The notes under the pieces: generated by a model
Told to the model about the DNA's origin: nothing
Seen by the model: the letters and a program-made list of their open reading frames with translations, nothing else
The model's database searches: none
Shown here: positions 1 to 64,000 of the stretch, one piece after another
How positions within the stretch are numbered: position 1 is the stretch's first letter
How the letters are laid out: every line of letters starts with the position of its first letter
Assembly: GCA_964620965.1 (NCBI GenBank)
Contig: CAZUHV010000003.1
Coordinates: 98,093-162,092 of the forward strand
Direction: 5' to 3'
From: an uncultured Pseudomonadales bacterium
GTDB taxonomy: Bacteria > Patescibacteriota > Microgenomatia > UBA1400 > PJMF01
Length of the DNA stretch: 64,000 nucleotides
Program-made: the position numbers and the translations under genes

Positions 1-1330
1 GGCAAACTCCACCCCCATCTCCTAAAACAGTTTTTCCTCCTTGAATAACATATGCAGATCTATATCCAGTTGCTTTAGAAACATCACCAAGTGTTTTGTT
101 GAAGGAAAATTCTTCTCCGGGTTTTACAATAGTTAGGTTTACCTTTTCGCTTGTTATATCAACATTGTGAATACGGTTTGGAATAGAGTGGTGGTAGTAA
201 CTTTCTCCAAATCCAATTCTTTCTTTAATACCAAGATCGTTTGTTTGATCTAAAGTAATTTCTGGTTTAGTTTTTTTAAGTACAAGTTGCACAGACTCTG
301 GAATTTCTATTTTTTGAGCTTCATTTTCCGTCTTTTTGTTCTCAATTTGGGCTGTTTGAGCAACGTCATTCATCCAACTTTCAATTAACTGAATGCTCGA
401 TTCTATGTCTACTTCTAACCCATCTCTGTCGGGAACGAACTCTGAAACTTCTAAAGTGTCTTTGTTATATGTAAAAACAGCATTCTGAGGAGCTCTGTTT
501 ACTGACTCAGAAAACTCTGTAATAGTTTCATTCATTTTTGTTTTTTGGTATCCACCCAATGGGTTTAAATAAGAAACTAAATCTTTGTCATCCAAAAAAA
601 GCTTAAAGTCATCAGCCTTTACAGTGAGTTTTTTAGAAACAAACACAGTAGCTTGTTCTATTGTTTTTTCTATTTCTTCATTGGTTAACACACTGCTTGT
701 TGAAGCAATTTTTGCGGTAACTGCAAATTTTTCATTTTGTAACTCTTCCAGAATTTTTTGTGTTGTTTCAACTGAATTTAGTTTTCTTCCTGGTTTTCCG
801 GAATCTACGATGATAGAGTTTACAGAACCAGTTACTTTTAGTGAAACTGTGGGATTGTTTCCAACAAGCTCAACTTTTTGGTTAAACTGTTCTAAAAATT
901 TGGCGAGCTTTTGTTCGTCATATTTTTTTGGAGCTTCTAACTCGTGTTTTTGCATATATGAAAAAAGAGCAGAGAACAGATTTGAGAATGCACTTTTGTT
1001 ATGTTGCTGTATATATATTTCATTTGCTGCTTTAGAAAAATCTGTAGTGTATCCAAGTTCTGCAGAACTACTTGAAAGATTAATGTCATCAACACTTAGG
1101 GTGAAGTTATGAGAATCAAGAATTTTTCTATGATCTTCTAGAATTGTAATTGCGGTTCCCAAACTCAATCCAGAAACATCTATACTATTTATATAGGTAT
1201 TTGGGTACATTCTATTTTGATAGGAGTTTCCTAATAATAGTAACCCCGTTATAATAGTAGTTACTCCTGTAATTGCAGCAAAATACATGATGTGCTGAAT
1301 GGTTACTTGTTGTTTGATTTGTGATATCAT
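1..1330 (-). CDS. VanW-like protein, partial (C-terminus runs off the window start); N-terminal TM anchor
   Basis: The minus-strand ORF starts at ATG (complement of 1328-1330) and reads MISQIKQQVTIQHIMYFAAITGVTTIITGLLLLGNS... with no stop before position 1. Its last visible residues are ...GKTVLGDGGGVC, the hallmark GGGVCQ motif of VanW domains. It is absent from the ORF track because it is open-ended. The plus-strand ORF 585..1112 overlapping it is low-complexity. Confidence 0.6.
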   Translation of the reverse strand, partial: MISQIKQQVTIQHIMYFAAITGVTTIITGLLLLGNSYQNRMYPNTYINSIDVSGLSLGTAITILEDHRKILDSHNFTLSVDDINLSSSSAELGYTTDFSKAANEIYIQQHNKSAFSNLFSALFSYMQKHELEAPKKYDEQKLAKFLEQFNQKVELVGNNPTVSLKVTGSVNSIIVDSGKPGRKLNSVETTQKILEELQNEKFAVTAKIASTSSVLTNEEIEKTIEQATVFVSKKLTVKADDFKLFLDDKDLVSYLNPLGGYQKTKMNETITEFSESVNRAPQNAVFTYNKDTLEVSEFVPDRDGLEVDIESSIQLIESWMNDVAQTAQIENKKTENEAQKIEIPESVQLVLKKTKPEITLDQTNDLGIKERIGFGESYYHHSIPNRIHNVDITSEKVNLTIVKPGEEFSFNKTLGDVSKATGYRSAYVIQGGKTVLGDGGGVC

Positions 1331-1358
1331 GTGTACATAGTATTGTGTCAAAAAAAGT

Positions 1359-3329
1359 ATGAATTCGCCACTGCCTAAACCAACACCACCAAAAAACTCA
1401 GATGATTCAAAACAAAACGTTGTTTTTGATAAAAGTAGTCAGTCAAGTGGTACACCCGGAACAACTCCAAAACCTACAACTGACGTAAAAACACCAACAG
1501 ATACAAAACCTTCAGATTCACAACCAAGAATTCCTCTAGCTCAAAAACCTACAGATCAATCTTTAAATACTTCTGGAGATACTCAAGTTCCAAAGCCAAC
1601 ACTTCCACCAACTTCTCTTAGTGCACTTTCTTCTATGAGTAGTAATAAAATTCCAGCAGGGGCTACTGGTTCTGGTCCAGCAAAACCTATAATGCCTCAA
1701 ACAACAGTTCTAGGACAGCCAATTCCTCAAGCAATTCGTGGTGAAGCAACTCCAGCTGGATTTGGAAGTTCTACTCCAGCTCCTTTCACCCCCGCTCCAG
1801 TTCCAACTTTAGCTAAGGCTCCTGCATCACCAGTTCCTACCCCTGTTACACCTCCCTCAACATCATCTCAAATTAAACAAGAAAATCCTGATGTTGGAGT
1901 AGGAAACGACAAAAAAGCTGCAGAAAAAACAGCTCCAAAAATTGCAACAGCAAAAAGTCCAGTAATGAAATTTTTACCTTTTATTGTTGGAGGCTTAGTA
2001 CTTCTTATAATAGTAGTGGTAGTTTTATCAAGATTATTTGGTGGAGGTGGGTCAACCTCTGTTGCAAATAATCAAGCTACAACTCCTACAACACAAAATA
2101 CGAATACAACAAACCAACAAGGACAAAGGACAGAAGTTCCTGCTCAAAGAGTCGCAGTTGAATATTGGGGCCTTTGGGAACCATCAGAAGTTATGGAACA
2201 AGTAATTACTGATTTTGAAAATGAAAATCCAGGTATTCAAATAAATTATGTAAAACAATCTCCAACTGATTATAGAGAAAGATTAGAAACAGCTATTAAA
2301 TCTGGAAATGGTCCTGATATATTCAGATTTCATGCTTCTTGGGTTCCAATGTTAAAGAACTCTTTAAGTCCAATTCCAGCTTCGGTTGTTTCATCTTCTG
2401 AATTCAAGAGTAATTACTATCCAATAGTTTCAGAACAACTTGTGCATCAAGGTCAGTATGTTGGGTTACCACTTATGTATGATGGTTTAGTTTTGTTCTA
2501 TAACGAAGATATATTAAATACAGCCTCTGAGACTCCTCCAACAACCTGGTCGCAACTAAGAACTCTTGCTGTTAAGCTAACTGTTCCTTCTGCAAGTGGT
2601 ATTCAAAGGGGCGGTCTTGCCATTGGAAATGCAACAAATGTTGAACATTTCTCTGATATATTGGCAACTTTAATTTTACAAAATGGAGGAAATCTTACAG
2701 ATGCTTCCTCTGTAGAAACAAGAGATGCTCTATTGTTTTACACAAACTTCCAGTTAACAGATAAAGTTTGGAATGAAACATTGCCAAGTTCTACAGTTGC
2801 ATTTGCCAGAGGGGATGTTGCAATGATGTTTGCTCCTTCTTGGAGAGCTCATGAAATTAAAGCTTTAAATCCAGATCTTAAGTTTGCTACAGCTCCAATG
2901 CCACAGCTTTCTGAAGATGAAAAACTTTCTTGGGCAAGTTACTGGGCAGAAGGTATTTCTTCTGAAAGTGATAACGCAGATGAAGCAGCAAAATTCTTAG
3001 CATACTTAAATAGAAAAGATGTTTTGATGAAGTTTTTCTCTGAAGCAAGCAAAGTGAGAGCATTTGGAGAAATTTATCCTAAAGTAGATATGGCTGGTGA
3101 GCTTTCAGAAAATTCTATTGTTAATCCAATTTTGGAAGATGCCCTCTATGCAAAAAGTGGATATATGAACTCATATACTCATGATAATGGAATTAATGAC
3201 CAAACAATTAAGTACTATAAAACTGCTATAGATTCTATTATTGGTGGAACAGATGCAGAAGATGTTCAATCAACCTTAGATCAGGGAGTAAAGCAAGTTC
3301 TTAAACAGTATGGGGTAAGTGCTCAATAG
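1359..3329 (+). CDS. Membrane-anchored extracellular solute-binding protein (ABC-type SBP family 1-like) with Pro/Thr-rich N-terminal region
   Basis: There is an N-terminal ~200-aa P/T/S-rich low-complexity stretch, then a TM helix (FLPFIVGGLVLLIIVVVVL). The following domain begins VAVEYWGLWEPSEV...ITDFENENPGIQINYVKQSPTDYRERLETAIKSGNGPDIFRFHASW, which is the typical start of SBP_bac_1. No permease or ATPase genes lie adjacent. Confidence 0.55.
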   Translation: MNSPLPKPTPPKNSDDSKQNVVFDKSSQSSGTPGTTPKPTTDVKTPTDTKPSDSQPRIPLAQKPTDQSLNTSGDTQVPKPTLPPTSLSALSSMSSNKIPAGATGSGPAKPIMPQTTVLGQPIPQAIRGEATPAGFGSSTPAPFTPAPVPTLAKAPASPVPTPVTPPSTSSQIKQENPDVGVGNDKKAAEKTAPKIATAKSPVMKFLPFIVGGLVLLIIVVVVLSRLFGGGGSTSVANNQATTPTTQNTNTTNQQGQRTEVPAQRVAVEYWGLWEPSEVMEQVITDFENENPGIQINYVKQSPTDYRERLETAIKSGNGPDIFRFHASWVPMLKNSLSPIPASVVSSSEFKSNYYPIVSEQLVHQGQYVGLPLMYDGLVLFYNEDILNTASETPPTTWSQLRTLAVKLTVPSASGIQRGGLAIGNATNVEHFSDILATLILQNGGNLTDASSVETRDALLFYTNFQLTDKVWNETLPSSTVAFARGDVAMMFAPSWRAHEIKALNPDLKFATAPMPQLSEDEKLSWASYWAEGISSESDNADEAAKFLAYLNRKDVLMKFFSEASKVRAFGEIYPKVDMAGELSENSIVNPILEDALYAKSGYMNSYTHDNGINDQTIKYYKTAIDSIIGGTDAEDVQSTLDQGVKQVLKQYGVSAQ

Positions 3330-3365
3330 TTTGTTTGTCTTGAAAGATAGTATTTCCTGCCTATA

Positions 3366-4280
3366 ATGGATCAAATGAATGTGACTCAAGGTTTTATTTC
3401 GAGCAGAATTTTGCTAACTCTTTCGTATACCGAACAGTTTTCATATCCTCTAACAAAAGATGAGCTATACACTCGTTTAATTGTTCCTGAAAAGATTTCT
3501 TTTACTACTTTTTCAAAAGTCCTAAAAACTTTAGTTTCAAAAAAACTTATTGATTCTGTTCAAGACTATTTTTTTGTTTCTGGGTTACCAAAACAAAAAC
3601 AATTAAAACTGATTGAAACACGTCAAAAACGAACTACTTTTTCAATAAAAAAATGGCAAGAGGTCTCAGAATTCTTAAATTTTGCAGAGAAAATCCCGTT
3701 TATTACAGGAGTTGCTGTAACGGGTTCTTTATCTGTAAACAACGTTGTAAAAGATGATGATATTGATTTTATGATAGTAACTTCCAAAGGTCGACTTTGG
3801 ATTACCAGATTACTTGTTATTTTCTATGCCACAAATAAGGGCAAACGAAGATCCTTTGCAAGAGAAGAAAAAAACAGTTGGTGTTTTAACTTGTGGGTAG
3901 AAGAGAGTGATCTACAACTACCTCCACCTTCTCGGTCAATCTATGAGGCATATGAAGTTGTTCAAGCTCGGTGGGTGTTAAGCAGGAATGGAGTTGCTAG
4001 AAAATTTTTAAGGCTTAATAAGTGGGTGAAGAATCTCTTGCCTCATACTCAAGACAATCTAGATATGGTTGATTTGCCCGAATTTTGGTTGGAGAAGCTA
4101 CCATTTATTTCTCAATTTTTTAGTTTTTGTAACTTATTTGCTTTTATTTTCCAATATTTGTATATGAAACGTCACATGACTCGAGAAAAAGTAAGTAAAA
4201 CACATGCTTTTTTTCACCCAAGAGATACAAGATTAGTAGTGTTTAATAATTGGAAGAAAGTTTTACTCAGGGTATCATAA
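3366..4280 (+). CDS. Hypothetical protein with nucleotidyltransferase-fold-like motif
   Basis: TGSLSVNNVVKDDDIDFMIV fits the GS-x(~10)-DhD pattern of Pol-beta-type nucleotidyltransferases. The rest shows no recognisable family. Confidence 0.35.
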   Translation: MDQMNVTQGFISSRILLTLSYTEQFSYPLTKDELYTRLIVPEKISFTTFSKVLKTLVSKKLIDSVQDYFFVSGLPKQKQLKLIETRQKRTTFSIKKWQEVSEFLNFAEKIPFITGVAVTGSLSVNNVVKDDDIDFMIVTSKGRLWITRLLVIFYATNKGKRRSFAREEKNSWCFNLWVEESDLQLPPPSRSIYEAYEVVQARWVLSRNGVARKFLRLNKWVKNLLPHTQDNLDMVDLPEFWLEKLPFISQFFSFCNLFAFIFQYLYMKRHMTREKVSKTHAFFHPRDTRLVVFNNWKKVLLRVS

Positions 4281-4283
4281 GGT

Positions 4284-4709
4284 ATGGGAATTACAGATAA
4301 AAAAGTTCTAGTAACAGGTGTTTTTGATATTTTACATTCAGAGCACATTGCTTTCTTAAAAAAAGCAAAAGCGTTGGGTTCGCATCTTATTATTGGAATA
4401 GAGTCTGACTCTAGGGTTAGACAGATGAAGGGCCCTGAAAGGCCTGTTAATTCTCAAATAGCGCGAAAACAAAATCTTGAAAAGCTTGCTATAGCAGATG
4501 AGATCTTTATTCTTCCAGAACAATTTAGTAACCCAGAAGATCATAAGAAGCTAATTCGTACAATTAAACCTGATTTTTTAGCGGTTTCCTCGCATACTAA
4601 ATATTTAGATAGAAAACAGGCAATTCTTGATGAGTTTGGAGGAAAAGTAGTTGTTGTTCATGAACATAATCCTGAGATTTCTACAACAAAGCTTTTAAGT
4701 CAAAGTTAG
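4284..4709 (+). CDS. Cytidylyltransferase-like (HxGH-type nucleotidyltransferase) small protein
   Basis: The N-terminus VLVTGVFDILHSEHIAFLKKAK matches the GxFDxxHxGH nucleotide-binding motif of glycerol-3-phosphate cytidylyltransferase, RfaE domain II and FAD synthetase-type enzymes. The length is ~140 aa. Confidence 0.6.
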   Translation: MGITDKKVLVTGVFDILHSEHIAFLKKAKALGSHLIIGIESDSRVRQMKGPERPVNSQIARKQNLEKLAIADEIFILPEQFSNPEDHKKLIRTIKPDFLAVSSHTKYLDRKQAILDEFGGKVVVVHEHNPEISTTKLLSQS

Positions 4710-4781
4710 CATTTTGAATTCAAGTTTAAAATAGTTTTACAATTTTTTTCTTATAGAAACTTATACAACAGTAGTGATAGG

Positions 4782-5099
4782 ATGAGAGATATGAATAAAA
4801 AATCTTTAACTTTGTTGGTAGTTTTAGTTCTTTCCGTAGGATTTTTTTCTGCCTGTGTGAATAAAAATAGTACTACAGATTCGATGAATTCAACTGGTTT
4901 AGAACAAAAAAATCAGGATATTAGTTTGTCTGGCACCATATCAAAAAATGGGGAGCTATACTTTATTACAGACTCTACCGGGTCAATACACGATGTTGAA
5001 ACATACTCAGTAGATTTCGAGTTGTATGTTGGAAAACAAGTGACAGTTACAGGTCAATATAGTGGTAATACCTTGTATGTAACAGAAATTTCAGAGTAA
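4782..5099 (+). CDS. Small putative lipoprotein
   Basis: The signal peptide is followed by a lipobox-like FFSAC, and the mature part is short and hydrophilic. Confidence 0.4.
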   Translation: MRDMNKKSLTLLVVLVLSVGFFSACVNKNSTTDSMNSTGLEQKNQDISLSGTISKNGELYFITDSTGSIHDVETYSVDFELYVGKQVTVTGQYSGNTLYVTEISE

Positions 5100-5160
5100 A
5101 TTCCTACAGTTTTTGTAAGTTTTCTATGATTTAATGAGTCTGTGATTTAAAAAGGATAGT

Positions 5161-6552
5161 ATGGCAAAAAGTGAATCTGTTTTTGTGTGTCAAAACTGTG
5201 GATGGAATACGGCAAAGTGGGTAGGTCAATGTTATGAGTGTCATACATGGAACTCAATGGTAGAAGAAATCCAAACTGACGTAGTTTTTCAAAAAAAATC
5301 TGGTAAAAAACAAAAAGTAGAAGATTTTACAATCCCTTTTTCTCAAGTAGACTCTTTGAGTGCCTCAAAAACCCGTCTTTCTACAAATATTGATGAACTG
5401 GATAGAGTTTTAGGTGGAGAAAAGTCTCATTTTGGTATGGTTCCAGGAGCGGTTATGCTTATTGGAGGAGAACCTGGTATTGGAAAGTCAACTTTGTTAA
5501 CCCAAATGGTTGTAGGAATGTTACAGCCAAAAACCTCCGAAAAAGCACAAAAGTTTATATATGTTTGTGGGGAAGAGAATCCATCTCAGGTTGCACTCAG
5601 AATTGAGAGAATTGCTCGACAGTTTCATGAAACAGTTTCTGATGTTAAAGAAAACTTAGTTTTTGTAACAACTTCTGATGTTGACTCTATAATTCAGGCG
5701 ATTCAAAAAGTAAAACCAAAGTGTGTGGTTGTTGATAGTATTCAAACTGTTACGACTTCTGATTTATCGGGAGCTGCAGGAAGTGTGGGACAAGTTCGGG
5801 AATGTGCAGAAAGACTGACCTCGATTGCAAAAGTACTTCATATTCCACTGTTTTTAGTTGGTCATGTTACTAAAGAAGGGACGATTTCTGGTCCAAAAGT
5901 ACTAGAACATATTGTGGACTCAGTTTTAGAATTAAGTGGCGATAGAACAGGAGATTTAAGAATTTTAAGAGCAGTTAAAAACAGGTTTGGAGCTACGGAT
6001 GAAGTTGGGGTTTTTAGGATGCGAGAGTTTGGCTTCGAATCTGTTTCAAATCCTTCAGAATTGTTTTTAGAATACTCAGATTCTAAAGTACCAGGCAGCA
6101 CAACGATTTGTGTGATGGAAGGTACACGTCCCTTACTTATGGAAATTCAGGCACTTGTGGTTAACTCACAGCTTGCAATGCCAAGAAGAGTGGGTCGAGG
6201 AATAAAATTACCCAGAATTCAAGTTCTGTCGGCGGTTTTACAAAAACACTGCAAATTACCACTTTCATCAACAGATATTTTTGCCTCAATTGCGGGTGGC
6301 TTTGAAGTTAAAGAACCAGGTATAGACTTGGGTTTAGCAGTAGCTATTGCCAGCTCTTTACACAACAAACCAATAAAAGAGAAAACAGTTTTTATTGGTG
6401 AAATAGGTCTTTTAGGAGAAATAAGGTCAGTTAATTTACTCGATAGAAGAATTAAAGAAGCAAAACGCTTAGGTTTCACGGATATAATTAGTAAAAAGAC
6501 TCACAAGACAATAAAAGATGTCTTATCTGAGTTTAACTTACTTAAAAAATAG
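5161..6552 (+). CDS. radA: DNA repair protein RadA/Sms
   Basis: N-terminal C4 zinc finger (CQNCGWNTAKWVGQCYECHTWN). Walker A GGEPGIGKSTLL. The RadA-specific KNRFG motif (AVKNRFGATDEVGVF). A C-terminal Lon-protease-like domain. Confidence 0.95.
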   Translation: MAKSESVFVCQNCGWNTAKWVGQCYECHTWNSMVEEIQTDVVFQKKSGKKQKVEDFTIPFSQVDSLSASKTRLSTNIDELDRVLGGEKSHFGMVPGAVMLIGGEPGIGKSTLLTQMVVGMLQPKTSEKAQKFIYVCGEENPSQVALRIERIARQFHETVSDVKENLVFVTTSDVDSIIQAIQKVKPKCVVVDSIQTVTTSDLSGAAGSVGQVRECAERLTSIAKVLHIPLFLVGHVTKEGTISGPKVLEHIVDSVLELSGDRTGDLRILRAVKNRFGATDEVGVFRMREFGFESVSNPSELFLEYSDSKVPGSTTICVMEGTRPLLMEIQALVVNSQLAMPRRVGRGIKLPRIQVLSAVLQKHCKLPLSSTDIFASIAGGFEVKEPGIDLGLAVAIASSLHNKPIKEKTVFIGEIGLLGEIRSVNLLDRRIKEAKRLGFTDIISKKTHKTIKDVLSEFNLLKK

Positions 6553-6569
6553 TGTAGAATAGACAACCT

Positions 6570-6953
6570 ATGATATACACAACCCCAGAAACAATCTCAG
6601 AAGCAGGATTCTTTTCAAGCTCAGAATCAAGATCTATTAAAAGAACCTCAGCAAGAGTAGAAAAGTCTGTTACAGACACGATATACAATCTTACCGAATT
6701 TGGAATAGAAGGAGATTTAGAGTTTTTTCTAGAACTAGGAATCTTTTATGATCCATCAAGAAGGGTGTATTATCCTAACCCAAACCTTGAGCTAAGATTG
6801 TTAGGCTTATTGCAACCAATTGTACGCAGAACTGGTGCAATAGATACAAGAGTAATAGAGTATTTAAGAGATACTTATCTTGAAAACCTAAAAATTACTG
6901 AACAAGTTTTAAAAACGTTTCCAATTGAAACGAAAAAGAGAAGGCTCAACTAA
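6570..6953 (+). CDS. Hypothetical protein
   Basis: It has an ORF only and no recognisable motifs. It is convergent with the downstream ATPase gene. Confidence 0.3.
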   Translation: MIYTTPETISEAGFFSSSESRSIKRTSARVEKSVTDTIYNLTEFGIEGDLEFFLELGIFYDPSRRVYYPNPNLELRLLGLLQPIVRRTGAIDTRVIEYLRDTYLENLKITEQVLKTFPIETKKRRLN

Positions 6954-6955
6954 GT

Positions 6956-9100
6956 TCAGCTTTTTGCGTATCGTTCTCGACTCACTTGTATAACTTTGTC
7001 TTTACCTTGATTACTTGAAGAAGCCAACGGTAAAGTAAGAGCTGGGAATGGTTTAGAAACAATATTGTCGATAGAAAGTTTATTAACAATCTGATATCTA
7101 CTCAAAGAAACAAGATCTTCTTGAGTATATTTATTTCCGAACTCTTTAGTGAAAACAGCGGCATCATCTGCTCCCATGACAAAACTAACCATACTTCCAC
7201 AGTTTCCAAAAATCGCTTTTTGAACTTCCTCTGGAATTTGAGCAACATACTGGTTTGCAAGAATGATATTTAATCTATATTTACGTGCTTCAGATAGGAT
7301 TTTAGTAAAAGAATCTGTTGCAAAATTCTGGAACTCGTCAACGTAGAGATAAAAGTCACGACGTTGTTCTTCTGGAATTGCCACTCTTCCCATTGCAGCA
7401 AGCTGAATTTTGGTGATAAGCATAGAGCCAAGTAAAGTAGCATTGTCTTCTCCAAGCTTACCTTGAGAAAGGTTAACTAAAATAATTTTACCTTCGTTCA
7501 TTGCTTCTTCAATACTAAAGGAACTTTTTCGAGCATTCACAATATTTCTTACTAGAGGTGAGGAAACAAATTGACCAACTTTATTCAAGATTGAAGCGAT
7601 TGCTTCAGTTCGTTGGCGTTCTTGCATTTTGTCATACTCATCAACCCAGAAGGCTTTTAGAATAGGATCATCAAGTTCTTCAACAATTTTAGCCCTGAAC
7701 TTAGGATTCGTAAGCAAATCTAAAACATCAGATAACCTTGCTTGTTCAGTTTTTAGAAGAGTTAATAAAGAATTTCTTAAAATATACTCAAGTCTAGGTC
7801 CCCAAGAGTAGGCATAGAGTTTTTTGAACACAGAAACAATTCCAGAAGCAATGAGTTCTCGGTGAACAACATTCTCTCCTTCAAAAAGGTTGAGTTTTAC
7901 AGTTCTATCTGTGTCACTGGGGTCGAAATAAATAACGTCGTTGATTCTGCGTTTAGGAATATAGTTAAGTAGAGTTTCTACAAGATCCCCATGTGGATCA
8001 ATGACACACATGCCTTCATCATTTTTTAGATCATTAATTGCCATATTAGCCAAAAGAGTGGATTTACCGGTACCAGTTTTTCCAATGACATACATGTGAC
8101 GTCTGCGGTCTGTTCTCTTGAGTCCATAAATAACGTTTTTGTTTTTAAACTCTGTAGAGGCAAAAACATTAACATCTCTTTTAAGTTCAGGATCCATTTC
8201 TTTGAATATGATTGGAAGATCCTCTGGCGGTTCACCCAAGAGATTCTTTCCCCAAGCTATATTTGGCACAGTTACTAATTTCTCACTAGGCATATGCATC
8301 AATGTTGCCATTTCCTCTAGAGAAAGGTGAAAACTTGTTGTTGCAGAGTAATCTCTTAACTTCATGTGTTTTAAGAACCTCTTCTTGAAGAGAAGCGTTC
8401 GTTTTAGTCGCAAAGAGTTACCGCTTTGATCAGAAAGACCTTCATATGCGCTTGCCAAGTTTTCAAGTAAGTTTCTTGATTTTTGTTTGTCTGTAGTAGC
8501 AACTGCCATACGAACAGAAACTCTTAAAGATGCAAGTTTTGATTTAGCTGTTTTAGGCTCTGATGCTTCTGAATCGCTGCTAGTTGTAGGCGCAGAAATG
8601 ACACCTTCAGATTTACTTACAACGTATTGCAAAACTACGCGGTCATGTTCTTCTAGTTTTGAGAGAGTAGAAAGAATAGGAGCAAGGGTATCAACATCAT
8701 GAAACTCTTTGTATGTTTTGATCGAAAGGTGTTCCGCAGAACTCAAACTTAAATTTCCGGTTTCCAAAAAGTATTCTTGGTTAGTGTCATGTGTAGGTTG
8801 AACATTGATATAGCTGTCTAAAGAATCGTGTTCTATCTCTTTTATAACAATCTCAGGATAACTAGATACTAATATGCTTTTTATGTAAGTAATGAGTCGA
8901 ACTGGCACATATGCTTGGAAAAATATTGTTTGATTTTCAACTACAATTTCAAACGAAATAGTTTCGTTTTTTCTTAGGATTCTCCAAAACCACATATTTC
9001 GAAGCTTTGGTAGCGAGGAAAAGAGTTGAACAGCCGATTCTGGGGTGTGTTGAGAGTCTCTACTGGTTCTTAACTCGAGGATTGTATGTGGTGCAGACAT
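6956..9100 (-). CDS. Soluble TraD/TrwB/VirD4-like P-loop ATPase (FtsK/HerA superfamily, coupling-protein-like ATPase domain), no TM anchor
   Basis: Walker A YVIGKTGTGKSTLLANM. Walker B LYVDEFQNF. The downstream ARKYRLNIILANQYVAQI resembles the GRKxGlxvvxxxQSxsQL region of TrwB/TraD-type ATPases. There is no N-terminal hydrophobic segment. Confidence 0.55.
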   Translation of the reverse strand: MSAPHTILELRTSRDSQHTPESAVQLFSSLPKLRNMWFWRILRKNETISFEIVVENQTIFFQAYVPVRLITYIKSILVSSYPEIVIKEIEHDSLDSYINVQPTHDTNQEYFLETGNLSLSSAEHLSIKTYKEFHDVDTLAPILSTLSKLEEHDRVVLQYVVSKSEGVISAPTTSSDSEASEPKTAKSKLASLRVSVRMAVATTDKQKSRNLLENLASAYEGLSDQSGNSLRLKRTLLFKKRFLKHMKLRDYSATTSFHLSLEEMATLMHMPSEKLVTVPNIAWGKNLLGEPPEDLPIIFKEMDPELKRDVNVFASTEFKNKNVIYGLKRTDRRRHMYVIGKTGTGKSTLLANMAINDLKNDEGMCVIDPHGDLVETLLNYIPKRRINDVIYFDPSDTDRTVKLNLFEGENVVHRELIASGIVSVFKKLYAYSWGPRLEYILRNSLLTLLKTEQARLSDVLDLLTNPKFRAKIVEELDDPILKAFWVDEYDKMQERQRTEAIASILNKVGQFVSSPLVRNIVNARKSSFSIEEAMNEGKIILVNLSQGKLGEDNATLLGSMLITKIQLAAMGRVAIPEEQRRDFYLYVDEFQNFATDSFTKILSEARKYRLNIILANQYVAQIPEEVQKAIFGNCGSMVSFVMGADDAAVFTKEFGNKYTQEDLVSLSRYQIVNKLSIDNIVSKPFPALTLPLASSSNQGKDKVIQVSRERYAKS

Positions 9101-9287
9101 ATGTAAATAGAGTATAGCATTTATAGAGAACGTTATCGAGTATCATACCTAATTCCAGGTATGAGTAAGTTTTAAACAGTTTTCATTTTTATAAAATCAA
9201 TGTGAATAACTTGTTTAATTGTCTCAATAATTTGTTAAAAATAAAAATTATAAGATCTATTTATTTTATCAGTAATTAAATTATAGG

Positions 9288-9316
9288 TTGACTAAAATTG
9301 AAAAAGTAGTTATACT
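9288..9316 (+). promoter_or_regulatory. Sigma70-like promoter (TTGACT - 17 nt - TATACT) about 500 nt upstream of rho
   Basis: A perfect -35 TTGACT (9288-9293), a 17-nt spacer, and TATACT (9311-9316). AT-rich background raises the chance of a random match. Confidence 0.3.
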
Positions 9317-9433
9317 TCTGGTATATCCTCAAAATTTAGACTTTTAAAGTAAATAAAGATAAAAGAGACAGACCACATACGAGGCTTTAGAAGTGAAAAT
9401 TTAAAAAAAGGGGAAAGCTAGTTAAAACACAAC

Positions 9434-9484
9434 AAAAAAAGCATTATTATCGCTGGACAGACCACGAGTAACAATGCTTTTTTT
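9434..9484. terminator. Bidirectional terminator-like hairpin flanked by A7 and T7 runs, inside the rho/ATPase divergent leader region
   Basis: AAAAAAA-GCATTATTA-[loop]-TAACAATGC-TTTTTTT. The 9-bp stem has one mismatch. It is flanked by near-identical direct repeats GGAAAGCTAGTTAAAAC (9412-9428) and GGAAAGCTAGTAAAAAC (9494-9510). Confidence 0.35.
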
Positions 9485-9608
9485 CATAACACGGAAAGCT
9501 AGTAAAAACTTTTTTATGAACCGTGTACTGGAGAGAATACCAAGCAGAGTATGCTTTGTAAATTCTATCTTTGTGTTATAAATAGTATAAGAACATATCA
9601 AACACACT

Positions 9609-9680
9609 GTGGTTGTGTGGAGGTTCGGTAGTTGGGCAGGCAACCGAGCTTCCACTCAGCCACAAGTTTTGACATTTTTA
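9609..9680 (+). terminator. GC-rich 15-bp-stem hairpin followed by U-rich tract, about 130 nt upstream of the rho start (candidate attenuator or 3' end of a leader RNA)
   Basis: GUGGUUGUGUGGAGG...CUUCCACUCAGCCAC pairs 14 of 15 positions (with G-U wobbles). An inner CGGU/ACCG helix sits in the loop. AAGUUUUGACAUUUUU follows. It is the only GC-rich island in a roughly 700-bp AT-rich intergenic region. Confidence 0.4.
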
Positions 9681-9808
9681 ACTGAATCTGAAATAATCAG
9701 AAGTGTTCCACAAATAGTATTGTTTTTTATTTTATTTCAGTTCAACAGAACGTATTTAATACAGAATTTATCATTTTTTAATAATTACCAAGAAAATATA
9801 GTCTTTTT

Positions 9809-11179
9809 ATGACAGAAACAAACTCTGGCAATGGAGCCAAAACAGTAATAGTTAGTAGTTCTAAGGTAGAAACAAACACAATGCCTGAAACAAACCAAAC
9901 AATAAGTAATCAAGAGGAAACACCAAAAGTAAAGCCAGTTCGTGTAGCTAAAACAGCAAAAAGTATCCCAGTTGTTCCTCTCAATAAAAACGGAAAATCA
10001 AACACTATCTCTGATTTTTCATCAGAGGAAAAAGGTAGAAAGTCAGATAACACAAAAGAGCTGACTGGATTTTTAGACACCTCAAGAGATGGACATGGAG
10101 TGATTCGTGTCACTTTAAGGGGTGAAGACGAAATGGATGCATATATTGCAACCTCTCAGATTAAAAAACTTAACTTAAGGTCTGGCGACATGGTCACTGG
10201 TCCTGCTAGAGAACCAAAAGAAAACGAACGTTTTTGGGGAATGGTAAAAGTTGATAAAGTGAATGGGCTTGAACTAGAAGAGTTTAGAAGACAACAAAGA
10301 GTTAAATTCCATAAACTTACTCCTGTGTATCCAGACTCTCAAATTAAACTAGAAATGGGAGCAGAACCTTTAGATTTAAGAGTTATAGATATGGTTGCTC
10401 CAATTGGAAAAGGACAAAGAAGTTTGATTGTTTCTCCTCCAAAGGCTGGTAAAACAACACTTTTAAAGAATATTGCCTCTGGTGTGGCAAAAAATCACCC
10501 AGAAATTCACATAATGGCAGTTCTTGTTGGTGAACGCCCAGAAGAAGTTACCGATATCAGTAGACATATAGACAGAATTACTAATGGAAAAGGTGAAGTT
10601 GCAGCAAGCAACTTTGACGAATCTGCAAAAGATCAATGTAGAGTTGCAGAGCTAGCACTCGAAAGAGCAAAGCGTTTAGTAGAAGAAGGTAAAGATGTTT
10701 TAATTCTTTTAGACTCTATTACCAGACTTGCTCGTGCGTATAACTTGGCTATTCCAACTTCTGGAAGAACTCTTTCTGGTGGGTTTGACCCAGCAGCATT
10801 GTTCCCACCAAAGAAATTCTTTGGTGCAGCTCGTAACTTTGAAATTCAAGGAAGTCTCACTATTGTTGGTACAGCTCTTGTAGAGACTGGTTCTAGAATG
10901 GATGATCTTGTATACGAAGAATTCAAGGGAACTGGTAACCAAGAAGTACATTTAGACAGAAGATTAGCTGAAAGAAGAATTTTCCCAGCGATTGATGTTC
11001 AAAGATCTGGTACAAGAAGAGACGACTTATTGATTACAGGCATGGAGTATCAACAAATTATGACTCTTCACAGAATGCTTGATATGCTTGATAAAGAACA
11101 AAGAACTCAAACAATGATTGATAACCTCAAGAAAACCAAGAGCAACAAAGAGTTCCTCGCTTCCTTGAAGAATGGGTAG
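9809..11179 (+). CDS. rho: Transcription termination factor Rho (with ~110-aa N-terminal extension)
   Basis: Walker [15 protein letters not shown]. The Q- and R-loop region [68 protein letters not shown] is diagnostic for Rho. Confidence 0.95.
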
Positions 11180-11209
11180 CTCTTAGCTATACTTAACTTT
11201 GAATATTTT

Positions 11210-12322
11210 GTGATGGTAAAGATAACGTTACGATTACGAGCTCCTCAGGTGATAAAAGATATCTCTGCATATCTTACTTTCTTGAAGTGGTATTTCCGAA
11301 GTAGAGTATACAAATGGTTCTCAAAGTTTGAAGTTTTTAAAGATTATCTAGTCGATATGTTATATAAAAAGAGAGGAAAATATGTTCGTCCTTTCTTACA
11401 TTTTGGCACTATTGGGCTTATCTTTTTTGCTATTACAGTTGGTCCCGTTATTTTTACTTCTAATAATGAAAAGCAAGAGGCTTCAAGTAACGTTCTAAGT
11501 TCTACTGTGTATGGTTCTGATTTCTTGACCAAACAAGCAGAAGAAGTGCGTCAATTTAGAGGTGGTGAGATTATTACTCATATTGTTGGAGAGGGCGAAA
11601 CGATTTCGAGTATTGCGGAACTCTATGGTTTGCAACAAGATACAGTGCTCTGGGAAAATGGTTTATCTGCTACAAGTAAGATTAAACCAGGAGATGAATT
11701 GCGAATTTTGCCAATTGATGGTGTTCGACACAAAGTTACTCGAGGTGAAACCATTTATTCAATTGGAAAAAAATATAAACTTGATGAAGCTCAAGTCCAG
11801 GTGATTGTTGACTATCCATTTAACGAATTTTTAAATGATGAGACCTTTGAGTTGGCAACTGGACAGTATGTCATGGTTCCTGATGGTGTGAAGGCTGCGG
11901 TTTCTACTCAACCAGTTACAAGAACTGTGTATACAACTCCAGACGCAGGTGCAGTTACAGCTTCTGGTTCTTTTGTATGGCCAGCATCAGGAAGAATTAC
12001 TCAAGGGTACAGGTTCTATCACAAGGCATGGGATATCGCAAACGGTGGTGGTGGTCCTATTCTTGCAGCAGATGCAGGCACTGTTGTTGCAGCAGGTTGG
12101 GATGCATCTGGATATGGTAACAAAGTTGTTATAGATCATGGCAATGGATTCCTCACTTTGTATGCACACCAAAGTGTACTTCAAGTTCAAGTTGGCCAAA
12201 GAGTTAATCGTGGTGATGTGATCGGACAAATGGGAAGCACAGGACGTTCAACAGGTACTCACTTGCACTTTGAAATTCGACAAGGGGGTGTGTTACTCGA
12301 TCCGGGCAATTTCCTCAGGTAA
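11210..12322 (+). CDS. LysM-domain M23 family metallopeptidase (peptidoglycan hydrolase), N-terminal TM
   Basis: Two LysM repeats (GETISSIAELYGL..., GETIYSIGKKYKL...). The C-terminal M23 motifs are HKAWDIA...GYGNKVVIDHGNGFLTLYAHQS...GSTGRSTGTHLHFEI. Confidence 0.85.
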   Translation: MMVKITLRLRAPQVIKDISAYLTFLKWYFRSRVYKWFSKFEVFKDYLVDMLYKKRGKYVRPFLHFGTIGLIFFAITVGPVIFTSNNEKQEASSNVLSSTVYGSDFLTKQAEEVRQFRGGEIITHIVGEGETISSIAELYGLQQDTVLWENGLSATSKIKPGDELRILPIDGVRHKVTRGETIYSIGKKYKLDEAQVQVIVDYPFNEFLNDETFELATGQYVMVPDGVKAAVSTQPVTRTVYTTPDAGAVTASGSFVWPASGRITQGYRFYHKAWDIANGGGGPILAADAGTVVAAGWDASGYGNKVVIDHGNGFLTLYAHQSVLQVQVGQRVNRGDVIGQMGSTGRSTGTHLHFEIRQGGVLLDPGNFLR

Positions 12323-12350
12323 TATATACTTTTAGTGGTATAATACTATC
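12323..12350 (+). promoter_or_regulatory. Candidate extended -10 promoter for obg (TGgTATAAT)
   Basis: tttTagTGgTATAATact lies ~50 nt upstream of the obg ATG. The -35 is unclear. Confidence 0.3.
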
Positions 12351-12393
12351 CTATATATCAATAAAAATAAGTAAAGAATAAGAAAAGTATTCA

Positions 12394-13629
12394 ATGATTG
12401 ATTTAGTTAAACTCATATTAGTTGCAGGAGACGGTGGACGTGGACGCGTTTCTTTTTTGCGTCTTCGAAAAGTTCCTAAAGGTGGTCCAGACGGTGGAGA
12501 CGGAGGAAACGGTGGGCACGTTATTATTCGTGGAAACAAAAATTTAGCTACACTCAAGCATTTTCAAGGTAAAGTTTTGTATGAAGCAAATGATGGAGTT
12601 GCCGGAGATAAGCGCAAAAAGATTGGTGCAAAAGGAGAGTCTTTAATTTTAGAGGTGCCAATTGGAACTAGTATCGGAGTTGTTGCAGAGAATGATATCG
12701 CAAAGAAGAGAAGAACCTTTGTTGGAATCAATACGTTGCTCAAACGAGATGCTGTTCGCATGCAGAAATTTCATCTTGAAAGAGAAGGTGCTCAAATTCC
12801 AGAACAGTATTACCAAACCCTCCAGGTTCTTGGAACAGACGAGGAAGTAGAACCAGACGTTCAAGAAATCTTGCAAGCAACAAAAAAGGTTGAGCCAACA
12901 ATTGTTGCCGAAATAACAGAAGATGGTCAAGAAATTGTTATTTGTCAGGGTGGTTTTGGGGGAAGAGGAAACGAACGTTTTAAATCTTCAATCAATACAA
13001 CTCCTTTAGAAGCAGAGTTTGGATCAGAAGGTGAAAAGCGAGCAGTTGTTTTAGAGCTTAAGCTCTTAGCAGATGTTGGGCTTGTCGGCTTCCCAAATGC
13101 TGGAAAAAGCACTTTTTTGTCTGTTGTTACTAAAGCTCGACCAAAGATTGCAAACTACCCATTTACAACGATAGAACCAAATTTAGGGGTTATTACCTAT
13201 GATGATGCAGGTGAAGATGGACTCAACGAACTTGTTGTTGCAGATATTCCTGGTTTGATAGAAGGCGCAAGTGAAGGCAAAGGTTTGGGTCATGACTTTT
13301 TAAGACATGTTGAGAACACAAGAGTGTTGATGTTTGTGCTTGCTCTTGATGAAACTGAAGCTTTTGATACAACCATTACAGATTCAGATAGAGCAGAGTT
13401 ACTCGTGGATCAGTTTAATAAATTAAAGTTAGAGCTTGAAAAACATAGTAATCTTTTAGAAGACAAGAATTATTTAGTTACGATCAATAAATCTGATTTT
13501 TATTCTCCAGAGTTAATTGAAGTAATCAAAAAACGATTCGAAGCAGAGTCAGTAGTTGTACATTTCTTTTCTGGAGCAACTCAAACAGGGTTATCAGAAA
13601 TAAAAGCAGAGCTTCGCAAGTTAGTTTAA
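12394..13629 (+). CDS. obg: GTPase Obg/CgtA
   Basis: The Obg-fold Gly-rich N-terminus is ILVAGDGGRGRVSFLRLRKVPKGGPDGGDGGNGGHVII. The G1 motif is GFPNAGKSTFLS. The G3 motif is DIPGLIEGA. Confidence 0.9.
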   Translation: MIDLVKLILVAGDGGRGRVSFLRLRKVPKGGPDGGDGGNGGHVIIRGNKNLATLKHFQGKVLYEANDGVAGDKRKKIGAKGESLILEVPIGTSIGVVAENDIAKKRRTFVGINTLLKRDAVRMQKFHLEREGAQIPEQYYQTLQVLGTDEEVEPDVQEILQATKKVEPTIVAEITEDGQEIVICQGGFGGRGNERFKSSINTTPLEAEFGSEGEKRAVVLELKLLADVGLVGFPNAGKSTFLSVVTKARPKIANYPFTTIEPNLGVITYDDAGEDGLNELVVADIPGLIEGASEGKGLGHDFLRHVENTRVLMFVLALDETEAFDTTITDSDRAELLVDQFNKLKLELEKHSNLLEDKNYLVTINKSDFYSPELIEVIKKRFEAESVVVHFFSGATQTGLSEIKAELRKLV

Positions 13630-13692
13630 AGTTTGATTTTCAATAGTATTGAAGGCTTGGACCCACAAAAGTTTTACATCTTGCATACCAGC

Positions 13693-13758
13693 TCCTTTCC
13701 TTCGAAAAGGAGGGTCTGCAATAATAAAAAACCCGCCTTTCGGCGGGTCTTTCTTTTG
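13693..13758 (+). terminator. Two tandem hairpins; the second is a canonical intrinsic terminator (ACCCGCC-TTTC-GGCGGGT + CTTTCTTTTG) downstream of obg
   Basis: CTCCTTTCCTTCGAAAAGGAGG (13693-13714) and ACCCGCCTTTCGGCGGGT (13731-13748) followed by a T-rich run. An A5 run precedes, so it could also serve the convergent minus-strand gene ending at 13801. Confidence 0.65.
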
Positions 13759-13800
13759 TAATTCAAATTTAGAATTATGTTTTTGAGTTATTTCCCAAAA

Positions 13801-15912
13801 TTAGTTAGCTTGTTCTTCAGCTGGTGGTTGCTGTGTAGGAAGGTTCTCTACTGGAACAGGCTCTGATTCTGGGGTAATAGTATCAGCATTGTTCAAGTTT
13901 TGCTCTGTGATAGAAGGAGTTTTTACACTATTTTCATCTTCAAGCTCACCTGAAAGCGGAGTCTGACCATTTCCTTGAGTTTGCTCTGTTGTTTCAGGCT
14001 CTAAGCTGATCTTGTTTTCTTCCATGTATTTTTCAAGTTCTGCAATTCTGTTAGTAACTGCAGTGTAGTCTTCGCTGTCTGCAGGCAAGAGTACGAGAGT
14101 TCTTTGGAAAGAAAGTCTTGCTTCTCTGAGTGCATCTGGAGTGTTAACGAGTACAAGCATTTCACCTCTTCTGTAGTGAGAGATTGCCAAATCAGCTTTT
14201 AAGTTGATTGCTTGATCATAAATTCCAAGTGCTTGTTGATACGCTTCTTGTCCTACAAAGACTGCTGCTAAGTCTAATCTAAGAAGAGGATCTGTTGGAT
14301 TAGTCTCAATAGCGGTAACATAAGATTGAACAGTCCAGTTAACAGCATCCTCGCTGACACCTATTAAGTTGTTGTAGACTTGCGCAAGATTTGTCCAGTT
14401 CTGTGAATCTGCACCATCTAGTGTTGTTGCAGCTCTTGCTTCTGTAACACTTTGTTGTAACAGTGCTGAAACTTGTTGTTTCTCGTTTTCTGTGATGTCT
14501 GCTTTGTTAGAGAGAGCAATAGCAATTAACGCACTTGTTGCAGAATATCTTCTTCTAAAGACATCATAGTAAGGGTTAATTGTAACAGCTTTTTGCTGGA
14601 GCTCATATGCTTTTACAATATCGTTGTTAGCAATTGCTCTCGAAGAATCAGCCATAACAATGTTTGCTTGAAGAGTTCTTGCAGCTAAATATCCAACTCC
14701 CAAAACACCAACTAATGCGATCCCTGTACCAATATAGAAAGGAATGTTCATTGGGTTTTTTCTCTCGCTTAAAGTTTCTGGCTTGTTAAGCATTTTAAAC
14801 TTAAGTGCATGCATTTGAAGTAATGGAAGTCTGTGTTTTTCATTTGCAACTAAACATGCGAGTGCAATTGCTTGCAAGGTAAGCATGATTGTGTTGAATG
14901 GTAACACTAAGTTAAGCAAGAAAGAGAAAATAATGAAAACTCCGATTGCTTTACTACCAACGAGTGAGTTTTTATGGAACTTGAATGATTTTAGCACTAC
15001 AAGTACCCAAGCAACTAATCCAAAAATACCCATTGTTGTAACTAAACTGAGAGGCATGTTTGCACCTTGTGAAAACACAACTGCCCAGTTATTTGTACCA
15101 TTCATCCAAACAGGTTTAAAGATTTGGTATGCATTTCTGTATGAACTAACACCTGCTCCAATTAAAGCTGATTTTGGTGCTCTAATTGTGTCGAGCATAA
15201 TTGACCAGCTAGTTGCGAATGGAGGAAGCGTAAGAGCTGTTTCTTTTCCTGGAAGGAGATTCCATGCAAAAATACCTGCTCCAATTACGAGTACTGGAAG
15301 TGTTACTGCAAAGAATTTGCTCAGTTTTTTTGTTGATACAACATGTACAAGAACAGTGATGAGTGTGAGCCCAACAACTTGTAGCGCAATAAATGGAGAA
15401 CCAGCAATGTTAAAACTCATTGAGGTTGGTAATGCAGCTCCGAGTGCTTTATTGATCATTTGAGCAGGTCCAAATCCAACCATTTGTAGAACAGTTAAAA
15501 GAGTTAAGCCGACGGATGATCCTGTTAACATGTACAAGAATTTTTCTGTACTGTCTTTTGGCATAATGTTTCCACCTAAAAGAGCTATTACAGAAGTTGC
15601 AAGGAAAACTCCACCAAGACCTAATAGGCCTTCAACAGGATAGTCTGCAGTAAAGAAAGTTGAAGCAAGTGTTGCAATAGCAAAAAGCACAAGCATTCCA
15701 GAAACGGGACTAACTGAAACTCTTACAGCTCTTTCTTTAAAAGTTTTAGCAACAAACAAGAGAAGCACAAGAATTGCTCCAAAAACTAAAGTGTAAAACT
15801 TAGTATGCTCAATAAAACTATCTGTAACTGGTACTACTAGGAGAGTAGAAAGTACTCCTATAGCCAGGACAGAAACAAGCGATACTTTTTTGAAAAGTGA
15901 ATCTGTATTCAT
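13801..15912 (-). CDS. Polytopic membrane protein, O-antigen-ligase (Wzy_C)-like core with C-terminal TPR repeats and acidic/Pro-rich tail
   Basis: Roughly 12 predicted TM helices in the first ~420 aa. A loop GAGVSSYRNAYQ...SQGANMPLSLVTTMGIFGL resembles the GxGxxxY...HNxyL...GxxG loop of Wzy_C/WaaL/PglL-type proteins, though the His is not conserved. C-terminal TPR-like repeats and a PE-rich tail follow. Confidence 0.4.
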   Translation of the reverse strand: MNTDSLFKKVSLVSVLAIGVLSTLLVVPVTDSFIEHTKFYTLVFGAILVLLLFVAKTFKERAVRVSVSPVSGMLVLFAIATLASTFFTADYPVEGLLGLGGVFLATSVIALLGGNIMPKDSTEKFLYMLTGSSVGLTLLTVLQMVGFGPAQMINKALGAALPTSMSFNIAGSPFIALQVVGLTLITVLVHVVSTKKLSKFFAVTLPVLVIGAGIFAWNLLPGKETALTLPPFATSWSIMLDTIRAPKSALIGAGVSSYRNAYQIFKPVWMNGTNNWAVVFSQGANMPLSLVTTMGIFGLVAWVLVVLKSFKFHKNSLVGSKAIGVFIIFSFLLNLVLPFNTIMLTLQAIALACLVANEKHRLPLLQMHALKFKMLNKPETLSERKNPMNIPFYIGTGIALVGVLGVGYLAARTLQANIVMADSSRAIANNDIVKAYELQQKAVTINPYYDVFRRRYSATSALIAIALSNKADITENEKQQVSALLQQSVTEARAATTLDGADSQNWTNLAQVYNNLIGVSEDAVNWTVQSYVTAIETNPTDPLLRLDLAAVFVGQEAYQQALGIYDQAINLKADLAISHYRRGEMLVLVNTPDALREARLSFQRTLVLLPADSEDYTAVTNRIAELEKYMEENKISLEPETTEQTQGNGQTPLSGELEDENSVKTPSITEQNLNNADTITPESEPVPVENLPTQQPPAEEQAN

Positions 15913-16094
15913 GTCGTTTCCCGTCTGTACTATTTTACTTACATTTATTCAACCTCCATTTAATCAAGTTATGAGTGAGTTGTAAAGGGTAGTATTTACT
16001 GGTAATTTTTGCAGTTTTTGCGGTTAATTATTATGGGATTTTAAGCTATTTTCGCAAATTAAGTTCTAGCTTTGCATATAGTAGTGTAGTATAA

Positions 16095-16757
16095 ATGTAC
16101 TATATGAACAAAAGACAGAAAAAATCGGGTCTTTCAATGATTGAAATCTTGATTGTTACTGCTGTCATTGGTGTTTTAATTCTTGCTGCGCTTTCTATAC
16201 TTCCACAACAGATAAATAAGAGTCGAGATGGCAGAAGAAAGAGTGATTTACAAAAGATAAAAATAGCATTTGAAAACTATTTTAGTGATAATGACTGTTA
16301 TCCAGACCCAGATATTTTAAATAATTGCGGAGGCACTGATTTACAACCTTATTTAGCAAGCATTCCCTGTGATCCACAAACTAAAACAAGATATTTATAT
16401 GCCCCAGAAGAAGTGAGTTGTCCTCATTACTATAGAGTATATGCAAATCTTGAGATTGACGTTGACCCAGTTATAACAGAGCTTGGATGTAACTTAGCAG
16501 GAGGTTGTGGGGCATACGCATTTTTTGGTGAAGAAATAGGAAGTGATGCGTTTGACTATAACTATGGAGTTTCCGAAGGGGTCCCGGTTGCTAACCAAGA
16601 AGGATCTGTGCCGCCGGGAACACAAGGATATTGTTGCCAAGTTATGGGTGATCAATGTAATGTTTGGACTCAAGGAGATGGTGTTTGTAATTTAGGATTT
16701 TACTTTACTCAGCCTGAATGTAATGCGGGATGTGGTTTTAGTGGAGAAATGAATTAA
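16095..16757 (+). CDS. Type IV pilin/pseudopilin (prepilin N-terminal cleavage-methylation motif), Cys-rich C-terminal domain
   Basis: KKSG|LSMIEILIVTAVIGVLIL has a basic leader, Gly, Glu at +5 and a hydrophobic helix. The C-terminal half has many Cys. Confidence 0.7.
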   Translation: MYYMNKRQKKSGLSMIEILIVTAVIGVLILAALSILPQQINKSRDGRRKSDLQKIKIAFENYFSDNDCYPDPDILNNCGGTDLQPYLASIPCDPQTKTRYLYAPEEVSCPHYYRVYANLEIDVDPVITELGCNLAGGCGAYAFFGEEIGSDAFDYNYGVSEGVPVANQEGSVPPGTQGYCCQVMGDQCNVWTQGDGVCNLGFYFTQPECNAGCGFSGEMN

Positions 16758-16760
16758 TAT

Positions 16761-17324
16761 ATGAAAGCTAAAAAAATAAACTCAGTTAAGAATAAAAAAA
16801 TTTTTGGTTTTACGATGATTGAGTTGCTTATTGTGATTGTCATTATGGGAATTTTATCCGCAATTGGGCTTGGTACTTTTACGTCATCGCAGATGAAAGC
16901 AAGAGATAGTAAAAGAAAATCAGACTTAAGGACAATAGGTGATGCGCTTGAGGTGTATTACAATGATCTAGGTTCTTATCCACTTTCTGATGGTAATGGG
17001 GGAATACTTGGCTGTGGAGTCGATGCAGCAGAACTTTGTTCTGGTGGAACTATATGGCAAAACACTACTAACTCAACTACCTATATGGTTCAAATGCCCG
17101 AAGATCCAAGTGGAGGAAAATATTACTATATTTCTGATGGAAGTTACTATCAGATTTATGCCAACCTAGAGAATGATCAAGATAGAGATGTTCCTAAAGA
17201 TGTTGATGATAACCCGTTGAGCTATGATAACCCTGAGGCCGAATCAGGAAATGATGCTTGTACGATTGGCGATTGTAATTACGGAAAAAGCAGTACAAAT
17301 ATTGATTTAGGAACTACATTCTAA
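16761..17324 (+). CDS. Type IV pilin
   Basis: KKIFG|FTMIELLIVIVIMGILSAIGL is a canonical GFTxIE prepilin motif. Confidence 0.75.
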   Translation: MKAKKINSVKNKKIFGFTMIELLIVIVIMGILSAIGLGTFTSSQMKARDSKRKSDLRTIGDALEVYYNDLGSYPLSDGNGGILGCGVDAAELCSGGTIWQNTTNSTTYMVQMPEDPSGGKYYYISDGSYYQIYANLENDQDRDVPKDVDDNPLSYDNPEAESGNDACTIGDCNYGKSSTNIDLGTTF

Positions 17325-17349
17325 TCCAAGTAGTGCCGGTCACATCTTT

Positions 17350-17853
17350 TTGTTAAGGAGAAATATGAAGAAAAGCAGAGCACAGTTTAGTAAAGGTTTT
17401 ACTTTGATAGAGCTATTAGTTGTTATAGCCATTATCGGTGTTTTGACAGCTGTACTCCTTGTTAACTTAGTTGGGATTCGTGAAAGAGGAGCAGACACTA
17501 AGAAAAAAGCAGACCTCAATCAACTTAAGAATGCCTTGAGGTTGTATTACAACGATTATCAGGCCTATCCAAGTGCTTCTGGTCCAAGTGCTTCTGGCGG
17601 GATACTTATGGGTTGTACAGATGGTACAAGTGCTTGTGCACAAGTAGGTGGAAGTTCCCTAACCAATGCTTCTGGGACAGTGTACATGAAGGAAGTTCCA
17701 GAATATGTTGAATATTCTGTTGGGGCAGGTAGTGAAACTTTTTATGTTGGAGTTACTTTGAGTAATCCATCAGATCCAGAAGCAGCTGCGAGTGGTTCAA
17801 AATGTGGAGTAGGAGTACCTACAGAAGGTGTATTCTACGTTTGTACGGACTAG
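17350..17853 (+). CDS. Type IV pilin
   Basis: FSKG|FTLIELLVVIAIIGVLTAVLL. The KKADLNQLKNALRLYYNDYQAYP region parallels the ...DLRTIGDALEVYYNDLGSYP region of the preceding gene, so the two are paralogues. Confidence 0.75.
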   Translation: MLRRNMKKSRAQFSKGFTLIELLVVIAIIGVLTAVLLVNLVGIRERGADTKKKADLNQLKNALRLYYNDYQAYPSASGPSASGGILMGCTDGTSACAQVGGSSLTNASGTVYMKEVPEYVEYSVGAGSETFYVGVTLSNPSDPEAAASGSKCGVGVPTEGVFYVCTD

Positions 17854-18018
17854 GTTATTTTGTATAAACAGAAACTTTATTATTGGTGATTATCGCAACC
17901 AGTGTTTGAACATTCTCCAAGAATATTGATGACTCCAGGAACGTTATTTGTTGAGAGAGTGTAACTTTTCTCTTACAATTTGACATAAAGACATATTTAT
18001 GTCAAAATAACCGGCAAT

Positions 18019-18243
18019 ATGCAACTCACAAGAACTACTATCCGTTTACAAAAGCCACTACAAATTGCTGCCAAAAAAAAGGCAGAAGAGTTAGACATTT
18101 CTTTTCAAACATTATTGACTCGAGCACTTGAAGCATATTTATCCGATGTAAGCAAAAAGAAAGCTACAGAGATTATTTTCAAAGGTAAGAACATAGGGGC
18201 AAACTTAGACAACCTTACTAGAGAAGATATATATGCTGATTGA
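18019..18243 (+). CDS. Antitoxin (VapB-like, putative ribbon-helix-helix)
   Basis: A 74-aa protein that overlaps the downstream PIN gene by 11 nt. The N-terminus TTIRLQKPLQIAAKKKAEELDISFQTLLTRALEAYL is RHH-like. Confidence 0.5.
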   Translation: MQLTRTTIRLQKPLQIAAKKKAEELDISFQTLLTRALEAYLSDVSKKKATEIIFKGKNIGANLDNLTREDIYAD

Positions 18244-18658
18244 CACAAACATTCTAGTATACTCACTAAATTATGGCTCATCAAAGAGTGATGTAGCACG
18301 AGAGTTCATTAAAAACATTGTAAGAAACTCTAATACAGTCCCAGTTATTGCACATCAAAATGTTTTCGAGTTTTTAAGAGTTGTTACTCATAAAAAATAT
18401 CCAAACAGATTTTCAATAGCACAAGCTATTAGTGCATTAGAACCAATTAAAGATACCATTAAAATAATTTATCCAACAAAAGAAACACAGGATATTGCTT
18501 TGGCGCTGATTCAAAAATACTCGGTCGCTGGAAGCGAGGTATTCGATGCTTATTTGGTTGCAACTGCTTTGAGTAATGACTGTTTTGAAATTGCAACAGA
18601 CAACGAAAAACACTTAGGTAAATATCAAGAAATACAAGTTGTTAATCCGTTTAAATGA
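18233..18658 (+). CDS. vapC: PIN-domain toxin (VapC-like ribonuclease)
   Basis: MLIDTNILVYSL supplies the first acidic residue of the PIN N-terminal motif. The length is ~140 aa. The later D (FDAYLVATAL) is consistent with a PIN fold. The start overlaps the antitoxin gene. Confidence 0.7.
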   Translation: MLIDTNILVYSLNYGSSKSDVAREFIKNIVRNSNTVPVIAHQNVFEFLRVVTHKKYPNRFSIAQAISALEPIKDTIKIIYPTKETQDIALALIQKYSVAGSEVFDAYLVATALSNDCFEIATDNEKHLGKYQEIQVVNPFK

Positions 18659-18714
18659 GTTTTAGCAAGTGGTTTTTTGGATAATTAAGCAATATTAAGT
18701 TTAGATTTATAGAA

Positions 18715-21700
18715 CTAGTTCACTATCCACCAGTTGAATGAAACATCTGCTGATGCAGGAGAGTCAAATCCAACTACAAATTCGCCTTCATTTTCTGGGG
18801 TATTTGGATCGTCTTGCGCTTGAGATTTAACAAAGAGAACTTTATTATCTGTGCTGCCAACTGCAGTGACATAGACTAAGCTGTCGTTTGTAACAATTCC
18901 AGATTTAATGGTAACTTTGTCTGAACCAGCTTTTATTGTAGCTTTACCAGAGGTTTTGTTAGTTGAAAGTTCGTTTGTATCGCTAGATCCCAAGTTCTGA
19001 CTTTCAAGTCCGATTCCGCCAGCTATATCAACTTTTCCAGCAAATGCTGCATTTCCTTCTGCTGAGAAGGTGGCAACTGGGGTTCCAACTTCGTTGATGA
19101 TTTCGAATCTAGATTTTTTGACCTCGTTGGTTTGAGTATCAACACCAGCAACTTGAACCTGGAGTGGGTTACCAAACTCTGTAGGTTTGAGCATGTCTGT
19201 GAGGAGTGTGCCTGCGATTTTTGCATTACCTGTAACATCAAGGTCTCCATTGACAGTGACTTTGCCTGAATCATCAATTGTAACTATGCCCGCGAGTAAT
19301 TCGATAGAACCTTGACCTTCTGGTTGAATTTTAAGAATTTGGTTCGCAGGATCTGCGGTTGTGTATCTGATTAATCCATCAGCTATCAACATGCTGTCAC
19401 CAACAAAAAGGTCATTACCAACTGCTAGTGAATCAGACACGTATGCACCACCATTTACCTTGAGGTATTTCTCTACAAACAGGGCAGATCCAGTAAGAAC
19501 AACATCGTCGCTTGTCATGCTGAGTTCTGCAAAGCTTAAGTCCAAATCTGCGCTAGAGCTTGCATTGAACTCTGTTTTGTTAACTGTTGCATAGAGATCT
19601 TCCATAAATGAAGCAGAGGAGGTGCTTTCGTTAGTACCAAGTAAAATATCGAGTAAACCAGGTTGTTGTAGGGTAGTTGCAACTTTATTCTCAAAATCAT
19701 AGATAGAGTTCGCATACAAAGTGCCAGATACAGTAGCGGTAACAAGGTCTGCGGTTGTAGCTCTAACGCTTTCTAGTTGGGCAATTCCTGCCTCTAGGGC
19801 AGAAATACGTGCGGATGCAGCTGTAACTTCATTAGCAAGCAAGGTTCCAACCTGAGCAGTTCCAGAAATGGTAGCATTTTGAGCAACGAGGGTTCCAGAG
19901 ATGCTTACTTCATTTGCAAGTAAGTTACCGAGTTTTGAGTTTTGAGCAGTTAATGTTCCAGAAACCGTTGCATCTCCTTGAACCAGAAGTGAACCAAGAG
20001 TAGAAGAGCCAGATGCAGCTATAGAGTTAGTAATTACATCTTTAGAATTAAGGTTTCCAAGTAAGCTGAGGTTTCCGTCTTTGTTTATTTCTGCAGTTGT
20101 TTTTGTTCCATCGCTAAATTTGACTTTACCAGAGTTTGTAGCAGTGATGACAGTGTCGTTTCCGACTGGAGAAACAAGGGTAGAGTTATTTGAAGCGGTC
20201 TGGTTTCCAACAACACTTTGAATATAGCTGACTAGTGATTGACCGTTAATTGTAATAGTTTCTGCAGAGAGATTCTTGATTGTTGCAGTATTTTCAACGA
20301 TTAACTCTTTGGTGTTAGTAAGGCCTGCTTGGATTATGCCCAATATAGCTGAACGGGCACCAATAATTGTACTCAAAACATTATTATTTTTAGATTCTGT
20401 AACAATGTAATCAGATCCTGATTGAGTAATAACTATGCCTCCTATAGAGTCAAACATGATGTTGTTATTTTCCAAATTTTTCAGTTTGATTTGGTGCTTT
20501 TGTATTTCTGAAAGTAGTAGTGGCGCCAAGAATTGGTAAGAAACACCAGCAGGACTGCCATCTGTATCATAAAATGCCATTTCTGGGATTGTTTGAGCAA
20601 CCTCTTCAGCAATAAGTCCGTATTGGATTGTTCCCAAGCTATCCTTATATTCAAACTTTACGGGTCTTAAGTCATAAAGTTTCTTTGAAGTATTTTCTTG
20701 TATATTTTCTACGTTTGTTTTGTTTTTGATAGATGAAGATAAGTATCCTAGCTGACCATCAGAATTGACATAAACATTACGTGTACTTGAGGTAGTATTG
20801 TAAACTCCTGGCGCATATATGATTCCAGTACTACCTATTGTTAAACGTGTAGTGTTATTTGTCCTGAAATTCATAACATTGTTAAATGGGTTGTTTAAAT
20901 AAACCTGGTCAGTGTCCATCCATAATACTGAGTAATCAGTTCCACCTCTTTCTATTTTATATGCGTTAGTGCTTGAACTGGTATTGTCTTCAATTACAAT
21001 ACCTCCTCCGACAACGTCAAGAACTTGTGAAGCGGTTGTTGTTCCAATTCCAAGATTACCTGCAATATCAACATTTGTTCCATTTCCTCTCAAAAAATAG
21101 TTTACAGAAGTATTACTGTCTGCAAGGATAGAGTATCCACCTTCTTGAGTAATACCAAAGTAATCTGTACTACTATCATCACGAAGTACTATTCCATAGT
21201 TGGAAGTATTAGACTTAAGTTCAATATAACCATTCAAGTGAATCCAATCGTCTGAATTTTCGCCCATCGTTGCATCATCGTCAATGTACCCAGCGGCACC
21301 AATTTGAATATTTCCGCTTACTACTAATTTTTGTCCTGGACTCGTTGACCCAATACCCACATTTCCATCAGAATCTATAACCATTCTTTCTGTTAGAGAC
21401 CCTGCAGTGCTTTGTGTATAGAAACGGAGTATTCCAGGAACAATAGCTCCGCTAATTGTTCCTTCTGTATCAAAAGTAATTCTGCCGGCTTCAGACCAAG
21501 TGCTAGAAGCGCTTCTTCCATAGGCACGAAGCAAGAGAATGTCATCTCCAGTAGTTACAACAGATGGTGATGCTGCTGAACCTCTTGATTTTCTAATATT
21601 AAAGTGAACTCCAGTAGAGTTTGCAGTTGATTGTTGTGCATACATATCATTTGCGCTTGCATCGAATTGGAAGCCTCCAGTACTATCGCCTGCAATGATA

Positions 21701-24700
21701 TCTCCAGTTGCTGCAGTAACAATTGCAACAGGTGCATCTCCAACTGTTAGTGCTCCGTTTACATGAAGTCTTGTTTGTGGAGTAGAGGTAGATAAACCAA
21801 TATTTCCACCTGCTTCAACAAACATCACGTTTCCTGAGACTCCTTCTTCAATTAAGCTGAATCCGTTGAGTGCATTCCAGTCGTTTGCCCAACTCCAGTC
21901 GTGTCCATCTACATCTGTGTTTTCCATTCTGATTCTGCTATCTCCTGGATCAGCAATATGCAAGATTGTTCCTGGAGCAGTGGTTCCAATACCGATATTC
22001 CCACTAACAATGGACATATAGTAAGAGTTAGATATATATGAATGACCAAAGTTGATTGTATTTCCAATTCCACCTCCCGTCATAATATTTAGTCCGCCCC
22101 CATAGCTTGAGATTAGATTTGTTCCTGCAAAGGAAGAAGAGTTTGCATCAGAGTAACTTGATAAAGTTAGACTATTATCTCCACCTGCTACAAGGAGTGT
22201 AGTTGCTGCAGATGTTCCACTTGCTGTGTTATTTATTGCAACGGAAGTTAGAGCATCTTGATTTTTTTCTACAACCAAAAGCCTGCTTGGAGCAGTGGTT
22301 CCAATACCAACATTTGCTCCATCTATAACCAAGTAGTCATCTCCATATAAACCAATTCTTGCATCATAGTCTGTTCCGCCAATATCATTTTGGAAGTCCA
22401 GGTGAGGAATTCCACCGCCGCTTGTAAGTTCAATTGCATAGTTTCCACTTAAATCTTCTCCAGTTCGGAATCCAGGTCCGTTTGGAGTTGAATCCCTTCC
22501 AACACCTACAACATGTAGTTTTGAATCAGAGGTAGTGGTTCCAATACCAATGTTCCCCTCATGGTACATATTTCCACCTTCAGAGTAGACAGAGTAGTTA
22601 GAGGAGCTTCCAACATTCATATTGGCGATTTGTATACCTTTAAGGTGGTTGATTGTTCCACCACTAACACCTGGTGTGTACACTCTAACTAGTGCTAAGT
22701 TATCAACTATTGCTCCAGTGTAGACATCTGCGGCAGAGGTAAGGCCTTCTGAGTATGAAGTTGTGCCTCCATTTCCCCAGAACTTAAGTTGTGAAGAGTT
22801 TCCTTGTAATCCAGACAAAGTTCCAGAGGTGTGTGTTGTGCCAGTGACAGTTCTATATCCATATGCAGTCATTGCTCCAGAAACAGATTGAGTTATTTCA
22901 TTCATAAAGCCAATATAATCACCTGAACCAGAAGAGTTTGTTTTTACAACATGTAACTGAGAGGTTGGGCTTGTAGTTCCAATACCTAAATTCCCTGTAT
23001 CAGTTAGTCTCATTAGTTCGGTACTGGCATTATGAAGGAACTTAAAAGCATGGTTTGAACCATCATTATCAGCATCCATAGTAAAGTTAATATCTTGGTC
23101 ACTTTTAATTTCAGCTACTCCTGTGTCTCCGCTAAAGTACAGTTCTACACCTGCAGAGTTTGCTATGTCTAATTTCGCAGCTGGAGTAATAGAACCAATA
23201 CCGACATTACCACCATCAAGAACAGTGAAGACTTCTGTAGATCCATCAAATAAGTTAAGGATATCTTCGGTTGAGCTATTGCGAACGTCAAGTCTTGCAC
23301 CTGGAGTTGTGGTTCCAATACCTGCATTACTTGCAAGTACCATAGAAGTTGTGCCACCAGCAGGATCAACATAATAGGAACTATTGCTCACATCAGAAAA
23401 TCTTTCTGCGTATAAATATCCAGTATTTGCCATTCTAAATCTAGTTACACCTGCAGAGTTACTTGCTGTAAGAATATCCTGATCCCCAAGTTCTTTGAGT
23501 AAGACCAATGCTTTTCCTGTTACTGCAGTATTAACTTCAAAGCCATGTGTTGGGGTTGCAGTTCCGATACCAACTTTACCAATATTATCAATTACTAGTC
23601 TTTCAGTTCCAGCAGTATCAAATCTGATGTAGTCTTCGTCTGCAGACTCCTCAACCTGAATTTTTGTATCTCCGTCTGCATCAGAAATACCAGAAGCTAT
23701 TATGTCTCCTGAAGAATAAATATTTGTGAACCTTCTTGAAGCAGAGCCAAGAGAATAGGTATCGTCTGCTGTTGGGCCAATGTTTCCGGCAACTTCGAGT
23801 AAGAAACTTGTTGGGGCAGTGGTTCCAATACCGACGTTTCCTGTAGAAGTAATCACAAACTCTGCGGTTGCATCTGCGTCTGGATCAAAGCCGAAGTAAT
23901 TATCTGTGGTGTTGTAAGTAAGGATTCCTTCATCACCTGAATTACCAATATGGATACTTGCTCCTTTTACATACAAGGAATCCCATCTTACGGAATCTGA
24001 ACCTAAACTACTTGCTCCGTCTGAAGCAGGAAGCAGATCATCAGATAGAATGAAATTAGAAGAATCCCATCTAAGATATTCTGTGCCTGCATTGCCAAAG
24101 TACAAATAGTTTGCAAGCTCTATTTCTCCAGCAACGTCGAGTTTTTGACCTGGAGTCGTGGTGCCGATACCAATATTGCCTGCATCTGTAATTACCATAT
24201 CTGGAGAAACTAAACTTCCTCCTCCCGTGAAACGGAGACTCCCGTCATTGTACTGCCCAAGTCCTGCAGGGTTTGGTGTGCCATCATTATCACTTTGGAA
24301 GAATAGTGAAGCATCATTAGCAGAGCCAACGTTTGTATCTGTTGTTATGAATAATTGACTTGCACTGCTTGTTCTATGAATTTGTAATGCTGAAAGTGTT
24401 GTGTTGGTGCCAATACCGATATTAGCATTAAGACCATCAAGGAAGAACGCGTTAGCATTGGTATCAGATTCAATTCTAAAATCTGAGTCATTGCCTTGTT
24501 CGTTGAATACAGCAGAACCGTTAGAGTAGAGTTGGATATCAGCAGAGGCTGTAGAAGTGCCACCAATAGCCAAATCAACTACAGAAGCATATTCGTTTTT
24601 AGGATGGAGTACATTAAGAGTATTAGCCCAAAGAGTTGCACTTGTTGCAATAGAAGCAGGATCAGTCCAGGTCATTGCACCACCACCAGAAGAGGTGAGG

Positions 24701-27700
24701 AGATATCCAGAAGTGCCAGCATTACCAGCCACTCTAATTGCGTCTGTCAAATTAAATTCCCCGACTAGGTCAAGTGCATATCCTGGAGCTGTAGAACCAA
24801 TTCCGACGTTGCCATTTGCATCAATGGTTACTTTTTCGGTTCCAGCGGTTACTATACCAATAGTATCTATCGCAGGTCTGTACAATCCAGTGTTAGTGTC
24901 ACTTGCAAATGAGAATGTTGGTCCACCAACAGTTCCATTACCTGCATAGTAGGTTCGAGCCGTTACATCGTTGTCTACTGATACATCTCCATCTTCATCA
25001 ACAGTAAATCTTGTAGAATCCGCATCTGTCCCAATTTGGAATAGTATTTGGTTTGGAGTAGGGCTATTTTGGAAAATATTTAGGTTAGCAACTGGTGTTG
25101 CGGTGCCGAGTCCAATGTTACCATCAGAACCTTGAAAGAAGAACGCGTTGGCATTTGTGTCTGATTCAATTCTAAAGTCAGAGTCATTGCCTTGTTCGTT
25201 GAATACAGCAGAACCATTAGAGTATAGTTGGATATCAGCAGAGGCAGTAGAGGTGCCACCGATAGCTAAATCAACAACAGAAGCATATTCGTTTTTAGGA
25301 TGGAAGACATTTAATGTGTTTGCCCAAAGGTTAGCTCCAGAACCTAAGGTACTTGGGTCAGTCCAGGTCATAGCACCACCAGCAGATGAAGTGAGGAGGT
25401 ATCCAGAAGTACCAGCATCACCTGCAACTCTAATTGCATCTGTGAGGTTGAATTCGCCAACTAAATCAAGAGTGTATCCTGGAGAGGAGCTACCAATACC
25501 AACATTACCACCATTTGCAGAAAGGATGACAGCATCTGTTGCAGCATCACCGATAAGTAGGTTTCCAGTATTGTTCATGATGTAGGAGTTTGTGCCGTCA
25601 TGGTATAGCTCTAAATCTTGTCCTTCACCAAGTATGATGTTTCCACCACCACTGGTTCCACCTGCTACCCCGTCGCCATCTTCATCTAAAATCCAGTCTC
25701 CAGCCTCACCCCAAATGCCATAGTTATTCGAAGAAGCTGCTGTGATAGCAGTCATATACAGACCATATAAAGTTTGGAAGGAACCACCCCCTGTATCACT
25801 AATTGTTTGTAATCTAAAACCATGTCCAACGGCTACGTTTCCTGATCCAGATAGGTACATATTTGCGTTATACGCAGTTCCATAGGTAATTGTTCCAGCT
25901 CCAGAATTAGTAAATGCTCCAGTAACAGCAGTTCCATTTGTTAAAGTTCCAGCAGTTCCTTGATAGTTGATTGATCCTTGAACACCAGAAAGACCGGAAA
26001 GTGTATTACTTGATCCACTAGGGGTTGTTGCAGAACCAGAAATAGCATTATATGCAGATGCAGCACTATCTATACCATAGACACTTACTCCCAATGCATT
26101 TTGAGTGCTACCTCCGGTATAGCTTGAGACGTATCCAATAGATGCAGCTCCTGTAGAAGAGTTACCTGCACTAGTAGTAATGTTGAGGGGAGCAGTAGGG
26201 CTAGTACTGCCGATACCTACGTTTCCTGCAAAATAGTTTTTTGTGCTACTGCCAGATTGATATACACCATAACTACTAGAAGAGTTGTTTGCAATATCAA
26301 CTGCTCTAAAGTCAGCTGCGCTTGTAAGAGTTGGGTTAATATAAACACCTCTGGTAATTGCAGTTGTTCCACCTGTTTGGTTAATAGTAGATCCAAAATA
26401 GAGACCGTTATAAGAGATATCTTTTGTTGCTGCATTTGGAGAAAATGATTGAGCAACTTTAACTCCATTAACTATGCTGCCAACCAAATTATTTGTAGGG
26501 TCGAAAGTTATTGTATTTGCTAGATCTAGGCCTCCGATATTGCTTGAGTTATTTGTAATATTTTGTGTGGTAGAAAGTTTAATGCCACTTGCATTTGAAA
26601 TAGTTCTACCAGTGTAGAGTTCTAACCCAGCAGTAGTTGTAGTAGTGAGTGCTGATGGGTACATGACAAAACCATTACTGCTTGTTCCAGGAGTATTAAA
26701 CAAGTAAGTATCTGAGGTGTCATCGTAGTATAAGGAAAGCTGTCCCCCAGAACTAACAACGTCGTTAAAAAAAGTAAATCTGTTAATACGGAATGAGTTT
26801 CCACCACTATTGCCTAGTGTACCAATACCTATATTTCCTCCGACAGAGCCTACTTGAAGTTGTGAGGTTGGGTTTGTTGTTCCAATTCCCAAGTTTCCAC
26901 CATTAAAGTATGAACTTCCATTACTATTAAGAGTAATATCTTGGTTCGAAGAGGCATCATAGATAAATAATTGTTGATCTACACCAGATCTAAACATTCT
27001 AGTTTGTCCATATTCGGAACTTAAATAAAGAATTCCATAACTGCTTGCTCCAGTTCTAGCTTCAACTTTACCTCCATAAATATCTGTTGAAAGTTGGAGC
27101 ACAGCATTTGTTGAATAGTCATTGCTTAATTCAAATTTAGAACCTGGTGTTGAAGTTCCAATACCAATATTTCCATCAGAACCCTGAAGGAAAAAGGCGT
27201 TAGCATTTGTGTCTGATTCAATTCTAAAGTCAGAGTCATTGCCTTGTTCGTTGAATACAGCAGAACCATTAGAGTATAGTTGGATATCAGCAGAGGCAGT
27301 GGATGTACCACCAATAGCTAAATCAACAACGCTTGCATATTCATTTTTAGGATGAAGGACATTAAGGGTATTAGCCCAAAGATTAAAACCAGAACCTAAA
27401 GTGCTTGGGTCAGTCCAGGTCATTGCGCCACCACCAGATGAGGTTAGTAAGTATCCAGAGGTTCCGGCGTCGTTGTTTGCATATAGTCCTGAGGTGATGT
27501 TTACTGCTCCATTAACATCAAGTTTTCTTGTAGGACTAATAGAGCCAATTCCTAGATTTCCACTAGCGTTAATCACACTCAAGGCTGTTCCTGCACTATC
27601 TTGCCACTCTTGGATATTTGCAGTACCACTTGGTCCTCCTTTGACAACTAAGCCTTTGCCTCCAGCATATGTCGCAGAGATAGTAGCAGTGTTAGCAGCA

Positions 27701-30700
27701 AGATCGCCACTAACATCAAGCCTTGCACCTGGAGTTGTGGTTCCAATACCTGCATTACCTGCAAGAGTCATAGAAGTTGTGCTTCCAGCAGGGTCTACAT
27801 AGTAAGAATCATTACTAATATCGGAGAATCTTTCTGCATATACGTATCCAGTATTTGCTATTCTCATTCTAGTAGTGCCGCTTGAGCTTGCTGTGAAAAT
27901 ATCTTGGTTACCTGTTTGGTTTAGGATTGCTAAAGCTTTACCTGTTGCTGCACCATCAATATTGAGTAGTCCGATTGGGGTTGCAGAACCAATCCCAACA
28001 TTTCCTAGACCATTAACAATAAACTCTGTTGTTGGAGTACCATCATAGTCGCTTATAAGTTCTAGTAAGCTCCAGTTAGCGGTTGGTGATTGAGCAGATC
28101 TTCCAAGTATTACAGGACCTGTAGGGGTGGCACTTCCATTTGTTCTAGAGAAGGCTCCAACAGCAGCACCAGGTATGTTGGTAACACTTGAATTAACACT
28201 CATTGCACCTACAGAACCAGATTGTAATTCTGTAGCAGTGAACTCTGATCTTCCACGTCCCATCATTACAAACATTGTGCTTTCGTCGCCATCAATAAAA
28301 CGAAATGCAACATGATTGGATCCCAGTGATGTTCCTGTATCTTGTGTTTTTGCTTGGAATGTTATTCTTCCTGCTCCGTTACCATTATCGGCCTGGCTAC
28401 CAACTAGTTTTAGAGCTCCATTATATGTGCTTCCTCCATTAACTATACCAGTTATTAGTAATCCACCATTACTAGAATTATTGATCCCGATTCTTCCAAA
28501 AGTATCGGCTGGAAGTACTGTTGTAACACTATGTGTAATACTTGAACTAGAAAGATCAAGACCTGGAGTTGTACTACTTTGTAGCTCTAGTTTGTTTGTT
28601 GGGTTAGTAGTGCCAATCCCAACATTTCCACCAAAATAAGCTTGGCCATTAGATTGTAAGTGTATATCTGCAGAAGCAGTAGAAGTACCACCTAAAACTA
28701 AGTCAACTATGCTAGCATACTCATCTTTAGGATGTAGTACATTAAGAGTATTTTCCCACCAGCCAGCCCCAGTAATATCATCTGGATCAGTCCAGGTGTT
28801 GGCACCACCACCAGAAGAGGTTAGGAAGTATCCAGTTGTCCCAGCGTCTCCAGCTATTCTGATTGCGTCTGTTAGATTGAGCTCACCGGTAATTTGGGTG
28901 TTGCCAACAACGTCAAGTTTATATCCAGGAGAAGCAGATCCTATCCCCACATTGCCACTGCTGTTAATTGCAAAAATATCACCGTTACTTGCTGCACTAC
29001 TTCTGATTTGGAAGTAATCAGCTGTTGGTGTTGCACCACCTTTGAAGTACGCAACAGGAGAGGTAACAGAAGCAGCATTTTGAACGACTTTAAAAGAAGC
29101 GTCAACATAGTTGAGAGAGATCCCAACACCTCTAGAAGTTCCTACAGTACCACCGATAAGAGAAATATCTCCAGCAGACATACCAGTGCCAACGTTATAT
29201 CCAAAGTCCATTCTGGTAGCATATCCACCAGAAGTAATAGAGGAATTAGTAGAGTTAGTAGCCATGTAGATAGCAGCGGTACCAGAAGGACCAGCACTGA
29301 TATTTAGTCTACCGGCCCCAGTGTAAGAAGAACCAATACCAACATTACCATCATTTGCGATAATAAATTGAGTAGTACCAGAAGCAGAGGCAGTAAAGAT
29401 AGCTTGATTTCCAGTTTGATTTAGAATAGTGAGAGCTTTCCCTGTTGCTGCGCCGTTTACATTTAAAAGACCAATAGGAGCGCTACTACCAATTCCAACA
29501 TTGCCTCCAAAGTATGATTGTGTAGTTCCAGCAGTATAGATTGCATAGTTGTTTGTACCTTGAGTCAAAGCTTCTACGTATAAACCGTATAGGTTTGGAA
29601 TAGTTCCGCTTGTTATTGTGTTTCTAGCTTGGAAAAATGCGGTACTACCTGTGACTGATCCTAAAGCTCCGTGTAGTCTAGACTGAATACCAATAAGTTC
29701 TCCAGTAACTGTGGAAGATGCGTTATTTGTCACTATGCTTCTGCTACCATATTCATTACCAATTGAATATGCACCAGAGATATTTGTATAAACATATGAT
29801 CCATCTATTGTTGATGTAGTGCTTGCATCTGCATACACAAATGCAAGTATACCGGCGGCTCCGCCACTTCCTGTTTTATGTAAATCTATGTTGTAACCAT
29901 AAACAGAACTAGAATTATTTATTGTTCTTGAACCTGCTAAGATTGATCTGCTTGCTTGTCCTGGATCTGCGAAAAGGTAGATCCCATTTGATGGAATTAT
30001 TCCAAGTAAACCAGAGGAATCTACTCCAAATGTTGTTTCTTTAGATCCTGTAGGCTGAGTTATTTTGAATTGTGGACTTGTTGTTGAACTTACCTCTAAT
30101 TTTGCACTAGGAGCAGTAGAACCAATTCCGACATTGCCACCAAAGTAAGCTTGACCATTCGATTGTAAGTGGATATCTGCAGAGGCAGTGGATGTGCCAC
30201 CAATAATAAGATCAACTACAGAAGCATACTCGTCGGTAGGATGATACACATTTAAAGTATTTGTCCAAAGAGTAGAAGCAACTAATGAAGCAGGGTCAGT
30301 CCAGGTCATAGCACCACCGCCGGATGAAGTGAGGAGGTAGCCGGAAGTGCCAGCGTCGCCAGAAGAACGAATAGCATCTGTTAGATTGAGTTCACCAGTG
30401 ATTTGGGTGTTGCCAACAACGTCAAGTTTATATCCTGGAGAAGAAGATCCTATCCCCACATTGCCACTGCTGTTAATTGCAAAAATATCACCGTTACTTG
30501 CTGCACTACTTCTGATTTGGAAGTAATCAGCTGTTGGTGTTGCACCACCTTTGAAGTACGCAACAGGAGAGGTAACAGAAGCAGCATTTTGAACGACTTT
30601 AAAAGAAGCGTCAACATAGTTGAGAGAGATCCCAACACCTCTAGAAGTTCCTACAGTACCACCGATAAGAGAAATATCTCCAGCAGACATACCAGTGCCA

Positions 30701-33700
30701 ACGTTATATCCAAAGTCCATTCTGGTAGCATATCCACCAGAAGTAATAGAGGAATTAGTAGAGTTAGTAGCCATGTAGATAGCAGCGGTACCAGAAGGAC
30801 CAGCACTGATATTTAGTCTACCGGCCCCAGTGTAAGAAGAACCAATACCAACATTACCATCATTTGCGATAATAAATTGAGTAGTACCAGAAGCAGAGGC
30901 AGTAAAGATAGCTTGATTTCCAGTTTGATTTAGAATAGTGAGAGCTTTCCCTGTTGCTGCGCCGTTTACATTTAAAAGACCAATAGGAGCGCTACTACCA
31001 ATTCCAACATTGCCTCCAAAGTATGATTGTGTAGTTCCAGCAGTATAGATTGCATAGTTGTTTGTACCTTGAGTCAAAGCTTCTACGTATAAACCGTATA
31101 GGTTTGGAATAGTTCCGCTTGTTATTGTGTTTCTAGCTTGGAAAAATGCGGTACTACCTGTGACTGATCCTAAAGCTCCGTGTAGTCTAGACTGAATACC
31201 AATAAGTTCTCCAGTAACTGTGGAAGATGCGTTATTTGTCACTATGCTTCTGCTACCATATTCATTACCAATTGAATATGCACCAGAGATATTTGTATAA
31301 ACATATGATCCATCTATTGTTGATGTAGTGCTTGCATCTGCATACACAAATGCAAGTATACCGGCGGCTCCGCCACTTCCTGTTTTATGTAAATCTATGT
31401 TGTAACCATAAACAGAACTAGAATTATTTATTGTTCTTGAACCTGCTAAGATTGATCTGCTTGCTTGTCCTGGATCTGCGAAAAGGTAGATCCCATTTGA
31501 TGGAATTATTCCAAGTAAACCAGAGGAATCTACTCCAAATGTTGTTTCTTTAGATCCTGTAGGCTGAGTTATTTTGAATTGTGGACTTGTTGTTGAACTT
31601 ACCTCTAATTTTGCACTAGGAGCAGTAGAACCAATTCCGACATTGCCACCAAAGTAAGCTTGACCATTCGATTGTAAGTGGATATCTGCAGAGGCAGTGG
31701 ATGTGCCACCAATAATAAGATCAACTACAGAAGCATACTCGTCGGTAGGATGATACACATTTAAAGTATTTGTCCAAAGAGTAGAAGCAACTAATGAAGC
31801 AGGGTCAGTCCAGGTCATAGCACCACCGCCGGATGAAGTGAGGAGGTAGCCGGAAGTGCCAGCGTCGCCAGAAGAACGAATAGCATCTGTTAGATTGAGT
31901 TCACCAGTGATTTGGGTGTTGCCAACAACGTCAAGTTTATATCCTGGAGAAGAAGATCCTATCCCCACATTGCCACTGCTGTTAATTGCAAAAATATCTC
32001 CTGTAGCTGAACCATTTGTAGCAATTTGCAAGTAGTCAAGTGTTGGGCTAGATTCATGCTCAAATCTTACTAGTGCAATGTCGGAGTTGCCAGTGAAACC
32101 AACTACCCCAAAGCTGGCAGCTGTTGTAGGTGCAGCAGGACCAACAAAAGCTCCATTTGCGCCATTTCCTCCCGCAGTGAGTTGCATTACTAGTTCGGAA
32201 GTAGAAACATAAAAATATTGTGATGAACCAGATCTATACATTAGAGAGTCGTCGGAGTTGCCTGTGCCTGTTCCAATAGAAGCCTCTGTAGTTCCTGCTT
32301 GTTGAAATAGGATTCTAGTTTCTTGACCATGAGTTTGGTGGTTCATTTTAATGTACTGGTTAGCATCGCTGTAGAGTTCTAGTAATGCAGTTGCATTGCT
32401 AGTGCCTATACCAACATTTCCTGAAGTATTCACAGAAGATAAAACAGTCCCAGCACTATTTTGCCATTCTTGAATATTAGCAGTGCCACTTGGGCCTCCT
32501 TTTGCTATGAGTGCAGTGCCACCTGCATAGGTAGCGGAGAAGGTTGCTCCAGGTGCATGTAAGTAACCTTCTAGGTCTAAATCTGACTGAACAATAACTT
32601 TACCCGTTCCATCGGGAGCGAGAGTAATGTTGCCATTTGAACCCGAAGATGTCTGTAAAACTAAAGCTTGAGCTTCAATAGTGAAAGATCCTGAGGTTGC
32701 TTTAAGAGAAGGCGAAACTTCCCCTAACAAGACTTGTCCACCGGCATCCATTGTGAGAATTGTGTTTGTGGTTGCCGCTCCTGTGGCAGAAACAGGGTAT
32801 CCTTGAACGGTTTCAGAGTTGAGAGCATAGGCGACGGTTTTGATTGATTGTCTTGGGTCAAGAGTTTCAGATTCAATCTCAACTTCTAACCAGACGTTTG
32901 AGTTCTCAGTAAAGACATTTTCTGTGATTTCAGATCCACAGTCATCTCCTAGACCAACATTAAAAATACCATCTTGATCTGGAGTGACGCTACAAGTTCC
33001 AGAACTCCAGAGTTGAGTTCCTCCAGAACTGTTGTCATACAGTCTAAAAGCCATATCAGTTGAGGTAGTTATTGGGTTTTGTGCGGCATCTGTCAATCTA
33101 CCTTGAAAGGAAAGCTCTCGATTTGGTCGTACAGGGGTACTTGGATACGCAAATGGAGTAGGTGCTTGCTTGATAAATTGTTGATAGCCCAATACACCAA
33201 GTCCAATTGCAAACACAACCATCATTACCAGGTTTAAATATGGCAAAAATTGCTTATTTCTTTTGGTATTTATTTGGTTTGCGAAGTCTTTTAAGCTAGA
33301 TCTAATGCCTGCATATATTTTTCGAGTTTCCTCACTATTTGTAAGTTCTTTCTCTGATTTTGTTGTATTACCTGATTTTTTTTCTAACTCTTCTGCTGCA
33401 AAGTCTGGAACTGGGAGTTTCCAACCATGCTTTACTTGGTTTTGGTTTGTTTGGTGAGCATGAACAAGGGTATTTGGCTTGAGTTTTAATTCAAATTTTT
33501 GTGGAGTAGAGGTTGTAAATTTTGCATTTGGGATTATTGAGTGAGTAGATACAGTTTCTCTCTGAGAGGAAACTGTGGTTGTTTGATTACCAACTCGGCT
33601 ATGATCTTGAGCAATAACTTCTTGAGTTTCAAAGAGCTGTCCTTGAAGTAAGTGGATCCATGAAGAGACTCTCTCAATGAGACTTCTGTCTTGAGCCCAG

Positions 33701-34674
33701 AGAGAAAATTGAGTAATACTTGTCACTTTTCTTTTGATACTACTTGGTTTGAGTCCGGTTTTTCTCTGTAAGACAACAAAATTCTCTATATTTTCTTGAG
33801 TAATAATCTTATCCAGATCAGGTTTGCCTGTGGACTCGAAGAATTGGTTGAGGTCAGATTTGTAGTTTTTAATTGTTGCTTGTGAATGTCCATCGATTTC
33901 AAGACTAATCAAGAAGTTCTCAAGTTCTGTTTGAGCATTTTTTTGGTGTGATGCAGAGTTTTGGGTAGAGACAGAACTTGTTTTGTGTAGATAATTTGGT
34001 TTTCCTGTGACTAGGGATTCTAAGTCTGAAATCCAGAATGAAGCATCTTGAACAATTTTTTCAGTTTCTGCCCAGAGGGCAAACTGAGATATACTCGAGA
34101 GTTTGCGTTTTATCGTAGACAACTTGAGTCCTGAATCGAGTTGATTATGAACAAAATTTCTTAAATTCTCTGGTTCAAAGAGGTTTGAAATTTGTTTTGT
34201 TTGAGAAAGACTAACAAACTGTTGAATATCACTGCGGTAGTTTTTGATGGTTGAGTCGGAGCGATTATCAGCTTTGATTGAAGATAAAAACTCATGAAGG
34301 TAAATATCAATTTCGAGTGGAGTGTATTCTGCAACAAACTTTTTTAAGAGGACTGCCTGCTTATGAGCGACATTTTCGGCAGTTAAGAACTTTTCTAGGT
34401 CATCAATCGACCAATGTTCTGCCCATTTTGGATCATCAATCTTGCGCTTATTGATAAATACAATAAATTTTTCTGTTGTCAACAAAGCCAAATCTTTGGA
34501 GACATGGTGACTTTCCAAAAATGTGGAAAAGACAGAGAGGAGGCTGGTGATATATCTGTTTTGGGCAGTCATCTTTTTTTGTTGCTTTAGTACCTTTTTT
34601 CTCAGACGTATTAGACGTCTTAGATAGCGCATATTTAAGTTTAGATAACTCGAGTTCACTTGGCAATACCTCAA
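18715..34674 (-). CDS. Giant (5319 aa) single-pass surface protein. The N-terminal ~480-aa cytoplasmic part has two phage-integrase SAM-like (core-binding) domains; then a TM; then a huge repetitive tail-fibre-like ectodomain with an internal Peptidase-S74-type intramolecular chaperone domain and a ~640-aa coiled/β tail
   Basis: An uninterrupted 15.96-kb ORF. The N-terminus has S.STIKNYRSDIQQFVSL...GLKLSTIKRKLSSISQFALWA and a second copy ATIKNYKSDLNQFFES...GLKPSSIKRKVTSITQFSLWA, matching the NTxxxYRxDL..F...G.sxxTxxRxLSxxxxFxxW pattern of XerD-type N-terminal domains. The TM is FLPYLNLVMMVVFAIGLGVLGY. The ectodomain has dozens of G(N)VGIG(T/S)xxP..KLDVxG and TSGYLLTSSGGGAMTWTDP modules. The S74-like segment SSIKNKTNVENIQENTSKKLYDLRPVKFEYKDSLGTIQYGLIAEEVAQTIPEMAFYDTDGSPAGVSYQFLAPLLLSEIQKHQIKLKNLE lies at about 20470-20740. 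Confidence 0.8.
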   Translation of the reverse strand: MRYCQVNSSYLNLNMRYLRRLIRLRKKVLKQQKKMTAQNRYITSLLSVFSTFLESHHVSKDLALLTTEKFIVFINKRKIDDPKWAEHWSIDDLEKFLTAENVAHKQAVLLKKFVAEYTPLEIDIYLHEFLSSIKADNRSDSTIKNYRSDIQQFVSLSQTKQISNLFEPENLRNFVHNQLDSGLKLSTIKRKLSSISQFALWAETEKIVQDASFWISDLESLVTGKPNYLHKTSSVSTQNSASHQKNAQTELENFLISLEIDGHSQATIKNYKSDLNQFFESTGKPDLDKIITQENIENFVVLQRKTGLKPSSIKRKVTSITQFSLWAQDRSLIERVSSWIHLLQGQLFETQEVIAQDHSRVGNQTTTVSSQRETVSTHSIIPNAKFTTSTPQKFELKLKPNTLVHAHQTNQNQVKHGWKLPVPDFAAEELEKKSGNTTKSEKELTNSEETRKIYAGIRSSLKDFANQINTKRNKQFLPYLNLVMMVVFAIGLGVLGYQQFIKQAPTPFAYPSTPVRPNRELSFQGRLTDAAQNPITTSTDMAFRLYDNSSGGTQLWSSGTCSVTPDQDGIFNVGLGDDCGSEITENVFTENSNVWLEVEIESETLDPRQSIKTVAYALNSETVQGYPVSATGAATTNTILTMDAGGQVLLGEVSPSLKATSGSFTIEAQALVLQTSSGSNGNITLAPDGTGKVIVQSDLDLEGYLHAPGATFSATYAGGTALIAKGGPSGTANIQEWQNSAGTVLSSVNTSGNVGIGTSNATALLELYSDANQYIKMNHQTHGQETRILFQQAGTTEASIGTGTGNSDDSLMYRSGSSQYFYVSTSELVMQLTAGGNGANGAFVGPAAPTTAASFGVVGFTGNSDIALVRFEHESSPTLDYLQIATNGSATGDIFAINSSGNVGIGSSSPGYKLDVVGNTQITGELNLTDAIRSSGDAGTSGYLLTSSGGGAMTWTDPASLVASTLWTNTLNVYHPTDEYASVVDLIIGGTSTASADIHLQSNGQAYFGGNVGIGSTAPSAKLEVSSTTSPQFKITQPTGSKETTFGVDSSGLLGIIPSNGIYLFADPGQASRSILAGSRTINNSSSVYGYNIDLHKTGSGGAAGILAFVYADASTTSTIDGSYVYTNISGAYSIGNEYGSRSIVTNNASSTVTGELIGIQSRLHGALGSVTGSTAFFQARNTITSGTIPNLYGLYVEALTQGTNNYAIYTAGTTQSYFGGNVGIGSSAPIGLLNVNGAATGKALTILNQTGNQAIFTASASGTTQFIIANDGNVGIGSSYTGAGRLNISAGPSGTAAIYMATNSTNSSITSGGYATRMDFGYNVGTGMSAGDISLIGGTVGTSRGVGISLNYVDASFKVVQNAASVTSPVAYFKGGATPTADYFQIRSSAASNGDIFAINSSGNVGIGSSSPGYKLDVVGNTQITGELNLTDAIRSSGDAGTSGYLLTSSGGGAMTWTDPASLVASTLWTNTLNVYHPTDEYASVVDLIIGGTSTASADIHLQSNGQAYFGGNVGIGSTAPSAKLEVSSTTSPQFKITQPTGSKETTFGVDSSGLLGIIPSNGIYLFADPGQASRSILAGSRTINNSSSVYGYNIDLHKTGSGGAAGILAFVYADASTTSTIDGSYVYTNISGAYSIGNEYGSRSIVTNNASSTVTGELIGIQSRLHGALGSVTGSTAFFQARNTITSGTIPNLYGLYVEALTQGTNNYAIYTAGTTQSYFGGNVGIGSSAPIGLLNVNGAATGKALTILNQTGNQAIFTASASGTTQFIIANDGNVGIGSSYTGAGRLNISAGPSGTAAIYMATNSTNSSITSGGYATRMDFGYNVGTGMSAGDISLIGGTVGTSRGVGISLNYVDASFKVVQNAASVTSPVAYFKGGATPTADYFQIRSSAASNGDIFAINSSGNVGIGSASPGYKLDVVGNTQITGELNLTDAIRIAGDAGTTGYFLTSSGGGANTWTDPDDITGAGWWENTLNVLHPKDEYASIVDLVLGGTSTASADIHLQSNGQAYFGGNVGIGTTNPTNKLELQSSTTPGLDLSSSSITHSVTTVLPADTFGRIGINNSSNGGLLITGIVNGGSTYNGALKLVGSQADNGNGAGRITFQAKTQDTGTSLGSNHVAFRFIDGDESTMFVMMGRGRSEFTATELQSGSVGAMSVNSSVTNIPGAAVGAFSRTNGSATPTGPVILGRSAQSPTANWSLLELISDYDGTPTTEFIVNGLGNVGIGSATPIGLLNIDGAATGKALAILNQTGNQDIFTASSSGTTRMRIANTGYVYAERFSDISNDSYYVDPAGSTTSMTLAGNAGIGTTTPGARLDVSGDLAANTATISATYAGGKGLVVKGGPSGTANIQEWQDSAGTALSVINASGNLGIGSISPTRKLDVNGAVNITSGLYANNDAGTSGYLLTSSGGGAMTWTDPSTLGSGFNLWANTLNVLHPKNEYASVVDLAIGGTSTASADIQLYSNGSAVFNEQGNDSDFRIESDTNANAFFLQGSDGNIGIGTSTPGSKFELSNDYSTNAVLQLSTDIYGGKVEARTGASSYGILYLSSEYGQTRMFRSGVDQQLFIYDASSNQDITLNSNGSSYFNGGNLGIGTTNPTSQLQVGSVGGNIGIGTLGNSGGNSFRINRFTFFNDVVSSGGQLSLYYDDTSDTYLFNTPGTSSNGFVMYPSALTTTTTAGLELYTGRTISNASGIKLSTTQNITNNSSNIGGLDLANTITFDPTNNLVGSIVNGVKVAQSFSPNAATKDISYNGLYFGSTINQTGGTTAITRGVYINPTLTSAADFRAVDIANNSSSSYGVYQSGSSTKNYFAGNVGIGSTSPTAPLNITTSAGNSSTGAASIGYVSSYTGGSTQNALGVSVYGIDSAASAYNAISGSATTPSGSSNTLSGLSGVQGSINYQGTAGTLTNGTAVTGAFTNSGAGTITYGTAYNANMYLSGSGNVAVGHGFRLQTISDTGGGSFQTLYGLYMTAITAASSNNYGIWGEAGDWILDEDGDGVAGGTSGGGNIILGEGQDLELYHDGTNSYIMNNTGNLLIGDAATDAVILSANGGNVGIGSSSPGYTLDLVGEFNLTDAIRVAGDAGTSGYLLTSSAGGAMTWTDPSTLGSGANLWANTLNVFHPKNEYASVVDLAIGGTSTASADIQLYSNGSAVFNEQGNDSDFRIESDTNANAFFFQGSDGNIGLGTATPVANLNIFQNSPTPNQILFQIGTDADSTRFTVDEDGDVSVDNDVTARTYYAGNGTVGGPTFSFASDTNTGLYRPAIDTIGIVTAGTEKVTIDANGNVGIGSTAPGYALDLVGEFNLTDAIRVAGNAGTSGYLLTSSGGGAMTWTDPASIATSATLWANTLNVLHPKNEYASVVDLAIGGTSTASADIQLYSNGSAVFNEQGNDSDFRIESDTNANAFFLDGLNANIGIGTNTTLSALQIHRTSSASQLFITTDTNVGSANDASLFFQSDNDGTPNPAGLGQYNDGSLRFTGGGSLVSPDMVITDAGNIGIGTTTPGQKLDVAGEIELANYLYFGNAGTEYLRWDSSNFILSDDLLPASDGASSLGSDSVRWDSLYVKGASIHIGNSGDEGILTYNTTDNYFGFDPDADATAEFVITSTGNVGIGTTAPTSFLLEVAGNIGPTADDTYSLGSASRRFTNIYSSGDIIASGISDADGDTKIQVEESADEDYIRFDTAGTERLVIDNIGKVGIGTATPTHGFEVNTAVTGKALVLLKELGDQDILTASNSAGVTRFRMANTGYLYAERFSDVSNSSYYVDPAGGTTSMVLASNAGIGTTTPGARLDVRNSSTEDILNLFDGSTEVFTVLDGGNVGIGSITPAAKLDIANSAGVELYFSGDTGVAEIKSDQDINFTMDADNDGSNHAFKFLHNASTELMRLTDTGNLGIGTTSPTSQLHVVKTNSSGSGDYIGFMNEITQSVSGAMTAYGYRTVTGTTHTSGTLSGLQGNSSQLKFWGNGGTTSYSEGLTSAADVYTGAIVDNLALVRVYTPGVSGGTINHLKGIQIANMNVGSSSNYSVYSEGGNMYHEGNIGIGTTTSDSKLHVVGVGRDSTPNGPGFRTGEDLSGNYAIELTSGGGIPHLDFQNDIGGTDYDARIGLYGDDYLVIDGANVGIGTTAPSRLLVVEKNQDALTSVAINNTASGTSAATTLLVAGGDNSLTLSSYSDANSSSFAGTNLISSYGGGLNIMTGGGIGNTINFGHSYISNSYYMSIVSGNIGIGTTAPGTILHIADPGDSRIRMENTDVDGHDWSWANDWNALNGFSLIEEGVSGNVMFVEAGGNIGLSTSTPQTRLHVNGALTVGDAPVAIVTAATGDIIAGDSTGGFQFDASANDMYAQQSTANSTGVHFNIRKSRGSAASPSVVTTGDDILLLRAYGRSASSTWSEAGRITFDTEGTISGAIVPGILRFYTQSTAGSLTERMVIDSDGNVGIGSTSPGQKLVVSGNIQIGAAGYIDDDATMGENSDDWIHLNGYIELKSNTSNYGIVLRDDSSTDYFGITQEGGYSILADSNTSVNYFLRGNGTNVDIAGNLGIGTTTASQVLDVVGGGIVIEDNTSSSTNAYKIERGGTDYSVLWMDTDQVYLNNPFNNVMNFRTNNTTRLTIGSTGIIYAPGVYNTTSSTRNVYVNSDGQLGYLSSSIKNKTNVENIQENTSKKLYDLRPVKFEYKDSLGTIQYGLIAEEVAQTIPEMAFYDTDGSPAGVSYQFLAPLLLSEIQKHQIKLKNLENNNIMFDSIGGIVITQSGSDYIVTESKNNNVLSTIIGARSAILGIIQAGLTNTKELIVENTATIKNLSAETITINGQSLVSYIQSVVGNQTASNNSTLVSPVGNDTVITATNSGKVKFSDGTKTTAEINKDGNLSLLGNLNSKDVITNSIAASGSSTLGSLLVQGDATVSGTLTAQNSKLGNLLANEVSISGTLVAQNATISGTAQVGTLLANEVTAASARISALEAGIAQLESVRATTADLVTATVSGTLYANSIYDFENKVATTLQQPGLLDILLGTNESTSSASFMEDLYATVNKTEFNASSSADLDLSFAELSMTSDDVVLTGSALFVEKYLKVNGGAYVSDSLAVGNDLFVGDSMLIADGLIRYTTADPANQILKIQPEGQGSIELLAGIVTIDDSGKVTVNGDLDVTGNAKIAGTLLTDMLKPTEFGNPLQVQVAGVDTQTNEVKKSRFEIINEVGTPVATFSAEGNAAFAGKVDIAGGIGLESQNLGSSDTNELSTNKTSGKATIKAGSDKVTIKSGIVTNDSLVYVTAVGSTDNKVLFVKSQAQDDPNTPENEGEFVVGFDSPASADVSFNWWIVN
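20470..20740 (-). other. Peptidase S74-like (tail-fibre/endosialidase intramolecular chaperone) domain, internal to the giant protein
   Basis: The Ser...Lys spacing (SSIKNK), the ...LRPVxFxYK...GLIAEEVxxxxPExx...G...VxYxxLxxLLxxxIQ pattern, and a coiled-coil end all match the autoproteolytic C-terminal chaperone domain family. Confidence 0.55.
28880..31990. repeat. Near-perfect tandem duplication (2 x 1509 bp) inside the giant gene, flanked by more diverged copies of the same module
   Basis: DNA at 28,9xx re-occurs at +1509 (30,4xx) with near-identical bases, and a third copy at 31,9xx begins to diverge. The antisense track ORFs 28894..29307 and 30403..30816 have identical 137-aa translations apart from 2 aa. 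At protein level the ~503-aa block ...DIFAINSSGNVGIGSSSPGYKLDVVGNTQITGELNLTDAIRSSGDAGTSGYLLTSSGGGAMTWTDPASLVASTLW... occurs twice verbatim. Confidence 0.85.
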
Positions 34675-35174
34675 GAATTCCAGACTTTTATGTCAATGGG
34701 AAAATGCATGAAAAAATGCACATTTTTGCAATTAATTTTTATGTTTTTCATGATTTTCATGTATATCAAATAGATTCAAATGTTTGTGTATTTTTTGTTT
34801 TTACAGGTTAGAACTTGGTAATTTATGCTAAAAACAAAGCGCTAAAAATAGTATGTGAATCAGTTTAAAAAAGTGATATTATGTGAAGGAAAAAATAAAC
34901 GAAAGAGTATTAAACATTGTTTCCAGGTTAAAAAACAGTTTTTAATACAAATTCGTGGAAAAGTGTGGCTGAAAAGAGTGCTTCGGTACAAAAATGTGGA
35001 AAAGTGTTTAAAATTAGTATTAATATAATATATTTATATTTTTGCAGTAAAGGCAACTATTTAAAATAAACTAAGCATATTGATATGTATATAACATTTT
35101 TGCTAGATCAATAACATAAAACAAAAGACGAAATTTTGATTTAAATTATAAAGCTATCAACGATTAAATGAGAT

Positions 35175-35921
35175 ATGAAGAAAAATACCCAAAAAATACT
35201 GCTTTCACTGTACTCAGAGATAGGGACGCTTAAATATAGAGTCCCTACGAGTAATTTAGAGTGTGTGGTGCCAGAGCTATCTGCTGGAGGCTTTAGATCT
35301 TTGCTTCATGTATTAAAGAAGCAGGGTGTGATTACTTCACAACGGGTACTCGGGGTTACAACAGTTAGTATTACTCAATATGGAATGACTCTTCTAGAAA
35401 GCGAATTTCCGGCTTTATCTTCCAAATGGGATGAATGGACAGGACAATGGAGCTGTCTAGTCTTTATGGAGTCTCCTTTCTTTGATAAACAGTTTAGATA
35501 CTTACGCAAACTCTTGTTGTCTGAAGGGGCTTTGGCAATCAGTAGAGGTGTGTATATTAGTCCTGGTGGTTTTTCTGATGTTGTTATTAAAGAGTGCAAA
35601 GCGAGCTATTTTTCTAGTGTACTCATCTTTTCGGTTGCAGATTGGAAAATAGCAGCTGACTCTTCATTTATCATAGAAAAATATGGGCTTTTAGACATAG
35701 CAGAAAACTACTCTGGAATTAGCAGTGATGTAACTAGATTGCTAAAAAATACACTAGATAAAAAAGGATTGACTGATAGACAAAAAGAAAATATACATTT
35801 GGTATATGACCGATTGATTGATATTTTACTTGAGGATCCGGGTTTTTGTACATTTTACTTTAGAGAAGTGGAATCTATTAAAACTTTGCTTTCTAGATTG
35901 AACTCTGTAATTGCTCTCTAG
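35175..35921 (+). CDS. Putative PaaX-like winged-helix transcriptional regulator
   Basis: ELSAGGFRSLLHVLKKQGVITSQRVLGVTTVSITQYG resembles the PaaX N-terminal wHTH (…GISERAVRTALSRMVKQGWL…Y.LT..G). It is divergent from the giant gene across a 500-bp repeat-containing intergenic region. Confidence 0.35.
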   Translation: MKKNTQKILLSLYSEIGTLKYRVPTSNLECVVPELSAGGFRSLLHVLKKQGVITSQRVLGVTTVSITQYGMTLLESEFPALSSKWDEWTGQWSCLVFMESPFFDKQFRYLRKLLLSEGALAISRGVYISPGGFSDVVIKECKASYFSSVLIFSVADWKIAADSSFIIEKYGLLDIAENYSGISSDVTRLLKNTLDKKGLTDRQKENIHLVYDRLIDILLEDPGFCTFYFREVESIKTLLSRLNSVIAL

Positions 35922-36795
35922 ACTAACCCAAACAAAGATAGAGTATTCAAGGCTATTTCAACACGAATGGTTTTTTGTAGAGCCTTTGAAAATTATTCAC
36001 ACACACTATTTTTGAGAAACTTTAGTAAAAGAGCAGAATATTCGGGTATCAATTTTTAATGAAAAAATAAGACCAAAAATATCTATATTTATATATTTAT
36101 AATATAATTATCTTCGTTGCGTTAATATAATAACAGGCTTTGCAATAATAAAGCTGTAATTATGCAATAATAAAATTCTGCTCTAAAAATAGACGTGCAA
36201 TTATAAAGATGTCTTATATTTATTGAATAAAATACGAATCTTTTATCTTTTTGAAGATATGGGATAAAAAGAGGCCCAAAATAGGCTTTAGTTTCTTTTT
36301 TTGTATTACAATAACTTTACTAAGATTTAGCGCTTTTTTTGTATAGCAACTCACTAGTTATGAGACGAAACTATTATTGAAGCTAAATATATCAAATAGT
36401 ACCTTATTAGAATGCTTTTAGAGGCATCATGAACCGTGTTAAATCAAAGAAATCCTATTTTTGGCGTTTCACAAGTGCTCTTGAGGTTAGTTTTAGGAGT
36501 AAAAGTCAATATTTCTTGACGCTATTTCACTTCAGACTTCATATGTTTTCTAGATAACTGTATTTTTGGGTCACACAGGTAGTACTTTTTCTTCCTCTGG
36601 AGTTATCAAACAAAAATTTTGATTGCTAAGTTTTAAAATTTAAATTCTTAGTTGGTTGATAGGACAAAAATGAACTTCTTTTCGGACTTTTGGGGGGAGC
36701 GAATTTTACCTTCTGTTTTTGTCTAATTGAGATGACTTAAGTAGATCAAAATCGTGCAATAATTATACGTTAATTTTCTTACTTTTCAGTATAGA

Positions 36796-38913
36796 TTAGG
36801 AGAGGTTGCCAAAGAGTTCTTTATAGATATCGCCAATGTTTCTCATGATAGCATTGAGTGTTTTTGGCTTTTCTGTAACATCAACTTCTTCAAAACTAAG
36901 CTGAGAGCCTTTTCGTTCCCAAATAAGGTTTGTTTTGGTAACTTGAACCTGGTATTTGTTGGGATCAAGGAAGGCTTGATGGTAGCCATCCTTGTTAGTA
37001 TTCACAATGGCAACAAGCTCACCCTTTGTTGGGTCACTGATACGTACAATTGCATTCTCAACAGGCTCTTTGTTCTCTGTGATCACAATCCCAGATAAGG
37101 TTGGCTTTTTAAGTGAGTATATGAGTCTTTTAATGAGCATTACAAAATAAATGCTCAACAGCAGGAAGTTAATCCAAGTTGGATAGAAAATTGTTATTAG
37201 TACAGAAATAATGAACAAAGGCCAGAATAAATCCAGTGATCTCAGTTTTCTCAGCATAGATCTTAGGGTCTTTTTTATCTGGTATGTTTCTTTTGTTTCG
37301 GTTCTTCTGTCCATAGGAATCAAGAATAACTGTTGGCGTTTTGTTGAGGTAACTTCGAACTCTTCGCCTTTATAGAAATCTTGGACACCTAAATAGTTTG
37401 GTCTTTCCTTACTTGTTGGAAAGTTATAATCCTGATGAGTTACGTTGATAACATATTTCCCCAAGGGGAGTTGCACTCCTTGATAGACTCCATGAACGTC
37501 AGTAACAACGGTTTCGATAATCTTTTCGGTAACTGTTTGGCTAGTTGAGGTAATAGTGAGTAAAGCAAACGAGACTGGTTCATTGGTTTGGGAATCAAAT
37601 ACCATCCCTTGAGGTTCTTTTGGTGGAATAAGCCCAAGAGCTTGCAGTATTTTAAAGATAAGGTCTAATGAAAGCTGTTGCCCAAGTTGTAAAAGAAGTG
37701 TTAAAAAGCTAATGGCTGGAACTGCTGCACTTGCTACCAGTACTCCAATAGGGGCAACAGCATCAGTAGTTTTTTGTATTGCTTGCCTGATTTCTTGAGG
37801 AAGAGCAGAAATAATTTCAACAATTGGAGAAGGAACAGTTTTTATTATGTCTTTTTTGATAATTTCAACGATTTCCTTTGGAGGAAGCACTGGTATTTTT
37901 ATTATTGGGCTTGGAGGCGGTGTTCCAGGTGGGGTTGGTGGTATTATTGGGGTTGGAAAAGGGGTAATTTCTGGGGTTACACCTGGAGATGGGGTTGGGG
38001 TAGTACTTGGAGTAGGTGTTGGGATAAGGGTTGGAGTCGGAGTAGGAGTTGGTGGAATAATAATATACTCTTGTATGATCAAAATTTTTAGGTCTGTGAT
38101 GACACTTACATTGCCTGCTTGATCTGTTATGACGAAATTAAGCGTAATTACTTCGTCTCTAGGCAGAATTCCAAGCTGAAAACTCCAATTTCCACCACTA
38201 TCTATAACAAAATTGATGATTTGGTTACTTTCTCCAGGAATTTGCACAGTTACTTGGACAGTTGCATTTGCTTCACCTGTCCCAATGAACTCTGGCTCAT
38301 TGTCTTCTAGTTCTATTGGGTCATCTGGAACAGAGTTTATATCGGAGGCAGAAATATTCGTAGGGAGAGGTCCAATACTAGTAATAACAAAGCTTGGCGC
38401 TTGAGTATCTATAGTGAAATCCCAGATTACAGAACTATTTGAGTTTCCAGCTGCATCATAGACTTTTACTTGCCAGGTGTGAGCCCCATTAGAAATTGTT
38501 GCTACAGGTGTAAGCGTATACTGTCCTGAGCCACTATTATATGTCAGGGTGTATGATCCCGTAGTAGTAGCAGTAGTTGGAATAGATCCATGTAGCAGAT
38601 TTCCATCTAAGTAAAGCTCATAATAACTGACCCCAACATTGTCAGTAGATTCTTGCCAAACAAAACTTGGGGTGGCGTCGTTAATGAGTGCTTCATCAAC
38701 TGGAGAGATTAAAATAGGTGCAGAAGGAGGAACAATATCTGGAACAGTTGCTGTAACAGTATTGTCTCTGTTTTTTGGATTGGTGCTTCCGCTTTCTCCA
38801 GGACCTATACCTCCTGCTTGTGCGTATACATTTACAGAAAAAAACTGATATATGGAAACAAAAACTAAAAATAGAGCAAACTTTAAAAAATTATGAGTAA
38901 AAAAATTTCTCAT
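36796..38913 (-). CDS. Large secreted/membrane surface protein: signal peptide, Ig-like β domains, PT-rich linker, TM segments, two transthyretin/carboxypeptidase-regulatory-like β-sandwich domains
   Basis: The signal peptide ends ...VNVYAQA. The linker is PTPTPTPTLIPTPTPSTTPTPSPGVTPEITPFPTPIIPPTPPGTPPPSP. Hydrophobic helices lie after the linker. GMVFDSQTNEPVSFALLTITS and GIVITENKEPVENAIVRISD are CarbopepD_reg-like openings. Confidence 0.5.
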   Translation of the reverse strand: MRNFFTHNFLKFALFLVFVSIYQFFSVNVYAQAGGIGPGESGSTNPKNRDNTVTATVPDIVPPSAPILISPVDEALINDATPSFVWQESTDNVGVSYYELYLDGNLLHGSIPTTATTTGSYTLTYNSGSGQYTLTPVATISNGAHTWQVKVYDAAGNSNSSVIWDFTIDTQAPSFVITSIGPLPTNISASDINSVPDDPIELEDNEPEFIGTGEANATVQVTVQIPGESNQIINFVIDSGGNWSFQLGILPRDEVITLNFVITDQAGNVSVITDLKILIIQEYIIIPPTPTPTPTLIPTPTPSTTPTPSPGVTPEITPFPTPIIPPTPPGTPPPSPIIKIPVLPPKEIVEIIKKDIIKTVPSPIVEIISALPQEIRQAIQKTTDAVAPIGVLVASAAVPAISFLTLLLQLGQQLSLDLIFKILQALGLIPPKEPQGMVFDSQTNEPVSFALLTITSTSQTVTEKIIETVVTDVHGVYQGVQLPLGKYVINVTHQDYNFPTSKERPNYLGVQDFYKGEEFEVTSTKRQQLFLIPMDRRTETKETYQIKKTLRSMLRKLRSLDLFWPLFIISVLITIFYPTWINFLLLSIYFVMLIKRLIYSLKKPTLSGIVITENKEPVENAIVRISDPTKGELVAIVNTNKDGYHQAFLDPNKYQVQVTKTNLIWERKGSQLSFEEVDVTEKPKTLNAIMRNIGDIYKELFGNLS

Positions 38914-38928
38914 GTCTACAGAGATCTA

Positions 38929-40077
38929 TCATAGGGCGTTCTCTTCGTCTCCTTTGGTTTGCATCTCTTCGATTTGTGATTCTAGCTCTTTAATTCTTTG
39001 CTCATCCATTTTCTTTCTGTGGTTGAGGTGTCTTTTTACAGAGAAGACAATGAAAGCAAGGATCATGAGTAGGGCGAATCCAGCGAGGATAATCTTAAGA
39101 GGTAGAAGCCAGAAACTTGTGTTAGCTACAACAATAGAGCCTGTTGATCCATAGCTCATGGTAAGTTTAGCTTTGTATAAGCCCCAGCCCCAGATTCGAT
39201 CCCATTGACCAGTGAAGTCTCTGCTATAGAGAGGAAAAATATTTTTTGGCTCTACAGCAATTGTTTCAACTTTTTGGTTGAATAAATTATAAATTTCAAC
39301 GCTCATTTGAGGAGTAATGTGGACATCAGAGTTATTTTCTACAGTGAAATTAAAGGGAACGGGACCATATTCAGTAAAGCTTGGGAAAGTAAAGTCTCTG
39401 ATGTAAGCTTCTTCGTTGATAGGTCCATCAACAACAACATAGAGGAGCGTTCCAACTCTTTGGTTGATAGCTGCACCAGATCCACTATTTGTTACAGAGT
39501 ATTCATCTGTTGTTTCTCCAGGCTCGTGTAAAATCATTGCATAGTGTCCTCCAGGAAGAGCATCTTCTGGAACCTCAATGAGTACATTTATTCCAACAGT
39601 AGATTTTGATGGGATTTGGTGTTCAGTTGGAGTAATTGTGAGCCATGAAGCAAGACTCCATCTATTTGAAGCGCTATCATCTATAGCTATTGGAGTTTCC
39701 CCATCTACATCAAGAATAAAGTCTTGTGCTGAAGTGATAACAGAAACTGGCTGTTCTGAAATGTTTCTGACACGGATTTGAACTTGAATTTTTTCTCCAG
39801 GAGCTGCTGTGAGAGAACCATCATCCCCAAGTCTTGGAGGAATTGCAGTTAATGAGATTTGATCTTGAGCAATTGTTCTAGTTGCGTCTGTTTCGTCATA
39901 TAAAACTGGTTCTGCAGTCGGCTCTAGTACCACATTTTCAGTTTCTGTAGGTATAAATGGATTGCTTGTGGTCTGAGCAAGTGCACCAGATTTAAAACTT
40001 AAAAAAACTGAAGAAACCAAGACGAACCCAGTGGTAAGAGCAATGTTTTTGTAGTTTTTTTGTTGGGCAGTGTTCAT
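38929..40077 (-). CDS. Secreted protein with N-terminal signal peptide, C-terminal TM anchor and cytoplasmic coiled-coil tail
   Basis: The signal ends ...SGALAQ. The C-terminus is WLLPLKIILAGFALLMILAFIVFSV + KRHLNHRKKMDEQRIKELESQIEEMQ. Confidence 0.45.
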   Translation of the reverse strand: MNTAQQKNYKNIALTTGFVLVSSVFLSFKSGALAQTTSNPFIPTETENVVLEPTAEPVLYDETDATRTIAQDQISLTAIPPRLGDDGSLTAAPGEKIQVQIRVRNISEQPVSVITSAQDFILDVDGETPIAIDDSASNRWSLASWLTITPTEHQIPSKSTVGINVLIEVPEDALPGGHYAMILHEPGETTDEYSVTNSGSGAAINQRVGTLLYVVVDGPINEEAYIRDFTFPSFTEYGPVPFNFTVENNSDVHITPQMSVEIYNLFNQKVETIAVEPKNIFPLYSRDFTGQWDRIWGWGLYKAKLTMSYGSTGSIVVANTSFWLLPLKIILAGFALLMILAFIVFSVKRHLNHRKKMDEQRIKELESQIEEMQTKGDEENAL

Positions 40078-40093
40078 TTATTTGTTCCTTGTT

Positions 40094-41566
40094 TTAGAAT
40101 GTCGCGGTGGCAGTATAAATAACATGGTTTTCGTAGTCTCCTGCAGATTGAGTTGAGGAGATAACAGCTCTATAGCAGACATACAAATTATGTTCGTCTG
40201 CAACAGTAGTAGATGAGAATATTTGTTGAGCCGCTTGACCATCCTCTGTGTCTGCAAATTGGCGTGCGCAGTAAGTTCCTCCAGAACAGTTGCCTGCTAC
40301 TGTGTCATACTCAAAAACTGGAGTAAGACCAGAGGTGTTTACGTCATCTAAAGAGAATCCGAAGCCTTTATATGTTGTTGAATCCCATCGATCTGAAGCT
40401 GTGTGACTCATTGCTGCGTTATTACCTGTGGCGTCTGGAATACAATCTGCTCCAGTGTTATCACCTGCACAAGTGCCTGCATCCCTACCAAGCTGATCGT
40501 TTGCTCTAACTGTAACGGCATAGCCATTTGTAGCGTTTGTAGAAACTGAGAGTGCTTGTGCAGCATCAGAGAAAGCAGAAATAGAAAGTTCTCCAAATGG
40601 AACAGCTGCTGCAGTGGTTGTAACATCTGTTGTTACGCCACATGCAGTAGTGCTTGCTGCAACACCACTAATTTGGAATGTAATTTGAGGAGCAACAGAA
40701 GCAGTAACACGGACGGCTTCGATTACTCCAACAGAGGTTGTTGTTGAATCTTGAGCTGAATAAGAACTATTAAGATGTTGGACAATAATCCTGTAGGTAT
40801 CTGCTAGCCCTGTTGTATGAGCTGCTTTTGGAGCAGGATTGATGAGGTCATTGATAACAACTGCATCGTTAGCACTTCCATCAAATGCGGTTCCAATTGC
40901 ACCATTTCCAGAGTATCTACACTCAAAAGAGTGATAGTCTTGGCTTCCAATGGTAATTGCTGAAGCAGAAGCAGTTCCAGCGACAAAATCATATCCACTA
41001 ATATCAGAAGGACAGGTAACAGTTGGTGGAGTGTTACTAAAATCAAAGTTTCCAGAATCTGGTAGGCCATCTTGAGAATCGGCGTTATTCGCAACAGCGG
41101 GTACTAAAATTCTAATTGCCCCATTTGGAATGGCATTTGCAGTTGTGAATCGAACTGTTTGTGTAGCAGATTGAGTAGAAATAACGATGTCTCCAGCTTC
41201 AATATCGCCAGATGCAAGAACAGGTGTAACATTAAAAGTAGAAGCGGAGTTAATGCTTGTAATTGTGTATGAACCAATAGAGTTTGTATCTCCAACACCA
41301 ACAACATCCCCACTTACGAGTTGAGCAGAGGAAGTAGAAGGTCTAACCCCAACAGTTGTATCAATGATAACTTGAGAAGACCCAGCGGTATTTCCAGAAG
41401 CTAAAATGCCACTGAATGACAGTCTTGAGTTTGAAAGCGTAACTGAAACATTGGTCAAGCTAGCAGATTGGCTTTTTTGATATACCCCTCCTATAAATAT
41501 GCCAGAAAAAATCACTGCAGCGGTAAGTAATTTTTTTGTGGTATTCTTTGATATTTTTAATCTCAT
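40094..41566 (-). CDS. Secreted S/T/A/G-rich protein of unknown function
   Basis: Signal peptide present. A β-rich, low-charge sequence with paired Cys residues. The C-terminal ...GDYENHVIYTATATF is shared in pattern with the 243-aa protein at 42683..43414. Confidence 0.45.
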   Translation of the reverse strand: MRLKISKNTTKKLLTAAVIFSGIFIGGVYQKSQSASLTNVSVTLSNSRLSFSGILASGNTAGSSQVIIDTTVGVRPSTSSAQLVSGDVVGVGDTNSIGSYTITSINSASTFNVTPVLASGDIEAGDIVISTQSATQTVRFTTANAIPNGAIRILVPAVANNADSQDGLPDSGNFDFSNTPPTVTCPSDISGYDFVAGTASASAITIGSQDYHSFECRYSGNGAIGTAFDGSANDAVVINDLINPAPKAAHTTGLADTYRIIVQHLNSSYSAQDSTTTSVGVIEAVRVTASVAPQITFQISGVAASTTACGVTTDVTTTAAAVPFGELSISAFSDAAQALSVSTNATNGYAVTVRANDQLGRDAGTCAGDNTGADCIPDATGNNAAMSHTASDRWDSTTYKGFGFSLDDVNTSGLTPVFEYDTVAGNCSGGTYCARQFADTEDGQAAQQIFSSTTVADEHNLYVCYRAVISSTQSAGDYENHVIYTATATF

Positions 41567-41700
41567 TTTTTTGCTCTAGATAGGCATTTTTTAGTTTTTA
41601 CTTTTTATTTTTTTCAATACGAAAAATAAAGACTTTCTGCCTTGTAGTTTAATAATATAGAGTTTTGCAAAACTATACAATATGCATTTTTTCTTATTAA

Positions 41701-42666
41701 CTACTCAATTTTGTGTTTTGTTCGGAAATAAATAGAAATTCCAATACCAAAAATGATCGCTAGCACAATTGCTATAGGTACTGCATAGTAAACGGCTACA
41801 AATTGAGTAATAACTGAGTTATTTTCATCCGTTAGAGTGATAACTATTTGATATGGTCCAAGCGAGAATTGGGGCTTAAAGGAAAATGACCCAACTTCTG
41901 GTTTTTCTAGATCTGAATTAGAGAGTAGTGCCCGTAACTCTCTAGAGTTGTGCCCAAGTATCGTATCTGGATACACTTGAAACTCTGCGATTGTTTGTTT
42001 ACGCCAGTTCACAATTTTTGCACTTCCAGATGCAGTAGTTGCTCCAAAACTGTTGTTTTTTACGATTGGGGCAAATGATATTTTTTGAAAACTATCAACA
42101 ATTTTTGGTGCATTTGCATCTAGTACTTCTAGAATTTTTGCAAATTTATTTTGTTTTGCTACTAGTACAACAAGATTACTTCCGATTGCTCCTGTAACAC
42201 TGGAGTTGGTAGTTTTTTGGGCACTTAAGTTTGCTGTTTTTTCGAGTTCAGACTGGGAAAAAAAGAGTACTGTCATTGGATACTCTTTTTCTTCAGCTTC
42301 TTTAGGGACATCAATGTACAAGGTTAGTTGAGCTTTTTTTTGTGGAGGAATAGTTACTTCTTTAACGGAGTTATCAACTCCTAGAGAAATATAGGGAAAC
42401 GTAAGTTGATTTGTAACAATGACTCTGCCTGATTTTCCATCTGTGGTAAAGTCAACAAGAGTGGGGAGGACAGTTATTGGAGCTGTTCCAGTGTTTTCTA
42501 GAATTATTGTGTGGTTTGCAGAGCTTCCAGGAGCAACATGTAAGTAGGAAACAGGAGGAGAAACAGTTAAATTTACCTCAGTTTCTTGTGCAAGAACAAT
42601 ATTTGTTCTGCTGAAAATACAGAAGGCGAGTACCTGCATAGCTAAAAGTAACACTGTTTTTTTCAT
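41701..42666 (-). CDS. Secreted protein with signal peptide and C-terminal TM anchor (short cytoplasmic tail)
   Basis: The signal ends ...IVLAQE. The C-terminus is AVPIAIVLAIIFGIGISIYF + RTKHKIE. It has the same architecture as 38929..40077. Confidence 0.45.
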   Translation of the reverse strand: MKKTVLLLAMQVLAFCIFSRTNIVLAQETEVNLTVSPPVSYLHVAPGSSANHTIILENTGTAPITVLPTLVDFTTDGKSGRVIVTNQLTFPYISLGVDNSVKEVTIPPQKKAQLTLYIDVPKEAEEKEYPMTVLFFSQSELEKTANLSAQKTTNSSVTGAIGSNLVVLVAKQNKFAKILEVLDANAPKIVDSFQKISFAPIVKNNSFGATTASGSAKIVNWRKQTIAEFQVYPDTILGHNSRELRALLSNSDLEKPEVGSFSFKPQFSLGPYQIVITLTDENNSVITQFVAVYYAVPIAIVLAIIFGIGISIYFRTKHKIE

Positions 42667-42682
42667 AAAATCTGATATCCTG

Positions 42683-43414
42683 CTAATATCCTGGTACAGC
42701 TACATACACAACCGCTGTCTCATAATTACCGCTTGCCTGGTAATCACCAATTCCTGCTTTGTAAGTAACAGTTGCTTGGCGTTGGTTGGCGATGTTGTCT
42801 GAACTCATAACTACTTGCATTGGATCTGCGCTTTCATTATCTGCAAAGCTTTTAAAGTAAGTATTGTCGATAAAGTTTGCAGGAATGTCGTTTCCAGACA
42901 TGTTATAACCAAACCCTGCGATAGATTGATTTGTCCAAACAGCAGCAGCAGTATGTGAACAGGTTCCAGAGTCACAGGTGGTATCTGGAATTTCTTCAGA
43001 ACCCTGTTGTTGTCTTAAAGGATGTTCTTCAAATGCATATACTGAATAGCCACCAGCTCCTTTTGTTGTAATGGTTAGAGTGTGAGAATCGGTGTTATGT
43101 GTATTTTCGACTAATTCTCCAAAGTTAATGAGGGTTTTTGAGATTTGAAAACTAAAAGTGTCTATTTGGTAAATGTATTGAAAACCTGAACCAACAAAGT
43201 ACGTGGAAGTTCCATATTCTCCATATGGCCCAGCTCCTGTTTGTCCAACAGTGTCGGTTACTTTATAACTAGCACTTTCTTTTTCTCCAGAGGTAACATT
43301 GAAATTTCCAAAGGTGATCACATAGGAATCAGATTCTAGACGCTCTGCACTTGCAAGTTTGAATGCAAAAAAGAATAGAATAAAGGTAGTAAGAAAAATA
43401 GTAGTTTTTTTCAC
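42683..43414 (-). CDS. Secreted protein of unknown function
   Basis: The signal ends ...LASAE. The C-terminal ...GNYETAVVYVAVPGY parallels ...GDYENHVIYTATATF of the 490-aa protein. Confidence 0.45.
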   Translation of the reverse strand: MKKTTIFLTTFILFFFAFKLASAERLESDSYVITFGNFNVTSGEKESASYKVTDTVGQTGAGPYGEYGTSTYFVGSGFQYIYQIDTFSFQISKTLINFGELVENTHNTDSHTLTITTKGAGGYSVYAFEEHPLRQQQGSEEIPDTTCDSGTCSHTAAAVWTNQSIAGFGYNMSGNDIPANFIDNTYFKSFADNESADPMQVVMSSDNIANQRQATVTYKAGIGDYQASGNYETAVVYVAVPGY

Positions 43415-43418
43415 AGTG

Positions 43419-44141
43419 TTATTTTTTTTCGGTTTCCACTGCTTCAGTATTCATTTGTGTGACTATTTTTTTGCTTTCTGAAGCTAATAATGAAATCTGT
43501 GTTTCTAAAATCTGAGAATCAATTGGTTCGTTTCTATGTGTTGCAGTTTCGAGCATGTCTTGAAGAATATTAAGTTTTGGTAACAAAAATTTTGTAATGA
43601 AACTCTCAAGGGTAAGCTCTTTTTGAATAACTGATTCCAGTTGTTTTTCTTCTTTTTCTGCAATCTTTTGTTGTAGGCGAGCATCGTCATACTGTTTTCT
43701 GGCGAAAAGGAAGAAGATAAGCATGAGTGGTAGAGTTGTAAATGCTGCGATTGTGAGAGAAGTGATTTCTGGCTGTAGTGCATAGTGTACAAGCATGATA
43801 GCTAAAGTTGCTGAGATGGCAGTTACTTGTCTTGTAGTCATAACTAAAAAGAAGAGGTGAATATATGAAAAAGGATAGAAAATCGAGTTGGCATTTCCTG
43901 TGGATCCAATCAAAACTGTGACTGCAAATGACACAAATACAATTTCTAAAGAATTATTTTCTGGCAAGATATGCCAAATTTGTGCTTTCCCTAAGCGTTT
44001 TGAGATGAAAAAACCGAAGATTGCTACTGCAAAAGCTTGGAGTGAGTAGTATGAAAGACTAGGATTGGAGAGCCAAAAATATGCCAGTCCAATTGAGCCG
44101 AGCACTGCGAGAGTGTGTTTTAGTTGTGACATTGTTTTCAT
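43419..44141 (-). CDS. Integral membrane protein (~5 TM) with C-terminal coiled-coil; first gene of the secreted-protein operon
   Basis: N-terminal hydrophobic helices and a C-terminal heptad-like EKEEKQLESVIQKELTLE... segment. It ends 4 bp before the next gene. Confidence 0.45.
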   Translation of the reverse strand: MKTMSQLKHTLAVLGSIGLAYFWLSNPSLSYYSLQAFAVAIFGFFISKRLGKAQIWHILPENNSLEIVFVSFAVTVLIGSTGNANSIFYPFSYIHLFFLVMTTRQVTAISATLAIMLVHYALQPEITSLTIAAFTTLPLMLIFFLFARKQYDDARLQQKIAEKEEKQLESVIQKELTLESFITKFLLPKLNILQDMLETATHRNEPIDSQILETQISLLASESKKIVTQMNTEAVETEKK

Positions 44142-44224
44142 TTCTTATCCAGTATACCTTAAAAAGTGTGATATACTCTACTGGTATGTTGCAAATAAAC
44201 ACACTCGAGCTTCTTCTTAACCTC

Positions 44225-44295
44225 TAGGTAATAAGGGGAGCGTATGTGTGCAGTGAAGTCCCCTTACAAGAGGGGCTTTTTTATTATTTTGGACC
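44225..44295 (+). promoter_or_regulatory. Terminator/antiterminator-like element in the leuS 5' leader
   Basis: GGGGA (region 1) ... TCCCCTT (region 2) ... AGGGGC + TTTTTTATT (region 3). Region 2 can pair with either region 1 or region 3. It lies ~140 nt upstream of the leuS ATG. No canonical T-box sequence was recognised. Confidence 0.3.
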
Positions 44296-44431
44296 CGGTC
44301 TTTTTTGATAAAAAAAGTCGTAGGTACAAAAGATGCACAGTATTGGAAAAGGTGTTGTGTTTAAGCAAAATAAGTAGAAAAAACCAAGTTATAATTAGAT
44401 TGAACCAAAAATCAATCAAAATAAGGAATAT

Positions 44432-46969
44432 ATGTTTGATCAAAACCAAATCGAAGAGAAGTGGCAACAAATCTGGGAGAATAACAGTTTGTTTCAACAA
44501 ACTGAAAAAGGACTTGCTCCAGATGGTAAAGCACTTGTAGATGGAGAAGATACACAGATAAAAGACAAAATGTATTTATTGTTTGCGTTTGCATATCCTT
44601 CTGGTTCGGGTTTACATGTTGGGCATGTTGAGAGCAAAACAGCGTTGGATATTTTGGCTCGTTTTTACAGGATGAAAGGTAAAGATGTATTTTTTCCAGT
44701 TGGTTGGGATGCATTTGGCTTACCTGCAGAAAACTATGCTATTAAAACTGGAGTTCATCCAAAAGTTACAACAAAAGAAGCTATAAACACATTTAGAAGA
44801 CAGATTAAACGTATTGGAATCTCTTATGATTGGAAAAATGAGCTGGCAACAAATCACCCAGAATACTATAAGTGGACACAATGGATTTTTACCCAAATGT
44901 TTAACAAAGGTTTGGCATATCAAAAAGACGGAAACGTGAACTGGTGTCCTTCTTGTCAAACAGTGTTAGCAAATGAGCAGGTTGTTGAAGGGTTATGTGA
45001 GCGCTGTGATAGCGAAGTTGTGCAAAAGCAAATGCGTCAGTGGTATTACAAAATTACTGAGTATCAGGATGAGTTAATTTCTGGATTAGATCAGGTTGAT
45101 TGGCCAGCTCCAACAAAAGCACAGCAGTTAAATTGGATTGGCAAAAAAACAGGAATTGAAATTACCTATGAAGTTGTTGATGAAACAGGAAAAACTTCAA
45201 AAGAAGGTAGCTCTATTACTTGTTTTACAACAAGGCCAGATACAAACTTTGGTGCAACATTTGTCGTAATTGCTCCAGAACATGAATTCGCACAAAAAAT
45301 CGCAGAAACAGATACTGGTGTTGCCAATTATTTAGATGCATCTAGCAGAAAAACAGAGTTAGAAAGACAACAAGAAGGCAAGAAAAAAACTGGTGCGTTT
45401 ACTGGATACTATGCAGTTAATCAGTTAACGAACAAAAAAATGCCAATTTGGGTTTCTGATTTTGTTTTAGGAGGATTTGGAACTGGAGCAGTAGTTGGTG
45501 TACCTGGTCATGATATGCGTGACTTTGAGTTTGCACAGTTTGTGAATGCCACAGCTGATAAAAACGCAATAGAGGTAATTCGTGTAGTTGTTGGGTCTGA
45601 TGGTGATATATCAAAGATAACCAGGCCAAGTCAAGTTCAAGAAGAAGAGGGCGCTATGATGAACTCTGACTTTTTGAATGGGATGGAAATTCATGAGGCA
45701 ACTGAAAAAATCATGGACTATATGGAAGAAAAAGGAATGGGGAAGAGAGTCACAACATATAGACTTCGTGATTGGTTAATTTCTAGACAGAGATATTGGG
45801 GAACTCCAATTCCCATTGTGTATGATCCAGAGGGAAATGCACATCCGGTAAAACAAGAACACCTCCCATGGGAGTTACCAACAGATGTAGATTTCAAGCC
45901 AACTGGTGAATCTCCTCTAAAATCTAGCAAAGAATTTATTGACAGAGTAGAAAAACTGTATGGGAAAGGTTGGAAGCCAGAGTTTGATACTATGGATACC
46001 TTTGTTGATTCTAGCTGGTATTTTTTGCGCTATGTAGATTCAAGAAATTCAGCAGTTTTTGCAGATAGCGATCAAATTAAAACTTGGTTACCAGTTGATT
46101 TGTATATGATTGGTCCAGAACACATTGTGCTGCATCTGCTATATTCTAGATTTTTTACAAAGTTCTTGCGTGACGAAGGCTATCTACAGTTTGATGAACC
46201 ATTTATGAAGATGCGTCATCAAGGTATGATTTTAGGTCCAGACAATCGCAAGATGTCGAAATCTAAGGGAAATGTAATCAATCCAGATGAAATTATCGAA
46301 AAATTCGGTGCAGATACTTTGCGTGTATACGAAATGTTCATGGGACCACTTGAAGCAGATAAACCTTGGGATGTTCGTGCCGTGATTGGTGTCTACAAAT
46401 TTTTACAAAGAATATATGCAATTGTTACAGAAGCAGAACTAGAAGAGTTTTCTGATGAACAAAAAGCAGTAACCGAACGAAAACTACATCAATTACTCGC
46501 GAAAGCGACAGATGACATTCCAAAATTAAAATTTAACACAACAATAGCATTTATGATGGAGTTCGTGAATTTATGGCAGGCAGAATCTAAAAAATACTCC
46601 GCGACATTATCTGCAGAAGACAAAGTTAAGTTTATAAAAGTGTTGGCCCCATTTGCTCCATTTATGGCGGATGAATTATTTGAAACAGTGACTGGCCAAG
46701 CAAGTGATAACCATGAGTATGACGGAGTTCATATTTCTGATTGGCCAGAATTTGATCCAGAAACAGCTCAAGCAGATGAAGTTATGATACCAGTGCAAAT
46801 AAACGGAAAAATTCGTGCTCAGTTGGTTGTGCCAGCTGATAAAGTTGCTGATAAAGAGTTTGTCTTGGCTCAGGCTACACAAATGGATGAAATTCAAAAA
46901 TATGTTGCAGGTACACAATTTAAAAAACAGATATATGTTCCTGGCAAGATAATTTCTTTTGTGGTTTAA
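44432..46969 (+). CDS. leuS: Leucyl-tRNA synthetase
   Basis: HIGH motif (HVGHV). KMSKS motif (KMSKSKGN). The CP1 editing-domain region and a typical bacterial-LeuRS N-terminus YPSGSGLHVGHVESKTALDILARFYRM. Confidence 0.95.
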   Translation: MFDQNQIEEKWQQIWENNSLFQQTEKGLAPDGKALVDGEDTQIKDKMYLLFAFAYPSGSGLHVGHVESKTALDILARFYRMKGKDVFFPVGWDAFGLPAENYAIKTGVHPKVTTKEAINTFRRQIKRIGISYDWKNELATNHPEYYKWTQWIFTQMFNKGLAYQKDGNVNWCPSCQTVLANEQVVEGLCERCDSEVVQKQMRQWYYKITEYQDELISGLDQVDWPAPTKAQQLNWIGKKTGIEITYEVVDETGKTSKEGSSITCFTTRPDTNFGATFVVIAPEHEFAQKIAETDTGVANYLDASSRKTELERQQEGKKKTGAFTGYYAVNQLTNKKMPIWVSDFVLGGFGTGAVVGVPGHDMRDFEFAQFVNATADKNAIEVIRVVVGSDGDISKITRPSQVQEEEGAMMNSDFLNGMEIHEATEKIMDYMEEKGMGKRVTTYRLRDWLISRQRYWGTPIPIVYDPEGNAHPVKQEHLPWELPTDVDFKPTGESPLKSSKEFIDRVEKLYGKGWKPEFDTMDTFVDSSWYFLRYVDSRNSAVFADSDQIKTWLPVDLYMIGPEHIVLHLLYSRFFTKFLRDEGYLQFDEPFMKMRHQGMILGPDNRKMSKSKGNVINPDEIIEKFGADTLRVYEMFMGPLEADKPWDVRAVIGVYKFLQRIYAIVTEAELEEFSDEQKAVTERKLHQLLAKATDDIPKLKFNTTIAFMMEFVNLWQAESKKYSATLSAEDKVKFIKVLAPFAPFMADELFETVTGQASDNHEYDGVHISDWPEFDPETAQADEVMIPVQINGKIRAQLVVPADKVADKEFVLAQATQMDEIQKYVAGTQFKKQIYVPGKIISFVV

Positions 46970-47029
46970 ATATGTTTTAGAGTTCTTGTTTCTATTACTC
47001 CTGAATGCAAATAGTGTTAAACTGGAATT

Positions 47030-47326
47030 ATGGTCGCGATAGACGAACAATTTCAGCTGAAAGTATATAACCAGAATGGTTTAATTTTTGATGAGCTAGT
47101 AACTGCGGTTAGTGCAGAAAACGAGACTGGTCCAATTAGTTTTTTGTCTGGGCATACAAATTTTATTACAACAATTAAGGGGTCTTTAACAGACGAAATG
47201 TTGTTTGCGTATTTTAAAGATGGTTCAAAAAAAGGATTCTTACTTGAATCCGGAGTTGTTAAAATTTTTAACAATGTTGTTGAGGTATTTTTGGTTTTAG
47301 ATCTAAACTTAAATATTGAGAAATAA
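47030..47326 (+). CDS. atpC: F-type ATPase epsilon-subunit-like protein (β-sandwich domain only), convergent to the operon
   Basis: FQLKVYNQNGLIFDELVTAVSAENETGPISFLSGHTNFITTIK aligns with the epsilon N-domain (…L.V…lf…V..v…e.G…i..GHaPl.t.IK…). At 98 aa it lacks the C-terminal helical hairpin. Confidence 0.5.
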   Translation: MVAIDEQFQLKVYNQNGLIFDELVTAVSAENETGPISFLSGHTNFITTIKGSLTDEMLFAYFKDGSKKGFLLESGVVKIFNNVVEVFLVLDLNLNIEK

Positions 47327-47328
47327 TT

Positions 47329-49221
47329 TTATTTCTTTGAGTCTTTTTTTGAAGTTTTCACTTTTGATTTTGCTTCGTTATTTTTCTTTTTGGTTTCCTG
47401 AGGCATTTGAGTAGGAGAGTAGTTCACTACAATATCTTGAGGAGCAAGGCTTCCTTGAATTCCGTGTTTAGACTGAAGTTCTGCACCTTCCAAAAGTAGT
47501 GCTTTATATTTTTCCTCAATATTAAGATCTCTTGACTGTGCAATTTGTGCCTCTCTTTGTTCTCGTTTTATTTTTTTTACTTCATCATCTGTAAGTGTCA
47601 TTGGTGGGTTCGCAGAATCAGTATTTAAGATTGTTCGTTTTTCTTTGATGAATGGTAACTTAGGGAGTTTAAATTTGAATCCCGATTTTTTTTGAACAGG
47701 AAATGCAGGTTCGAAGACTTGTTGTCCTACAGGCTCTTTTGATTCGTTTGGAAAGCTGGTTGGCTGATTTGAAGATGTGCTTGCTTCAGTAGGTGGTTGT
47801 GGAGTTATTTTTTCTTTAGTTGCTGTGTTTTCTTGGGCTTCACTAATAATGCTTTGGTCAATTTTTTCTATGTATAAAAGCTTTTCTGGGTCGATATTAT
47901 CAATTTGCCCAGACAAGATGATTTCTATATCAGCTAGTGTTTGGTCCATTTTGGCAAACACACCTTTTCTATTCGTTTGAGGTTCAGCAACGGTGAGGCT
48001 TTGAGCCATGTAGTTTTCAAGCAAAATTGATCTTTTGTAGGTGACTTGATCTTCAGTAGAAAGCTCAGAAAGGCCAACTAGCGAAACAATTTTTTCTATT
48101 TCGGTTGCTTGTTCAAGGATTCGCTTTGCTTTTACATGTAGGCCAAAGTGTTTGGTTCCAATAATTTCAGGTTCTACAGCCGAAGAATTAGAGGCAATCA
48201 AATCAATAGCAGGAAGTCTTCCAGATTGGTAAATATCTCTTGAGAGCACGATATAGCTATCAAGATAGTAGAGAGCAGAACGAACAGAATAGTCAAAAAG
48301 ATCATCAGAAGGAAGATAGATTGCCTCTATGCTTGTAATATCTGCATCTGGAGTAGAGGTGAGTGCCTCATGAAGTGTTCCAATTTCTGATGGAAGTGTT
48401 GGTTGGTATCCGTCTTCTGATGGAACAGCTTGCATTAAAGTTGAGAGCTCGTATCCAGCCTGGCTAAAACGGTACATATTATCCATAAAAAATAAAACAT
48501 CTTTTCCACGATCTCTGAAGTCTTCTGCTATACTTGCAGCTGCATACGCAGTTCTAAAACGAACTGCTGGATTTTCACCCATTTGACCAACTACCATGAC
48601 AGTTTTATCAAGAACTTTAGATGCTTCTAAGTTTTCAAGTAATTCATGAGCTTCTCTGGAACGTTCTCCAACAGCGCTGAAAACAGAGATACTTTCTTTG
48701 CTTTCTTTGCTTGCGATAACCACATTATGGATTAATTCTGTTAATAGAATAGTTTTTCCAAGTCCAGCCCCTCCAACAAGCCCAATTTTACTTCCTTTTA
48801 AGACAGGAGTGAAAAAGTCGATTGCTCTAATCCCGGTATACAAAATGTCTTTTGGAGTTATGGCAGTTTCTATATTTGTAGCAGTATGGGAATGTAGGGA
48901 CTTAAATTTTTTTGGTTTAAATGGTTTTGCATCTTGAGCGTTTCCAAAAACGTCGATAGCTCTTCCCAAAATTTCATCTCCAACTGGGATCATGAGGTTT
49001 TGTTCTGTATTTATTACAATATCTCCTCTGGCAATCTCATTTTTTTTATTTAAGACAAAACAATAGTAAGTATTTTCTTCCTGAGCGGAAGAAACAACTT
49101 CAAGCTTAATTTCTGGATTTGTTTCTAGAACAAGAACATCAAAAATCGCAGGTTGAGCGAGTGTGAACTCAACTGTTGCGACGTTATCTTGAACTCCAGT
49201 AATTTTTCCTATTTTTTTCAT
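47329..49221 (-). CDS. atpD: F1-ATPase beta-subunit homologue with ~160-aa Lys-rich C-terminal extension
   Basis: P-loop GGAGLGKT. Catalytic region FSAVGERSREAHEL...VLDKTVMVVGQMGENPAVRFRTAYAAASIAEDFRDRGKDVLFFMDNMYRFSQAGYELSTL...GYQPTLPSEIGTLHE. A DELSEED-like SELSTED. At 630 aa it is far longer than the usual ~470; the extra sequence is a low-complexity K/E/P/T tail. Confidence 0.9.
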   Translation of the reverse strand: MKKIGKITGVQDNVATVEFTLAQPAIFDVLVLETNPEIKLEVVSSAQEENTYYCFVLNKKNEIARGDIVINTEQNLMIPVGDEILGRAIDVFGNAQDAKPFKPKKFKSLHSHTATNIETAITPKDILYTGIRAIDFFTPVLKGSKIGLVGGAGLGKTILLTELIHNVVIASKESKESISVFSAVGERSREAHELLENLEASKVLDKTVMVVGQMGENPAVRFRTAYAAASIAEDFRDRGKDVLFFMDNMYRFSQAGYELSTLMQAVPSEDGYQPTLPSEIGTLHEALTSTPDADITSIEAIYLPSDDLFDYSVRSALYYLDSYIVLSRDIYQSGRLPAIDLIASNSSAVEPEIIGTKHFGLHVKAKRILEQATEIEKIVSLVGLSELSTEDQVTYKRSILLENYMAQSLTVAEPQTNRKGVFAKMDQTLADIEIILSGQIDNIDPEKLLYIEKIDQSIISEAQENTATKEKITPQPPTEASTSSNQPTSFPNESKEPVGQQVFEPAFPVQKKSGFKFKLPKLPFIKEKRTILNTDSANPPMTLTDDEVKKIKREQREAQIAQSRDLNIEEKYKALLLEGAELQSKHGIQGSLAPQDIVVNYSPTQMPQETKKKNNEAKSKVKTSKKDSKK

Positions 49222-50090
49222 GACCAGAATCTCATTCCAGAAAGTCTATTTCTTTGTTTTTTGTTTGCTTTATACTTCATTGTTTTAAGTTTAAGTCTTT
49301 TTATTTTTTCTAGCTCCTCTTCAAGGTTATTTTGCGTATTTTGAAGAGTTGATATTCTAGAACCTAAGTTTGCCAGATGAGCTTCTTTAATTTTGTGTTG
49401 GAATAAGTTTGACATAATTTGAATTTCAAAGAAATGGAGGATTTTTTCTTTGTCTGGTTCAAATAAAAAATGTTTTTTTTCTGTATTTTTTATTTCTTCG
49501 GAACTGCTGAGATCAAGATCTCCAGAAATTGTTTCAACTTGAGGTTGTTGATCAACTAAAGAAATATAGTATGGGTTGAAAACGTTAATTTTTTCGTAAT
49601 TTAATAAATGCTTTAGCAGCTTAATATTAGACTTGAGGCTCGTATCTTTTTCTGTTAATTCAAAGTATTCATACTTGGTATTTTGAGGAAAAAATTCGTT
49701 AAAAAGTTTTTTTGCAGTAAGTCCAACGATGACAATGTCACTGTCTGTTTCAGAAATTGTGTTTTTGAAAAATTGTAAACTTTTTCTGTTAATGTCGGTA
49801 GAAAATTTAGTTTCAAAAGAAATGAAAACAGCAACACTTTTACCATTTTTTGTGAGGGTAGAGAAACTAATAATTTCTTTATTTTTAGGATTACTTTTTA
49901 TAAATCGTTTTAAATCTTGTTTGAGGTCTATGAAAGTATTCAACAAACCTTGAAAAAAATCACGACTGTTAATTGTTGCGTCACGATTTTGTTTCATCTG
50001 GTAAATGGTGAGTTTTTGATATGCAGAAAAGAAATCGCCAATTGCATTGAGAGAATCTTCTTGTATTTGTAGTTGTTTTACACTTGGCAT
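49218..50090 (-). CDS. atpG: F1-ATPase gamma-subunit-like protein (divergent)
   Basis: Position between alpha and beta. The N-terminal MPSVKQLQIQEDSLNAIGDFFSAYQKLTIYQM parallels the gamma N-helix (M.s.kei..rI.Sv.nt.kIt.AM.mVAasKm). A C-terminal helix with a conserved-type ending is present. Confidence 0.65.
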   Translation of the reverse strand: MPSVKQLQIQEDSLNAIGDFFSAYQKLTIYQMKQNRDATINSRDFFQGLLNTFIDLKQDLKRFIKSNPKNKEIISFSTLTKNGKSVAVFISFETKFSTDINRKSLQFFKNTISETDSDIVIVGLTAKKLFNEFFPQNTKYEYFELTEKDTSLKSNIKLLKHLLNYEKINVFNPYYISLVDQQPQVETISGDLDLSSSEEIKNTEKKHFLFEPDKEKILHFFEIQIMSNLFQHKIKEAHLANLGSRISTLQNTQNNLEEELEKIKRLKLKTMKYKANKKQRNRLSGMRFWS

Positions 50091-51556
50091 AAATTTAATA
50101 AAACAGATTTTTGAGCTTCGATATTTTTTATAAGTTCCTTAAATGATTTTGAATAGCTGATAAGGTTATCAATTTGCTTTTTTATTTCTTTTTGGCTGAT
50201 ATATTGTTTTTCTAGCTCGAATTTGCATGATGAAACGACATTTTTATGAGTATTTTCAAACCAATTTTGCCAGATCATGGAAAGCAAAATGATCTGCACA
50301 TTGATTGGAAGTCCGTTATTTTCGCTAAAGAAATCGGTAATAAGTTCACCTTTTTGTAGCACTCTTTGGCTTTCTGCACTGATTTCACTGCCTAAATGAG
50401 TAAGGCTCTTTGTTTTTTTGTAACTTGCAAGAAAACTGGTTATCTTAAGATTGATATCACGTTGAACTGGAGTTTGTGTTTGTTTACCAACACGAGTGAC
50501 AGACAGCCCAATGTTTATTGCAGGTCTAACTCCTTGATTGAACAATCTCTGATCAAAGAGGAGATGTCCATCTGTTATAGAAATTAAGTTTGAAGCAATA
50601 AAGTCTGTAAGGTCGCTGTTTGTGGTTCTTACAACAGGAAGACAGGTAAGTGAAACAGATTTATTAGGATCGGTTGGGTGTTGATATGTCCCAGATCTTT
50701 CAAGTAATTGTGCCTGAGAAAAAAAGATATCACCTGGAAACGAGTCTCTTCCTGGAAATTTCTTTGCAAGCAAAGAAATTTCTCTATAAAACTCTGCTTG
50801 TGAAGTCAAATCATCCAGAATTAAAAGAACGTTATTTCCCAAACTTAAAAGGTGCTCTGCAACTGTCATTGCAGCAAATGGAGTAACAACAATAGAGCTA
50901 ATAGAGTCTTTGGGTGTAGAAGCAACAATTGTGATTGAATCCATAACCTTTTTTTCTACAAAAAAATCAAATGCATTTTTAATGTCTGAAGTTTTCTTGG
51001 AAATCATAGCGTACACAACTTTATTTCCACCTTGCGCTTGTTTAACAGCTAAGTTTTTTGCAAAGTTACTTTTACCAGATTTTCTGTCTCCAATGAGGAG
51101 CTCGCGCTGACCTTCACCAATAGGGAGGAGTAGGTCTGTAACACTAAACCCAGTAATAAGTTGTTGTGTTGTCCTTCTTCTTTTAGTGATACTTGGTGGT
51201 TCAGCATACATTTCTTTAAAGATAGTATTTTTTTCTTTCGACTTGTTGATTGTAGTCAAGAGATCTCCTACAGAGTTAAACACAGAGCCTAGTAGTTGTT
51301 GAGTAATTGGGAACGAAAGCTGTTTGTTGGTTCTGTAGAGTCTTTCACCAGTCTTGACTGGATCTTTTGAAAAAACCATAAGTTTGATTGTATCTTGTGT
51401 AAACGAGAGTACCTGTCCAACAGATGCATTCTCGAAAATAACCATCTCGCCTGGATTTATATTAGAAAATCCTTTTGCTGTAACCAAAGGATGATTTACA
51501 GAGGTGACCTCTGCATATTCATTTTTGTTGATTTGATACTGTGCTTCTTGTTTCAT
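50078..51556 (-). CDS. atpA: F1-ATPase alpha-subunit homologue
   Basis: GQRELLIGDRKSGKS parallels GQRELIIGDRQTGKT. ILDDLTSQAEFYREISLLAKKFPGRDSFPGDIFFSQAQLLERS parallels YDDLSKQAVAYRQ[MI]SLLLRRPPGREA[FY]PGDVFYLHSRLLERA. ISITDGHLLFDQRLFNQGVRPAINIGLSVTRVG is also present. Confidence 0.85.
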   Translation of the reverse strand: MKQEAQYQINKNEYAEVTSVNHPLVTAKGFSNINPGEMVIFENASVGQVLSFTQDTIKLMVFSKDPVKTGERLYRTNKQLSFPITQQLLGSVFNSVGDLLTTINKSKEKNTIFKEMYAEPPSITKRRRTTQQLITGFSVTDLLLPIGEGQRELLIGDRKSGKSNFAKNLAVKQAQGGNKVVYAMISKKTSDIKNAFDFFVEKKVMDSITIVASTPKDSISSIVVTPFAAMTVAEHLLSLGNNVLLILDDLTSQAEFYREISLLAKKFPGRDSFPGDIFFSQAQLLERSGTYQHPTDPNKSVSLTCLPVVRTTNSDLTDFIASNLISITDGHLLFDQRLFNQGVRPAINIGLSVTRVGKQTQTPVQRDINLKITSFLASYKKTKSLTHLGSEISAESQRVLQKGELITDFFSENNGLPINVQIILLSMIWQNWFENTHKNVVSSCKFELEKQYISQKEIKKQIDNLISYSKSFKELIKNIEAQKSVLLNLCQV

Positions 51557-52011
51557 GTAATGAGTTCTGTTTCTAGTGATTTTTCGTAAATTTTCCCATC
51601 AAACTCTATTTTTAAACCGATTAACTCTGGATTAATTGAATAATCAACAATAATTTGTGAACCATTTTTTTGTTGTAATTTGTTTGCTATTTGTTCGATT
51701 TGGTCTCTGGTTGGTTCGTATCCAAGTGTTAGATGAATAACAGGTATCTTAGAAATGTATGTTCCAACAGAGGCAATGGTTTCGATTAGTTCTTTTGGTG
51801 TCTCAGTGTTTCCAACAATTAGTTCTAGAGGTTTAAAAAACCTCACAGGAACTGTAGTCTTGAGTTTTTTTAAAAACTTTGAGGCATCTTTTGTATAGGC
51901 AGCATCACGAACTATTGAAAGAGAGTCTAAAATCACAGCTCGGTCAGCTGTTGTTACTATGAGTTCACCTGCAAGTTTTTCTAGTTCAGTTGTTGTCATT
52001 TCTATTTCCAA
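51553..52011 (-). CDS. atpH: F-type ATPase delta (OSCP)-like subunit
   Basis: The C-terminal IIVDYSINPELIGLKIEFDGKIYEKSLETEL matches the delta/OSCP C-terminus (…vdpsLiGG..i..gd.viDgSv..rL). Position between b and alpha. Confidence 0.6.
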   Translation of the reverse strand: MEIEMTTTELEKLAGELIVTTADRAVILDSLSIVRDAAYTKDASKFLKKLKTTVPVRFFKPLELIVGNTETPKELIETIASVGTYISKIPVIHLTLGYEPTRDQIEQIANKLQQKNGSQIIVDYSINPELIGLKIEFDGKIYEKSLETELIT

Positions 52012-52622
52012 ATTTCATCAATAATTTGCAGTGTTAGTTCATGTTTTTCAGAGTTTTTTATTGCTTTTCCTAAATATTTTTGTGCAACTTTTGTCACTAA
52101 CTTTTCACTTTCTTGCGCAATCTTTTCTTTTTGTTGGGTTTTAAACTCTTGGATTTCTGTTTTTGTTGTTTGAGCTTCTTTTACAAGTTCGTCTGCGACT
52201 TGTTTTTGTAAAGTTGCTATTGTTTCTTGCAGAGTAGTGCTTAAATTTTTCACTTCTGTTGTTAAGGCTGTAACAAGCTCTTGTGACGAGTGTTGAGCAT
52301 GCTTTTTAAGCAGATCTTTTTGCTGTTCGACGATTTCTTCTGTAATATCATCAACTCTTTGGTGCAGTTTTAATGTAAAGTTTTTAACTTCCGAATGAAC
52401 ATCATGATATTGCTCTAGAGTTTTGAGGATGATTTCTTGAGATTCATCTTTTGTTGCAGAAACAACTTTTTCTAGTTGCTCTTTAATGTGTTTGAACTCA
52501 TTTTTGTATTCTTCATCAATTTTTTCGAGTCTTTTTTTGTCGGACCTGAGTTTATATGCAATTATTAACTCTAGTACGAGTCCTAAGATTACGACAGCGA
52601 GTATGTTATATGTTTGGTCCAT
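52002..52622 (-). CDS. atpF: F-type ATPase b-subunit-like (single N-terminal TM + long coiled coil)
   Basis: N-terminal helix ILAVVILGLVLELIIAYKL, then ~170 aa of heptad-rich K/E/Q sequence. Operon position matches b. Confidence 0.55.
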   Translation of the reverse strand: MDQTYNILAVVILGLVLELIIAYKLRSDKKRLEKIDEEYKNEFKHIKEQLEKVVSATKDESQEIILKTLEQYHDVHSEVKNFTLKLHQRVDDITEEIVEQQKDLLKKHAQHSSQELVTALTTEVKNLSTTLQETIATLQKQVADELVKEAQTTKTEIQEFKTQQKEKIAQESEKLVTKVAQKYLGKAIKNSEKHELTLQIIDEIWK

Positions 52623-52633
52623 AGTTTCCTTTT

Positions 52634-53482
52634 TTACAGTGACACCACAAAATAGGCACCTGCTATTCCGGCACCAATGATTGTGACACTGATTAATATG
52701 TTAACAAAAATTCCAGTAAGGATGCTACTTTTGGCTAATGGATTTCTTCCCAAAGCCTCAATTCCTTTTTGTGAAGTTCTAGAAAAACTGACAAATGCAA
52801 TGGTGACTGCTGTTAAAAGAATGATCCCTGCAACGACATACTTAAACACTTCTTTTGGATCGTCGATTGCTGCAATTGCACTCAAACTTACTATATCTCG
52901 CAGTCTATTACCAATCGTTTCTGAATCAGGAGTATCTTCTCCAAATGTAAAGTCTTTTGCAATTCTTACGTCAATAAGACCTTTGTCACTTGCAGAATTA
53001 CCATCAAATTCTTGCATGGCAATTCCAAGAGTAAATCCAGATTTAACTGCTTTCATGCCAACCCCAGCAACTGAGGAGGCTGTAATGTAATCGCCTTTTT
53101 CTATTGGCCCACTTTCTCCAGAGACAAGAACAGGCGCTGTTCCAGAACTGACGATTGGGACTTCTCCTTCACTTATATTTTCTGGTTGGGTAAGTGGAAG
53201 GGTATTAATGAACTCAATTTTAGGAAATAAATTGACTGAACCAATAATTGCTCTGTCATAGGCTTCGCTACTCAGTTGATACTGTCCATTTTTATGGGCA
53301 ATAATCATGCCATTTTCTATTTCTTGGCCATCTTGGACAAATATTTCAACAGGGTAGGCAACGCCAAAACTTGTCTCAGTTTCTTGTGCAAACACTGTTG
53401 AAGTGGTGGGCAGTAAAACAACAAGCAACATCAAAGTTGCTGTGATGTTTGTAATTAATTTTGTCACAATTCCATTGTACAT
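52634..53482 (-). CDS. Fusion of a secreted ~200-aa domain to a C-terminal F0 c-subunit-like helical hairpin that lacks the ion-binding carboxylate
   Basis: Signal peptide (…TSTVFAQ). A soluble domain of unknown type. The C-terminal VVAGIILLTAVTIAFVSFSRTSQKGIEALGRNPLAKSSILTGIFVNILISVTIIGAGIAGAYFVV aligns with the c-subunit …SRTIEGIARQPEL…FIGVALVEALPII…. The polar loop is R-N-P. Helix 2 has no Asp/Glu (Asn 13 residues after the loop Pro; the canonical position 18 is Val), and helix 1 lacks the GxGxGxG motif. Confidence 0.55.
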   Translation of the reverse strand: MYNGIVTKLITNITATLMLLVVLLPTTSTVFAQETETSFGVAYPVEIFVQDGQEIENGMIIAHKNGQYQLSSEAYDRAIIGSVNLFPKIEFINTLPLTQPENISEGEVPIVSSGTAPVLVSGESGPIEKGDYITASSVAGVGMKAVKSGFTLGIAMQEFDGNSASDKGLIDVRIAKDFTFGEDTPDSETIGNRLRDIVSLSAIAAIDDPKEVFKYVVAGIILLTAVTIAFVSFSRTSQKGIEALGRNPLAKSSILTGIFVNILISVTIIGAGIAGAYFVVSL

Positions 53483-53745
53483 TTTTTTTCTACCAGATGT
53501 AAATACTGGTTTTCCGATTGTTTTGGTATATCAAAGTATATTTTTTTATACCATTAAAATCGATTTTTAATTGAGTACAAAAATTTGTTACTACTTTTTA
53601 AGTTTCCGTTAACTTGAGGAAAATATTGAATAAAAAAAGTATTCATATCACATACTACAATCATATAAAAAATGCTATATGTCAATATTTTTCGCTTATT
53701 CTTCGTCTATATTTTTATTACAAAAATCGGTACTATTAATCTTGT

Positions 53746-56700
53746 ATGTTTAACCAAACAAAAACTCGAGCAAAGGGTAAGGGTCTTTTGTTGCCTATGG
53801 CTTTGTTTTTTGTGGTTTTTATTAGTGTATATTTTTTTAGATTTCCTCTAGAGTCATGGTTCGGTGTAATTAGAACAGAGTCCAACGCTGAAACAATACA
53901 GGATTTAAAAAGCACCGATTCTGAGGGAAAAGTTAAAGGTATTACAACTGAAACTCAAGAAACGCAAGATCTTGTACAAAAACCTCAAGGAGAAGTTAAA
54001 GCAGTTTCAGACGACATTACAGAAAATAGTTTGGTTTTTAGGCTAAAAGTATTTTTCTTAGACACAATAGGGGCAGTTTCAGCTAAATTTGATACAGATT
54101 TAGAAGTTGGGAATGATGTTGTCATTGGCAATGATCTTGATGTGGGTGGGCAGTTAACTCTTGCAGGAGATTTGGTTGCTCCAAATGTTTTGTATTCGCT
54201 TACCGCTGGGACAGGTGTCACTATTAGTGGAGATCAAGAAATTACAATAACGAACGATGATTTAGGTTCTGATCAAGAAATATTCAAAAACTTTAAGATT
54301 GGTGATACGACTATTAGTGCTGGTTCAAATGACGATACATTAACTTGGCAAGGTGGAACAGGTATTTCACTTTCTAGTGATGGAAAAACAGTGACAGTTT
54401 CTGCAAGCGGTTCTGACCTTAATGTATCTGGTTTTACGGATGGGGGAAGTTCAGTATATCTAACGACAAGCACAGATAATGTAGGGATTGGAACCTCAAA
54501 TCCAGGTTATAAATTACATGTTGTTGGAACAAGTTATTTCAGTGGAAACGCTACATTTGCTGGTGGCACAGTAATTTCTTCTGGAATTAATAATTCTTCT
54601 GGAGGAATAACTAATGCTGGTCCGATTACCGGAGCAACAGGGCTTACTTCCTCTGGAACAATTACATTTTCAGGTCTTGGTACTGGCATAGTGCATAGTA
54701 ATGTTAATGGAGTTATTTCTTCTTCTGCACTTAATTTAGCAGGTGGAGGAACAGAAATTACTGGTACTTTGCCTGTTACAAATGGTGGTACAGGACTAAC
54801 TTCTGCAACAACGGGCCAGATTATATATGCATCAGCGGCAAATACTTTTGCGACGCTTGGGATTGGCTCAGAAGGACAAGTCCTTACAGTGAGCAGTGGA
54901 ATTCCTGCATGGGGAAGCTCTGGATCAGGATCTCCTTGTGCAACATGTATTGTTAATAATCCCGGATCAACACAAACAATTACGCCTGCGGCAGCAACGG
55001 CAACAGGTCTAGTAGTCAAACAAGCTACAAGTGGTTCTGTTGATGTATTTAGGATAGAAAGCAATGATGGTTCCAGTACCTTTTTCAAGATTGATTCTTC
55101 TGGAAATGTGACACTTGGTAACCAGACAAGTAGTGGAGTGTTTACTGTTTCTCCAACAAATACAGATCCAATCTCAATTTCTCCAGTTGCTGAAGGTGCA
55201 GGACAGTATACAGGAACAATAACTTCAGAAGATCTTACTGCTGCAAGGACATGGACATTTCCAAATGAATCTGGAATTATTTGTTTAGCCTCTGGAAATT
55301 GTAGCGGAACAGCAGCAGGTGTTGGAGGATCTGGAACAGCTCATTATCTATCAAGATGGAGTAGTACGTATGGACTTACAGATTCTATTATTTATGATTC
55401 TGGCACAAATATTGGAATTGGTTCAACGAGTCCAGGTGCGAAACTAGATCTTGTTGGTACGTTTAATGTAAGTGGATTGGCAACTTTAGCAGATGATCTG
55501 CAAGTAAATAAACATGCAACAATTTCAGGGTCTTTAACTGTAGACCAAACAGTTGATTTTAATTCAACTCTTGGGGTAACTGGAGCAACGACTCTGGGCT
55601 CAACTTTGGATGTAACAGGATTGGCAACGTTTGGTGGGAATGTGGGGATTGGAACAACAAGTCCAAACTATTATCTAGATGTGAGAGGAGCTGGATCAAG
55701 TAGTGCGCGTTTTAATTTTGCTTCAACAGATAGTAGTGCGGCAAAAGTTAGAATTGGTACGACTAATGGGGCATATCACTTTAATGTAAACTCTAGTGGA
55801 GAATTCCAGATAGATAGAGAAAGCGGAAATAGTAGTATCTTTTCGATACAAGGAGATGCTCCTGCAAACTTGTTTAATCTTCAATCTTCTGGCGGTGGAT
55901 TTATTGCGATAGGGGGGGATATTACCCCAAGTACAAAAGTTGGAGATGTTCACCTCGTTGACTCGAATTCTCCATCCTCAACACATGGTTTAGCGTTAGA
56001 TGTTGATTCCACAACAACACAGTCAGTTATTTTCAGAGAAAATAGTAATAATGTTTTTAGATTACGGTCAACTTTGGGAAATGGAACGTATGCAAATAAT
56101 TCTTTGAGTTTTCAAACAGATACTGACTCTGGAAGTGGTGCTACTTATGGTGATTTGTTGACTATTTTGCAGGGGGGAAATATCGGTATAGGAACAAATC
56201 TTCCTACTGCTCGGCTACAAATCGTTGGTGATGAGGTACGAATTGGTGATGCAGGCACAGTTACCTATGCAACAGGAGATGGTGAACTCTATGTAGAAGG
56301 TGATCTGGAGGTTGACGGACAAGTTTATTTAGACGGAAGAATAAATTTGTTGTCTAATGTAGACCAAATAAATAGCTCTAGAGCAACTTTTTATGGATTC
56401 AACCATACAGGTTCTACTCTTATTTACAATACTCAAGGGCAACACTGGTGGAGAACAAATGATCTAACGAGAATGATTCTTGCAAATAATGGGTATTTTG
56501 GGATAGGAGGAAGTACTCCTGTTGGTCTCTTTAATGTTGAAGGAGCAGCAACAGGTAAAGCTCTTGCAATTCTTAATGAGACTGGTGACCAAGATATTTT
56601 TGCAGCTTCTGCTTCTGGAACAAACAGATTTACCATTAAAAACAGTGGTAACGTTGGCATAGGAACAACTAATCCGCTTGCCGCACTACATATTGGACAA

Positions 56701-59700
56701 GGAACGCCAAATGCAATTGATGGAACAAGTGGAGATGATCTTTTTGTAAGAGATGATCTAGAGGTTGATGGTATTAGTACTTTAGGTACGACAACTTTCG
56801 CTGCCGGTACAACAACTTTTAGTAATGGTGTTTTGAGGTTTAACAGTAATGGAGAATATCTTTATCTTCAAAGTCAATCTGATGATGGAATTCATTTTGC
56901 ACTTGGTACCAATGGGTTTGGAAATAACAGTATGGTTATTACAACACAAGCTAATAGATCTGTAGATCATGGACATAATACGTTACAGACTAATCCAACA
57001 GTTTTTATTCATTCAGCAACAGCACCAGGAACAAGTAATCTAGAATGGGGTAGTTTAAGTTTTGAAGGTACGGGATCTGGTGGAGGATATTTTAACTTGG
57101 CTTCTGGAGTTGGTAATTTAGCCTTATCTCCTGCAAGTGGCAACGTAGGGATAGGAACTACTGCTCCAGTACATGCGCTTGAGGTAAATGGGAATGTTGC
57201 CCTAGGCCAATTTTTGTACCATTCAGGAGATACAGATACATATTTCAGATTTGGAACAGATCAATGGCAGATAGCTGCTGGTGGAGCTGGTTTTTTTGAT
57301 TTCAGTGAAGGGGCAACTGATATAGCGACTTTTAACTATAATAATGCAGATATTGACTTTAGTATTAATGGCGACACAAATAATGGAATCTTTTTCGTTG
57401 ATGGAGCTTTAGAGCGCATAGGTATTGGAACTACTACACCAAGTTATACTCTTGATCTTGTTGGAGAATTTAACTTAACGGATGCAATTAGGATAGCTGG
57501 CGATGCTGGTACTTCTGGCTATCTCCTTACCTCCTCTGCTGGAGGAGCTATGACCTGGACAGATCCTACAACTTTAGGATCTGCATTTGGTCACTGGGAA
57601 AATACACTTAATGTTTTACATCCAAAAAATGAGTATGCGGCTGTAGTTGATCTTGCTCTGGGTGGCACGTCCACTGCTTCTGCAAACATTCATCTGCAAT
57701 CTAGTGGACAAGCCTATTTTGGTGGAAATGTTGGAATAGGAACAACAGATCCATCTAATGCAATGGTTGATCTCTATGGGAATCAGATACATCTGTATTT
57801 ACATGATACTTTTGGAACGGGTGCTGTAATTCGTGAAACAGGAGATAATCTTGTTCTTCAGTCTCAGGGAGGAAGTATTTCTGCTTTAACTGGAGCAGCT
57901 GATGGAAGTACAGGTTTTTCATTGATCAACAGTTCAAGTCAAACGGCAATTAGTTTATTAGATAATGGTGGAGCAATCTTTAACGAGCAGGGGAATGACG
58001 CTGATTTTAGAATTGAAGCATCTGGTCAAACTAATGCATTTTTCTTGCAAGGTTCTGATGGTAATATTGGTATTGGTTCTGCAAGTCCAGGTTATAAACT
58101 TGATGTTGTAGGAAGCCTAAGGCTTTCTACTGGTAACACAAACGGGTGGGTTCATACAGACGGAACAGTTCAATTAGCTTCATATTTGGGAGTTAATTAT
58201 GGAAAAATAACAACTTTAGGAAACCACGCATTAAGACTTGGATTTAATAATACTGTTGAAGTGCTTTCTATAAATACAACAGCACATGTTGGTATACAAG
58301 ATGTATCTCCGGAGGCTGTGTTTGAAGTAACAGGAACTGGCACATCTGATGATGAGCTTTTTATGGTAAGTTCCGTTGCGGCAAATGATGGGGATATTTT
58401 TACTGTAAGAAGAAATGGAAATGTCGGTATAGGTTCGACTACCCCAATAGGGAAGTTAAACGTATCAGGAGCAGCAACAGGCAAGGCTTTAACAATTCTT
58501 AATGAAACAGGTGATCAAGCATTTTTAACTGCTTCTGCATCTGGAACTACTAAATTTGTACTAGACAGAGATGGATCAATTTATTGGAGTGAGTATGGTT
58601 GTTCTAATCAAAACTGTATTACTCCGTCAGCAAGACATACTTTTTATGATTACGATATTTATGCACACAATGGGGGAACGATATCGTTAAATGCTGATGG
58701 AGACATTGCTTTAAATGCAGGAGGCAACGTTGGGATAGGCTCAACCTCTCCTGGAGCAAATCTTAATATTTTTCAAAGTAGTCCTACTGCAAACCAGATT
58801 TTATTTCAAATTGGAACAAGTGATTCAGCAACGAGATTTACTGTTGATGAAGATGGAGATGGACACTTTGGAGGTGATGTAGATGCTCGAACTTTTTATG
58901 CAGGTAATGGTGTTGTAACAGGGCCTACACTTTCTTTCTTAAACGACACAAATACAGGAATATATAGACCTGGAGTTGATACATTGGGTTTAGTCACAGG
59001 GGGAGGAGAAAGGTTAACGATCAATGCAGGAGGCAACGTTGGGATAGGCTCAACCTCTCCTGGATTAGCACTAGACGTTGTTGGAAGTGCACGATTTAGT
59101 GCTGTAGGTTCTGGAACATACTCAAATGACCTTAATCTAACTTCCGATGGTACACTTACTACTTCAAGTTCTGATATTAGGTTGAAAGAAAACCTAGTTG
59201 AGCTTACAGACAGTGAAGTTCTTTCTAAAGTTTTGCAGTTGCAAACATACACTTTTGACTGGAAACAAAATGGAGCACATGACTATGGTATGGTTGCTCA
59301 AGAAGTCGCACAGATTTTTCCACAAATTACGTTTACCAATAAAACAGATGGGTTTATGGGAATTAATTACTCGAGAGTTCCAACTTTATTAGTCAGTGCG
59401 GTCCAAGAGCAGCAAAGGCTCATTGATTCACTAAAGCTTCAAGTTGAAGGTATCTCTGGTGCAAATGCTCAATCAGTCGGACAAACTGAGACTAGTACAA
59501 CGCAAACCGGCCAGAACACACAAACAGAAGCAATTACTCTACAAAGTTTAGTTTCAGAATTTGTCTCTTTCCCAGATTCGGTTTGGACATTTGTAAAAGA
59601 GGTTGTGTTTACTGCTCAAACGAAGTTTATGGCAAATGTGAGCTTTATGAAACAGGTAGTGTTTAAAGATGAACTTAAAGTTAATTCAAATACTTCTGGT

Positions 59701-60114
59701 AGGTTTATTATTCTTCAAGGTACCAAAAAGGTAAGAATCGCTTTTGATAGCCAGTTTTCCGAAGTTCCAACAGTGTATTTGTCTCCTCAATCTCAAGTTG
59801 TAGGCGGATATAGCATTAGTTCTATAGATGAAACTGGTTTTGCCGTTTCACTTAATGAAAACCAGACAACAACACTTACATTTGATTGGCTTGCCCTATT
59901 AAGTTCTAGGACTCAAAACGCTCCAGTAACTGTTCTTGAAGAGTTTACCGGTGCTACAGAGGGTAGCGTATCTGGAGTAAGCACTGAACAGACAGAAGTT
60001 CTTGAGGAAAGTCAAACAGTACTTGAAGAATCAGAACCAGCAGCAACGGAGGAAGCCGATTTAGGTCATTCAGAAATGCCGGTTGCAACAGATTCTGGAT
60101 CAGTTGCTGAATAA
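53746..60114 (+). CDS. Giant (2122 aa) signal-anchored surface protein, paralogue of the 5319-aa protein; tail-fibre-like repeat array + canonical C-proximal Peptidase S74 intramolecular chaperone domain
   Basis: The N-terminal anchor is LLLPMALFFVVFISVYFF. Shared modules include NLTDAIRIAGDAGTSGYLLTSSAGGAMTWTDPTTLGS...NTLNVLHPKNEYAAVVDLALGGTSTASANIHLQSSGQAYFGGNVGIGTT and AIFNEQGNDADFRIEASGQTNAFFLQGSDGNIGIGSASPGYKLDVVG. The S74 domain is SSSDIRLKENLVELTDSEVLSKVLQLQTYTFDWK...YGMVAQEVAQIFPQI...GINYSRVPTLLVSAVQEQQRLIDSL. Confidence 0.8.
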   Translation: MFNQTKTRAKGKGLLLPMALFFVVFISVYFFRFPLESWFGVIRTESNAETIQDLKSTDSEGKVKGITTETQETQDLVQKPQGEVKAVSDDITENSLVFRLKVFFLDTIGAVSAKFDTDLEVGNDVVIGNDLDVGGQLTLAGDLVAPNVLYSLTAGTGVTISGDQEITITNDDLGSDQEIFKNFKIGDTTISAGSNDDTLTWQGGTGISLSSDGKTVTVSASGSDLNVSGFTDGGSSVYLTTSTDNVGIGTSNPGYKLHVVGTSYFSGNATFAGGTVISSGINNSSGGITNAGPITGATGLTSSGTITFSGLGTGIVHSNVNGVISSSALNLAGGGTEITGTLPVTNGGTGLTSATTGQIIYASAANTFATLGIGSEGQVLTVSSGIPAWGSSGSGSPCATCIVNNPGSTQTITPAAATATGLVVKQATSGSVDVFRIESNDGSSTFFKIDSSGNVTLGNQTSSGVFTVSPTNTDPISISPVAEGAGQYTGTITSEDLTAARTWTFPNESGIICLASGNCSGTAAGVGGSGTAHYLSRWSSTYGLTDSIIYDSGTNIGIGSTSPGAKLDLVGTFNVSGLATLADDLQVNKHATISGSLTVDQTVDFNSTLGVTGATTLGSTLDVTGLATFGGNVGIGTTSPNYYLDVRGAGSSSARFNFASTDSSAAKVRIGTTNGAYHFNVNSSGEFQIDRESGNSSIFSIQGDAPANLFNLQSSGGGFIAIGGDITPSTKVGDVHLVDSNSPSSTHGLALDVDSTTTQSVIFRENSNNVFRLRSTLGNGTYANNSLSFQTDTDSGSGATYGDLLTILQGGNIGIGTNLPTARLQIVGDEVRIGDAGTVTYATGDGELYVEGDLEVDGQVYLDGRINLLSNVDQINSSRATFYGFNHTGSTLIYNTQGQHWWRTNDLTRMILANNGYFGIGGSTPVGLFNVEGAATGKALAILNETGDQDIFAASASGTNRFTIKNSGNVGIGTTNPLAALHIGQGTPNAIDGTSGDDLFVRDDLEVDGISTLGTTTFAAGTTTFSNGVLRFNSNGEYLYLQSQSDDGIHFALGTNGFGNNSMVITTQANRSVDHGHNTLQTNPTVFIHSATAPGTSNLEWGSLSFEGTGSGGGYFNLASGVGNLALSPASGNVGIGTTAPVHALEVNGNVALGQFLYHSGDTDTYFRFGTDQWQIAAGGAGFFDFSEGATDIATFNYNNADIDFSINGDTNNGIFFVDGALERIGIGTTTPSYTLDLVGEFNLTDAIRIAGDAGTSGYLLTSSAGGAMTWTDPTTLGSAFGHWENTLNVLHPKNEYAAVVDLALGGTSTASANIHLQSSGQAYFGGNVGIGTTDPSNAMVDLYGNQIHLYLHDTFGTGAVIRETGDNLVLQSQGGSISALTGAADGSTGFSLINSSSQTAISLLDNGGAIFNEQGNDADFRIEASGQTNAFFLQGSDGNIGIGSASPGYKLDVVGSLRLSTGNTNGWVHTDGTVQLASYLGVNYGKITTLGNHALRLGFNNTVEVLSINTTAHVGIQDVSPEAVFEVTGTGTSDDELFMVSSVAANDGDIFTVRRNGNVGIGSTTPIGKLNVSGAATGKALTILNETGDQAFLTASASGTTKFVLDRDGSIYWSEYGCSNQNCITPSARHTFYDYDIYAHNGGTISLNADGDIALNAGGNVGIGSTSPGANLNIFQSSPTANQILFQIGTSDSATRFTVDEDGDGHFGGDVDARTFYAGNGVVTGPTLSFLNDTNTGIYRPGVDTLGLVTGGGERLTINAGGNVGIGSTSPGLALDVVGSARFSAVGSGTYSNDLNLTSDGTLTTSSSDIRLKENLVELTDSEVLSKVLQLQTYTFDWKQNGAHDYGMVAQEVAQIFPQITFTNKTDGFMGINYSRVPTLLVSAVQEQQRLIDSLKLQVEGISGANAQSVGQTETSTTQTGQNTQTEAITLQSLVSEFVSFPDSVWTFVKEVVFTAQTKFMANVSFMKQVVFKDELKVNSNTSGRFIILQGTKKVRIAFDSQFSEVPTVYLSPQSQVVGGYSISSIDETGFAVSLNENQTTTLTFDWLALLSSRTQNAPVTVLEEFTGATEGSVSGVSTEQTEVLEESQTVLEESEPAATEEADLGHSEMPVATDSGSVAE
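59165..59460 (+). other. Peptidase S74 (intramolecular chaperone auto-processing) domain of the 2122-aa protein
   Basis: A canonical S-D-x-R-L-K-x-N catalytic Ser/Lys signature (SDIRLKEN). The …QEVxxxxPxxV……G…xNYxxLxxLLVxAVQE… pattern is present, followed by a ~220-aa C-terminal region. Confidence 0.7.
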
Positions 60115-60182
60115 TTTTCATTGCTCAGGTTGTGGTTATAGCTGTTACGGTTTTTGTAGGATTCTAGGTTTAGTATGTCCAC

Positions 60183-60830
60183 ATGCTATATGATTCTAAA
60201 GAATCAATCCCTTTTAAAGAGTACTTCACTCAAAAGCCAGTTTTTATTTGGTTAGTTATTTTTTTTCTTTTCATTTTGGGGGTAGGGTTTGGTATTTTTG
60301 GAATTTACGAATTGTTTAGCTCAAATGATCAAGAAATAGTAAGTAGCTCAGATGTTGAGAATCAGGTATGCACACAAACCACCGATTTTGGACAAATCAC
60401 AGTGTACATATCTGGTGCAGTAACTCATCCTGGTGTCTATGTATTAAATTCTGGAAATAGGTTAGTCGATTTAGTTGCATCTGCAGGAGGAATTAGCTCT
60501 GTTGCCGACAAATTGTATGTAAATAAGCAATTTAATTTAGCTCAAAGGTTGAGTGATGGTGAGCAAGTGTATATCCCAACAAATGCAGAAACAGAAGCTG
60601 CGTTAGAAGTGCAACAACAGAAACAAGAACAACAAGTAGGGAGCATTGATAATCCTATATCAATAAATTCTAGTACTAAAGAAAGTCTAATGGAGTTATC
60701 GGGAATTGGAGAGGCTAGAGCTACAAAAATTATCGAAAATCGACCGTATAGCTCTATAGAAGAACTACTCACAAAAGAAGTAATTTCTCAGTCAATTTTT
60801 GATGAAATAAAAGAAAAAATGGTGCTATAA
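60183..60830 (+). CDS. comEA: Competence protein ComEA (TM anchor + SLBB + tandem helix-hairpin-helix DNA-binding domain)
   Basis: The N-terminal TM is VFIWLVIFFLFILGVGFGIFGI. The SLBB-like region is ITVYISGAVTHPGVYVLNSGNRLVDLVASAGGIS. The C-terminal HhH region is INSSTKESLMELSGIGEARATKIIENRPYSSIEELL. Confidence 0.8.
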   Translation: MLYDSKESIPFKEYFTQKPVFIWLVIFFLFILGVGFGIFGIYELFSSNDQEIVSSSDVENQVCTQTTDFGQITVYISGAVTHPGVYVLNSGNRLVDLVASAGGISSVADKLYVNKQFNLAQRLSDGEQVYIPTNAETEAALEVQQQKQEQQVGSIDNPISINSSTKESLMELSGIGEARATKIIENRPYSSIEELLTKEVISQSIFDEIKEKMVL

Positions 60831-61005
60831 ATTGTCATCAATTTATTTAAAATTATTGAGACTTAGCTATAGGATAATAAAATGCAAGGCAGTTGTGATT
60901 GGGGAAATATAAAAAGAGCTGTTTTTGGTAAAAACACGAATAAAACACTATTTTAAAATCAAAGTATATCAATAATTATTATATGTTTATATTCAATAAA
61001 ATGTT

Positions 61006-62349
61006 ATGCATAAATACATTTTAATCATAATTTTTATATTAATATTAACGATAATATTGCAACAATTATATTTTCGTACGAACAACTTGCAAAGCAGTAT
61101 TGAGGAAGGGTCGACCCAAAATCATGAAAATGAACTGAAAACAGTTCATTTGAGCACCAACTTTGAGATAGTCAGTTTGCTAGGCTACACCAGGATGAAG
61201 GCTTTTTCTACTTATAGTGATATAAAAACAGCTGCAATTGGCTTTTTTGACAACTTGAGTATTAGCAGAGAGTCACTTGTTATTGATAAGCATTTTTTTT
61301 CAAAAAAAGGATTGATTTTAGAATCTAAAGACTGCTTTATAACATGGAGTTGTTCGATTGATGTTTGGAAACGCTTTTTCAACTTTTTTGAAACTCAATT
61401 TGTAAGAGCAAGAGAAGGCTTTACCACTCGCTCTACAACAACTTTGAACCAGATGTTTTACTCAAGTATATCAGAAGTTGTCACTCGACTATTACTCGGC
61501 AGTGCTACCCCTACAACAGTAATAAACAGTCATCTTTATAAAGTTACGGGGACGTTGCATTTATTTGCAATTTCCGGTTTTCACTTAACTTTTTTTATTT
61601 CTTTTGTGCGTAAATCTTATGCTCGTATTTTTTCAAAAAAAAGCATTTTTTTCTGTGATTTGTTATTTTCAATTGTGTTTTTCTGCCTTGTGGGTTACTC
61701 TCCAGGCCTGTTAAGGGCGTTTTTTATGTTTTTATTATCAAGTATAGCCTGGAGTCTAAATAGGCAAAAAAACGGTATTTTGAGTTTATTTTTCTCTTTT
61801 TTAATAGCAAATTTAATTGATTTAAAGGCACTTAATCAAGTTGGGTTTCAACTTTCATATGGTGCAACTTTGGGAATTTTACTATATTCTCAAGCTTATT
61901 TTAGCCGTTTTCCTCAAGTAAAAAACAAATTTATAAGGATTTTGTTAAATAACTTAGGTATCAGCTTTGCTGCACAAATAGCCATTTTACCTCTGGTACT
62001 GTACCATTTTGGTACTATTAGCTTGCTTAGTACTGTTGTCACAGTTTTTGTTTCTTGGTTGGTACCACTCATAATGCAACTGGGATACAGTTTTGTGTTG
62101 TTCAGTTTTATTGTTCCCCAAAACATTTTGTTTATTCTATCGTTGCCACTGTTTTTTGCTGTTTCAACTTTGTTACAAATTTTAGAATTCTTTAATTTTG
62201 ATGGAGCATTAATTTCAGTTCCAAATTTTTCAATTGTACATGTGTGTATGTATTATGGTTCTTTCGTGGTTTTTGGATTGCTATGGTATGTAGTTTTAAG
62301 GACAAAAAATGATGCTAAAAATAACAAAATATATCATTTTTCTCTTTAG
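61006..62349 (+). CDS. comEC: ComEC/Rec2 N-terminal part (DUF4131-like + Competence domain polytopic membrane region)
   Basis: The Competence-domain signature TGTLHLFAISGFHLTFFISF parallels the ComEC motif ...LLAISGLHVG... Multiple TM helices follow. The ORF stops inside an overlap with the next ORF. Confidence 0.7.
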   Translation: MHKYILIIIFILILTIILQQLYFRTNNLQSSIEEGSTQNHENELKTVHLSTNFEIVSLLGYTRMKAFSTYSDIKTAAIGFFDNLSISRESLVIDKHFFSKKGLILESKDCFITWSCSIDVWKRFFNFFETQFVRAREGFTTRSTTTLNQMFYSSISEVVTRLLLGSATPTTVINSHLYKVTGTLHLFAISGFHLTFFISFVRKSYARIFSKKSIFFCDLLFSIVFFCLVGYSPGLLRAFFMFLLSSIAWSLNRQKNGILSLFFSFLIANLIDLKALNQVGFQLSYGATLGILLYSQAYFSRFPQVKNKFIRILLNNLGISFAAQIAILPLVLYHFGTISLLSTVVTVFVSWLVPLIMQLGYSFVLFSFIVPQNILFILSLPLFFAVSTLLQILEFFNFDGALISVPNFSIVHVCMYYGSFVVFGLLWYVVLRTKNDAKNNKIYHFSL

Positions 62350-63262
62350 TCTTACCTTATTTTTTGTCATTTACTCTGGTAGACAACAAAATATGTTAAA
62401 AATTATTTTTTGTGATGTTGGACAGGGTGATGCAACCTTACTTGTTTTTGGTCAATTTCAAATGTTGGTGGACGCTGGCCCAAATAATTCTGTTTTACAG
62501 TGTTTGGACAAAAATATTCCGCTTTGGGATAAATCTATTGAATATTTTGTATTAACGCATATGGATTCAGATCACATAGGTGGAGCAACTTCTATTTTGG
62601 AACGTTACAATGTCGATTTTCTTTTTATGAATCCTTCTACAAAACAAACGTCCGATTTTGAGCTTCTAGAACAGGTTGTCTCGAGGAAAAATGCCAATAA
62701 TACTCAGGTGATTACTACCTACTTAGGTCAGAAAATAAGGGTATTTGACTCTTTTGAAGCACAGGTGATCAGCCCTCAATTTACTTTTCCTCAAGTAGAG
62801 CGTCTAAAAAAGCCTGGAACCGAAACAATATTATCGGATAAAACAGATGATACTAATACTGAAAAACTTGCAAAAATATCAGAAAATGACCTATCCATAG
62901 GTCTAAAAGTTGTTTTTAAAGATGTTTTTGTTGTTTTGCCTGGAGATCTCGAGAAAGATTCTGAATTAGCAATTATTAAGGGCGGATTGCTAAATACAAC
63001 TACAGTGCTAAAAGCAGGGCATCATGGCTCTAAATCTAGTTCTACACCAGAATTTATTGAGGTTTTACAACCCGAAATTGCAATCATTAGTAGTGGGAAA
63101 AATAACGCGTATAATCATCCCGATCCTCGAGTTCTTAAGACATTTAGCGATTTTTTGACTATTGTCTTCCAGACTAAAATCTCAGGAGAGCTTCATTTTG
63201 CCAGTGATGGTACAAGAATTTGGGAGTGTAGTGGTTCACTGACAGACTTTTTGCGTTGTTAA
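62309..63262 (+). CDS. comEC: ComEC C-terminal part: metallo-β-lactamase-fold domain (preceded by one TM helix)
   Basis: LKIIFCDVGQGDATLLV is the ComEC MBL start. VLTHMDSDHIGG is the HxHxDH zinc motif. AGHHGS and ...NAYNHPDP motifs follow. It overlaps the preceding comEC fragment by 41 nt in the +1 frame. Confidence 0.8.
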   Translation: MMLKITKYIIFLFSLTLFFVIYSGRQQNMLKIIFCDVGQGDATLLVFGQFQMLVDAGPNNSVLQCLDKNIPLWDKSIEYFVLTHMDSDHIGGATSILERYNVDFLFMNPSTKQTSDFELLEQVVSRKNANNTQVITTYLGQKIRVFDSFEAQVISPQFTFPQVERLKKPGTETILSDKTDDTNTEKLAKISENDLSIGLKVVFKDVFVVLPGDLEKDSELAIIKGGLLNTTTVLKAGHHGSKSSSTPEFIEVLQPEIAIISSGKNNAYNHPDPRVLKTFSDFLTIVFQTKISGELHFASDGTRIWECSGSLTDFLRC

Positions 63263-64000
63263 TTTGCTTAGTAAGCACTTTTTCATATTTTGAAGTTGTT
63301 TGCAAGTACCAATTTTACTTTTGTAGTGTGACTTTAATTGAATTTCGTTTTGCCAAACTTGATTTCCAGGCTAAAATAAAAAGTGCCTAAAATAAAGTTG
63401 AATGTAATTTAATGCAAATAAGCCTAACTTCAATTAACTCAATCTAACATTAACCTAAATCTGTACAGATTTTTCCAGGCATGACTAGAGTTACTCTGCT
63501 GATTGGAAATACAGACTTTTGCTTTCTGATTATTTATAGAACTTACCGAAATTAATTTGAGAACTGGAATTACATAAAAGTAACAACGAAGCAACTTGCT
63601 AGTTTTATAAAAAATAAACTCTCTATTTTTGCCATTATTTCTTGTTTTGCTATAAGTATGTCAAAAAATATCATTGCTTTACTATCCAAAAAATACACGA
63701 ATATTTATAATTTTAAGAGCAAAATAGAGTACAAAAAAATAGCCATAAAAATATTAAAAATTAACCAAATCTTTAAAGGAAGAAGAACAAAAAAAATACT
63801 CGGATAATTTCGCTATATTTTCGGATTCTAAATACTTTTATTTCACTACTTGTGATAAATAAATGGCTCGATTTTAAGGGTAAAATTACTTGCAATAAAT
63901 CTTTTTTTCAATTACAATATGGTTTTAGAAGCGTTAGACTTAGTTCGCACCTAAGGACTTTGAAGTAAGAAAGTTTGTGACTTTAACACATTCTGAACAC

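Follow-up and report, generated by a model that had tools for sequence, protein, structure and literature searches.

The stretch of DNA analysed in this study (64,000 nucleotides, referred to as the window) carries on its reverse strand an uninterrupted open reading frame which encodes a giant fibre protein of 5319 amino acids, if translation starts at a TTG codon. An alternative ATG at position 34572 (MTAQNRYITS...) would yield a protein of 5285 amino acids. As this N-terminus agrees with those of the full-length homologues P0052, P0055 and P0059, which begin with MTAQxxYITSxL, the ATG is favoured and is the probable true start, with the TTG lying 34 codons too far upstream. The reading frame and the features of its N-terminal and central parts are:

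18715..34674, reverse strand: giant fibre ORF, uninterrupted, 5319 aa if TTG start
33655..34374, reverse strand: Phage_int_SAM-like domains in tandem (aa ~101-340; PF02899, PF13495)
33172..33249, reverse strand: single transmembrane helix (aa 476-501; Kyte-Doolittle)
20782..33117, reverse strand: repetitive tail-fibre-like region, predicted extracellular (aa ~520-4631; motif count and PHROG match)

In the N-terminal part, Pfam recognised PF02899 in two stretches (E 7e-16) and also matched PF13495; an Int_SAM-like N-terminal domain is common to 51 of the 64 full-length relatives. When the entire protein was scanned in 19-residue windows, only the segment aa 476-501 exceeded 1.8 on the Kyte-Doolittle scale, and the same scan revealed no hydrophobic segment downstream of the S74 domain described below. 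Lys and Arg residues on the N-terminal side of this helix suggest, following the positive-inside rule, an N-in/C-out anchor, and the Int_SAM-like domains are predicted to be cytoplasmic. The shaft that follows (~4100 aa) holds 28 G[NS][VIL]G[IL]G motifs and is matched by the tail-fibre family PHROG 9942 (E 5e-9), while the PHROGs match nothing else in the protein. Within the shaft a unit of 1509 nt is duplicated in tandem (28936-32001), with one mismatch in the 1557 nt compared. A Pfam match to the Hia Trp-ring, which covered only 23 aa and scored 20.8 bits (cut-off 27), was rejected as beta-repeat noise, and Bactofilin matches in relatives were set aside for the same reason.

Other products of the window are RadA, Rho, LeuRS, a V/A-type ATPase, an ABC substrate-binding protein and a VirD4-like ATPase. 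The window ORFs scanned did not include any phage structural or replication gene. Relatives of the giant protein are found in Woesebacteria and Pacebacteria. The giant fibre gene is thus a cellular gene in the genome of an ultra-small Patescibacteria (CPR) bacterium and not a phage gene, so that the phage tail-spike context in which the initial annotation had placed it does not apply. Searches of the literature turned up no account of such an architecture for Patescibacteria.

The S74 domain and its predicted catalytic dyad

The initial annotation had proposed that an S74 chaperone domain lies inside the protein and is followed by ~640 residues, which autoproteolysis would release or leave non-covalently bound unless the domain is a non-cleaving variant. 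The features that bear on this proposal are:

20458..20736, reverse strand: Peptidase_S74 chaperone/self-cleavage domain (aa 4647-4739; Pfam and own profile)
20581-20736, reverse strand: Pfam core of the S74 domain (aa 4647-4698)
20734..20736, reverse strand: codon of Ser4647, predicted nucleophile; the scissile bond would be directly N-terminal
20719..20721, reverse strand: codon of Lys4652, putative general base in the Ser-Lys dyad, +5 from Ser4647

All peptides quoted for the domain are present, namely SSIKNKTNVENIQ (aa 4647-4659; 20736-20698), LRPVKFEYK (aa 4669-4677), GLIAEEV (aa 4686-4692) and QFLAPLLLSEIQKHQ (aa 4714-4728). The Pfam family PF13884 matches with 34.5 bits (cut-off 22; E 2.6e-8) over model positions 1-55 of 58, with model position 1 corresponding to Ser4647, and our own S74 profile covers aa 4633-4739 (E 2e-42). 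A search of the PDB with the S74-domain profile returned S74 chaperone domains only (6f45, 8jov, 7dc3, 8hqz, 3gud), among them that of MYRF (7dc3) with an E-value of 2.9e-9. The profile was needed to reach these structures, as a single-sequence phmmer search of the PDB, with the last 728 aa as query, gave a weak match to lambda gpJ and no S74 domain.

The codons 20719-20736 spell SSIKNK. In the profile alignment with solved S74 domains, which the initial annotation had suggested as a check, Ser4647 and Lys4652 fall on the catalytic positions: Ser4647 pairs with residue 1 of 3gud, the released domain of GA-1, and in the MYRF structure 7dc3 with the mutated site S587A, and Lys4652 occupies the +5 position of endoNF K916 and MYRF K592. 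The equivalence of MYRF S587/K592 with endoNF S911/K916 has been established, including mutational proof (PMC8326128). All 46 relatives with an S74 domain upstream of the same C-terminal module have both Ser and Lys, and the invariant positions of the S74 alignment (A3) comprise, besides these two, G4686, A4689, E4691 and P4697, so that the G-x-I-A-x-E...P core motif is present. After this motif the AF2 monomer model places a helix at aa 4721-4736, albeit with low confidence. The idea of a non-cleaving variant had been based on the deviation of S-x-x-K-x-K from SDxRLK. It finds no support, as the deviating positions (+1, +3 and +4) lie outside the dyad, which is intact, and as ordinary C-terminal S74 domains are most often spelled SS[IAL][RK][FY]K at this site, SSx[RK]xK being their usual pattern.

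The domain is clearly not located at the extreme C-terminus. Ser4647 is followed by 672 residues, the quoted helix by 591 and the whole domain by ~580, which makes the earlier figure of ~640 roughly right. In ~31 unrelated S74 proteins from the same search the Ser lies 90-231 aa from the C-terminus (median ~118); this set was used as background for the domain position instead of a search with the S74 profile, which gave nothing but fragments (203 aa at most). Judged by these alignments, the S74 domain is genuine, predicted to be catalytically intact and situated between the shaft and a C-terminal module of ~580 aa.

A second fibre protein with an internal S74 domain is encoded on the opposite strand:

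53746..60114, forward strand: paralogous fibre protein, 2122 aa, with N-terminal signal-anchor, internal S74 domain and ~210-aa tail
59170-59187, forward strand: SDIRLK of the paralogue (aa 1809-1814), S74 domain extending to ~59445
59731-59895, forward strand: H-lectin-like domain of the paralogue (H_lectin 22.8 bits, below the cut-off of 24)

The canonical SDIRLK, which had been assigned to 59165-59460 as a standard of comparison, is indeed present in the paralogue, with its exact site at 59170-59187. The S74 domain of this protein (Pfam E 4.7e-13) shares 31% identity with that of the giant protein, while the tails of the two proteins are without similarity. One relative of the paralogue, P0315, comes from the Patescibacteria MAG BroJett025.

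The C-terminal module and the domains that precede it

The region downstream of the S74 domain comprises:

18718..20457, reverse strand: C-terminal module conserved in Patescibacteria (aa 4740-5319), with the invariant FNWWIVN as its end (alignments A1 and A2)
19801..19977, reverse strand: beta-rich repeat segment (aa 4900-4958), weak gpJ match, containing the stretch formerly described as heptad-like
19741..19815, reverse strand: predicted long helix and coiled-coil candidate (aa 4954-4978, SARISALEAGIAQLESVRATTADLV; AF2 H363-387 of the 728-aa fragment)
18718..19002, reverse strand: terminal beta-sandwich domain (aa ~5225-5319; AF2 pLDDT 84-93)

The module was detected in 1306 cluster representatives (E<=1e-3), nearly always at the extreme C-terminus, and in at least 126 species genomes of the Patescibacteria type. 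Membrane-anchored fibre proteins ending in it reach 7697 aa. With 38-66% identity and collinear alignment to its relatives, it is the best-conserved part of the giant fibre family, which was previously undescribed and is defined in this study, with FNWW[ILV]V[NQ] as the module's ending. The giant protein possesses all five elements of this family, i.e., the Int_SAM-like N-terminus, one transmembrane helix, the repetitive shaft, the chaperone domain and the module. Neither Pfam nor NCBIfam holds a family for the module, and NCBIfam has none for the tail of the paralogue either. The module was also not found among 50,697 phage records, and IMG/VR gave no match to it. As far as its alignments indicate, it is a conserved lineage-specific unit and no arbitrary extension.

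The only resemblance of aa 4900-4958 at the sequence level is a weak one to the central tail fibre gpJ of phage lambda (8xcj/8iyk, E 0.02). The stretch regarded as heptad-like (aa 4915-4950) was modelled by AF2 as coil (pLDDT 25-36) and not as helix; the candidate helix lies next to it, at aa 4954-4978, and shows strong conservation among family members, with the columns R..LE....A in both A1 and A2. The AF2 monomer model of the 728-aa fragment has an overall pLDDT of 44 and is poor at the junction of S74 domain and module, so that only its last ~95 aa are reliable. These form the beta-sandwich, for which a Foldseek search of the PDB yielded the C-terminal domains of the Klebsiella K1 lyase (7w1c/7w1d) and of the Pam1 tailspike (7eea) with an E-value of 0.04. 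The fits have a probability of ~1, an rmsd of 2.4-3.4 A over 80-93 aligned columns and 22-25% identity. In BFVD, proteins with a "K1 capsule-specific polysaccharide lyase C-terminal domain" were matched (E 3e-4 to 9e-4). A sequence-family match between the terminal beta-sandwich and the K1-lyase-type tailspike C-terminal domain was not obtained, and Pfam found no H-lectin (PF09458) in this domain in 16 family members. By hhalign the terminal domain is weakly linked to the H-lectin-like domain of the paralogue (E 0.003, probability 10%), and Foldseek compared it to Helix pomatia agglutinin with a probability of 0.06-0.07.

The S74 domain is not the only domain found directly upstream of the module. 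Among 150 module representatives, 46 have S74 in this place and 55 a G2-like domain, whereas none has both; the corresponding numbers in 80 species genomes with the module are 28 and 31. The sole PDB relative of the G2-like domain is the self-cleaving auto-chaperone of phi29 gp12 (Peptidase_G2), with a weak E-value of 0.005. The Asp and Glu that align with the residues of the gp12 cleavage site, where the released gp12 fragment starts, are kept in 87 of 88 and 89 of 90 cases, respectively. The G2-like assignment is nevertheless weak and relies on this PDB profile match and on two sub-threshold Pfam matches (best 22 bits, cut-off 25), as four of the clearest segments were not matched by Pfam Peptidase_G2. 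Even close relatives swap the type of chaperone: P0052 shares 66% module identity with the giant protein, yet carries the G2-like domain instead of S74. In ~15-20% of the module-bearing proteins the slot is filled by a third, uncharacterised domain (DPPYTI...APRFD), which has no relative in Pfam or the PDB and may be a new self-cleaving chaperone. Its invariant residues include D28, E50/E51 and R141, numbered after the first sequence of alignment A6. As two unrelated chaperones of self-cleaving type share one slot and both retain their cleavage residues, the pattern of conservation points to selection for cleavage at the junction of chaperone and module.

Known systems, proposed cleavage and competing explanations

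S74 is usually described as a disposable C-terminal chaperone of phage fibres. The phage representatives (K1F endoNF, the L-shaped tail fibre pb1 of T5, the GA-1 neck appendage and S16 gp37) belong to the same family as the domain of the giant protein and share with it the Ser/Lys(+5) dyad, the GxIAxE motif with a subsequent helix and the position downstream of a tail-fibre-like shaft. However, in these fibres S74 occupies the final ~90-160 residues, which are shed once folding is complete, whereas ~580 conserved residues follow it in the giant protein, which is, unlike them, cellular, membrane-anchored and ~5300 aa long. The only characterised precedent known to us for an internal S74 domain separating two functional halves is MYRF. 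Its ICA domain is likewise internal with a long region downstream, and both proteins have a DNA-binding-type domain and a transmembrane helix. Self-cleavage of MYRF by the Ser-Lys dyad depends on trimerisation and splits the protein into its two functional halves (PMC8326128); PMC3742440 as well as PMC8326128 describe this internal domain, with its hundreds of downstream residues, as cleaving efficiently. The DNA-binding domain of MYRF directly precedes the ICA domain on one and the same side of the membrane, the transmembrane helix comes downstream of the ICA domain, and cleavage frees the N-terminal trimer, a transcription factor. In contrast, the transmembrane helix of the giant protein is located ~4150 residues upstream of S74, with the Int_SAM-like domains across the membrane. 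As the helix thus lies upstream of S74 and the domains are on opposite sides, cleavage cannot release the Int_SAM-like domains, and this topology led us to reject a release of the N-terminal DNA-binding-type domain in the manner of MYRF.

Two further systems deserve comparison. A domain like the auto-chaperone of phi29 gp12 replaces S74 in about half of the relatives of the giant protein; it is absent from the giant protein itself, and in phi29 gp12 it is C-terminal with nothing after it. The chimeric adhesive fibre proteins of Bdellovibrio (Bd2439, Bd1334) are also cellular and phage-fibre-like, but much shorter, and no homology to the giant protein could be detected. Their C-terminal domains appeared in the Foldseek search with the terminal domain only as weak matches (ranks 22-32, probability <0.1), and a self-cleaving domain with a conserved module after it has, to our knowledge, not been reported for them.

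Taken together, the reading we lean towards, as probable though far from certain, is that the assembled trimer would cleave itself before Ser4647 and thereby separate the anchored fibre from a fragment consisting of S74 and module. The protein would be inserted via its single N-terminal transmembrane helix, leaving the Int_SAM-like domains in the cytoplasm. Three chains would then trimerise from the C-terminal end with S74 as nucleus, like the family does in phage fibres, and the assembled Ser4647-Lys4652 dyad, whose residues are observed to be conserved, would cut the bond before Ser4647. The anchored fibre (up to aa 4646) would part from the trimeric fragment of ~73 kDa per chain. The module would then be a conserved assembly or terminal unit, either required only until cleavage or deployed by it, and not a variable host-specific tip. 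Going by the conserved residues, detachment of a large C-terminal fragment by autoproteolysis is the better-supported of the two alternatives raised by the initial annotation. Nevertheless, the conservation of Ser and Lys could also have structural grounds, and the beta-sandwich of the module and the lectin-like domain of the paralogue look like functional distal tips, which would be lost upon cleavage. For endoNF, cleavage additionally requires an Arg of the upstream triple beta-helix (PMC8326128).

Another explanation, which we consider rather doubtful, is that S74 serves as folding and trimerisation nucleus only, with no cut or with pieces that stay together, and that the module is a permanent ligand-binding distal tip. 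The confidently predicted beta-sandwich of the terminal ~95 aa, similar to C-terminal domains of tailspikes, would suit such a role, as would the fibre-like beta repeats and the helix typical of trimeric fibres. The paralogue has an H-lectin-like domain behind its own S74 domain, to which the weak hhalign link leads, and the invariant Trp-Trp at the C-terminus would be compatible with sugar binding. A mere folding role, however, would not need two self-cleaving chemistries to be kept intact, as seen in the unbroken Ser/Lys conservation and the retained Asp and Glu of the alternative domain. As far as we know, all S74 domains that have been characterised, those of phage fibres as well as that of MYRF, cleave. 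Furthermore, the receptor-binding tips of phages are the most variable part of their fibres, while the module is conserved far beyond what is usual for a tip recognising a host. For MYRF, cleavage by the S74 domain is documented (PMC8326128).

A phage or prophage origin, with the ORF as tail-fibre or tailspike gene and its C-terminal part as receptor-binding extension, would account for the PHROG match in the shaft, for an S74 domain as is typical of phage fibres and for the fold matches of the tail, which are phage proteins. It appears highly improbable in view of the housekeeping neighbours without phage structural or replication genes among those scanned, the predicted cytoplasmic domain and membrane anchor, and a module that is present in so many Patescibacteria-type genomes but unmatched in the phage records and IMG/VR. 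Even less credible is an artefact, by which mis-assembly or the loss of a stop codon between two genes would have joined S74 and module. The near-perfect 1509-nt duplication may hint at an assembly problem, and the TTG start was probably called too far upstream, but the duplication lies ~8 kb from the junction, and dozens of independent genomes and metagenomes show the junction uninterrupted and in collinear order.

If the giant protein is not cleaved, what remains is a "tail fiber domain-containing protein" whose domains come in an unusual order. If it is cleaved, we would tentatively, and with considerable reservation, envisage a widespread, hitherto undescribed class of giant, two-part, auto-processed anchored fibres in Patescibacteria, whose slot is filled by S74, the gp12-like or the third domain, and in which cleavage sheds or arms a trimeric lectin-tipped unit. 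Such a cleavage might serve to mature or deploy the attachment fibres as the episymbionts assemble or employ them, and the cytoplasmic Int_SAM-like domains may link the fibre to intracellular events. In addition to a conserved C-terminal unit new to family databases and a candidate new self-cleaving domain, the family offers a case of unrelated self-cleaving-type chaperones being swapped into one position. The internal-S74 logic of MYRF would thereby be extended to a large bacterial family of surface proteins in a poorly understood lineage, which would provide a handle on the assembly of the 5000-residue CPR fibres, the probable mediators of contact with host cells.

An internal S74 domain in a giant fibre protein

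Positions 18715-34674 of the window (minus strand) form a single unbroken ORF of 5319 codons, which encodes the giant fibre protein to which all residue numbers below refer. Its main features outside the C-terminal part are:

34570-34674, minus strand: mechanical ORF start (TTG 34674) versus likely start (ATG 34572, 34 codons shorter), judged from homologue N-termini
33655-34374, minus strand: tandem Phage_int_SAM-like domains (Pfam), near the N-terminus
33172-33249, minus strand: single hydrophobic (transmembrane) helix, aa 476-501, with basic residues N-terminal to it
28936-32001, minus strand: 1509-nt unit repeated in tandem (about 2.03 copies, one mismatch in 1557 nt)

As full-length homologues begin with MTAQxxYITS..., translation likely starts at ATG 34572 (MTAQNRYITS...). 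The tandem unit corresponds to an exact protein repeat of 519 aa (aa 892-1410 = 1395-1913); it either was duplicated very recently or stems from an assembly error. The shaft of about 4100 residues is repetitive and tail-fibre-like, with 28 GNVGIG-type motifs, and a PHROG search yielded a tail-fibre match. The Int_SAM-like domains would lie inside the cell and the fibre outside, across the transmembrane helix. A DNA-binding-type domain would be tethered in this way to an extracellular fibre, and this N-terminus (SAM-like domains plus helix) is common to 51 of 64 full-length relatives.

The S74 peptides quoted in the initial annotation were all found between aa 4647 and 4728 (window 20736-20491). 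Pfam Peptidase_S74 aligns from its first model position with aa 4647-4698 (E 2.6e-8, 34.5 bits, cut-off 22), and our own profile, made from this domain plus relatives, spans aa 4633-4739. The domain is indeed internal, with 672 residues after Ser4647, 591 after the last quoted helix and about 580 after the whole chaperone domain. This position is unusual: in some 31 unrelated S74 proteins that the search also returned, the Ser lies only 90-231 residues (median about 118) from the C-terminus. Judged by its sequence, the domain belongs to Peptidase_S74, yet it lacks the usual positional feature of this family.

The profile alignment, which had been proposed as a check, places Ser4647 on the catalytic position and a Lys at position 6 (SSIKNK), and S, K, G, A, E and P are invariant among 15 aligned S74 segments. 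A PDB search with a profile of these segments returned S74 chaperone domains only (S16 gp37 6f45, 8jov, MYRF 7dc3, T5 fibre 8hqz, GA-1 3gud); Ser4647 aligns with the S587A position of MYRF and, in GA-1, with the first residue of the released fragment. S587/K592 of MYRF correspond to S911/K916 of endoNF, and alanine at either position abolishes cleavage (PMC8326128). The suggestion that the domain is a non-cleaving variant, since its S-x-x-K-x-K signature deviates from SDxRLK, does not hold, because the differing positions (+1, +3 and +4) are non-catalytic and SS[IAL][RK][FY]K occurs more often than any other spelling in ordinary C-terminal S74 domains.

A second fibre protein in the window also has an internal S74 domain, which makes this a recurring arrangement in this genome:

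53746-60114, plus strand: paralogue, 2122 aa, with an N-terminal signal-anchor

Its S74 domain (Pfam E 4.7e-13) carries the canonical SDIRLK at aa 1809; the two S74 domains are 31% identical. The 313 residues after the Ser comprise a low-complexity linker, an H-lectin-like domain (22.8 bits, cut-off 24) and an acidic tail, and by BLAST the two tails are unrelated. A single relative of the paralogue was detected (P0315); it comes from the Patescibacteria MAG BroJett025, which also yielded the best match to the module described below (L001).

A conserved C-terminal module of Patescibacteria

The tail of the giant is no random extension: it is collinear with partial and complete Patescibacteria proteins (30-59% identity) and ends in an invariant FNWWIVN. 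We refer to this conserved region of about 580 aa (aa 4740-5319) as the module. Of 1.84 billion cluster representatives, 1306 matched a module profile (aa 4738-5319, alignment A2) with E<=1e-3, 175 of them with E<=1e-30; these proteins reach 7697 aa, and with few exceptions they carry the match at their very C-terminus. Ten relatives were compared: nine share 38-66% module identity over 552-597 aa, the tenth (P0167) 29% over 453 aa. No other part of the family is as conserved and collinear; the shaft was alignable only piecewise across relatives.

Among one-genome-per-species contigs, at least 126 stretches encode a module relative. The taxonomic range is narrow: of the 80 loci listed, nearly every one is labelled Patescibacteria, 'Pseudomonadales' or 'Gammaproteobacteria', and isolate names with 'PATE' occur among the latter two. 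The closest relatives of the giant's C-terminal region are annotated as Woesebacteria, Pacebacteria, Collierbacteria or 'Patescibacteria group'. The titles 'uncultured Pseudomonadales' and 'Gammaproteobacteria' on many module genomes (L002, L003, L007, L014-L017, L063 etc.; isolate names e.g., HK-STAS-PATE-15) are probably mislabels of Patescibacteria MAGs. The closest public relative among the matches listed is a 2355 bp contig (L012, JAGQMZ010000056.1) of a MAG labelled Candidatus Saccharibacteria HKST-UBA55, with 98% protein identity to the giant's last 212 aa.

Neither 50,697 phage records nor IMG/VR yielded a match to the module, and no model in Pfam or NCBIfam covers it. The window itself is cellular and non-viral, with genes for RadA, Rho, LeuRS, V/A-type ATPase subunits, an ABC substrate-binding protein and a VirD4-like ATPase at a GC content of 32-43%; the initial phage framing is rejected. 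Near the giant (16095-17853 and 18233-18658, both plus strand) lie three consecutive small genes with candidate type IV pilin-like N-termini (…GFT[ML]IELL[IV]V…, recognised by eye) and, directly downstream of its 3′ end, a 141-aa ORF resembling, by eye, a PIN-domain (VapC-like) toxin.

Structure prediction of the monomeric C-terminal fragment gave a pLDDT of 44, as would be expected for an obligate trimer. The last ~95 residues are predicted as a β-sandwich (pLDDT 84-93) whose fold resembles the C-terminal domains of phage tailspike depolymerases: best PDB matches were Klebsiella K1 lyase (7w1c/7w1d) and the Pam1 tailspike (7eea) (E 0.04, rmsd 2.4-3.4 Å, 80-93 aligned columns), and BFVD yielded 'K1 lyase C-terminal domain' proteins (E 3e-4 to 9e-4). 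The sandwich (last ~90 aa) also occurs alone at the C-terminus of smaller ORFs of 381-410 aa adjoining giant genes (L062 4396-, L072 5630-, L077 3866-), which makes it an independent domain. The stretch formerly described as heptad-like is predicted to be coil, with a weak likeness to lambda gpJ, and is followed by a conserved predicted helix (aa 4954-4978).

Interchangeable domains upstream of the module

The slot occupied by S74 in the giant holds a second domain in many relatives, and no protein in the tabulated sets carries both.

Domains in the slot upstream of the module
150 listed representatives (of 1306): S74, 46; second domain, 55; neither, 15 (long enough); too short, 34
80 species genomes (83 module-bearing ORFs; listed of at least 126): S74, 28; second domain, 31; neither, 15; too short, 9

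Ser and Lys are kept in 46/46 proteins of the S74 group. The second domain (ADLAE...GIVS.NPG...ALSGRVPVKV...) has a single PDB relative (E 0.005), the pre-neck appendage auto-chaperone gp12 of phi29. In this alignment the invariant Asp falls on residue 1 of the released gp12 fragment and the invariant Glu on residue 4, where the non-cleaving crystal form 3suc has Gln. The assignment as gp12/G2-like is specific but weak, as Pfam Peptidase_G2 is sub-threshold or absent. Among 97 second domains the Asp is kept in 87/88 and the Glu in 89/90. Chaperone type is exchanged between close relatives while the module is kept: P0052 shares 66% module and 51% N-terminal domain identity with the giant, yet carries the G2-like domain.

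Most proteins with neither domain have a third conserved domain of about 150 aa (GKLDAGTIDPPYTING.KYATY...SDLWLFSK...SYRLTAPRFD) equally far from the C-terminus (alignment A6: L027, L045, L058, L065, L068, L074, L075, L078-L080; P0113, P0134, P0135, P0185). It has no relative in Pfam or PDB and may represent a novel self-processing chaperone. In P0117 (6192 aa) two chaperone-type domains stand in series at aa ~5250-5600: the end of a G2-like domain, the first ~100 aa of a module, a coiled-coil-like stretch, S74 (Pfam E 5e-12) and a full module. This layout hints at possible processing of such giants into several parts.

Proposed cleavage before the module

The slot is filled by either of two unrelated domains that share trimer-nucleating chaperone activity and self-cleavage, and in each the cleavage residues are near-invariant, which is most simply explained by selection for cleavage at this point. 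After trimerisation of its C-terminal end, the giant would be cut just before Ser4647, so that the fibre stays anchored in the membrane and S74 plus module (~73 kDa per chain) becomes a trimer of its own, which may leave or stay bound. The sequences show what the domain is, that its catalytic residues are conserved, how conserved and widespread the module is, and that the domains in front of it are interchangeable; membrane topology, trimerisation, cleavage, the fate of the fragment and the role of the module are inferred from them. Such a cut, the first alternative of the initial annotation, is what we favour, and we consider it reasonably probable, albeit unproven. Less probable, though plausible, is that the module is instead a permanent tip, non-cleaving or non-dissociating. 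The tailspike-like β-sandwich and the lectin-like domain behind the paralogue's S74 point to binding and would suit such a tip, but the high conservation of the module argues against a host-specific receptor tip.

To our knowledge, MYRF is the only characterised precedent for an internal S74 domain. There, cleavage frees a DNA-binding trimer from a downstream transmembrane anchor. This logic is inapplicable to the giant, because its only transmembrane helix lies ~4150 residues upstream of S74 with the Int_SAM-like domains on its other side, and a MYRF-type release is thus excluded. No description of this architecture or of the module was found in the literature. The presence of interchangeable self-cleaving domains before a lineage-wide module, together with a possible third such domain, makes this family worth following.

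Follow-up and report, generated by a model that had tools for sequence, protein, structure and literature searches.

An exact 1,509-bp in-frame tandem duplication in a giant, predicted cell-surface fiber gene of a Patescibacteria bacterium

Described fiber systems and the giant protein

The mosaic adhesive trimer (MAT) fibers of Bdellovibrio bacteriovorus, such as Bd2133 and Bd3182, are ~1,000 aa long and trimeric along their whole length, with a beta-helical shaft in which the capping-loop motif V-G-G/N-pi-x-x-P-x-x-x-L recurs and a beta-rich domain that is conserved and ~130 aa long directly after the signal peptide (PMC10769870). Phage tail fibers and tailspikes whose C-terminal part is a Peptidase_S74 chaperone domain, among them K1F endosialidase and T5 pb1, have a fibrous, repetitive shaft. 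In S74 proteins, a catalytic S-D-x-x-x-K motif (Ser/Lys dyad) lies where cleavage occurs, and autoproteolysis frees the chaperone once the trimer has folded. In the streptococcal alpha C/Rib, staphylococcal Bap, Aap, and SasG, and enterococcal Esp proteins, repeat number shifts by intragenic recombination; these arrays consist of many short units (~80 to 130 aa) with a defined Ig-like fold, and copy-number variation between strains has been demonstrated. Very large predicted membrane-localized proteins with WD40, PKD, integrin, and fibronectin-type domains, proposed to act in host recognition and attachment, have been described from the CPR bacterium Vampirococcus lugosii (PMC8080830).

The gene analyzed here occupies positions 18715 to 34572 on the minus strand of a 64,000-nucleotide stretch of DNA (the window) and encodes 5,285 aa from an ATG at 34572. 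The mechanical open reading frame reaches a TTG at 34674, and its numbering is used for the amino acid positions of units and modules. A record from an NCBI contig of 297,365 bp contains this very 5,285-aa product, and an ortholog (P0121; 61% identity, with N and C termini in common) begins at the Met equivalent to ATG 34572. The giant proteins considered measure 5,285 and 5,466 aa. The gene belongs to an ultra-small bacterium of the Patescibacteria; it has Rho, Obg, LeuRS, and ATP synthase genes as housekeeping neighbors and is adjoined by type IV pilin-like genes, and scanning the window for tRNAs and Rfam families gave no hits. Its product is predicted to be a membrane-anchored cell-surface fiber held by one N-terminal transmembrane (TM) helix, FLPYLNLVMMVVFAIGLGVLGYQQF (33175 to 33249, minus strand; read from the translation), which is preceded by K/R-rich residues and would give an N-in topology. 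There is no cleavable signal peptide; a predicted cytoplasmic region of ~440 aa contains two stretches of integrase-type N-terminal SAM-like domain (33685 to 34293, minus strand; Pfam Phage_int_SAM_1, E = 8.7e-16), predicted to lie on the cytoplasmic side. The ~125-aa domain right after the TM helix was conserved in 35 homologs, and a PDB sequence search with post-TM residues 500 to 892 returned nothing. Farther along, a Peptidase_S74 domain (intramolecular chaperone of endosialidase; Pfam PF13884) spans 20581 to 20736 on the minus strand (aa 4647 to 4698), scoring 33.9 and 35.3 bits against a gathering cutoff of 22.

Several features suggest a link between this protein and the MAT fibers. The repeated unit described below matched the Bd2133 crystal-structure chain 8ond_A in three segments (E = 2.4e-7); the match was lost with a C-terminal 195-aa subquery and spans the GN(V/L)G(I/L)G..AP..KL.V motif as well as a submodule, "ATGK.L..NQTGN". 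The literal MAT capping-loop motif had no regex match in the giant protein, and the related pattern GN[VIL]G[IL]G...P...L had 23. As in the S74 subgroup of MAT fibers, an S74 chaperone/protease domain lies toward the C terminus. Tips are mosaic and differ between close relatives, another point in common with MAT fibers. Cultivated Patescibacteria live on other bacteria, and the same is presumed for the carrier of the giant gene, a further likeness to Bdellovibrio. Differences are also evident: the giant protein is ~5 times longer (5,285 versus ~1,000 aa), has the cytoplasmic region, two SAM-like domains, and one TM helix in place of a signal peptide, continues for ~620 residues after the S74 domain, and carries SSxxxK rather than SDxxxK as its catalytic motif (a motif scan found SSIKNK at aa 4647, with Ser and Lys kept and Asp replaced by Ser, versus the canonical SDIRLK in the ortholog). 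Trimerization and surface display, features of MAT fibers, are putative in the giant protein, as is any effect of the duplication on fiber length or host binding. An AlphaFold2 monomer model of the 503-aa unit, built on a 36-row alignment, failed (mean pLDDT of 47.9, pTM of 0.26); together with the loss of the Bd2133 match in the subquery, this leaves the structural basis weak. Taken at the level of sequence, the giant protein is probably a Patescibacteria member of the tail-fiber-like, S74-chaperone-containing fibers related to MAT fibers.

The other systems are comparable in narrower respects. Phage fibers share with the giant protein an S74 domain above the gathering score and a fibrous repetitive shaft, but the giant gene lies in a cellular genome amid housekeeping genes, its product is predicted to be membrane anchored, its S74 domain is not at the extreme C terminus, and PHROGs had no family that matched its unit, its C terminus, or the region after the TM helix. 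With the tandem-repeat adhesins it has in common identical in-frame DNA repeats in a surface-protein gene, a pattern that suggests unequal homologous exchange or slippage yielding variants in length; in contrast to their arrays, it holds two copies of a long, composite 503-aa unit and is known from one assembled sequence. The likeness to V. lugosii lies in a very large predicted membrane protein in an ultra-small bacterium, whereas the giant protein has S74/MAT-like fiber features, a contrast drawn from the domains that have been described.

Extent of the exact repeat and its modules

The initial annotation had proposed an exact 1,509-bp tandem duplication within the giant gene, and this was borne out. 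Positions 28936 to 31998 (3,063 bp, or 2 × 1,509 + 45) were perfectly periodic at 1,509 bp: base-by-base comparison at this offset, starting from each position between 28936 and 30489 (1,554 aligned positions), gave zero mismatches. The two units were identical by blastn (1,509/1,509), synonymous sites included. In the k-mer analysis, the maximal exact repeat was 1,554 nt long (1,509 + 45; at 28936 and 30445), while the second longest across the whole window was 98 nt; a 1,554-nt exact repeat cannot have arisen by chance. The period equals 503 codons and is in frame inside an uninterrupted minus-strand open reading frame (18715 to 34674), so that the coding region holds 2.03 exact tandem copies. 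Tandem Repeats Finder reported nothing relevant in the window, because its longest period was 500. Copy 1 (30490 to 31998, minus strand; aa 893 to 1395) comprises module A1, a unique core B, and a C submodule, and copy 2 (28981 to 30489, minus strand; aa 1396 to 1898) is identical to it. The interval first given for the duplication, 28880 to 31990, was ~50 bp off at its left boundary, where positions 28882, 28888, 28891, 28927, and 28935 were mismatched. Likewise, the two antisense reading frames that had been called identical exist (28894 to 29307, plus strand, 137 aa, and its twin at 30403 to 30816) but differ at 2 nt (28927 and 28935); we rejected them as genes, since they mirror the coding sequence that was duplicated and are by-products of the duplication. 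A mobile element insertion was also rejected (no transposase, in-frame coding throughout), as was a template/variable repeat pair of a DGR (wrong size, no A-biased mismatches).

Only one part of the unit recurs elsewhere in the gene. Module A, ~330 to 380 nt long (~125 aa), occurs six times at irregular, dispersed spacing; besides A1 and A2, there is a partial, old third copy next to the duplication (A3; 28597 to 28980, aa 1899 to 2026) and three dispersed diverged copies, A4 (27253 to 27573, aa 2368 to 2474), A5 (25201 to 25509, aa 3056 to 3158), and A6 (24505 to 24825, aa 3284 to 3390), all on the minus strand. In contrast, chunked protein self-comparison found no further copy or diverged relative of the 600-nt core B (aa 1021 to 1220) elsewhere in the giant gene. 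The recurrence described earlier as a larger array of diverged copies is therefore genuine for module A but overstated as an array. The flanking third copy, said to be ~90% similar, is limited to module A, the first ~380 nt and about 25% of the unit (28606 to 28980); it was 77% identical to the unit over 331 nt (blastn), and a value near 90% holds only for a comparison interval that overlaps the exact part. Segments of ~190 bp had also been listed at 24461, 25141, and 27181; they exist, at 88.5 to 90.4% identity, and are in register at 24445, 25141, and 27193.

Within A1, A2, and A3, one stretch of 45 nt, encoding GDIFAINSSGNVGIG, is identical (31954 to 31998, 30445 to 30489, and 28936 to 28980, respectively, minus strand), and the 45-nt exact repeat was accordingly also found at an offset of 3,018. 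The stretch in A2 would be the novel junction made by the duplication, with the end of B1 joined to A2. Directly beyond the 45-mer divergence begins, at 31999 on the side of the upstream segment X and at 28935 on the A3 side; A2-specific bases at 30436 and 30444 face A3 variants at 28927 and 28935. Apart from its first 45 nt, A3 is ~77% identical to A1 and A2, and a 453-nt codon alignment of A2 and A3 gave 77.5% identity, with a dS of ~0.72 and a dN of ~0.17.

Origin of the duplication and its copy number

These results make it likely that the repeat is an in-frame tandem duplication of 503 codons that arose very recently by unequal exchange within the 45-nt stretch, the mechanism and the exchange site being read from the sequence. 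In the coding direction, the ancestral order would have been X - A - B - A' - D, with A and A' as old diverged copies (~77% identical) of the ~125-aa module that still shared the exact 45 nt. Unequal exchange inside these 45 nt, pairing A' on one copy with A on the second, would yield X - A - B - A - B - A' - D, either by a RecA-type crossover of sister chromosomes or by slippage or template switching during replication. The product would be a fiber longer by 503 residues (~10%), with one additional A module and four additional GNVGIG-type motifs. A perfectly periodic length of twice the period plus 45, with the 45-mer unchanged in A1, A2, and A3, is what an exchange between two direct repeats spaced by 1,509 nt leaves behind, and the anatomy thus fits the unequal recombination proposed at the outset. 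The duplication had also been called recent, which agrees with the absence of differences between the units, compared with a dS of ~0.7 for the flanking A module and a divergence of 2 to 3% between related strains and the window in flanking DNA. Selection keeping the units identical was rejected, as synonymous sites are identical as well.

Concerted evolution offers a different, rather improbable account, in which two old, diverged full units were recently homogenized by a gene-conversion tract spanning the whole unit. Conversion-like patches do occur between dispersed modules: 25151 to 25248 and 27203 to 27300 are identical over 98 nt, while the A4 and A5 regions are otherwise ~75% identical, and this patch is seen as inter-module recombination elsewhere in the gene. 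The 12 A modules of the ortholog are nearly identical to each other, indicating strong homogenization in this fiber family, and the end of X and the end of B keep weak similarity (DYLQIATNGSATG versus DYFQIRSSAASNG). However, the conversion tract would have to extend over at least 1,509 nt, with its ends at the unit boundaries, whereas the sharp footprint is the simple expectation of a single unequal exchange; because the gene contains no other paralog of core B, not even a diverged one, duplication de novo is simpler than homogenization of old copies.

The duplication may be real and yet the two assembled units a lower bound, three or more identical units, made by the same mechanism, having been collapsed by the assembler; we consider this unlikely but worth guarding against, and the caution to this effect in the initial annotation is reasonable. 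In a de Bruijn loop, the shortest route to take in every edge would give just this sequence, and such a minimal traversal could conceal a higher copy number. No other exact repeat in the window exceeds 98 nt, so that this would be the one ambiguous spot for short-read assembly with k > 98, and 7.3 exact tandem copies occur in one member of the family. Logan short-read contigs of the same or near strains all fragment inside the giant gene: the 10 contigs obtained from neighbor-gene look-ups end at window positions ~21016 to 21028, 24808, 31969, and 32557, and none spans 28.9 to 32.0 kb. On the other hand, two units are probably right if the 297-kb source contig came from long reads. An independent sample (SRR10580905, 99.94% identical) gave a k=31 contig whose end lies at 31969, 30 nt inside the 45-nt stretch. 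Ending 30 nt into a repeat is the behavior of a k=31 graph at a true repeat boundary, which counts in favor of the recent duplication. This end does not discriminate between one and two units, because the 45-nt triple identity branches the graph in a one-copy allele too.

That branching also belongs to the opposite reading, which we regard as very improbable: the true genome would have a single unit (X-A-B-A'-D), and a spurious loop would have arisen through strain heterogeneity or chimeric reads, for example from a coexisting variant with A' partly converted to A. The population is indeed heterogeneous, with strains at 96 to 99.9% identity co-occurring in public samples and the gene mosaic between them. 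Nevertheless, assemblers normally collapse repeats rather than expand them, the loop requires k-mers that link B to A-specific sequence past the 45 nt, and comparable exact tandem duplications occur in homologs, including one on a 5.9-Mb contig of long-read style. Relatives of the unit itself were scarce. Scans of the genome and JGI metagenome contig collections gave no close relative, the B part having only a 53%-identical fragment among genome contigs and nothing in metagenome contigs; a homologous-protein search with the unit found no near-identical protein, and the unit region is not visible in that search because the giant protein's cluster is represented by a 212-aa C-terminal fragment.

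Variation in the family and its meaning

Ongoing expansion and contraction with variation in fiber length had been proposed from the window; comparison across the family supports this indirectly. The ortholog has 12 TWTDP (A) modules against 6 in the window gene, a 342-aa exact internal repeat, and numerous internal stretches of 100 aa or more that are repeated exactly. Of 146 family representatives, 34 (23%) carried exact internal repeats reaching 50 aa or more, one of them in a long-read contig; the 7.3 exact tandem copies in one representative are of 272 aa each, a number that minimal loop traversal cannot yield. At the DNA level, the homolog on the 5.9-Mb contig carries a tandem with a period of 384 nt that is perfectly periodic over 831 nt. 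A strain at ~97% identity shows indels and cassette replacement elsewhere in the giant gene, including around the S74 domain.

The duplication is an instance of ordinary recombination-driven repeat dynamics, the textbook growth of repetitive surface-protein genes, and by itself it changes little conceptually; it flags a spot where the assembled copy number needs long reads before it is trusted. The gene family itself is of interest and experimentally uncharacterized: giant MAT-like, S74-containing fibers are widespread in Patescibacteria, and an exchange pinned to a 45-nt conserved motif provides a concrete substrate for module shuffling in them. Since MAT fibers rise ~0.4 to 0.7 angstrom per residue (PMC10769870), one extra unit would add very roughly 20 to 35 nm, extrapolating from the Bdellovibrio value. 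Together, the duplication and the strain-level cassette replacement around S74 suggest that these fibers evolve fast, as expected of the host-recognition structures of episymbionts.

We speculate, tentatively, that the giant gene could be a cell's equivalent of the phage tail fiber in an episymbiotic Patescibacterium: anchored, S74 assisted, trimeric, module tuned, cassette swapped, and SAM coupled. If so, the fiber would be an N-terminally membrane-anchored, S74-assisted trimer with a length roughly equal to the width of the cell. Recombination among its internal modules would tune its reach, and the present duplication would be a snapshot of that process. Near-identical strains would exchange its distal part as cassettes, so that host range would vary, and the unusual cytoplasmic tandem of integrase-type SAM-like domains would couple the fiber to an intracellular partner, possibly DNA.

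Extent and formation of the duplication

A very long minus-strand ORF (18715..34674), uninterrupted within the window, encodes the giant surface-fibre protein. The initial annotation had placed an exact 1,509-bp tandem duplication inside it, and this was confirmed: comparison at an offset of 1,509 gave 0 mismatches at positions 28936-30489, 28936-31998 (3,063 bp) is perfectly periodic and consists of two full units plus 45 bp, and blastn of unit against unit gave 1509/1509. An independent k-mer analysis also recovered the 1,554-nt maximal exact repeat, the runner-up in the whole 64 kb being 98 nt; Tandem Repeats Finder did not detect the 1,509-bp repeat solely because its period limit is 500. 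The period corresponds to 503 codons in an unbroken reading frame, so that aa 893-1395 and 1396-1898 of the protein (numbered from the ORF start, TTG 34674) are identical segments. Two antisense ORFs previously described as identical both exist but differ at two bases, just outside the exact region.

Read along the coding strand, the parts are X / A1-B1 / A2-B2 / A3 / D, where X (near 32100) and D (near 28500) are unique sequence, A is a module of ~125 aa running from GDIFAINSSGNVGIG through TWTDP to GNVGIG, and B is the rest of the unit. The six copies of module A begin at aa 893, 1396, 1899, 2368, 3056, and 3284, a spacing too irregular for a regular array; the B core (aa 1021-1220) is confined to the two exact copies, and a 55-aa submodule (aa 1221-1275) has further copies at aa 2224 and 3699. 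The earlier description of an array of diverged copies was therefore overstated, as was that of a third, ~90% similar flanking copy: this copy is limited to A3, in which the first 45 nt are exact and identity then drops to 77% over 331 nt (blastn), with a dS of ~0.72 and a dN of ~0.17 relative to A2.

The 45-nt stretch is the same in A1, A2, and A3 (31954-31998, 30445-30489, and 28936-28980), and on the X side similarity is lost at once past its edge. On the other side, A3 has different bases at 28935 and 28927 from A2 at the corresponding 30444 and 30436. A perfectly periodic tract 2P + h long, in which h recurs at each end and at the centre, is the trace left by a single unequal exchange between direct repeats of h nt spaced P apart; here the partners would be A and the older flanking copy (A3), and the exchange point would fall inside the 45 nt coding for the motif with the highest conservation. 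Either RecA-type crossover or slippage during replication would lead to this product, which does not discriminate between them. The 2P + 45 footprint and the stretch common to all three A copies make the proposed unequal recombination reasonable and support it indirectly. The two units differ at 0 of 1,509 positions, compared with a dS of ~0.7 for A3 and a difference of 2 to 3% between related strains and the window in flanking DNA, which shows, as judged from these divergences, that the duplication, or its latest homogenisation, happened long after the strains had diverged; describing it as recent is likewise reasonable, with indirect support. A 98-nt exact match in the A4 and A5 regions (25151-25248 and 27203-27300), which elsewhere are ~75% identical, looks like a gene-conversion patch and shows apparent recombination among modules elsewhere in the giant gene.

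Copy number and assembly

Among Logan short-read contigs, none from any sample spans the duplication; contig ends in the giant gene lie at window positions ~21016-21028, 24808, 31969, and 32557. The SRR10580905 contig stops exactly 30 nt into the repeat (31969), which confirms the repeat boundary in an independent sample; because A3 also has the 45-mer, this end does not discriminate between one and two copies. Flanks 99.9-100% identical to those here occur in SRR10803493, SRR32005136, SRR10807626, and SRR10580905. All other exact repeats are at most 98 nt, and therefore a large-k short-read assembler would be ambiguous only at the 1,509-bp loop, minimal traversal of which would give exactly the sequence observed. 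The actual copy number could be higher than two, and the possible collapse raised in the initial annotation is likewise reasonable, with indirect support; less probably, the duplication itself could be an assembly artefact.

The giant protein and turnover in its family

A 297,365-bp NCBI contig is the source of the product on record (5,285 aa from ATG 34572). Since both this product and the ortholog P0121 (MCB9813502.1) begin at ATG 34572, the first 34 codons of the ORF as mechanically called from TTG 34674 (34573-34674, minus strand) are probably not translated. In place of a signal peptide, which is absent, the fibre has ~440 aa of predicted cytoplasmic sequence with two SAM-like domains of the integrase N-terminal type (Pfam), ahead of a single hydrophobic helix, read from the translation and predicted to span the membrane (33175-34572, minus strand; aa 35-500). 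Directly after the helix come a conserved domain of ~125 aa at aa 505-630, 23 GN[VIL]G[IL]G...P...L motifs across ~4,000 aa (motif scan), and a Peptidase_S74 domain (aa 4647-4698; Pfam, above threshold), followed by an unusual ~620 C-terminal residues with a weak Hia Trp-ring match below the Pfam cutoff. The S74 catalytic motif is SSIKNK (20722-20736, minus strand; aa 4647-4652), compared with the canonical SDxxxK and SDIRLK in P0121; with Ser and Lys kept, self-cleavage may still be possible. About 20 of the 146 representatives of the family (1.4-5.5 kaa) share this N-terminal region, which on this homology is a conserved, uncharacterised architecture. It would place a DNA-binding-type domain on the inner side of a surface fibre.

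Mosaic adhesive trimer (MAT) fibres of Bdellovibrio, of which Bd2133 is a member, are beta-helical, trimeric adhesins whose tip is S74 or an alternative (PMC10769870). The duplicated unit matched the Bd2133 crystal-structure chain 8ond_A moderately, in three segments (E = 2.4e-7); the match was gone with a shorter query, and a motif scan of the giant protein did not find the literal published capping motif. The protein thus appears MAT-like rather than a proven MAT member.

P0121 (5,466 aa; 1.08-Mb contig) has 61% identity and the same termini, with 12 TWTDP modules versus 6 in the giant protein and numerous internal repeats that are exact over at least 100 aa, one of them over 342 aa. Such repeats reach at least 50 aa in 34, at least 100 aa in 16, and at least 200 aa in 5 of the 146 representatives; one has a 272-aa unit in 7.3 exact tandem copies, which cannot be a minimal-loop artefact, and in a homolog, from a 5.9-Mb contig with a name in a format suggestive of long-read assembly, a 384-nt tandem is perfectly periodic over 831 nt of DNA. 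Relative to the window, the ~97% strain SRR11577119 carries an extra 40 aa near aa 3907, lacks ~93 aa near aa 4170-4262, and has replaced aa ~4550-4770, and with them the S74 domain in its entirety, by an unrelated ~300-aa segment with no Pfam match (window 20335-21028 and 21993-22971 versus L004 12103-13066). Same-strain short-read contigs stop at the edge of this variable cassette (21016-21028).

The genome behind P0121 / P0303 (1,082,363-bp contig) is labelled 'Pseudomonadales bacterium', probably wrongly; its LeuRS is 68% identical to that of the window and groups among Patescibacteria sequences, and a genome of 1.08 Mb is usual for CPR bacteria. Relatives of LeuRS bear the names Patescibacteria, Woesebacteria, Pacebacteria, and Microgenomates, and among the cluster mates of the giant protein one carries the label Candidatus Saccharibacteria.

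Genomic neighbourhood and a second fibre gene

The flanking genes are cellular (RadA, VirD4-like ATPase, Rho, M23 peptidase, Obg, type IV pilin-like proteins, PIN protein, LeuRS, and ATP synthase subunits). Next to the giant gene, at 16095-17853 (+), 18233-18658 (+), and 36796-38913 (-), are three type IV pilin-like genes (N_methyl / T2SSG), a PIN-domain protein, and a 705-aa Big_13 / CarboxypepD_reg surface protein, after which several ORFs have no Pfam match; the surroundings look like a cell-surface gene neighbourhood. A second giant gene (53746-60114, plus strand; 2,122 aa) encodes Peptidase_S74 and an H-type lectin domain. Module A recurs there (57462-57746, ~73% identical in nucleotides to the first gene), and 28 nt at 24983 and 58836 match exactly in inverted orientation; the fibre genes are thus paralogous in their modules, and sequence could pass between them.

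In-frame repeat growth is ordinary for repetitive surface-protein genes. Copy-number variation at 28936-31998 may occur, with indirect support from turnover in the family, and the host gene family is of more interest than the duplication itself.

Follow-up and report, generated by a model that had tools for sequence, protein, structure and literature searches.

Does a giant surface protein of an ultra-small bacterium (Patescibacteria/CPR) carry recombinase-type DNA-recognition domains on its cytoplasmic end, and if so, what are they for? The protein is encoded in the window, i.e. the whole 64,000-nucleotide stretch of DNA that was analysed (contig CAZUHV010000003.1, assembly GCA_964620965.1). 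A preliminary description, made from the sequence alone, proposed two tandem phage-integrase N-terminal SAM-like (core-binding, CB) domains, no catalytic tyrosine-recombinase domain, and then a transmembrane (TM) helix and a giant ectodomain. We find that this observation is correct. The features of the locus are the following, with residues numbered along the full open reading frame (ORF) unless counted from M35.

18715..34572, minus strand: giant fibre gene, 5,285 codons from ATG 34572 to the stop at 18715-18717.
34321..34572, minus strand: N-terminal predicted four-helix domain of 84 residues (MTAQNRYITS..., residues 35-118), specific to one subfamily.
34048..34320, minus strand: core-binding domain 1, CB1 (residues 119-209).
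33943..34047, minus strand: short trailing helices and a disordered inter-domain linker (residues 210-244).
33634..33942, minus strand: core-binding domain 2, CB2, plus a trailing helix (residues 245-347).
33247..33633, minus strand: low-complexity basic cytoplasmic linker (residues 348-476, pI ~9.6) ending in a conserved juxtamembrane stretch.
33184..33246, minus strand: single transmembrane helix LPYLNLVMMVVFAIGLGVLGY (residues 477-497), N-in.
18718..33183, minus strand: extracellular repetitive fibre (~4,820 residues, GNVGIGT repeats).
20581..20736, minus strand: Peptidase_S74 domain, the intramolecular chaperone of phage fibres and spikes (residues 4647-4698).
34573..35174, no strand assigned: intergenic control region of conserved length, with a promoter match (TTGCCA 34661-34666 and TAAACT 34638-34643), a leader triple repeat at 34602-34625, TTCACATAMTA boxes at 34849-34859 and 34877-34887 (box variants are of the type TTCACATA[A/C]TA), and 21-nt direct repeats at 34946-34966 and 34987-35007.
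35175..35921, plus strand: divergent PaaX-fold winged-helix regulator gene (248 aa).

A start codon downstream of the two domains had been named in advance as a result that would overturn the description, and we therefore examined the start. The ORF 18715..34674 on the minus strand has 5,319 codons when counted from an upstream TTG. However, the homologues all begin at MTAQxxYITS or MPAxxxY, which corresponds to the ATG at 34572 (residue 35), and a TTGCCA-N17-TAAACT promoter match is found at 34666-34638. Both CB domains are thus downstream of the true start.

The lack of a significant profile match to integrase SAM-like domains was the other stated ground for rejection, and it does not apply either. 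Pfam PF02899 (Phage_int_SAM_1) matches with 60.8 bits (gathering cutoff 22.3) and E=1.6e-16 in two stretches, the best at residues 94-172 counted from M35, and PF13495 gives E=5.3e-9. Among the NCBIfam profiles (TIGR02224 and TIGR02225), XerC is found with E=2.8e-20 and XerD with E=8.5e-20, but only profile positions 2-90 of 295 and 2-105 of 290 are matched, with 72 bits against cutoffs of ~330. The XerA profile matches the second copy, at 218-302 counted from M35. CB1 (~119-209) and CB2 (~245-335) are located where the preliminary description had placed them, and its motif (S/A)TIKNY(R/K)SD...IKRK(L/V)(S/T)SI(S/T)QF is present in both copies. A comparison of CB1 with CB2 by hhalign gives E=6e-43 and 40% identity. 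The N-terminal 84-residue domain has no Pfam match; we tested whether it could be a degenerate third CB domain, but hhalign gave a probability below 3%, and the idea was rejected at sequence level.

By sequence, the relationship to solved recombinases is weak. A phmmer search of the head against PDB sequences found nothing at E<=0.01, and the family profile gave only weak XerA, XerD and integrase hits (E 0.05-0.13). The structure was also predicted and compared with solved CB domains; a comparison with the CB domain of XerD had been suggested beforehand. The AlphaFold model (pLDDT 88.9) has helices within 3-82 with pLDDT >90, helices within 87-170 for CB1 and within 213-313 for CB2, while pLDDT falls below 50 at model residues 192-207. 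Foldseek matches the model to the CB domains of lambda Int, Cre, Tn1549 Int and XerA. The matches to 3nrw, 2oxo, 2kd1, 2kob and lambda Int (1z19) have an rmsd of 1.8-2.4 A over 86-98 columns and a target TM-score of up to 0.76. The E-values are modest (0.05-0.7), although the probability is 1.0. With a pTM of 0.61, the model gives no reliable inter-domain geometry.

The catalytic domain PF00589, with its RKHRH pentad and tyrosine nucleophile, has no hit anywhere in the 5,285 residues, and in relatives only 50-140 residues are found between the CB domain and the TM helix. Ordinary integrases scanned in the same way show both PF02899 and PF00589, the latter at E~1e-47. The protein has one hydrophobic helix and no N-terminal signal peptide. 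Across 136 family members the K+R counts are 2.67 on the N side and 0.95 on the C side of the helix, which indicates an N-in topology. The linker is poorly conserved except for W-x-LP and the stretch just before the TM helix, and the motifs LPYxNL and FGYxQF are conserved. The fibre begins with a conserved AYPTxPxRPNRxLSFQGRLTD, shared by hundreds of proteins. The Peptidase_S74 domain (PF13884, E=6.5e-8, 33.2 bits against a cutoff of 22) is located ~620 residues before the C-terminus, and the same domain is found mostly 300-670 residues before the C-terminus in 31 members (28 proteins from the search plus 3 locus ORFs). A Ser...Lys pair (SSSIKNK) is present at the start of the match, but trimerisation and autoproteolytic release of the chaperone were not assayed.

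Next, we asked whether homologous giant proteins in related genomes carry the same N-terminal domains, a check that had likewise been proposed. A word-index search returned few members, but an exhaustive search and a genome scan show a large family. It is carried by 66 species-representative genomes, almost all titled as or resembling Patescibacteria, and there are 531 representatives at E<=1e-30. Of the 153 proteins retained after the exhaustive search, 139 have one CB domain (88) or two (51) before a single TM helix, and 14 lack it. The N-terminal helical domain is present in many but not all members. One CB protein with a glycine-dehydrogenase C-domain (P0154) looks like a chimeric contig and was ignored. 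In public records members are labelled "site-specific integrase, partial", which is wrong.

Over 66 sequences with ~20% mean column identity, the invariant or >=90% conserved polar residues (numbered from M35) are T108, N111, Y112, R113, S114, D115 and Q118 in helix B, and R156, K157, S160, Q163 and W167 in helix D. Helices A and C keep only core hydrophobic residues. The net charge is +5.1 for helices B and D, against +0.7 for the helix A and loop-plus-helix-C segments. The net charge of whole CB domains is uninformative, as they are about neutral (pI 6.1-6.8), like XerD. The signatures TI(K/R)NYRSDI and S(I/V)xR(R/K)xS(T/S) also occur in complete integrases with both CB and catalytic domains.

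The divergent regulator gene is found 420-850 bp upstream in 62 of 66 loci. Three of the other four have 1.3 kb or less of upstream DNA, while one locus (L046), with about 2.7 kb, is unexplained. The AlphaFold model of the regulator (pLDDT 91) matches the full-length fold of E. coli PaaX, 8a39, with E=2.8e-7 over 265 columns, and also 3l09 and 3kfw, i.e. a predicted fold with a wHTH, a Cas2-like middle domain and a helical C-domain. PaaX_M is hit in 21 of 43 members, but the copy in the window is below the cutoff (19.6 against 24 bits). JGI names some members PaaX. The sequence identity to PaaX is ~17%, there are no phenylacetate genes nearby, and the ligand and operator are unknown.

The ~600-bp spacer between the two genes contains motifs conserved in position across 38-41 of 63 loci, above shuffled controls. 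Rfam found no family in the window or in the spacer, even at E<=1. A dif-like site was considered for TTCACATAA-N6-TTTTTTAAACT, but was rejected because the inner TTATG of the second arm is missing and the spacing varies between loci. An oriC was considered because of TTATCCACA-like boxes and because the TM6 record starts in this spacer, but it is not supported, as there is no GC-skew switch at 35 kb and no enrichment of boxes in the window (3 found, 2.4 expected).

What the analysis demonstrates is a type-II (N-in) membrane-anchored giant fibre, whose cytoplasmic head consists of a small helical domain plus two Xer-type CB domains and which, without a catalytic domain, cannot cut or join DNA. 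It also establishes that this head, with one or two CB domains, a single TM helix and a giant ectodomain recur in a large family found mainly in Patescibacteria, and that complete members carry a Peptidase_S74 domain near the C-terminus, as trimeric phage fibres do. The structural interpretation given in the preliminary description is supported by every test that could be run. Its remark that there is no obvious precedent holds only in the sense that no description was found in the searchable literature; the architecture itself is common in Patescibacteria. Of the two functions it suggested, a link to DNA or an anchoring or dimerisation module, neither is proven. The conservation pattern favours retained DNA binding, and a CB-less fibre paralogue in the same window argues against a mere export or anchoring role.

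Everything beyond this is deduced, and our preferred explanation is tentative: the CB domains still bind DNA. In tyrosine recombinases CB is the DNA-site-binding domain (PMC8138268), and in XerH-difH the bundle inserts into the major groove and gives most base-specific contacts (PMC5241119). In the family studied here, the only invariant polar residues of the domain are in the corresponding helices B and D. The fibre would then be a membrane-tethered DNA-binding protein, probably a trimer presenting three to six CB domains. DNA binding, the target site and the effect on transcription were not assayed, and no experiment or structure shows DNA binding by this family. The most likely use would be to hold specific DNA at the fibre base, with the motif-rich control region shared with the PaaX-like regulator as the leading candidate. 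In that case synthesis or assembly of the fibre would feed back on expression of the locus, in the manner of ToxR- or CadC-type membrane-bound regulators. However, the adjacent wHTH regulator could account for all the conserved DNA boxes, which our data do not assign to one protein or the other, motif/domain co-distributions are confounded by phylogeny, and a membrane-tethered domain reaches DNA only if the locus comes to the membrane. The CB head appears to be an added function and not an export requirement, as a CB-less fibre paralogue with a plain signal-anchor is present in the same window and CB-less relatives occur elsewhere.

Other explanations are less likely. The CB domains might have been re-used to bind a cytoplasmic protein, either the PaaX-like regulator, which would be sequestered at the membrane when fibre protein is present, as PtsG sequesters Mlc, or a Xer recombinase. 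The co-occurrence of the regulator gene and the overall neutrality of the domains agree with this, and an invariant polar surface implies a conserved ligand without saying which. However, the conserved residues are the same as those kept in true recombinases, where the ligand is DNA, helices B and D are strongly basic, and we know of no precedent for a CB domain acting as a protein-binding module, nor did one appear in the literature searched. We consider this doubtful. A ligand-free role, in which the head is a cytoplasmic stopper, an oligomerisation knob or a folding and targeting aid and the CB fold is incidental, is unlikely. Some relatives lack the head, one or two copies are tolerated, and it precedes the signal-anchor, so it folds before export starts, but a stopper would not need about a dozen invariant polar residues on two helices at ~20% mean identity, and the paralogue is built without it.

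It is also unlikely, and pure inference, that the head is cut from the membrane by regulated intramembrane or juxtamembrane proteolysis, triggered by load or contact on the fibre, and then acts as a soluble regulator with a Notch-like or RsgI/anti-sigma-like logic. The long, flexible linker before a highly conserved TM and juxtamembrane segment, the conserved DNA boxes, and the fibre as an obvious contact sensor would fit, but no protease gene is conserved in the neighbourhood among the families examined and no cleavage motif was identified. An artefact, i.e. a truncated integrase pseudogene fused to a fibre gene by chance or by assembly error, or a mis-called start, is refuted by the family-wide conservation. 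Giant repetitive genes often break assemblies, many homologues are cut at contig ends, and a 1.5-kb, 99.9% identical tandem duplication is present inside this gene. However, the reading frame is continuous, the same fusion with a conserved start and order of parts occurs in 66 genomes and 139 of 153 proteins, and the CB residues are under evident purifying selection.

A more far-reaching possibility, unlikely but not excluded, is that the fibre is a contact or tension sensor wired directly to DNA. Attachment to a host cell would change the state of the trimeric fibre, and its three to six CB domains would be released by proteolysis or re-positioned, to bind the conserved repeat boxes of the locus, and possibly other sites, together with or against the PaaX-like regulator. 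This would be a bacterial Notch- or ToxR-like pathway built from a phage-fibre-like ectodomain and a domesticated recombinase DNA-reading domain.

Compared with XerC/XerD-type (simple) tyrosine recombinases, the domain is the same by profile and predicted fold and keeps the T-x-x-x-Y-R-x-D signature of helix B and the S-x-x-R signature of helix D, but it is duplicated in tandem, tethered to the membrane and fused to a ~4,800-residue ectodomain. RitA recombinases (recombinases in trio) also have two sequential CB domains (PMC8138268), but RitA keeps the catalytic domain and is a soluble enzyme of a mobile element. ToxR/CadC/TcpP-type membrane-bound one-component regulators have the same topology, with an N-terminal cytoplasmic domain of a DNA-binding type, one TM helix and an extracytoplasmic C-terminal part. 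Their DNA-binding domain is an OmpR-type winged helix and their outer part a small sensor domain, while here Pfam and NCBIfam give only integrase SAM-like hits for the cytoplasmic part. Phage tail fibres and spikes with a C-terminal Peptidase_S74 chaperone, such as endosialidase, share PF13884 near the C-terminus, a weak End_tail_spike similarity and a repetitive fibre body; the protein studied here is anchored in a cell membrane by an N-terminal signal-anchor, has a cytoplasmic head, and continues after the S74 domain. The very large surface proteins of CPR/Patescibacteria and the giant proteins of Omnitrophota (PMC13059738; bioRxiv 10.1101/2023.11.21.568195) are also very long, repetitive, membrane-anchored proteins of ultra-small, probably host-attached bacteria. 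Those reports mention adhesion-type ectodomains, and term searches found no mention of an integrase-type cytoplasmic domain in either.

As far as we could find, this would be the first described case of a tyrosine-recombinase core-binding domain used outside recombination. The annotation as "site-specific integrase" is a systematic error, and these genes could be miscounted as mobile-element markers. Patescibacteria are abundant, mostly uncultured and thought to live attached to host cells, and how they sense and manage attachment is largely unknown. In the large, conserved family defined here, the biggest surface protein of the cell carries a recombinase-derived DNA-recognition module on its cytoplasmic end, next to a PaaX-like regulator in nearly all loci and a motif-rich control region. 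This suggests a direct link between a cell-surface fibre and DNA, and gives a concrete, testable handle on surface-to-genome coupling in these organisms.

The interval 33230-34674 is the 5' end of a single minus-strand ORF, 18715..34674, which has 5,319 codons counted from an upstream TTG. In its translation, the integrase-type motif of the preliminary description is found twice, as STIKNYRSDIQQF...LSTIKRKLSSISQFALWA and as ATIKNYKSDLNQF...PSSIKRKVTSITQFSLWA. The true start is almost certainly the ATG at 34572 (ORF residue 35, 'MTAQNRYITS'), as homologues from databases and from 60-odd genomes begin with the same peptide. A promoter-like TTGCCA-N17-TAAACT lies at 34666-34638, so the upstream in-frame codons fall at or before the likely transcript start. 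A start codon located after the domains had been named in advance as an argument against the observation, but both domains lie downstream of this start.

To examine whether these regions are integrase core-binding (CB) domains, we compared them with profile databases, a significant match being the other condition set beforehand, and they are. Pfam PF02899 (Phage_int_SAM_1) obtains 60.8 bits against a gathering cutoff of 22.3, E=1.6e-16, with two matched stretches, and PF13495 also matches. The NCBIfam XerC, XerD and XerA profiles match at E=1e-14 to 3e-20, however the matches cover only the first ~100 of ~295 profile positions and the scores are far below the whole-protein cutoffs. The two copies are clearly related to each other, with an hhalign E=6e-43 at 40% identity. 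The structure prediction that had been suggested as a check was performed with AlphaFold2 for residues M35 to +316, using a 31-sequence alignment. The model has a mean pLDDT of 88.9 and shows a four-helix N-domain, a CB bundle (helices 87-170), a disordered 16-residue linker and a second CB bundle (helices 213-295). No catalytic domain exists, as PF00589 is absent from the whole protein, while three ordinary integrases recovered in the same genome scan show PF02899 plus PF00589 at E~1e-42 to 1e-47.

CB2 is followed by a 129-residue basic, low-complexity linker and then by one hydrophobic helix, ORF residues 477-497. Across 136 family members, the 15 residues before the helix contain on average 2.67 K+R and the 15 residues after it 0.95, and there is no N-terminal signal peptide. 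The head is therefore cytoplasmic and the remaining ~4,820 residues are outside. The ectodomain is a repetitive 'GNVGIGT' fibre, with a Peptidase_S74 domain at ORF residues 4647-4698 (33.2 bits against a cutoff of 22). The same domain is located mostly 300-670 residues before the C-terminus in 31 other members. In phage fibres and spikes this domain drives trimer assembly, and a trimeric fibre with three cytoplasmic heads is therefore an inference. Inside the giant gene there is a 1,509-bp (503-codon) tandem duplication (28936-32001, minus strand; copies 30445-32001 and 28936-30492), 99.9% identical at the DNA level. It is either very recent or an assembly effect, and a likely cause of contig breaks in relatives.

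Whether related giant proteins carry the same N-terminal domains had also been raised as a check. We scanned one genome per species (GTDB representatives) with the head alignment and obtained 80 loci. Among these, 66 hold long ORFs, up to >3,800 residues before the end of the DNA examined, with one or two CB domains followed by a hydrophobic helix, while the other 14 are ordinary 320-390-residue integrases of Chloroflexota and others. The record titles name Pacebacteria, Woesebacteria, Microgenomates, Paceibacterota or the Patescibacteria group; many are evidently mis-titled 'Pseudomonadales', and one is titled TM6. An exhaustive profile search of 1.84 billion cluster representatives identified 531 proteins at E<=1e-30. 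Of the 153 proteins then examined, 139 have a CB domain N-terminal to a single TM helix, 88 with one CB domain and 51 with two, and the lengths reach 7,697 residues. In one relative (P0011, 3,905 aa) the whole unit of N-terminal helical domain plus CB domain is duplicated (N-CB-N-CB) rather than the CB domain alone, suggesting that the two behave as one module in that subfamily. Public sources call members 'site-specific integrase, partial' or 'hypothetical', and no description of this architecture was found in the literature searched, including term searches within relevant papers.

We then examined the conservation in a 66-sequence alignment of heads with a mean column identity of 20%. The invariant or >=90% conserved positions (numbered from M35) are T108, N111, Y112, R113, S114, D115, I116 and Q118 in helix B, R156, K157, S160, Q163, F164 and W167 in helix D, and three core hydrophobic residues elsewhere, L92, L96 and F140. 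Helices B+D carry a mean net charge of +5.1, compared with +0.7 for the helix A and loop-plus-helix-C segments. In tyrosine recombinases the CB bundle inserts into the major groove and makes most base-specific contacts, as in XerH-difH (PMC5241119). In Cre and lambda Int, helices B and D are the contacting ones. The very motif TI(K/R)NYRSDI and the helix D pattern S(I/V)xR(R/K)xS(T/S) also occur in complete integrases. These integrases were retrieved through that motif, i.e. this shows that the motif exists in real recombinases, not how frequent it is. The simplest reading is that the DNA-reading surface has been kept.

The features surrounding the giant gene are the following.
13801-15912, minus strand: TPR protein.
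16095-18658, plus strand: three pilin-like genes (N_methyl motif; one T2SSG-like) and a PIN-domain gene, convergent with the 3' end of the giant gene.
34573-35174: spacer of ~600 bp between the fibre gene and the regulator gene.
34602-34625: leader repeat, ATCTAAgacGTCTAAtacGTCTGA.
34849-34859 and 34877-34887: two TTCACATAMTA boxes.
34946-34966 and 34987-35007: 21-nt direct repeats, TACAAAnnnGTGGAAAAGTGT.
35175-35921, plus strand: PaaX-fold winged-helix regulator gene (248 aa), divergent from the giant gene.
36796-44141, minus strand: six co-oriented genes of 240, 243, 321, 490, 382 and 705 aa.
44432-46969, plus strand: leucyl-tRNA synthetase gene (housekeeping), marking the edge of the conserved surface-protein cluster.
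53746-60114, plus strand: second large protein (2,122 aa) with the same fibre repeats.

The ~248-residue regulator gene is found divergently 420-850 bp upstream of the CB-fibre gene in 62 out of 66 loci. Three of the other four have 1.3 kb or less of upstream DNA, while one (locus L046), with about 2.7 kb, is unexplained. The product is a PaaX-fold regulator. PaaX_M hits 21 of 43 members, the AlphaFold2 model has a pLDDT of 91, and Foldseek matches E. coli PaaX 8a39 at E=2.8e-7 over the full length. JGI names some members PaaX, and a protein identical to the one in the window (P0159) is on record from NCBI and Logan assemblies. Further upstream, on the fibre strand, the six-gene cluster recurs in 34-45 of the 66 loci. 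Its 705-aa protein has Big_13 and CarboxypepD_reg domains, two others give weak WxLIP_PGBD (peptidoglycan-binding) hits and one a weak PrgI hit. The six genes are probably a surface-apparatus cluster. On the downstream side, the same pilin and TPR arrangement follows a related giant gene in a JGI contig (locus L084, 1-16798). In this contig a CB-less 4,265-aa relative (P0105) starts exactly where a preceding 5,609-aa Laminin_G_3 giant gene ends, which represents either tandem giant genes or one gene split by a frameshift.

The spacer keeps its length across loci and holds positionally conserved elements, among them the promoter match, the leader repeat, the TTCACATAMTA boxes and the 21-nt direct repeats, while no Rfam family matches it. 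The promoter is followed by a leader element, GTCTAATGAATCTGG, either with a TTAGAC inverted arm or as a triple 9-bp-period direct repeat. The triple form occurs in 11 of 63 loci and in none of 200 shuffles. An orientation-fixed central module reads TTCACATAMTA...TTTCTAAAC...ATTCACAAG...TGTGGATAA. Its first box, TTCACATAMTA, was scored in 38 of 63 loci and matches only twice in the 64-kb window, against 0.15 expected. Boxes of the GTTTTCCACA type are located nearer the regulator gene, in 41 of 63 loci. The computational analysis does not assign a binding protein to any of these elements. The leader element co-occurs with the N-terminal 84-residue domain, in 38 of 39 loci with the domain and in 6 of 24 without, a count that is not corrected for phylogeny. 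In a complete genome titled candidate division TM6, not Patescibacteria (CP011212, locus L064, 525-10412), a 3,296-aa family member with one CB domain begins 525 bp from coordinate 1. The origin of this record therefore falls in the equivalent of the conserved spacer; neither the taxonomy of the record nor the reason for the choice of origin was examined.

The observation made in the preliminary description, two tandem integrase-type domains at the N-terminus of a giant surface protein, is real and highly significant. Its structural interpretation, a cytoplasmic head without a catalytic domain followed by a TM helix and the ectodomain, is correct. The protein is not a tyrosine recombinase, as the defining catalytic domain was tested for and is absent, although the domain is a bona fide member of PF02899. 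Tandem CB domains have a precedent in the RitA recombinases (PMC8138268), but those keep the catalytic domain. In topology the protein resembles the ToxR- and CadC-type membrane-bound regulators, but with a different DNA-binding fold and a giant fibre in place of a sensor domain. The ectodomain resembles phage fibres that carry S74 chaperones. Large surface proteins of CPR bacteria have been reported (PMC13059738), without this head. Membrane-tethered DNA-binding proteins and giant CPR surface fibres are both known kinds of protein.

Other explanations for the head are possible, but we consider each of them less likely than a DNA-binding tether. The domains might form a protein-binding module, for example sequestering the PaaX-like regulator, which is the least unlikely of these alternatives. 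Proteolytic release of the head as a soluble factor appears more doubtful. A ligand-free role as a stopper or in assembly is also improbable, and it is weakened by the invariant polar surface. It is further weakened by the second large protein in the window, a fibre paralogue whose repeats show 30-67% identity to parts of the giant protein and which has a plain N-terminal signal-anchor (residues 13-31) but no CB domain. An artefact is excluded by the conservation.

The analysis establishes the identity of the domains, the absence of catalysis, the N-in topology, the family-wide conservation and the neighbouring regulator gene. In contrast, DNA binding by the CB domains is inferred, as is the trimeric state of the fibre, in which case avidity from three to six domains could compensate for the weak affinity expected of isolated CB domains. 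That the head is a functional DNA-binding tether is only a tentative conclusion, and the specific feedback role is less certain still; the function is open but testable. The architecture is widespread in Patescibacteria. Its most likely use is that a membrane-tethered DNA-binding head contacts specific sites, with its own control region as the leading candidate. Co-transcriptional translation and membrane insertion of a 16-kb gene would in any case hold the locus at the membrane. This would give feedback between fibre production or state and transcription, alongside the PaaX-like regulator.

Follow-up and report, generated by a model that had tools for sequence, protein, structure and literature searches.

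The window analysed here, a stretch of 64,000 nucleotides, contains at 36796-44141 six co-directional, tightly packed genes on the minus strand, and the question raised by this locus is what its secreted and membrane-anchored products build together. The original prediction saw in them a surface module, possibly making a pilus or fibre from donor-strand or β-sandwich subunits, of unknown function. The first part is now the best explanation, owing to matches to the Pam pilus family, while the function can no longer be called unknown, as a 2026 preprint and NCBIfam models already describe that family. [quoted passage not shown] As the kind is known, the present operon would be a divergent, streamlined member with one major pilin. 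Beyond what is known of Pam, the analysis adds the WxLIP homology of the TM-anchored chaperone-like proteins and a putative copy of the donor-strand motif at the N-terminus of the 705-aa protein.

Layout and conservation of the operon

The operon and its surroundings comprise the following features.

43419..44141, minus strand: g1, 240 aa, polytopic membrane protein encoded first in the operon
42683..43414, minus strand: g2, 243 aa, GTG start, secreted, PamT-like putative tip pilin
41701..42666, minus strand: g3, 321 aa, membrane-anchored, chaperone-like, WxLIP/PamC-like
41567..41700, minus strand: 134-nt intergenic gap between g3 and g4, upstream of the putative major pilin gene, the operon's single large gap
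40094..41566, minus strand: g4, 490 aa, putative major pilin with signal peptide
38929..40077, minus strand: g5, 382 aa, second membrane-anchored chaperone-like protein, PamD/WxLIP-like
36796..38913, minus strand: g6, 705 aa, envelope protein of several domains, candidate for terminator and membrane anchor of the pilus
18715..34674, minus strand: 5319-aa giant surface protein, conserved neighbour of the operon
47329..53482, minus strand: F-type ATP synthase operon (alpha, beta, gamma and delta identified)

All six open reading frames lie at these coordinates, with intergenic gaps from g1 to g6 of 4, 16, 134, 16 and 15 nt. Each product is exported or membrane-bound, and hydropathy finds an N-terminal hydrophobic segment in every one; reading frames and hydropathy agree with the earlier claim that all six carry signal peptides or TM anchors, and the observation of a six-gene surface operon is confirmed. 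The 134-nt gap contains a weak promoter-like site (TTAATA-17-TATAGT), of a kind that the scan finds no more often than in shuffled sequence.

The g1 product shows about six hydrophobic stretches and, after them, a helical C-terminal tail of ~93 aa (33 % charged), in keeping with the polytopic membrane protein with a C-terminal tail that had been described. Its homologues have no recurrent Pfam or PDB family, and the gene is conserved as the leading gene in the 46 loci that have the complete g1-g6 order and in further loci that are cut off downstream.

Conservation of the cluster in related genomes, which the original prediction had named as a check, is clear. The g1-g6 order is kept across Microgenomatia, to whose lineages, Roizmanbacteria among them, all loci with informative labels belong. 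The core four genes are present in 50 of 50 informative loci and all six in 45 of the 50, a rearranged order occurring in none. The arrangement is far beyond chance: 46 other genomic loci share these genes in the same order on one strand and never rearranged.

A homologue of the giant protein lies downstream of the operon in 47 of 80 loci. In the 5319-aa protein, integrase-SAM-like domains at a cytoplasmic N-terminus and a TM segment are combined with a very large ectodomain rich in repeats and with a Peptidase_S74 chaperone domain of the tail-fibre type. Published pam neighbourhoods contain a 'tail fibre-like protein' and a co-localised ATP synthase (Troman et al., bioRxiv 10.64898/2026.03.03.709456), and the Peptidase_S74 tail-fibre-like giant protein and the ATP synthase are likewise neighbours here. 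Type IV pilin-like genes occur elsewhere in the window, at 16095-17853.

Pilin-like and chaperone-like proteins

The g2 protein consists of a conserved N-terminal module of ~60 aa and a Pam pilin C-terminal domain (CTD; residues ~86-243), without an inter-domain donor linker. In the g4 protein, a linker strand connects an all-β N-terminal region (~39-282) to a Pam pilin CTD (~293-490); its AF2 model is all-β, with a pLDDT of 88.6. The g2 sequence is collinear with NCBIfam CPR_pilus_PamT (E 2.8e-6, residues 5-242 on model positions 6-240 of 241) and matches CPR_Pam_pilin_C over model positions 3-148 of 148 (E 1.3e-7), as g4 also does (E 2.7e-8), all of these NCBIfam matches scoring under the curated cut-offs (34 and 28.5 bits against 55; 26.9 against 240), so that NCBI's pipeline would leave the proteins unnamed. 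None of the more than 1000 g4 homologues has a functional name. At the level of the family, CPR_Pam_pilin_C is matched by all 41 CTD-only members (best E 9.7e-12, full model length) and by 29 of the 44 full-length g4-type pilin homologues.

The two pilin-like proteins are paralogues: the CTD, ~150 aa long, is common to both (residues 98-239 of g2 and 324-486 of g4, 29 % identity, E 4e-16), and hhalign of the two family profiles gives a probability of 99.9 % (E 1e-30). The end motif that had been noticed in both is real, with its spacing corrected to G[ND]YE..V[VI]Y.A...[YF], in which three residues precede the last aromatic and not two. The g4 protein is indeed S/T/G-rich (33 % S+T+G), and six of its eight cysteines are invariant in the family. 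Neither pilin-like protein matches a sequence in the PDB.

Two short segments are central to the proposed strand exchange.

40685..40729, minus strand: g4 linker, residues 280-294 (GVIEAVRVTASVAPQ), inter-domain, candidate donor strand
42157..42192, minus strand: g3 residues 159-170 (GAIGSNLVVLVA), last strand of domain 1, candidate donor strand for the pilin CTD

The g4 linker is the second most conserved 12-residue window of its family, the linker and the C-terminal strand being the top two, and residues 283-294 form an unpaired coil in the monomer model, where the pLDDT of the folded part is at its lowest. For the Pam pilins PamA and PamB, conservation is reported to be highest in the donated linker and the groove of the CTD (Troman et al., bioRxiv 10.64898/2026.03.03.709456).

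The g3 protein has a signal peptide, two Ig-like domains and a C-terminal TM helix followed by exactly seven residues (RTKHKIE). In g5, the two Ig-like domains and the C-terminal TM are preceded by a variable, unconserved N-terminal extension of ~45 aa and followed by a charged cytoplasmic tail of 35 aa. The architecture that the two had been said to share reflects paralogy over the whole length (hhalign E 7e-30). The top Foldseek match of the g3 model (AF2, pLDDT 90.7) is WxLIP of E. faecium (9i1y/9i25, E 5e-11), followed by the chaperone-usher chaperones CfaA, CsuC, Caf1M and DraB (E 1e-9 to 1e-7, TMt up to 0.61). Against the whole PDB, the family profiles of g3 and g5 each have EfmWxLIP1 as their sole match (E 1.6e-5 and 6.8e-4, respectively), and hhalign of g3 against bona fide WxLIP gives a probability of 88 %. 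The TM-anchored g3 and g5 are thus distant sequence-level homologues of WxLIP (DUF916). A conservation scan identifies residues 159-170 of g3, which align with 'IAYNLAVVL' of WxLIP, as the most conserved segment of the family, with S163 and N164 invariant; the segment comes after a low-confidence loop, the pLDDT falling to 64 at 140-160.

We have also considered a non-polymerising complex of the WxL/Csc type, in which the WxLIP-like proteins would hold the small and the large secreted protein by strand complementation and no fibre would form. The closeness of g3 and g5 to WxLIP in sequence and structure speaks for such a complex, as do the cluster logic, with a small single-domain and a large protein having a common CTD alongside WxLIP, and the gene order, with the short subunit followed by WxLIP as in a real WxL locus. 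However, g2 and g4 give no match to PF13731 (WxL) at E<=10, contain no W-x-L motif and reach an hhalign probability of 0.06 % against a real WxL protein, and by membership the locus is therefore not a WxL/csc cluster. Furthermore, 1:1 docking gives no role to the conserved unpaired linker of g4, and what the CTD does match is the Pam pilin domain, seen in filaments by cryo-EM (bioRxiv 10.64898/2026.03.03.709456). Such a complex is accordingly unlikely. The csc/WxL analogy, originally drawn by architecture only, holds at the level of homology for g3 and g5 and fails for g2 and g4. Among the profiles suggested at that time, DUF916/WxLIP was found for g3 and g5 and CarboxypepD_reg for g6, while the searches for WxL, SCPU and TasA gave no signal.

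Co-regulated Ig-fold adhesins or wall proteins that donate no strand, for example an S-layer-like or matrix module, would account for products that are all extracytoplasmic and β-rich and for the giant adhesin-like proteins adjoining the operon. Foldseek of the g4 model also yields weak, generic β-sandwich matches that are mostly adhesin-like (integrin legs, MSCRAMMs), the best pilin-like ones being Csu 7zl4 (TMt 0.47) and CFA/I 6k73. We regard such a module as very improbable, as it leaves unexplained the specific Pam pilin and PamT matches, a fold that is chaperone-like and has a conserved edge strand, and why two subunits are strictly co-conserved with two chaperone-like proteins. A sortase-dependent or type IV pilus operon is effectively refuted: CPR bacteria use type IV pili and the window has the type IV pilin-like genes mentioned above, but the C-terminal LPXTG signal and class III prepilin leader are absent from all six proteins, and the operon contains no sortase, PilB/PilC or prepilin peptidase.

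The g6 protein and a proposed assembly pathway

From its N-terminus, g6 comprises a signal peptide, a donor-strand-like segment, Ig-like domains, a Pro/Thr linker, a TM segment, a transthyretin-like domain, a TM hairpin and a second transthyretin-like domain, which bears out the architecture originally read from the sequence. Pfam finds two stretches each of Big_13 (E 2e-19) and of CarboxypepD_reg (E 5e-13, at 435-496 and 605-661), 40 of the 63 residues at 283-345 are Pro or Thr, and the TM segments are internal. Profile matches are to SiiE BIg and carboxypeptidase M. The gene occurs in 45 of the 50 informative loci.

38740..38760, minus strand: g6 residues 52-58 (TVTATVP), conserved motif of the mature N-terminus, resembling the pilin linker RVTASVAP in an alignment

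In a linker-HMM scan, g6 ORFs account for 21 of the top 80 non-pilin matches, yet for just 60 of the 4915 ORFs; individual scores are weak, and the match is always N-terminal. That the donor-strand motif of the pilins recurs, conserved, at the N-terminus of g6 suggests a role as terminator or anchor.

In the pathway that we infer for the Pam-type pilus, Sec would export or insert all six products, and g3 and g5 would serve as chaperones, the last strand of domain 1, which is conserved, being donated to the pilins and inserted into their incomplete Ig-like CTD. The 243-aa protein would start the fibre as its distal tip, because it has the CTD and lacks the donor linker. Copies of the 490-aa pilin would then join at the base, the linker strand of each incoming subunit displacing the chaperone strand from the previous one. 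The linker-like mature N-terminus of g6 would probably cap the last subunit, with the Ig-like domains, Pro/Thr stalk and TM segments of the protein tethering the fibre to the membrane, and g1 may act as a conserved membrane partner. The task of the fibre is most likely contact with host cells. To our knowledge, filaments have been observed in no Microgenomatia organism, which counts against the Pam reading, as do the NCBIfam scores under the cut-offs, the weak Foldseek matches of the g4 model and the differences from the M. amalyticus operon given below.

Comparison with known systems

With the chaperone-usher pili (Pap/Fim, CFA/I, Csu, Caf1), the operon shares the two-Ig-domain chaperone fold, at the Foldseek E values of 1e-9 to 1e-7 given above, incomplete Ig-like subunit domains and, as we infer, donor-strand complementation followed by exchange. 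Unlike in these pili of diderms, the outer membrane and the usher are absent and the chaperones are membrane-anchored rather than soluble, while the candidate donor strand is an internal inter-domain linker instead of an N-terminal extension. None of the six proteins has a PapD or fimbrial match in Pfam.

The WxL/Csc clusters of Lactobacillales encode both a short and a long WxL, along with WxLIP, which is DUF916-DUF3324-TM (Hassan et al. 2023, PMC10599100; PDB 9i1y, 9i25), and a loop or strand of WxLIP is predicted to fill a gap in the WxL partner, completing its β-sandwich (PMC10599100). The present locus resembles them in the Ig-Ig-TM architecture of g3 and g5, homologous to WxLIP over the DUF916 domain, in one small and one large secreted protein with a common CTD, in the small-subunit gene lying directly upstream of a WxLIP-like gene, in the predicted holding of the partner by a strand that completes its β-sandwich and in the single-membrane envelope. 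It differs in that its WxLIP-like genes number two where one is usual, and in belonging to CPR rather than Firmicutes. We know of no WxL complex that polymerises.

In the Pam system of Candidatus Mycosynbacter amalyticus (Saccharimonadia), PamA, PamB, PamE and PamT are the pilins, PamC and PamD the chaperones, each with a C-terminal TM helix, and PamR the anchor (bioRxiv 10.64898/2026.03.03.709456; NCBIfam NF058579, NF058581; PamA/PamB structures 25PZ and 25QA). For Microgenomatia, the preprint reports only distant PamA homologues from a language-model search, Roizmanbacteria included, and does not dissect the operon (bioRxiv 10.64898/2026.03.03.709456). Compared through family models and descriptions, both systems have a Sec-exported two-domain pilin in which a conserved linker strand lies between an all-β N-terminal domain and an Ig-like CTD that is truncated. 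Both also have a single-CTD tip protein, here collinear with PamT, and two paralogous two-Ig-domain chaperones, each with a C-terminal TM helix; they are CPR-restricted, lack an usher and contain pilins with paired cysteines. The similarity here is too low for the curated NCBIfam cut-offs, and an RbmA-like PamR is not recognisable. In contrast to the three elongating pilins of M. amalyticus (PamA, PamB and PamE), the present operon has one, together with two extra conserved membrane proteins, the 240-aa g1 and the 705-aa g6.

Organization and conservation of the operon

The present analysis indicates, with a probability of roughly 0.8, that the locus is an operon for a Pam-type donor-strand pilus lacking an usher, in a CPR bacterium of the Microgenomatia. 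The tie to Pam, the CPR pilus system, is suggested by NCBIfam models, by architecture, and by gene neighborhood; polymerization, an assembly order, and a function in host attachment are what we infer for it. The operon comprises the following ORFs:

43419–44141, minus strand: g1, 240 aa, polytopic membrane protein
42683–43414, minus strand: g2, 243 aa, PamT-like candidate tip pilin
41701–42666, minus strand: g3, 321 aa, anchored chaperone-like protein
40094–41566, minus strand: g4, 490 aa, candidate major pilin
38929–40077, minus strand: g5, 382 aa, anchored chaperone-like protein
36796–38913, minus strand: g6, 705 aa, candidate terminator/anchor

These six ORFs lie exactly where the original prediction placed them, the operon having been correctly delimited, and are separated from g1 to g6 by gaps of 4, 16, 134, 16, and 15 nt. 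Hydropathy analysis bears out the signal and TM topologies put forward for all six products, each of which has an N-terminal hydrophobic segment. The 240-aa protein has about six hydrophobic helices followed by a charged tail of ~93 aa, and a search for a family to which it might belong detected none. The C-terminal TM segment is followed by a 7-residue tail in the 321-aa protein and by a charged 35-residue tail in the 382-aa protein, while Ser, Thr, and Gly together make up 33% of the 490-aa protein. The 705-aa protein is composed as had been described, with Big_13 Ig-like domains and two CarboxypepD_reg domains (both from Pfam), a Pro/Thr linker (40 of 63 residues), and internal TM segments. 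A promoter and terminator scan of the operon returned sites no more frequent than in shuffled sequence, and none of the six proteins is named in any source examined.

A scan of species-representative genomes gave 80 loci, whose informative labels are Woese-, Beckwith-, Roizman-, Shapiro-, and Collierbacteria, Microgenomates, and Patescibacteria. According to the family HMMs, the four core genes (tip, first chaperone, pilin, second chaperone) are present in all 50 loci with sufficient flanking DNA and all six genes in 45 of these 50. The order g1-g2-g3-g4-g5-g6 on one strand was found in 46 loci and a rearrangement never; conservation of the cluster in related genomes, named as a check in the original prediction, is borne out. 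Many MAG records carrying the operon (loci L003–L082) are titled "uncultured Pseudomonadales", "Gammaproteobacteria", "Methylococcaceae", or "Pacearchaeota archaeon"; such non-CPR titles on MAGs with a CPR-specific operon probably reflect mislabelled or contaminated bins.

Upstream of the operon lie LeuRS and an ATP-synthase operon (47329–53482), and downstream two further genes:

35175–35921, plus strand: conserved 248-aa protein, encoded between operon and giant gene and weakly matching a PaaX-like family (Cas2-like middle domain)
18715–34674, minus strand: giant surface protein of 5319 aa, with the domains and repeats described below

This neighborhood matches the published pam neighborhood. 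The 248-aa protein, which is kept at this position in 41 of the 80 loci, could be a local regulator. The giant-protein gene is retained downstream of the operon in many loci. Its product begins with two cytoplasmic phage-integrase SAM-like domains and one TM segment, continues into a huge ectodomain that is rich in Gly, Ser, and Thr and contains internal direct repeats (three copies 1509 nt apart at 28784–32101, and a second family at 24389–27436), and has, ~670 aa before its C-terminus, a tail-fibre chaperone domain of the Peptidase_S74 type.

Several other genes of the window deserve mention. The ATP-synthase beta-type subunit (47329–49221, minus strand) is unusually long (630 aa) and also matches a V/A-type ATPase C-terminal domain; two adjacent ORFs (52002–53482) have no Pfam match. 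Beyond the ATP-synthase operon lies a second giant surface protein (53746–60114, plus strand) of 2122 aa with Peptidase_S74 and H-type lectin domains, and then a DNA-uptake module (60183–63262, plus strand) of ComEA-like (SLBB and HhH), ComEC (Competence), and metallo-beta-lactamase genes. The products of three consecutive genes at 16095–17853 (plus strand) carry the N-terminal methylation motif of type IV pilins, and one of the three also has a T2SS-G-like domain, so that type IV (pseudo)pilins are encoded in the region as well; the next gene noted, at 18233–18658, has a PIN domain. A 714-aa TrwB/VirD4-like type IV secretion coupling protein is encoded at 6956–9100 (minus strand) in otherwise housekeeping surroundings, including RadA, Rho, Obg, and an M23 peptidase.

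Pilin-like subunits and candidate terminator

Thin filaments from Candidatus Mycosynbacter amalyticus, composed of PamA and PamB, have been described by cryo-EM (bioRxiv 10.64898/2026.03.03.709456). In the Pam pilin, a single linker strand stands between a beta-sandwich NTD and a truncated Ig-like CTD, and this CTD is completed by the linker of the neighboring subunit, i.e., by donor-strand exchange; the pam operon adds PamE, the single-domain tip PamT, and PamR, an RbmA-like TM protein (bioRxiv 10.64898/2026.03.03.709456). NCBIfam release 20 includes models for this "Pam pilus system" of CPR bacteria, derived from the same preprint.

The 243- and 490-aa proteins have a complete CTD of ~150 residues in common (29% pairwise identity, E 4e-16), and their family profiles align with an hhalign probability of 99.9% (E 1e-30). 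The C-terminal motif that had been proposed for the pair is real, except that three residues, not two, precede the final aromatic. Neither protein has a Pfam match. The CPR_Pam_pilin_C model of NCBIfam is matched by the 490-aa protein with E 2.7e-8 and by the CTD of the 243-aa protein with E 1.3e-7 (model positions 3–148 of 148), as well as by 41 of 41 CTD sequences from both families (best E 9.7e-12) and by 29 of 44 full-length pilin homologues. The 243-aa protein is also collinear with the PamT model NF058579 (residues 5–242 versus 6–240 of 241, E 2.8e-6). The bit scores, 34 and 28.5 for the pilin domain and 26.9 for PamT, all fall short of the curated cut-offs of 55 bits (pilin domain) and 240 bits (PamT equivalog), and automatic annotation therefore leaves the two proteins unnamed. 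By E-value the subunits are significantly homologous to the Pam pilin domain, as distant relatives and not as equivalogs. None of more than 1000 pilin homologues bears a functional name.

In the AF2 model of the 490-aa protein (pLDDT 88.6), the N-terminal region is all-beta, residues 283–294 form an unpaired coil, and the CTD is beta-rich, the lowest pLDDT within the folded part falling in the block 281–290. When 75 homologues are compared in windows of 12 residues, conservation is highest in two of them, the C-terminal strand (478–489) and the linker GVIEAVRVTASV (280–291), which is the pattern published for the Pam donated linker and groove. Six Cys residues are invariant in the family. The candidate donor linker is the following:

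Residues 280–294 of the 490-aa pilin; linker peptide GVIEAVRVTASVAPQ

Foldseek comparison of this model with a PDB structure set not containing PamA and PamB gave weak, generic multi-domain beta-sandwich matches with low TM-scores, of which the most relevant are Csu and CFA/I pilus subunits. Likewise, the two proteins and their family profiles had no match among the PDB sequences searched, a set from which PamA and PamB (25PZ, 25QA) were evidently missing.

One locus (L075:3815–6796) carries two tandem pilin paralogues, and some genomes have a separate second copy of the locus on another contig (L011/L016, L022/L046, L038/L041); the number of major pilins therefore differs between lineages.

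PamR has two FnIII domains, an N-terminal donor strand, and a C-terminal TM segment (bioRxiv 10.64898/2026.03.03.709456). Unlike the Pam locus of M. amalyticus, the operon has no recognizable separate RbmA-like gene and no PamR orthologue. The 705-aa family has at its mature N-terminus a conserved block, TVTATVP-D..PP..P.LISP, that resembles the pilin linker RVTASVAPQ. Each g6 instance scores weakly with the linker HMM, the match being invariably N-terminal, and g6 ORFs account for 21 of the best 80 non-pilin matches as against 60 of 4915 ORFs; since these sequences are related, the p-value exaggerates their independence. Because of this linker-like N-terminus and its enrichment, we propose that the 705-aa protein would cap and anchor the fibre, the role suggested for PamR, of which, having TM segments as well, it is possibly a functional analogue and not an orthologue.

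Anchored chaperone-like proteins and the WxL/Csc comparison

The two proteins with a signal peptide and a C-terminal TM segment, for which the original prediction noted a shared build, are paralogues whose collinearity extends from the signal peptide through the TM helix (hhalign E 7e-30). The AF2 model of the 321-aa protein (pLDDT 90.7) contains two Ig-like domains and ends in a helix. The best Foldseek match of this model is the Enterococcus faecium WxLIP, a WxL-interacting protein (9i1y, 9i25; E 5e-11), accompanied by a long run of chaperone-usher chaperones, namely CfaA, CsuC, Caf1M, YadV, and DraB (TMt up to 0.61); RbmA is also among the matches, with poor superposition (TM 0.24–0.35). 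The most conserved segment of the family, GAIGSNLVVLVA (159–170), forms the last strand of domain 1 after a low-confidence loop, which is the position of the strand donated by chaperones.

The N-terminal extension of the 382-aa protein was considered as a PamR-like donor strand and rejected, being the least conserved, variable part of that family. The second most conserved segment of the family (g5, 38929–40077, minus strand; residues 137–148) is SNRWSLASWLTI, which contains W-S-L and W-L-T. The resemblance to the WxL motif is probably fortuitous, since this conserved segment belongs to a WxLIP-like protein and not to a subunit. The 382-aa-type gene is duplicated in two loci.

A WxL cluster is defined by one or more WxLIPs (DUF916, DUF3324, and a TM helix) together with two or more WxL proteins, as a rule one small and one large, the latter with a C-terminal WxL domain, and a disordered loop of WxLIP is predicted to fold into a strand and so close a gap in the beta-sandwich of WxL (PMC10599100). 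The likeness to such csc/WxL clusters, which had been proposed from architecture, holds, as a distant homology, for the anchored proteins but not for the subunits. Searched against 177,635 PDB sequences, the 321-aa family profile has EfmWxLIP1 as its sole match (E 1.6e-5), and so does the independently built 382-aa profile (E 6.8e-4). Scores against the Pfam family WxLIP_PGBD, at 15–17 bits, are under the gathering threshold of 27.3; when 50 members of the 321-aa family were compared with it, 33 gave weak matches. No DUF3324 sequence match was found for the anchored proteins. Alignment to a bona fide WxLIP by hhalign gave a probability of 88% across 157 columns, among them those of the conserved donor-type strand, with a template that is a single sequence because a homologue search with the EfmWxLIP1 fragment returned only 11 near-identical fragments. 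A distant homology of the 321- and 382-aa proteins to WxLIP is therefore well supported, by the top Foldseek match as well as by sequence comparison.

A relationship of the pilin CTD to the WxL domain, in contrast, is rejected: PF13731, the WxL domain with its dual Trp-x-Leu motif, is not matched even at E ≤ 10 across 41 CTDs, a motif scan found no W-x-L in the 243- and 490-aa proteins, and hhalign of the subunits with a real short WxL protein from an Enterococcus-type locus gave a probability of 0.06%. The SCPU/TasA-like profiles, also suggested originally, gave no signal. In the real WxL locus, the short WxL gene lies directly upstream of WxLIP, the same order as that of the 243- and 321-aa genes. 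The locus thus resembles a WxL cluster at the chaperone level, yet is not one.

The mechanism of WxL-interacting proteins is still debated. We tentatively suggest, while considering it somewhat improbable, that the Pam pili of the CPR and the WxL/Csc clusters found in Lactobacillales might be two branches of an ancient single-membrane, usher-less chaperone system, with WxLIPs and Pam chaperones as orthologous strand donors. If so, donor-strand complementation or exchange might likewise underlie the assembly of WxL clusters, with short polymers as a possible product, and the operon of the Microgenomatia would represent a streamlined variant, its 705-aa envelope protein, with a donor-strand-mimicking N-terminus, substituting for PamR as terminator/anchor. 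The Pam preprint does not mention WxL, no paper in the literature searched ties DUF916/WxLIP to CPR or to chaperone-usher systems, and the common-origin link is made in neither the preprint, the WxLIP paper, nor the other literature searched.

Comparison with Pam and other pili

The CPR constitutes a large share of bacterial diversity, and its host attachment is largely obscure. The Pam pilus, experimentally seen in one Saccharimonadia species only, would accordingly exist across Microgenomatia too, encoded by a compact module of six genes under strict conservation, of which automatic annotation leaves every component unnamed. The minimal parts list would comprise a tip, a single pilin, a pair of anchored chaperones, and two membrane partners, and the residues that lend themselves to testing are the pilin linker 280–294, the strand 159–170 of the 321-aa protein, and the N-terminal TVTATVP of the 705-aa protein.

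A sortase-dependent or type IV pilus is rejected for the operon, since motif, Pfam, and NCBIfam searches of the six proteins found no C-terminal LPXTG signal, sortase, class III prepilin leader, or PilB/PilC. None of the six proteins has a Pfam match to Usher or to PapD_N/PapD_C, and unlike in chaperone-usher pili, which have an outer-membrane usher and a soluble periplasmic chaperone of the PapD family, the chaperone-like proteins are TM-anchored, the likeness being at the fold level only.

Like the elongating Pam pilin, the 490-aa protein combines an all-beta NTD, a linker, and a CTD, with the linker and the C-terminal strand most conserved; like PamT, the 243-aa protein has the CTD but no VTASV-type donor linker, its collinearity with NF058579 scoring under the curated cut-off. 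PamC and PamD are PapD/FimC-like chaperones that retain a C-terminal TM helix (bioRxiv 10.64898/2026.03.03.709456), and the 321- and 382-aa proteins similarly have a signal peptide, two Ig-like domains, and a TM segment. The Pam family is CPR-specific and commonest in Saccharimonadia and Microgenomatia (bioRxiv 10.64898/2026.03.03.709456); here, too, the locus occurs in CPR lineages, with ATP synthase nearby and a Peptidase_S74 giant protein downstream. The Pam kind has been known since 2026, and the locus is a new, divergent, streamlined representative of it and not a new system. What is new is the six-gene Microgenomatia architecture, a candidate terminator with a putative donor-strand mimic, and the homology detected between Pam-type anchored chaperones and WxLIP, by which these chaperones are tied, at the level of sequence, to WxL-interacting proteins known from enterococci, listeriae, and lactobacilli.
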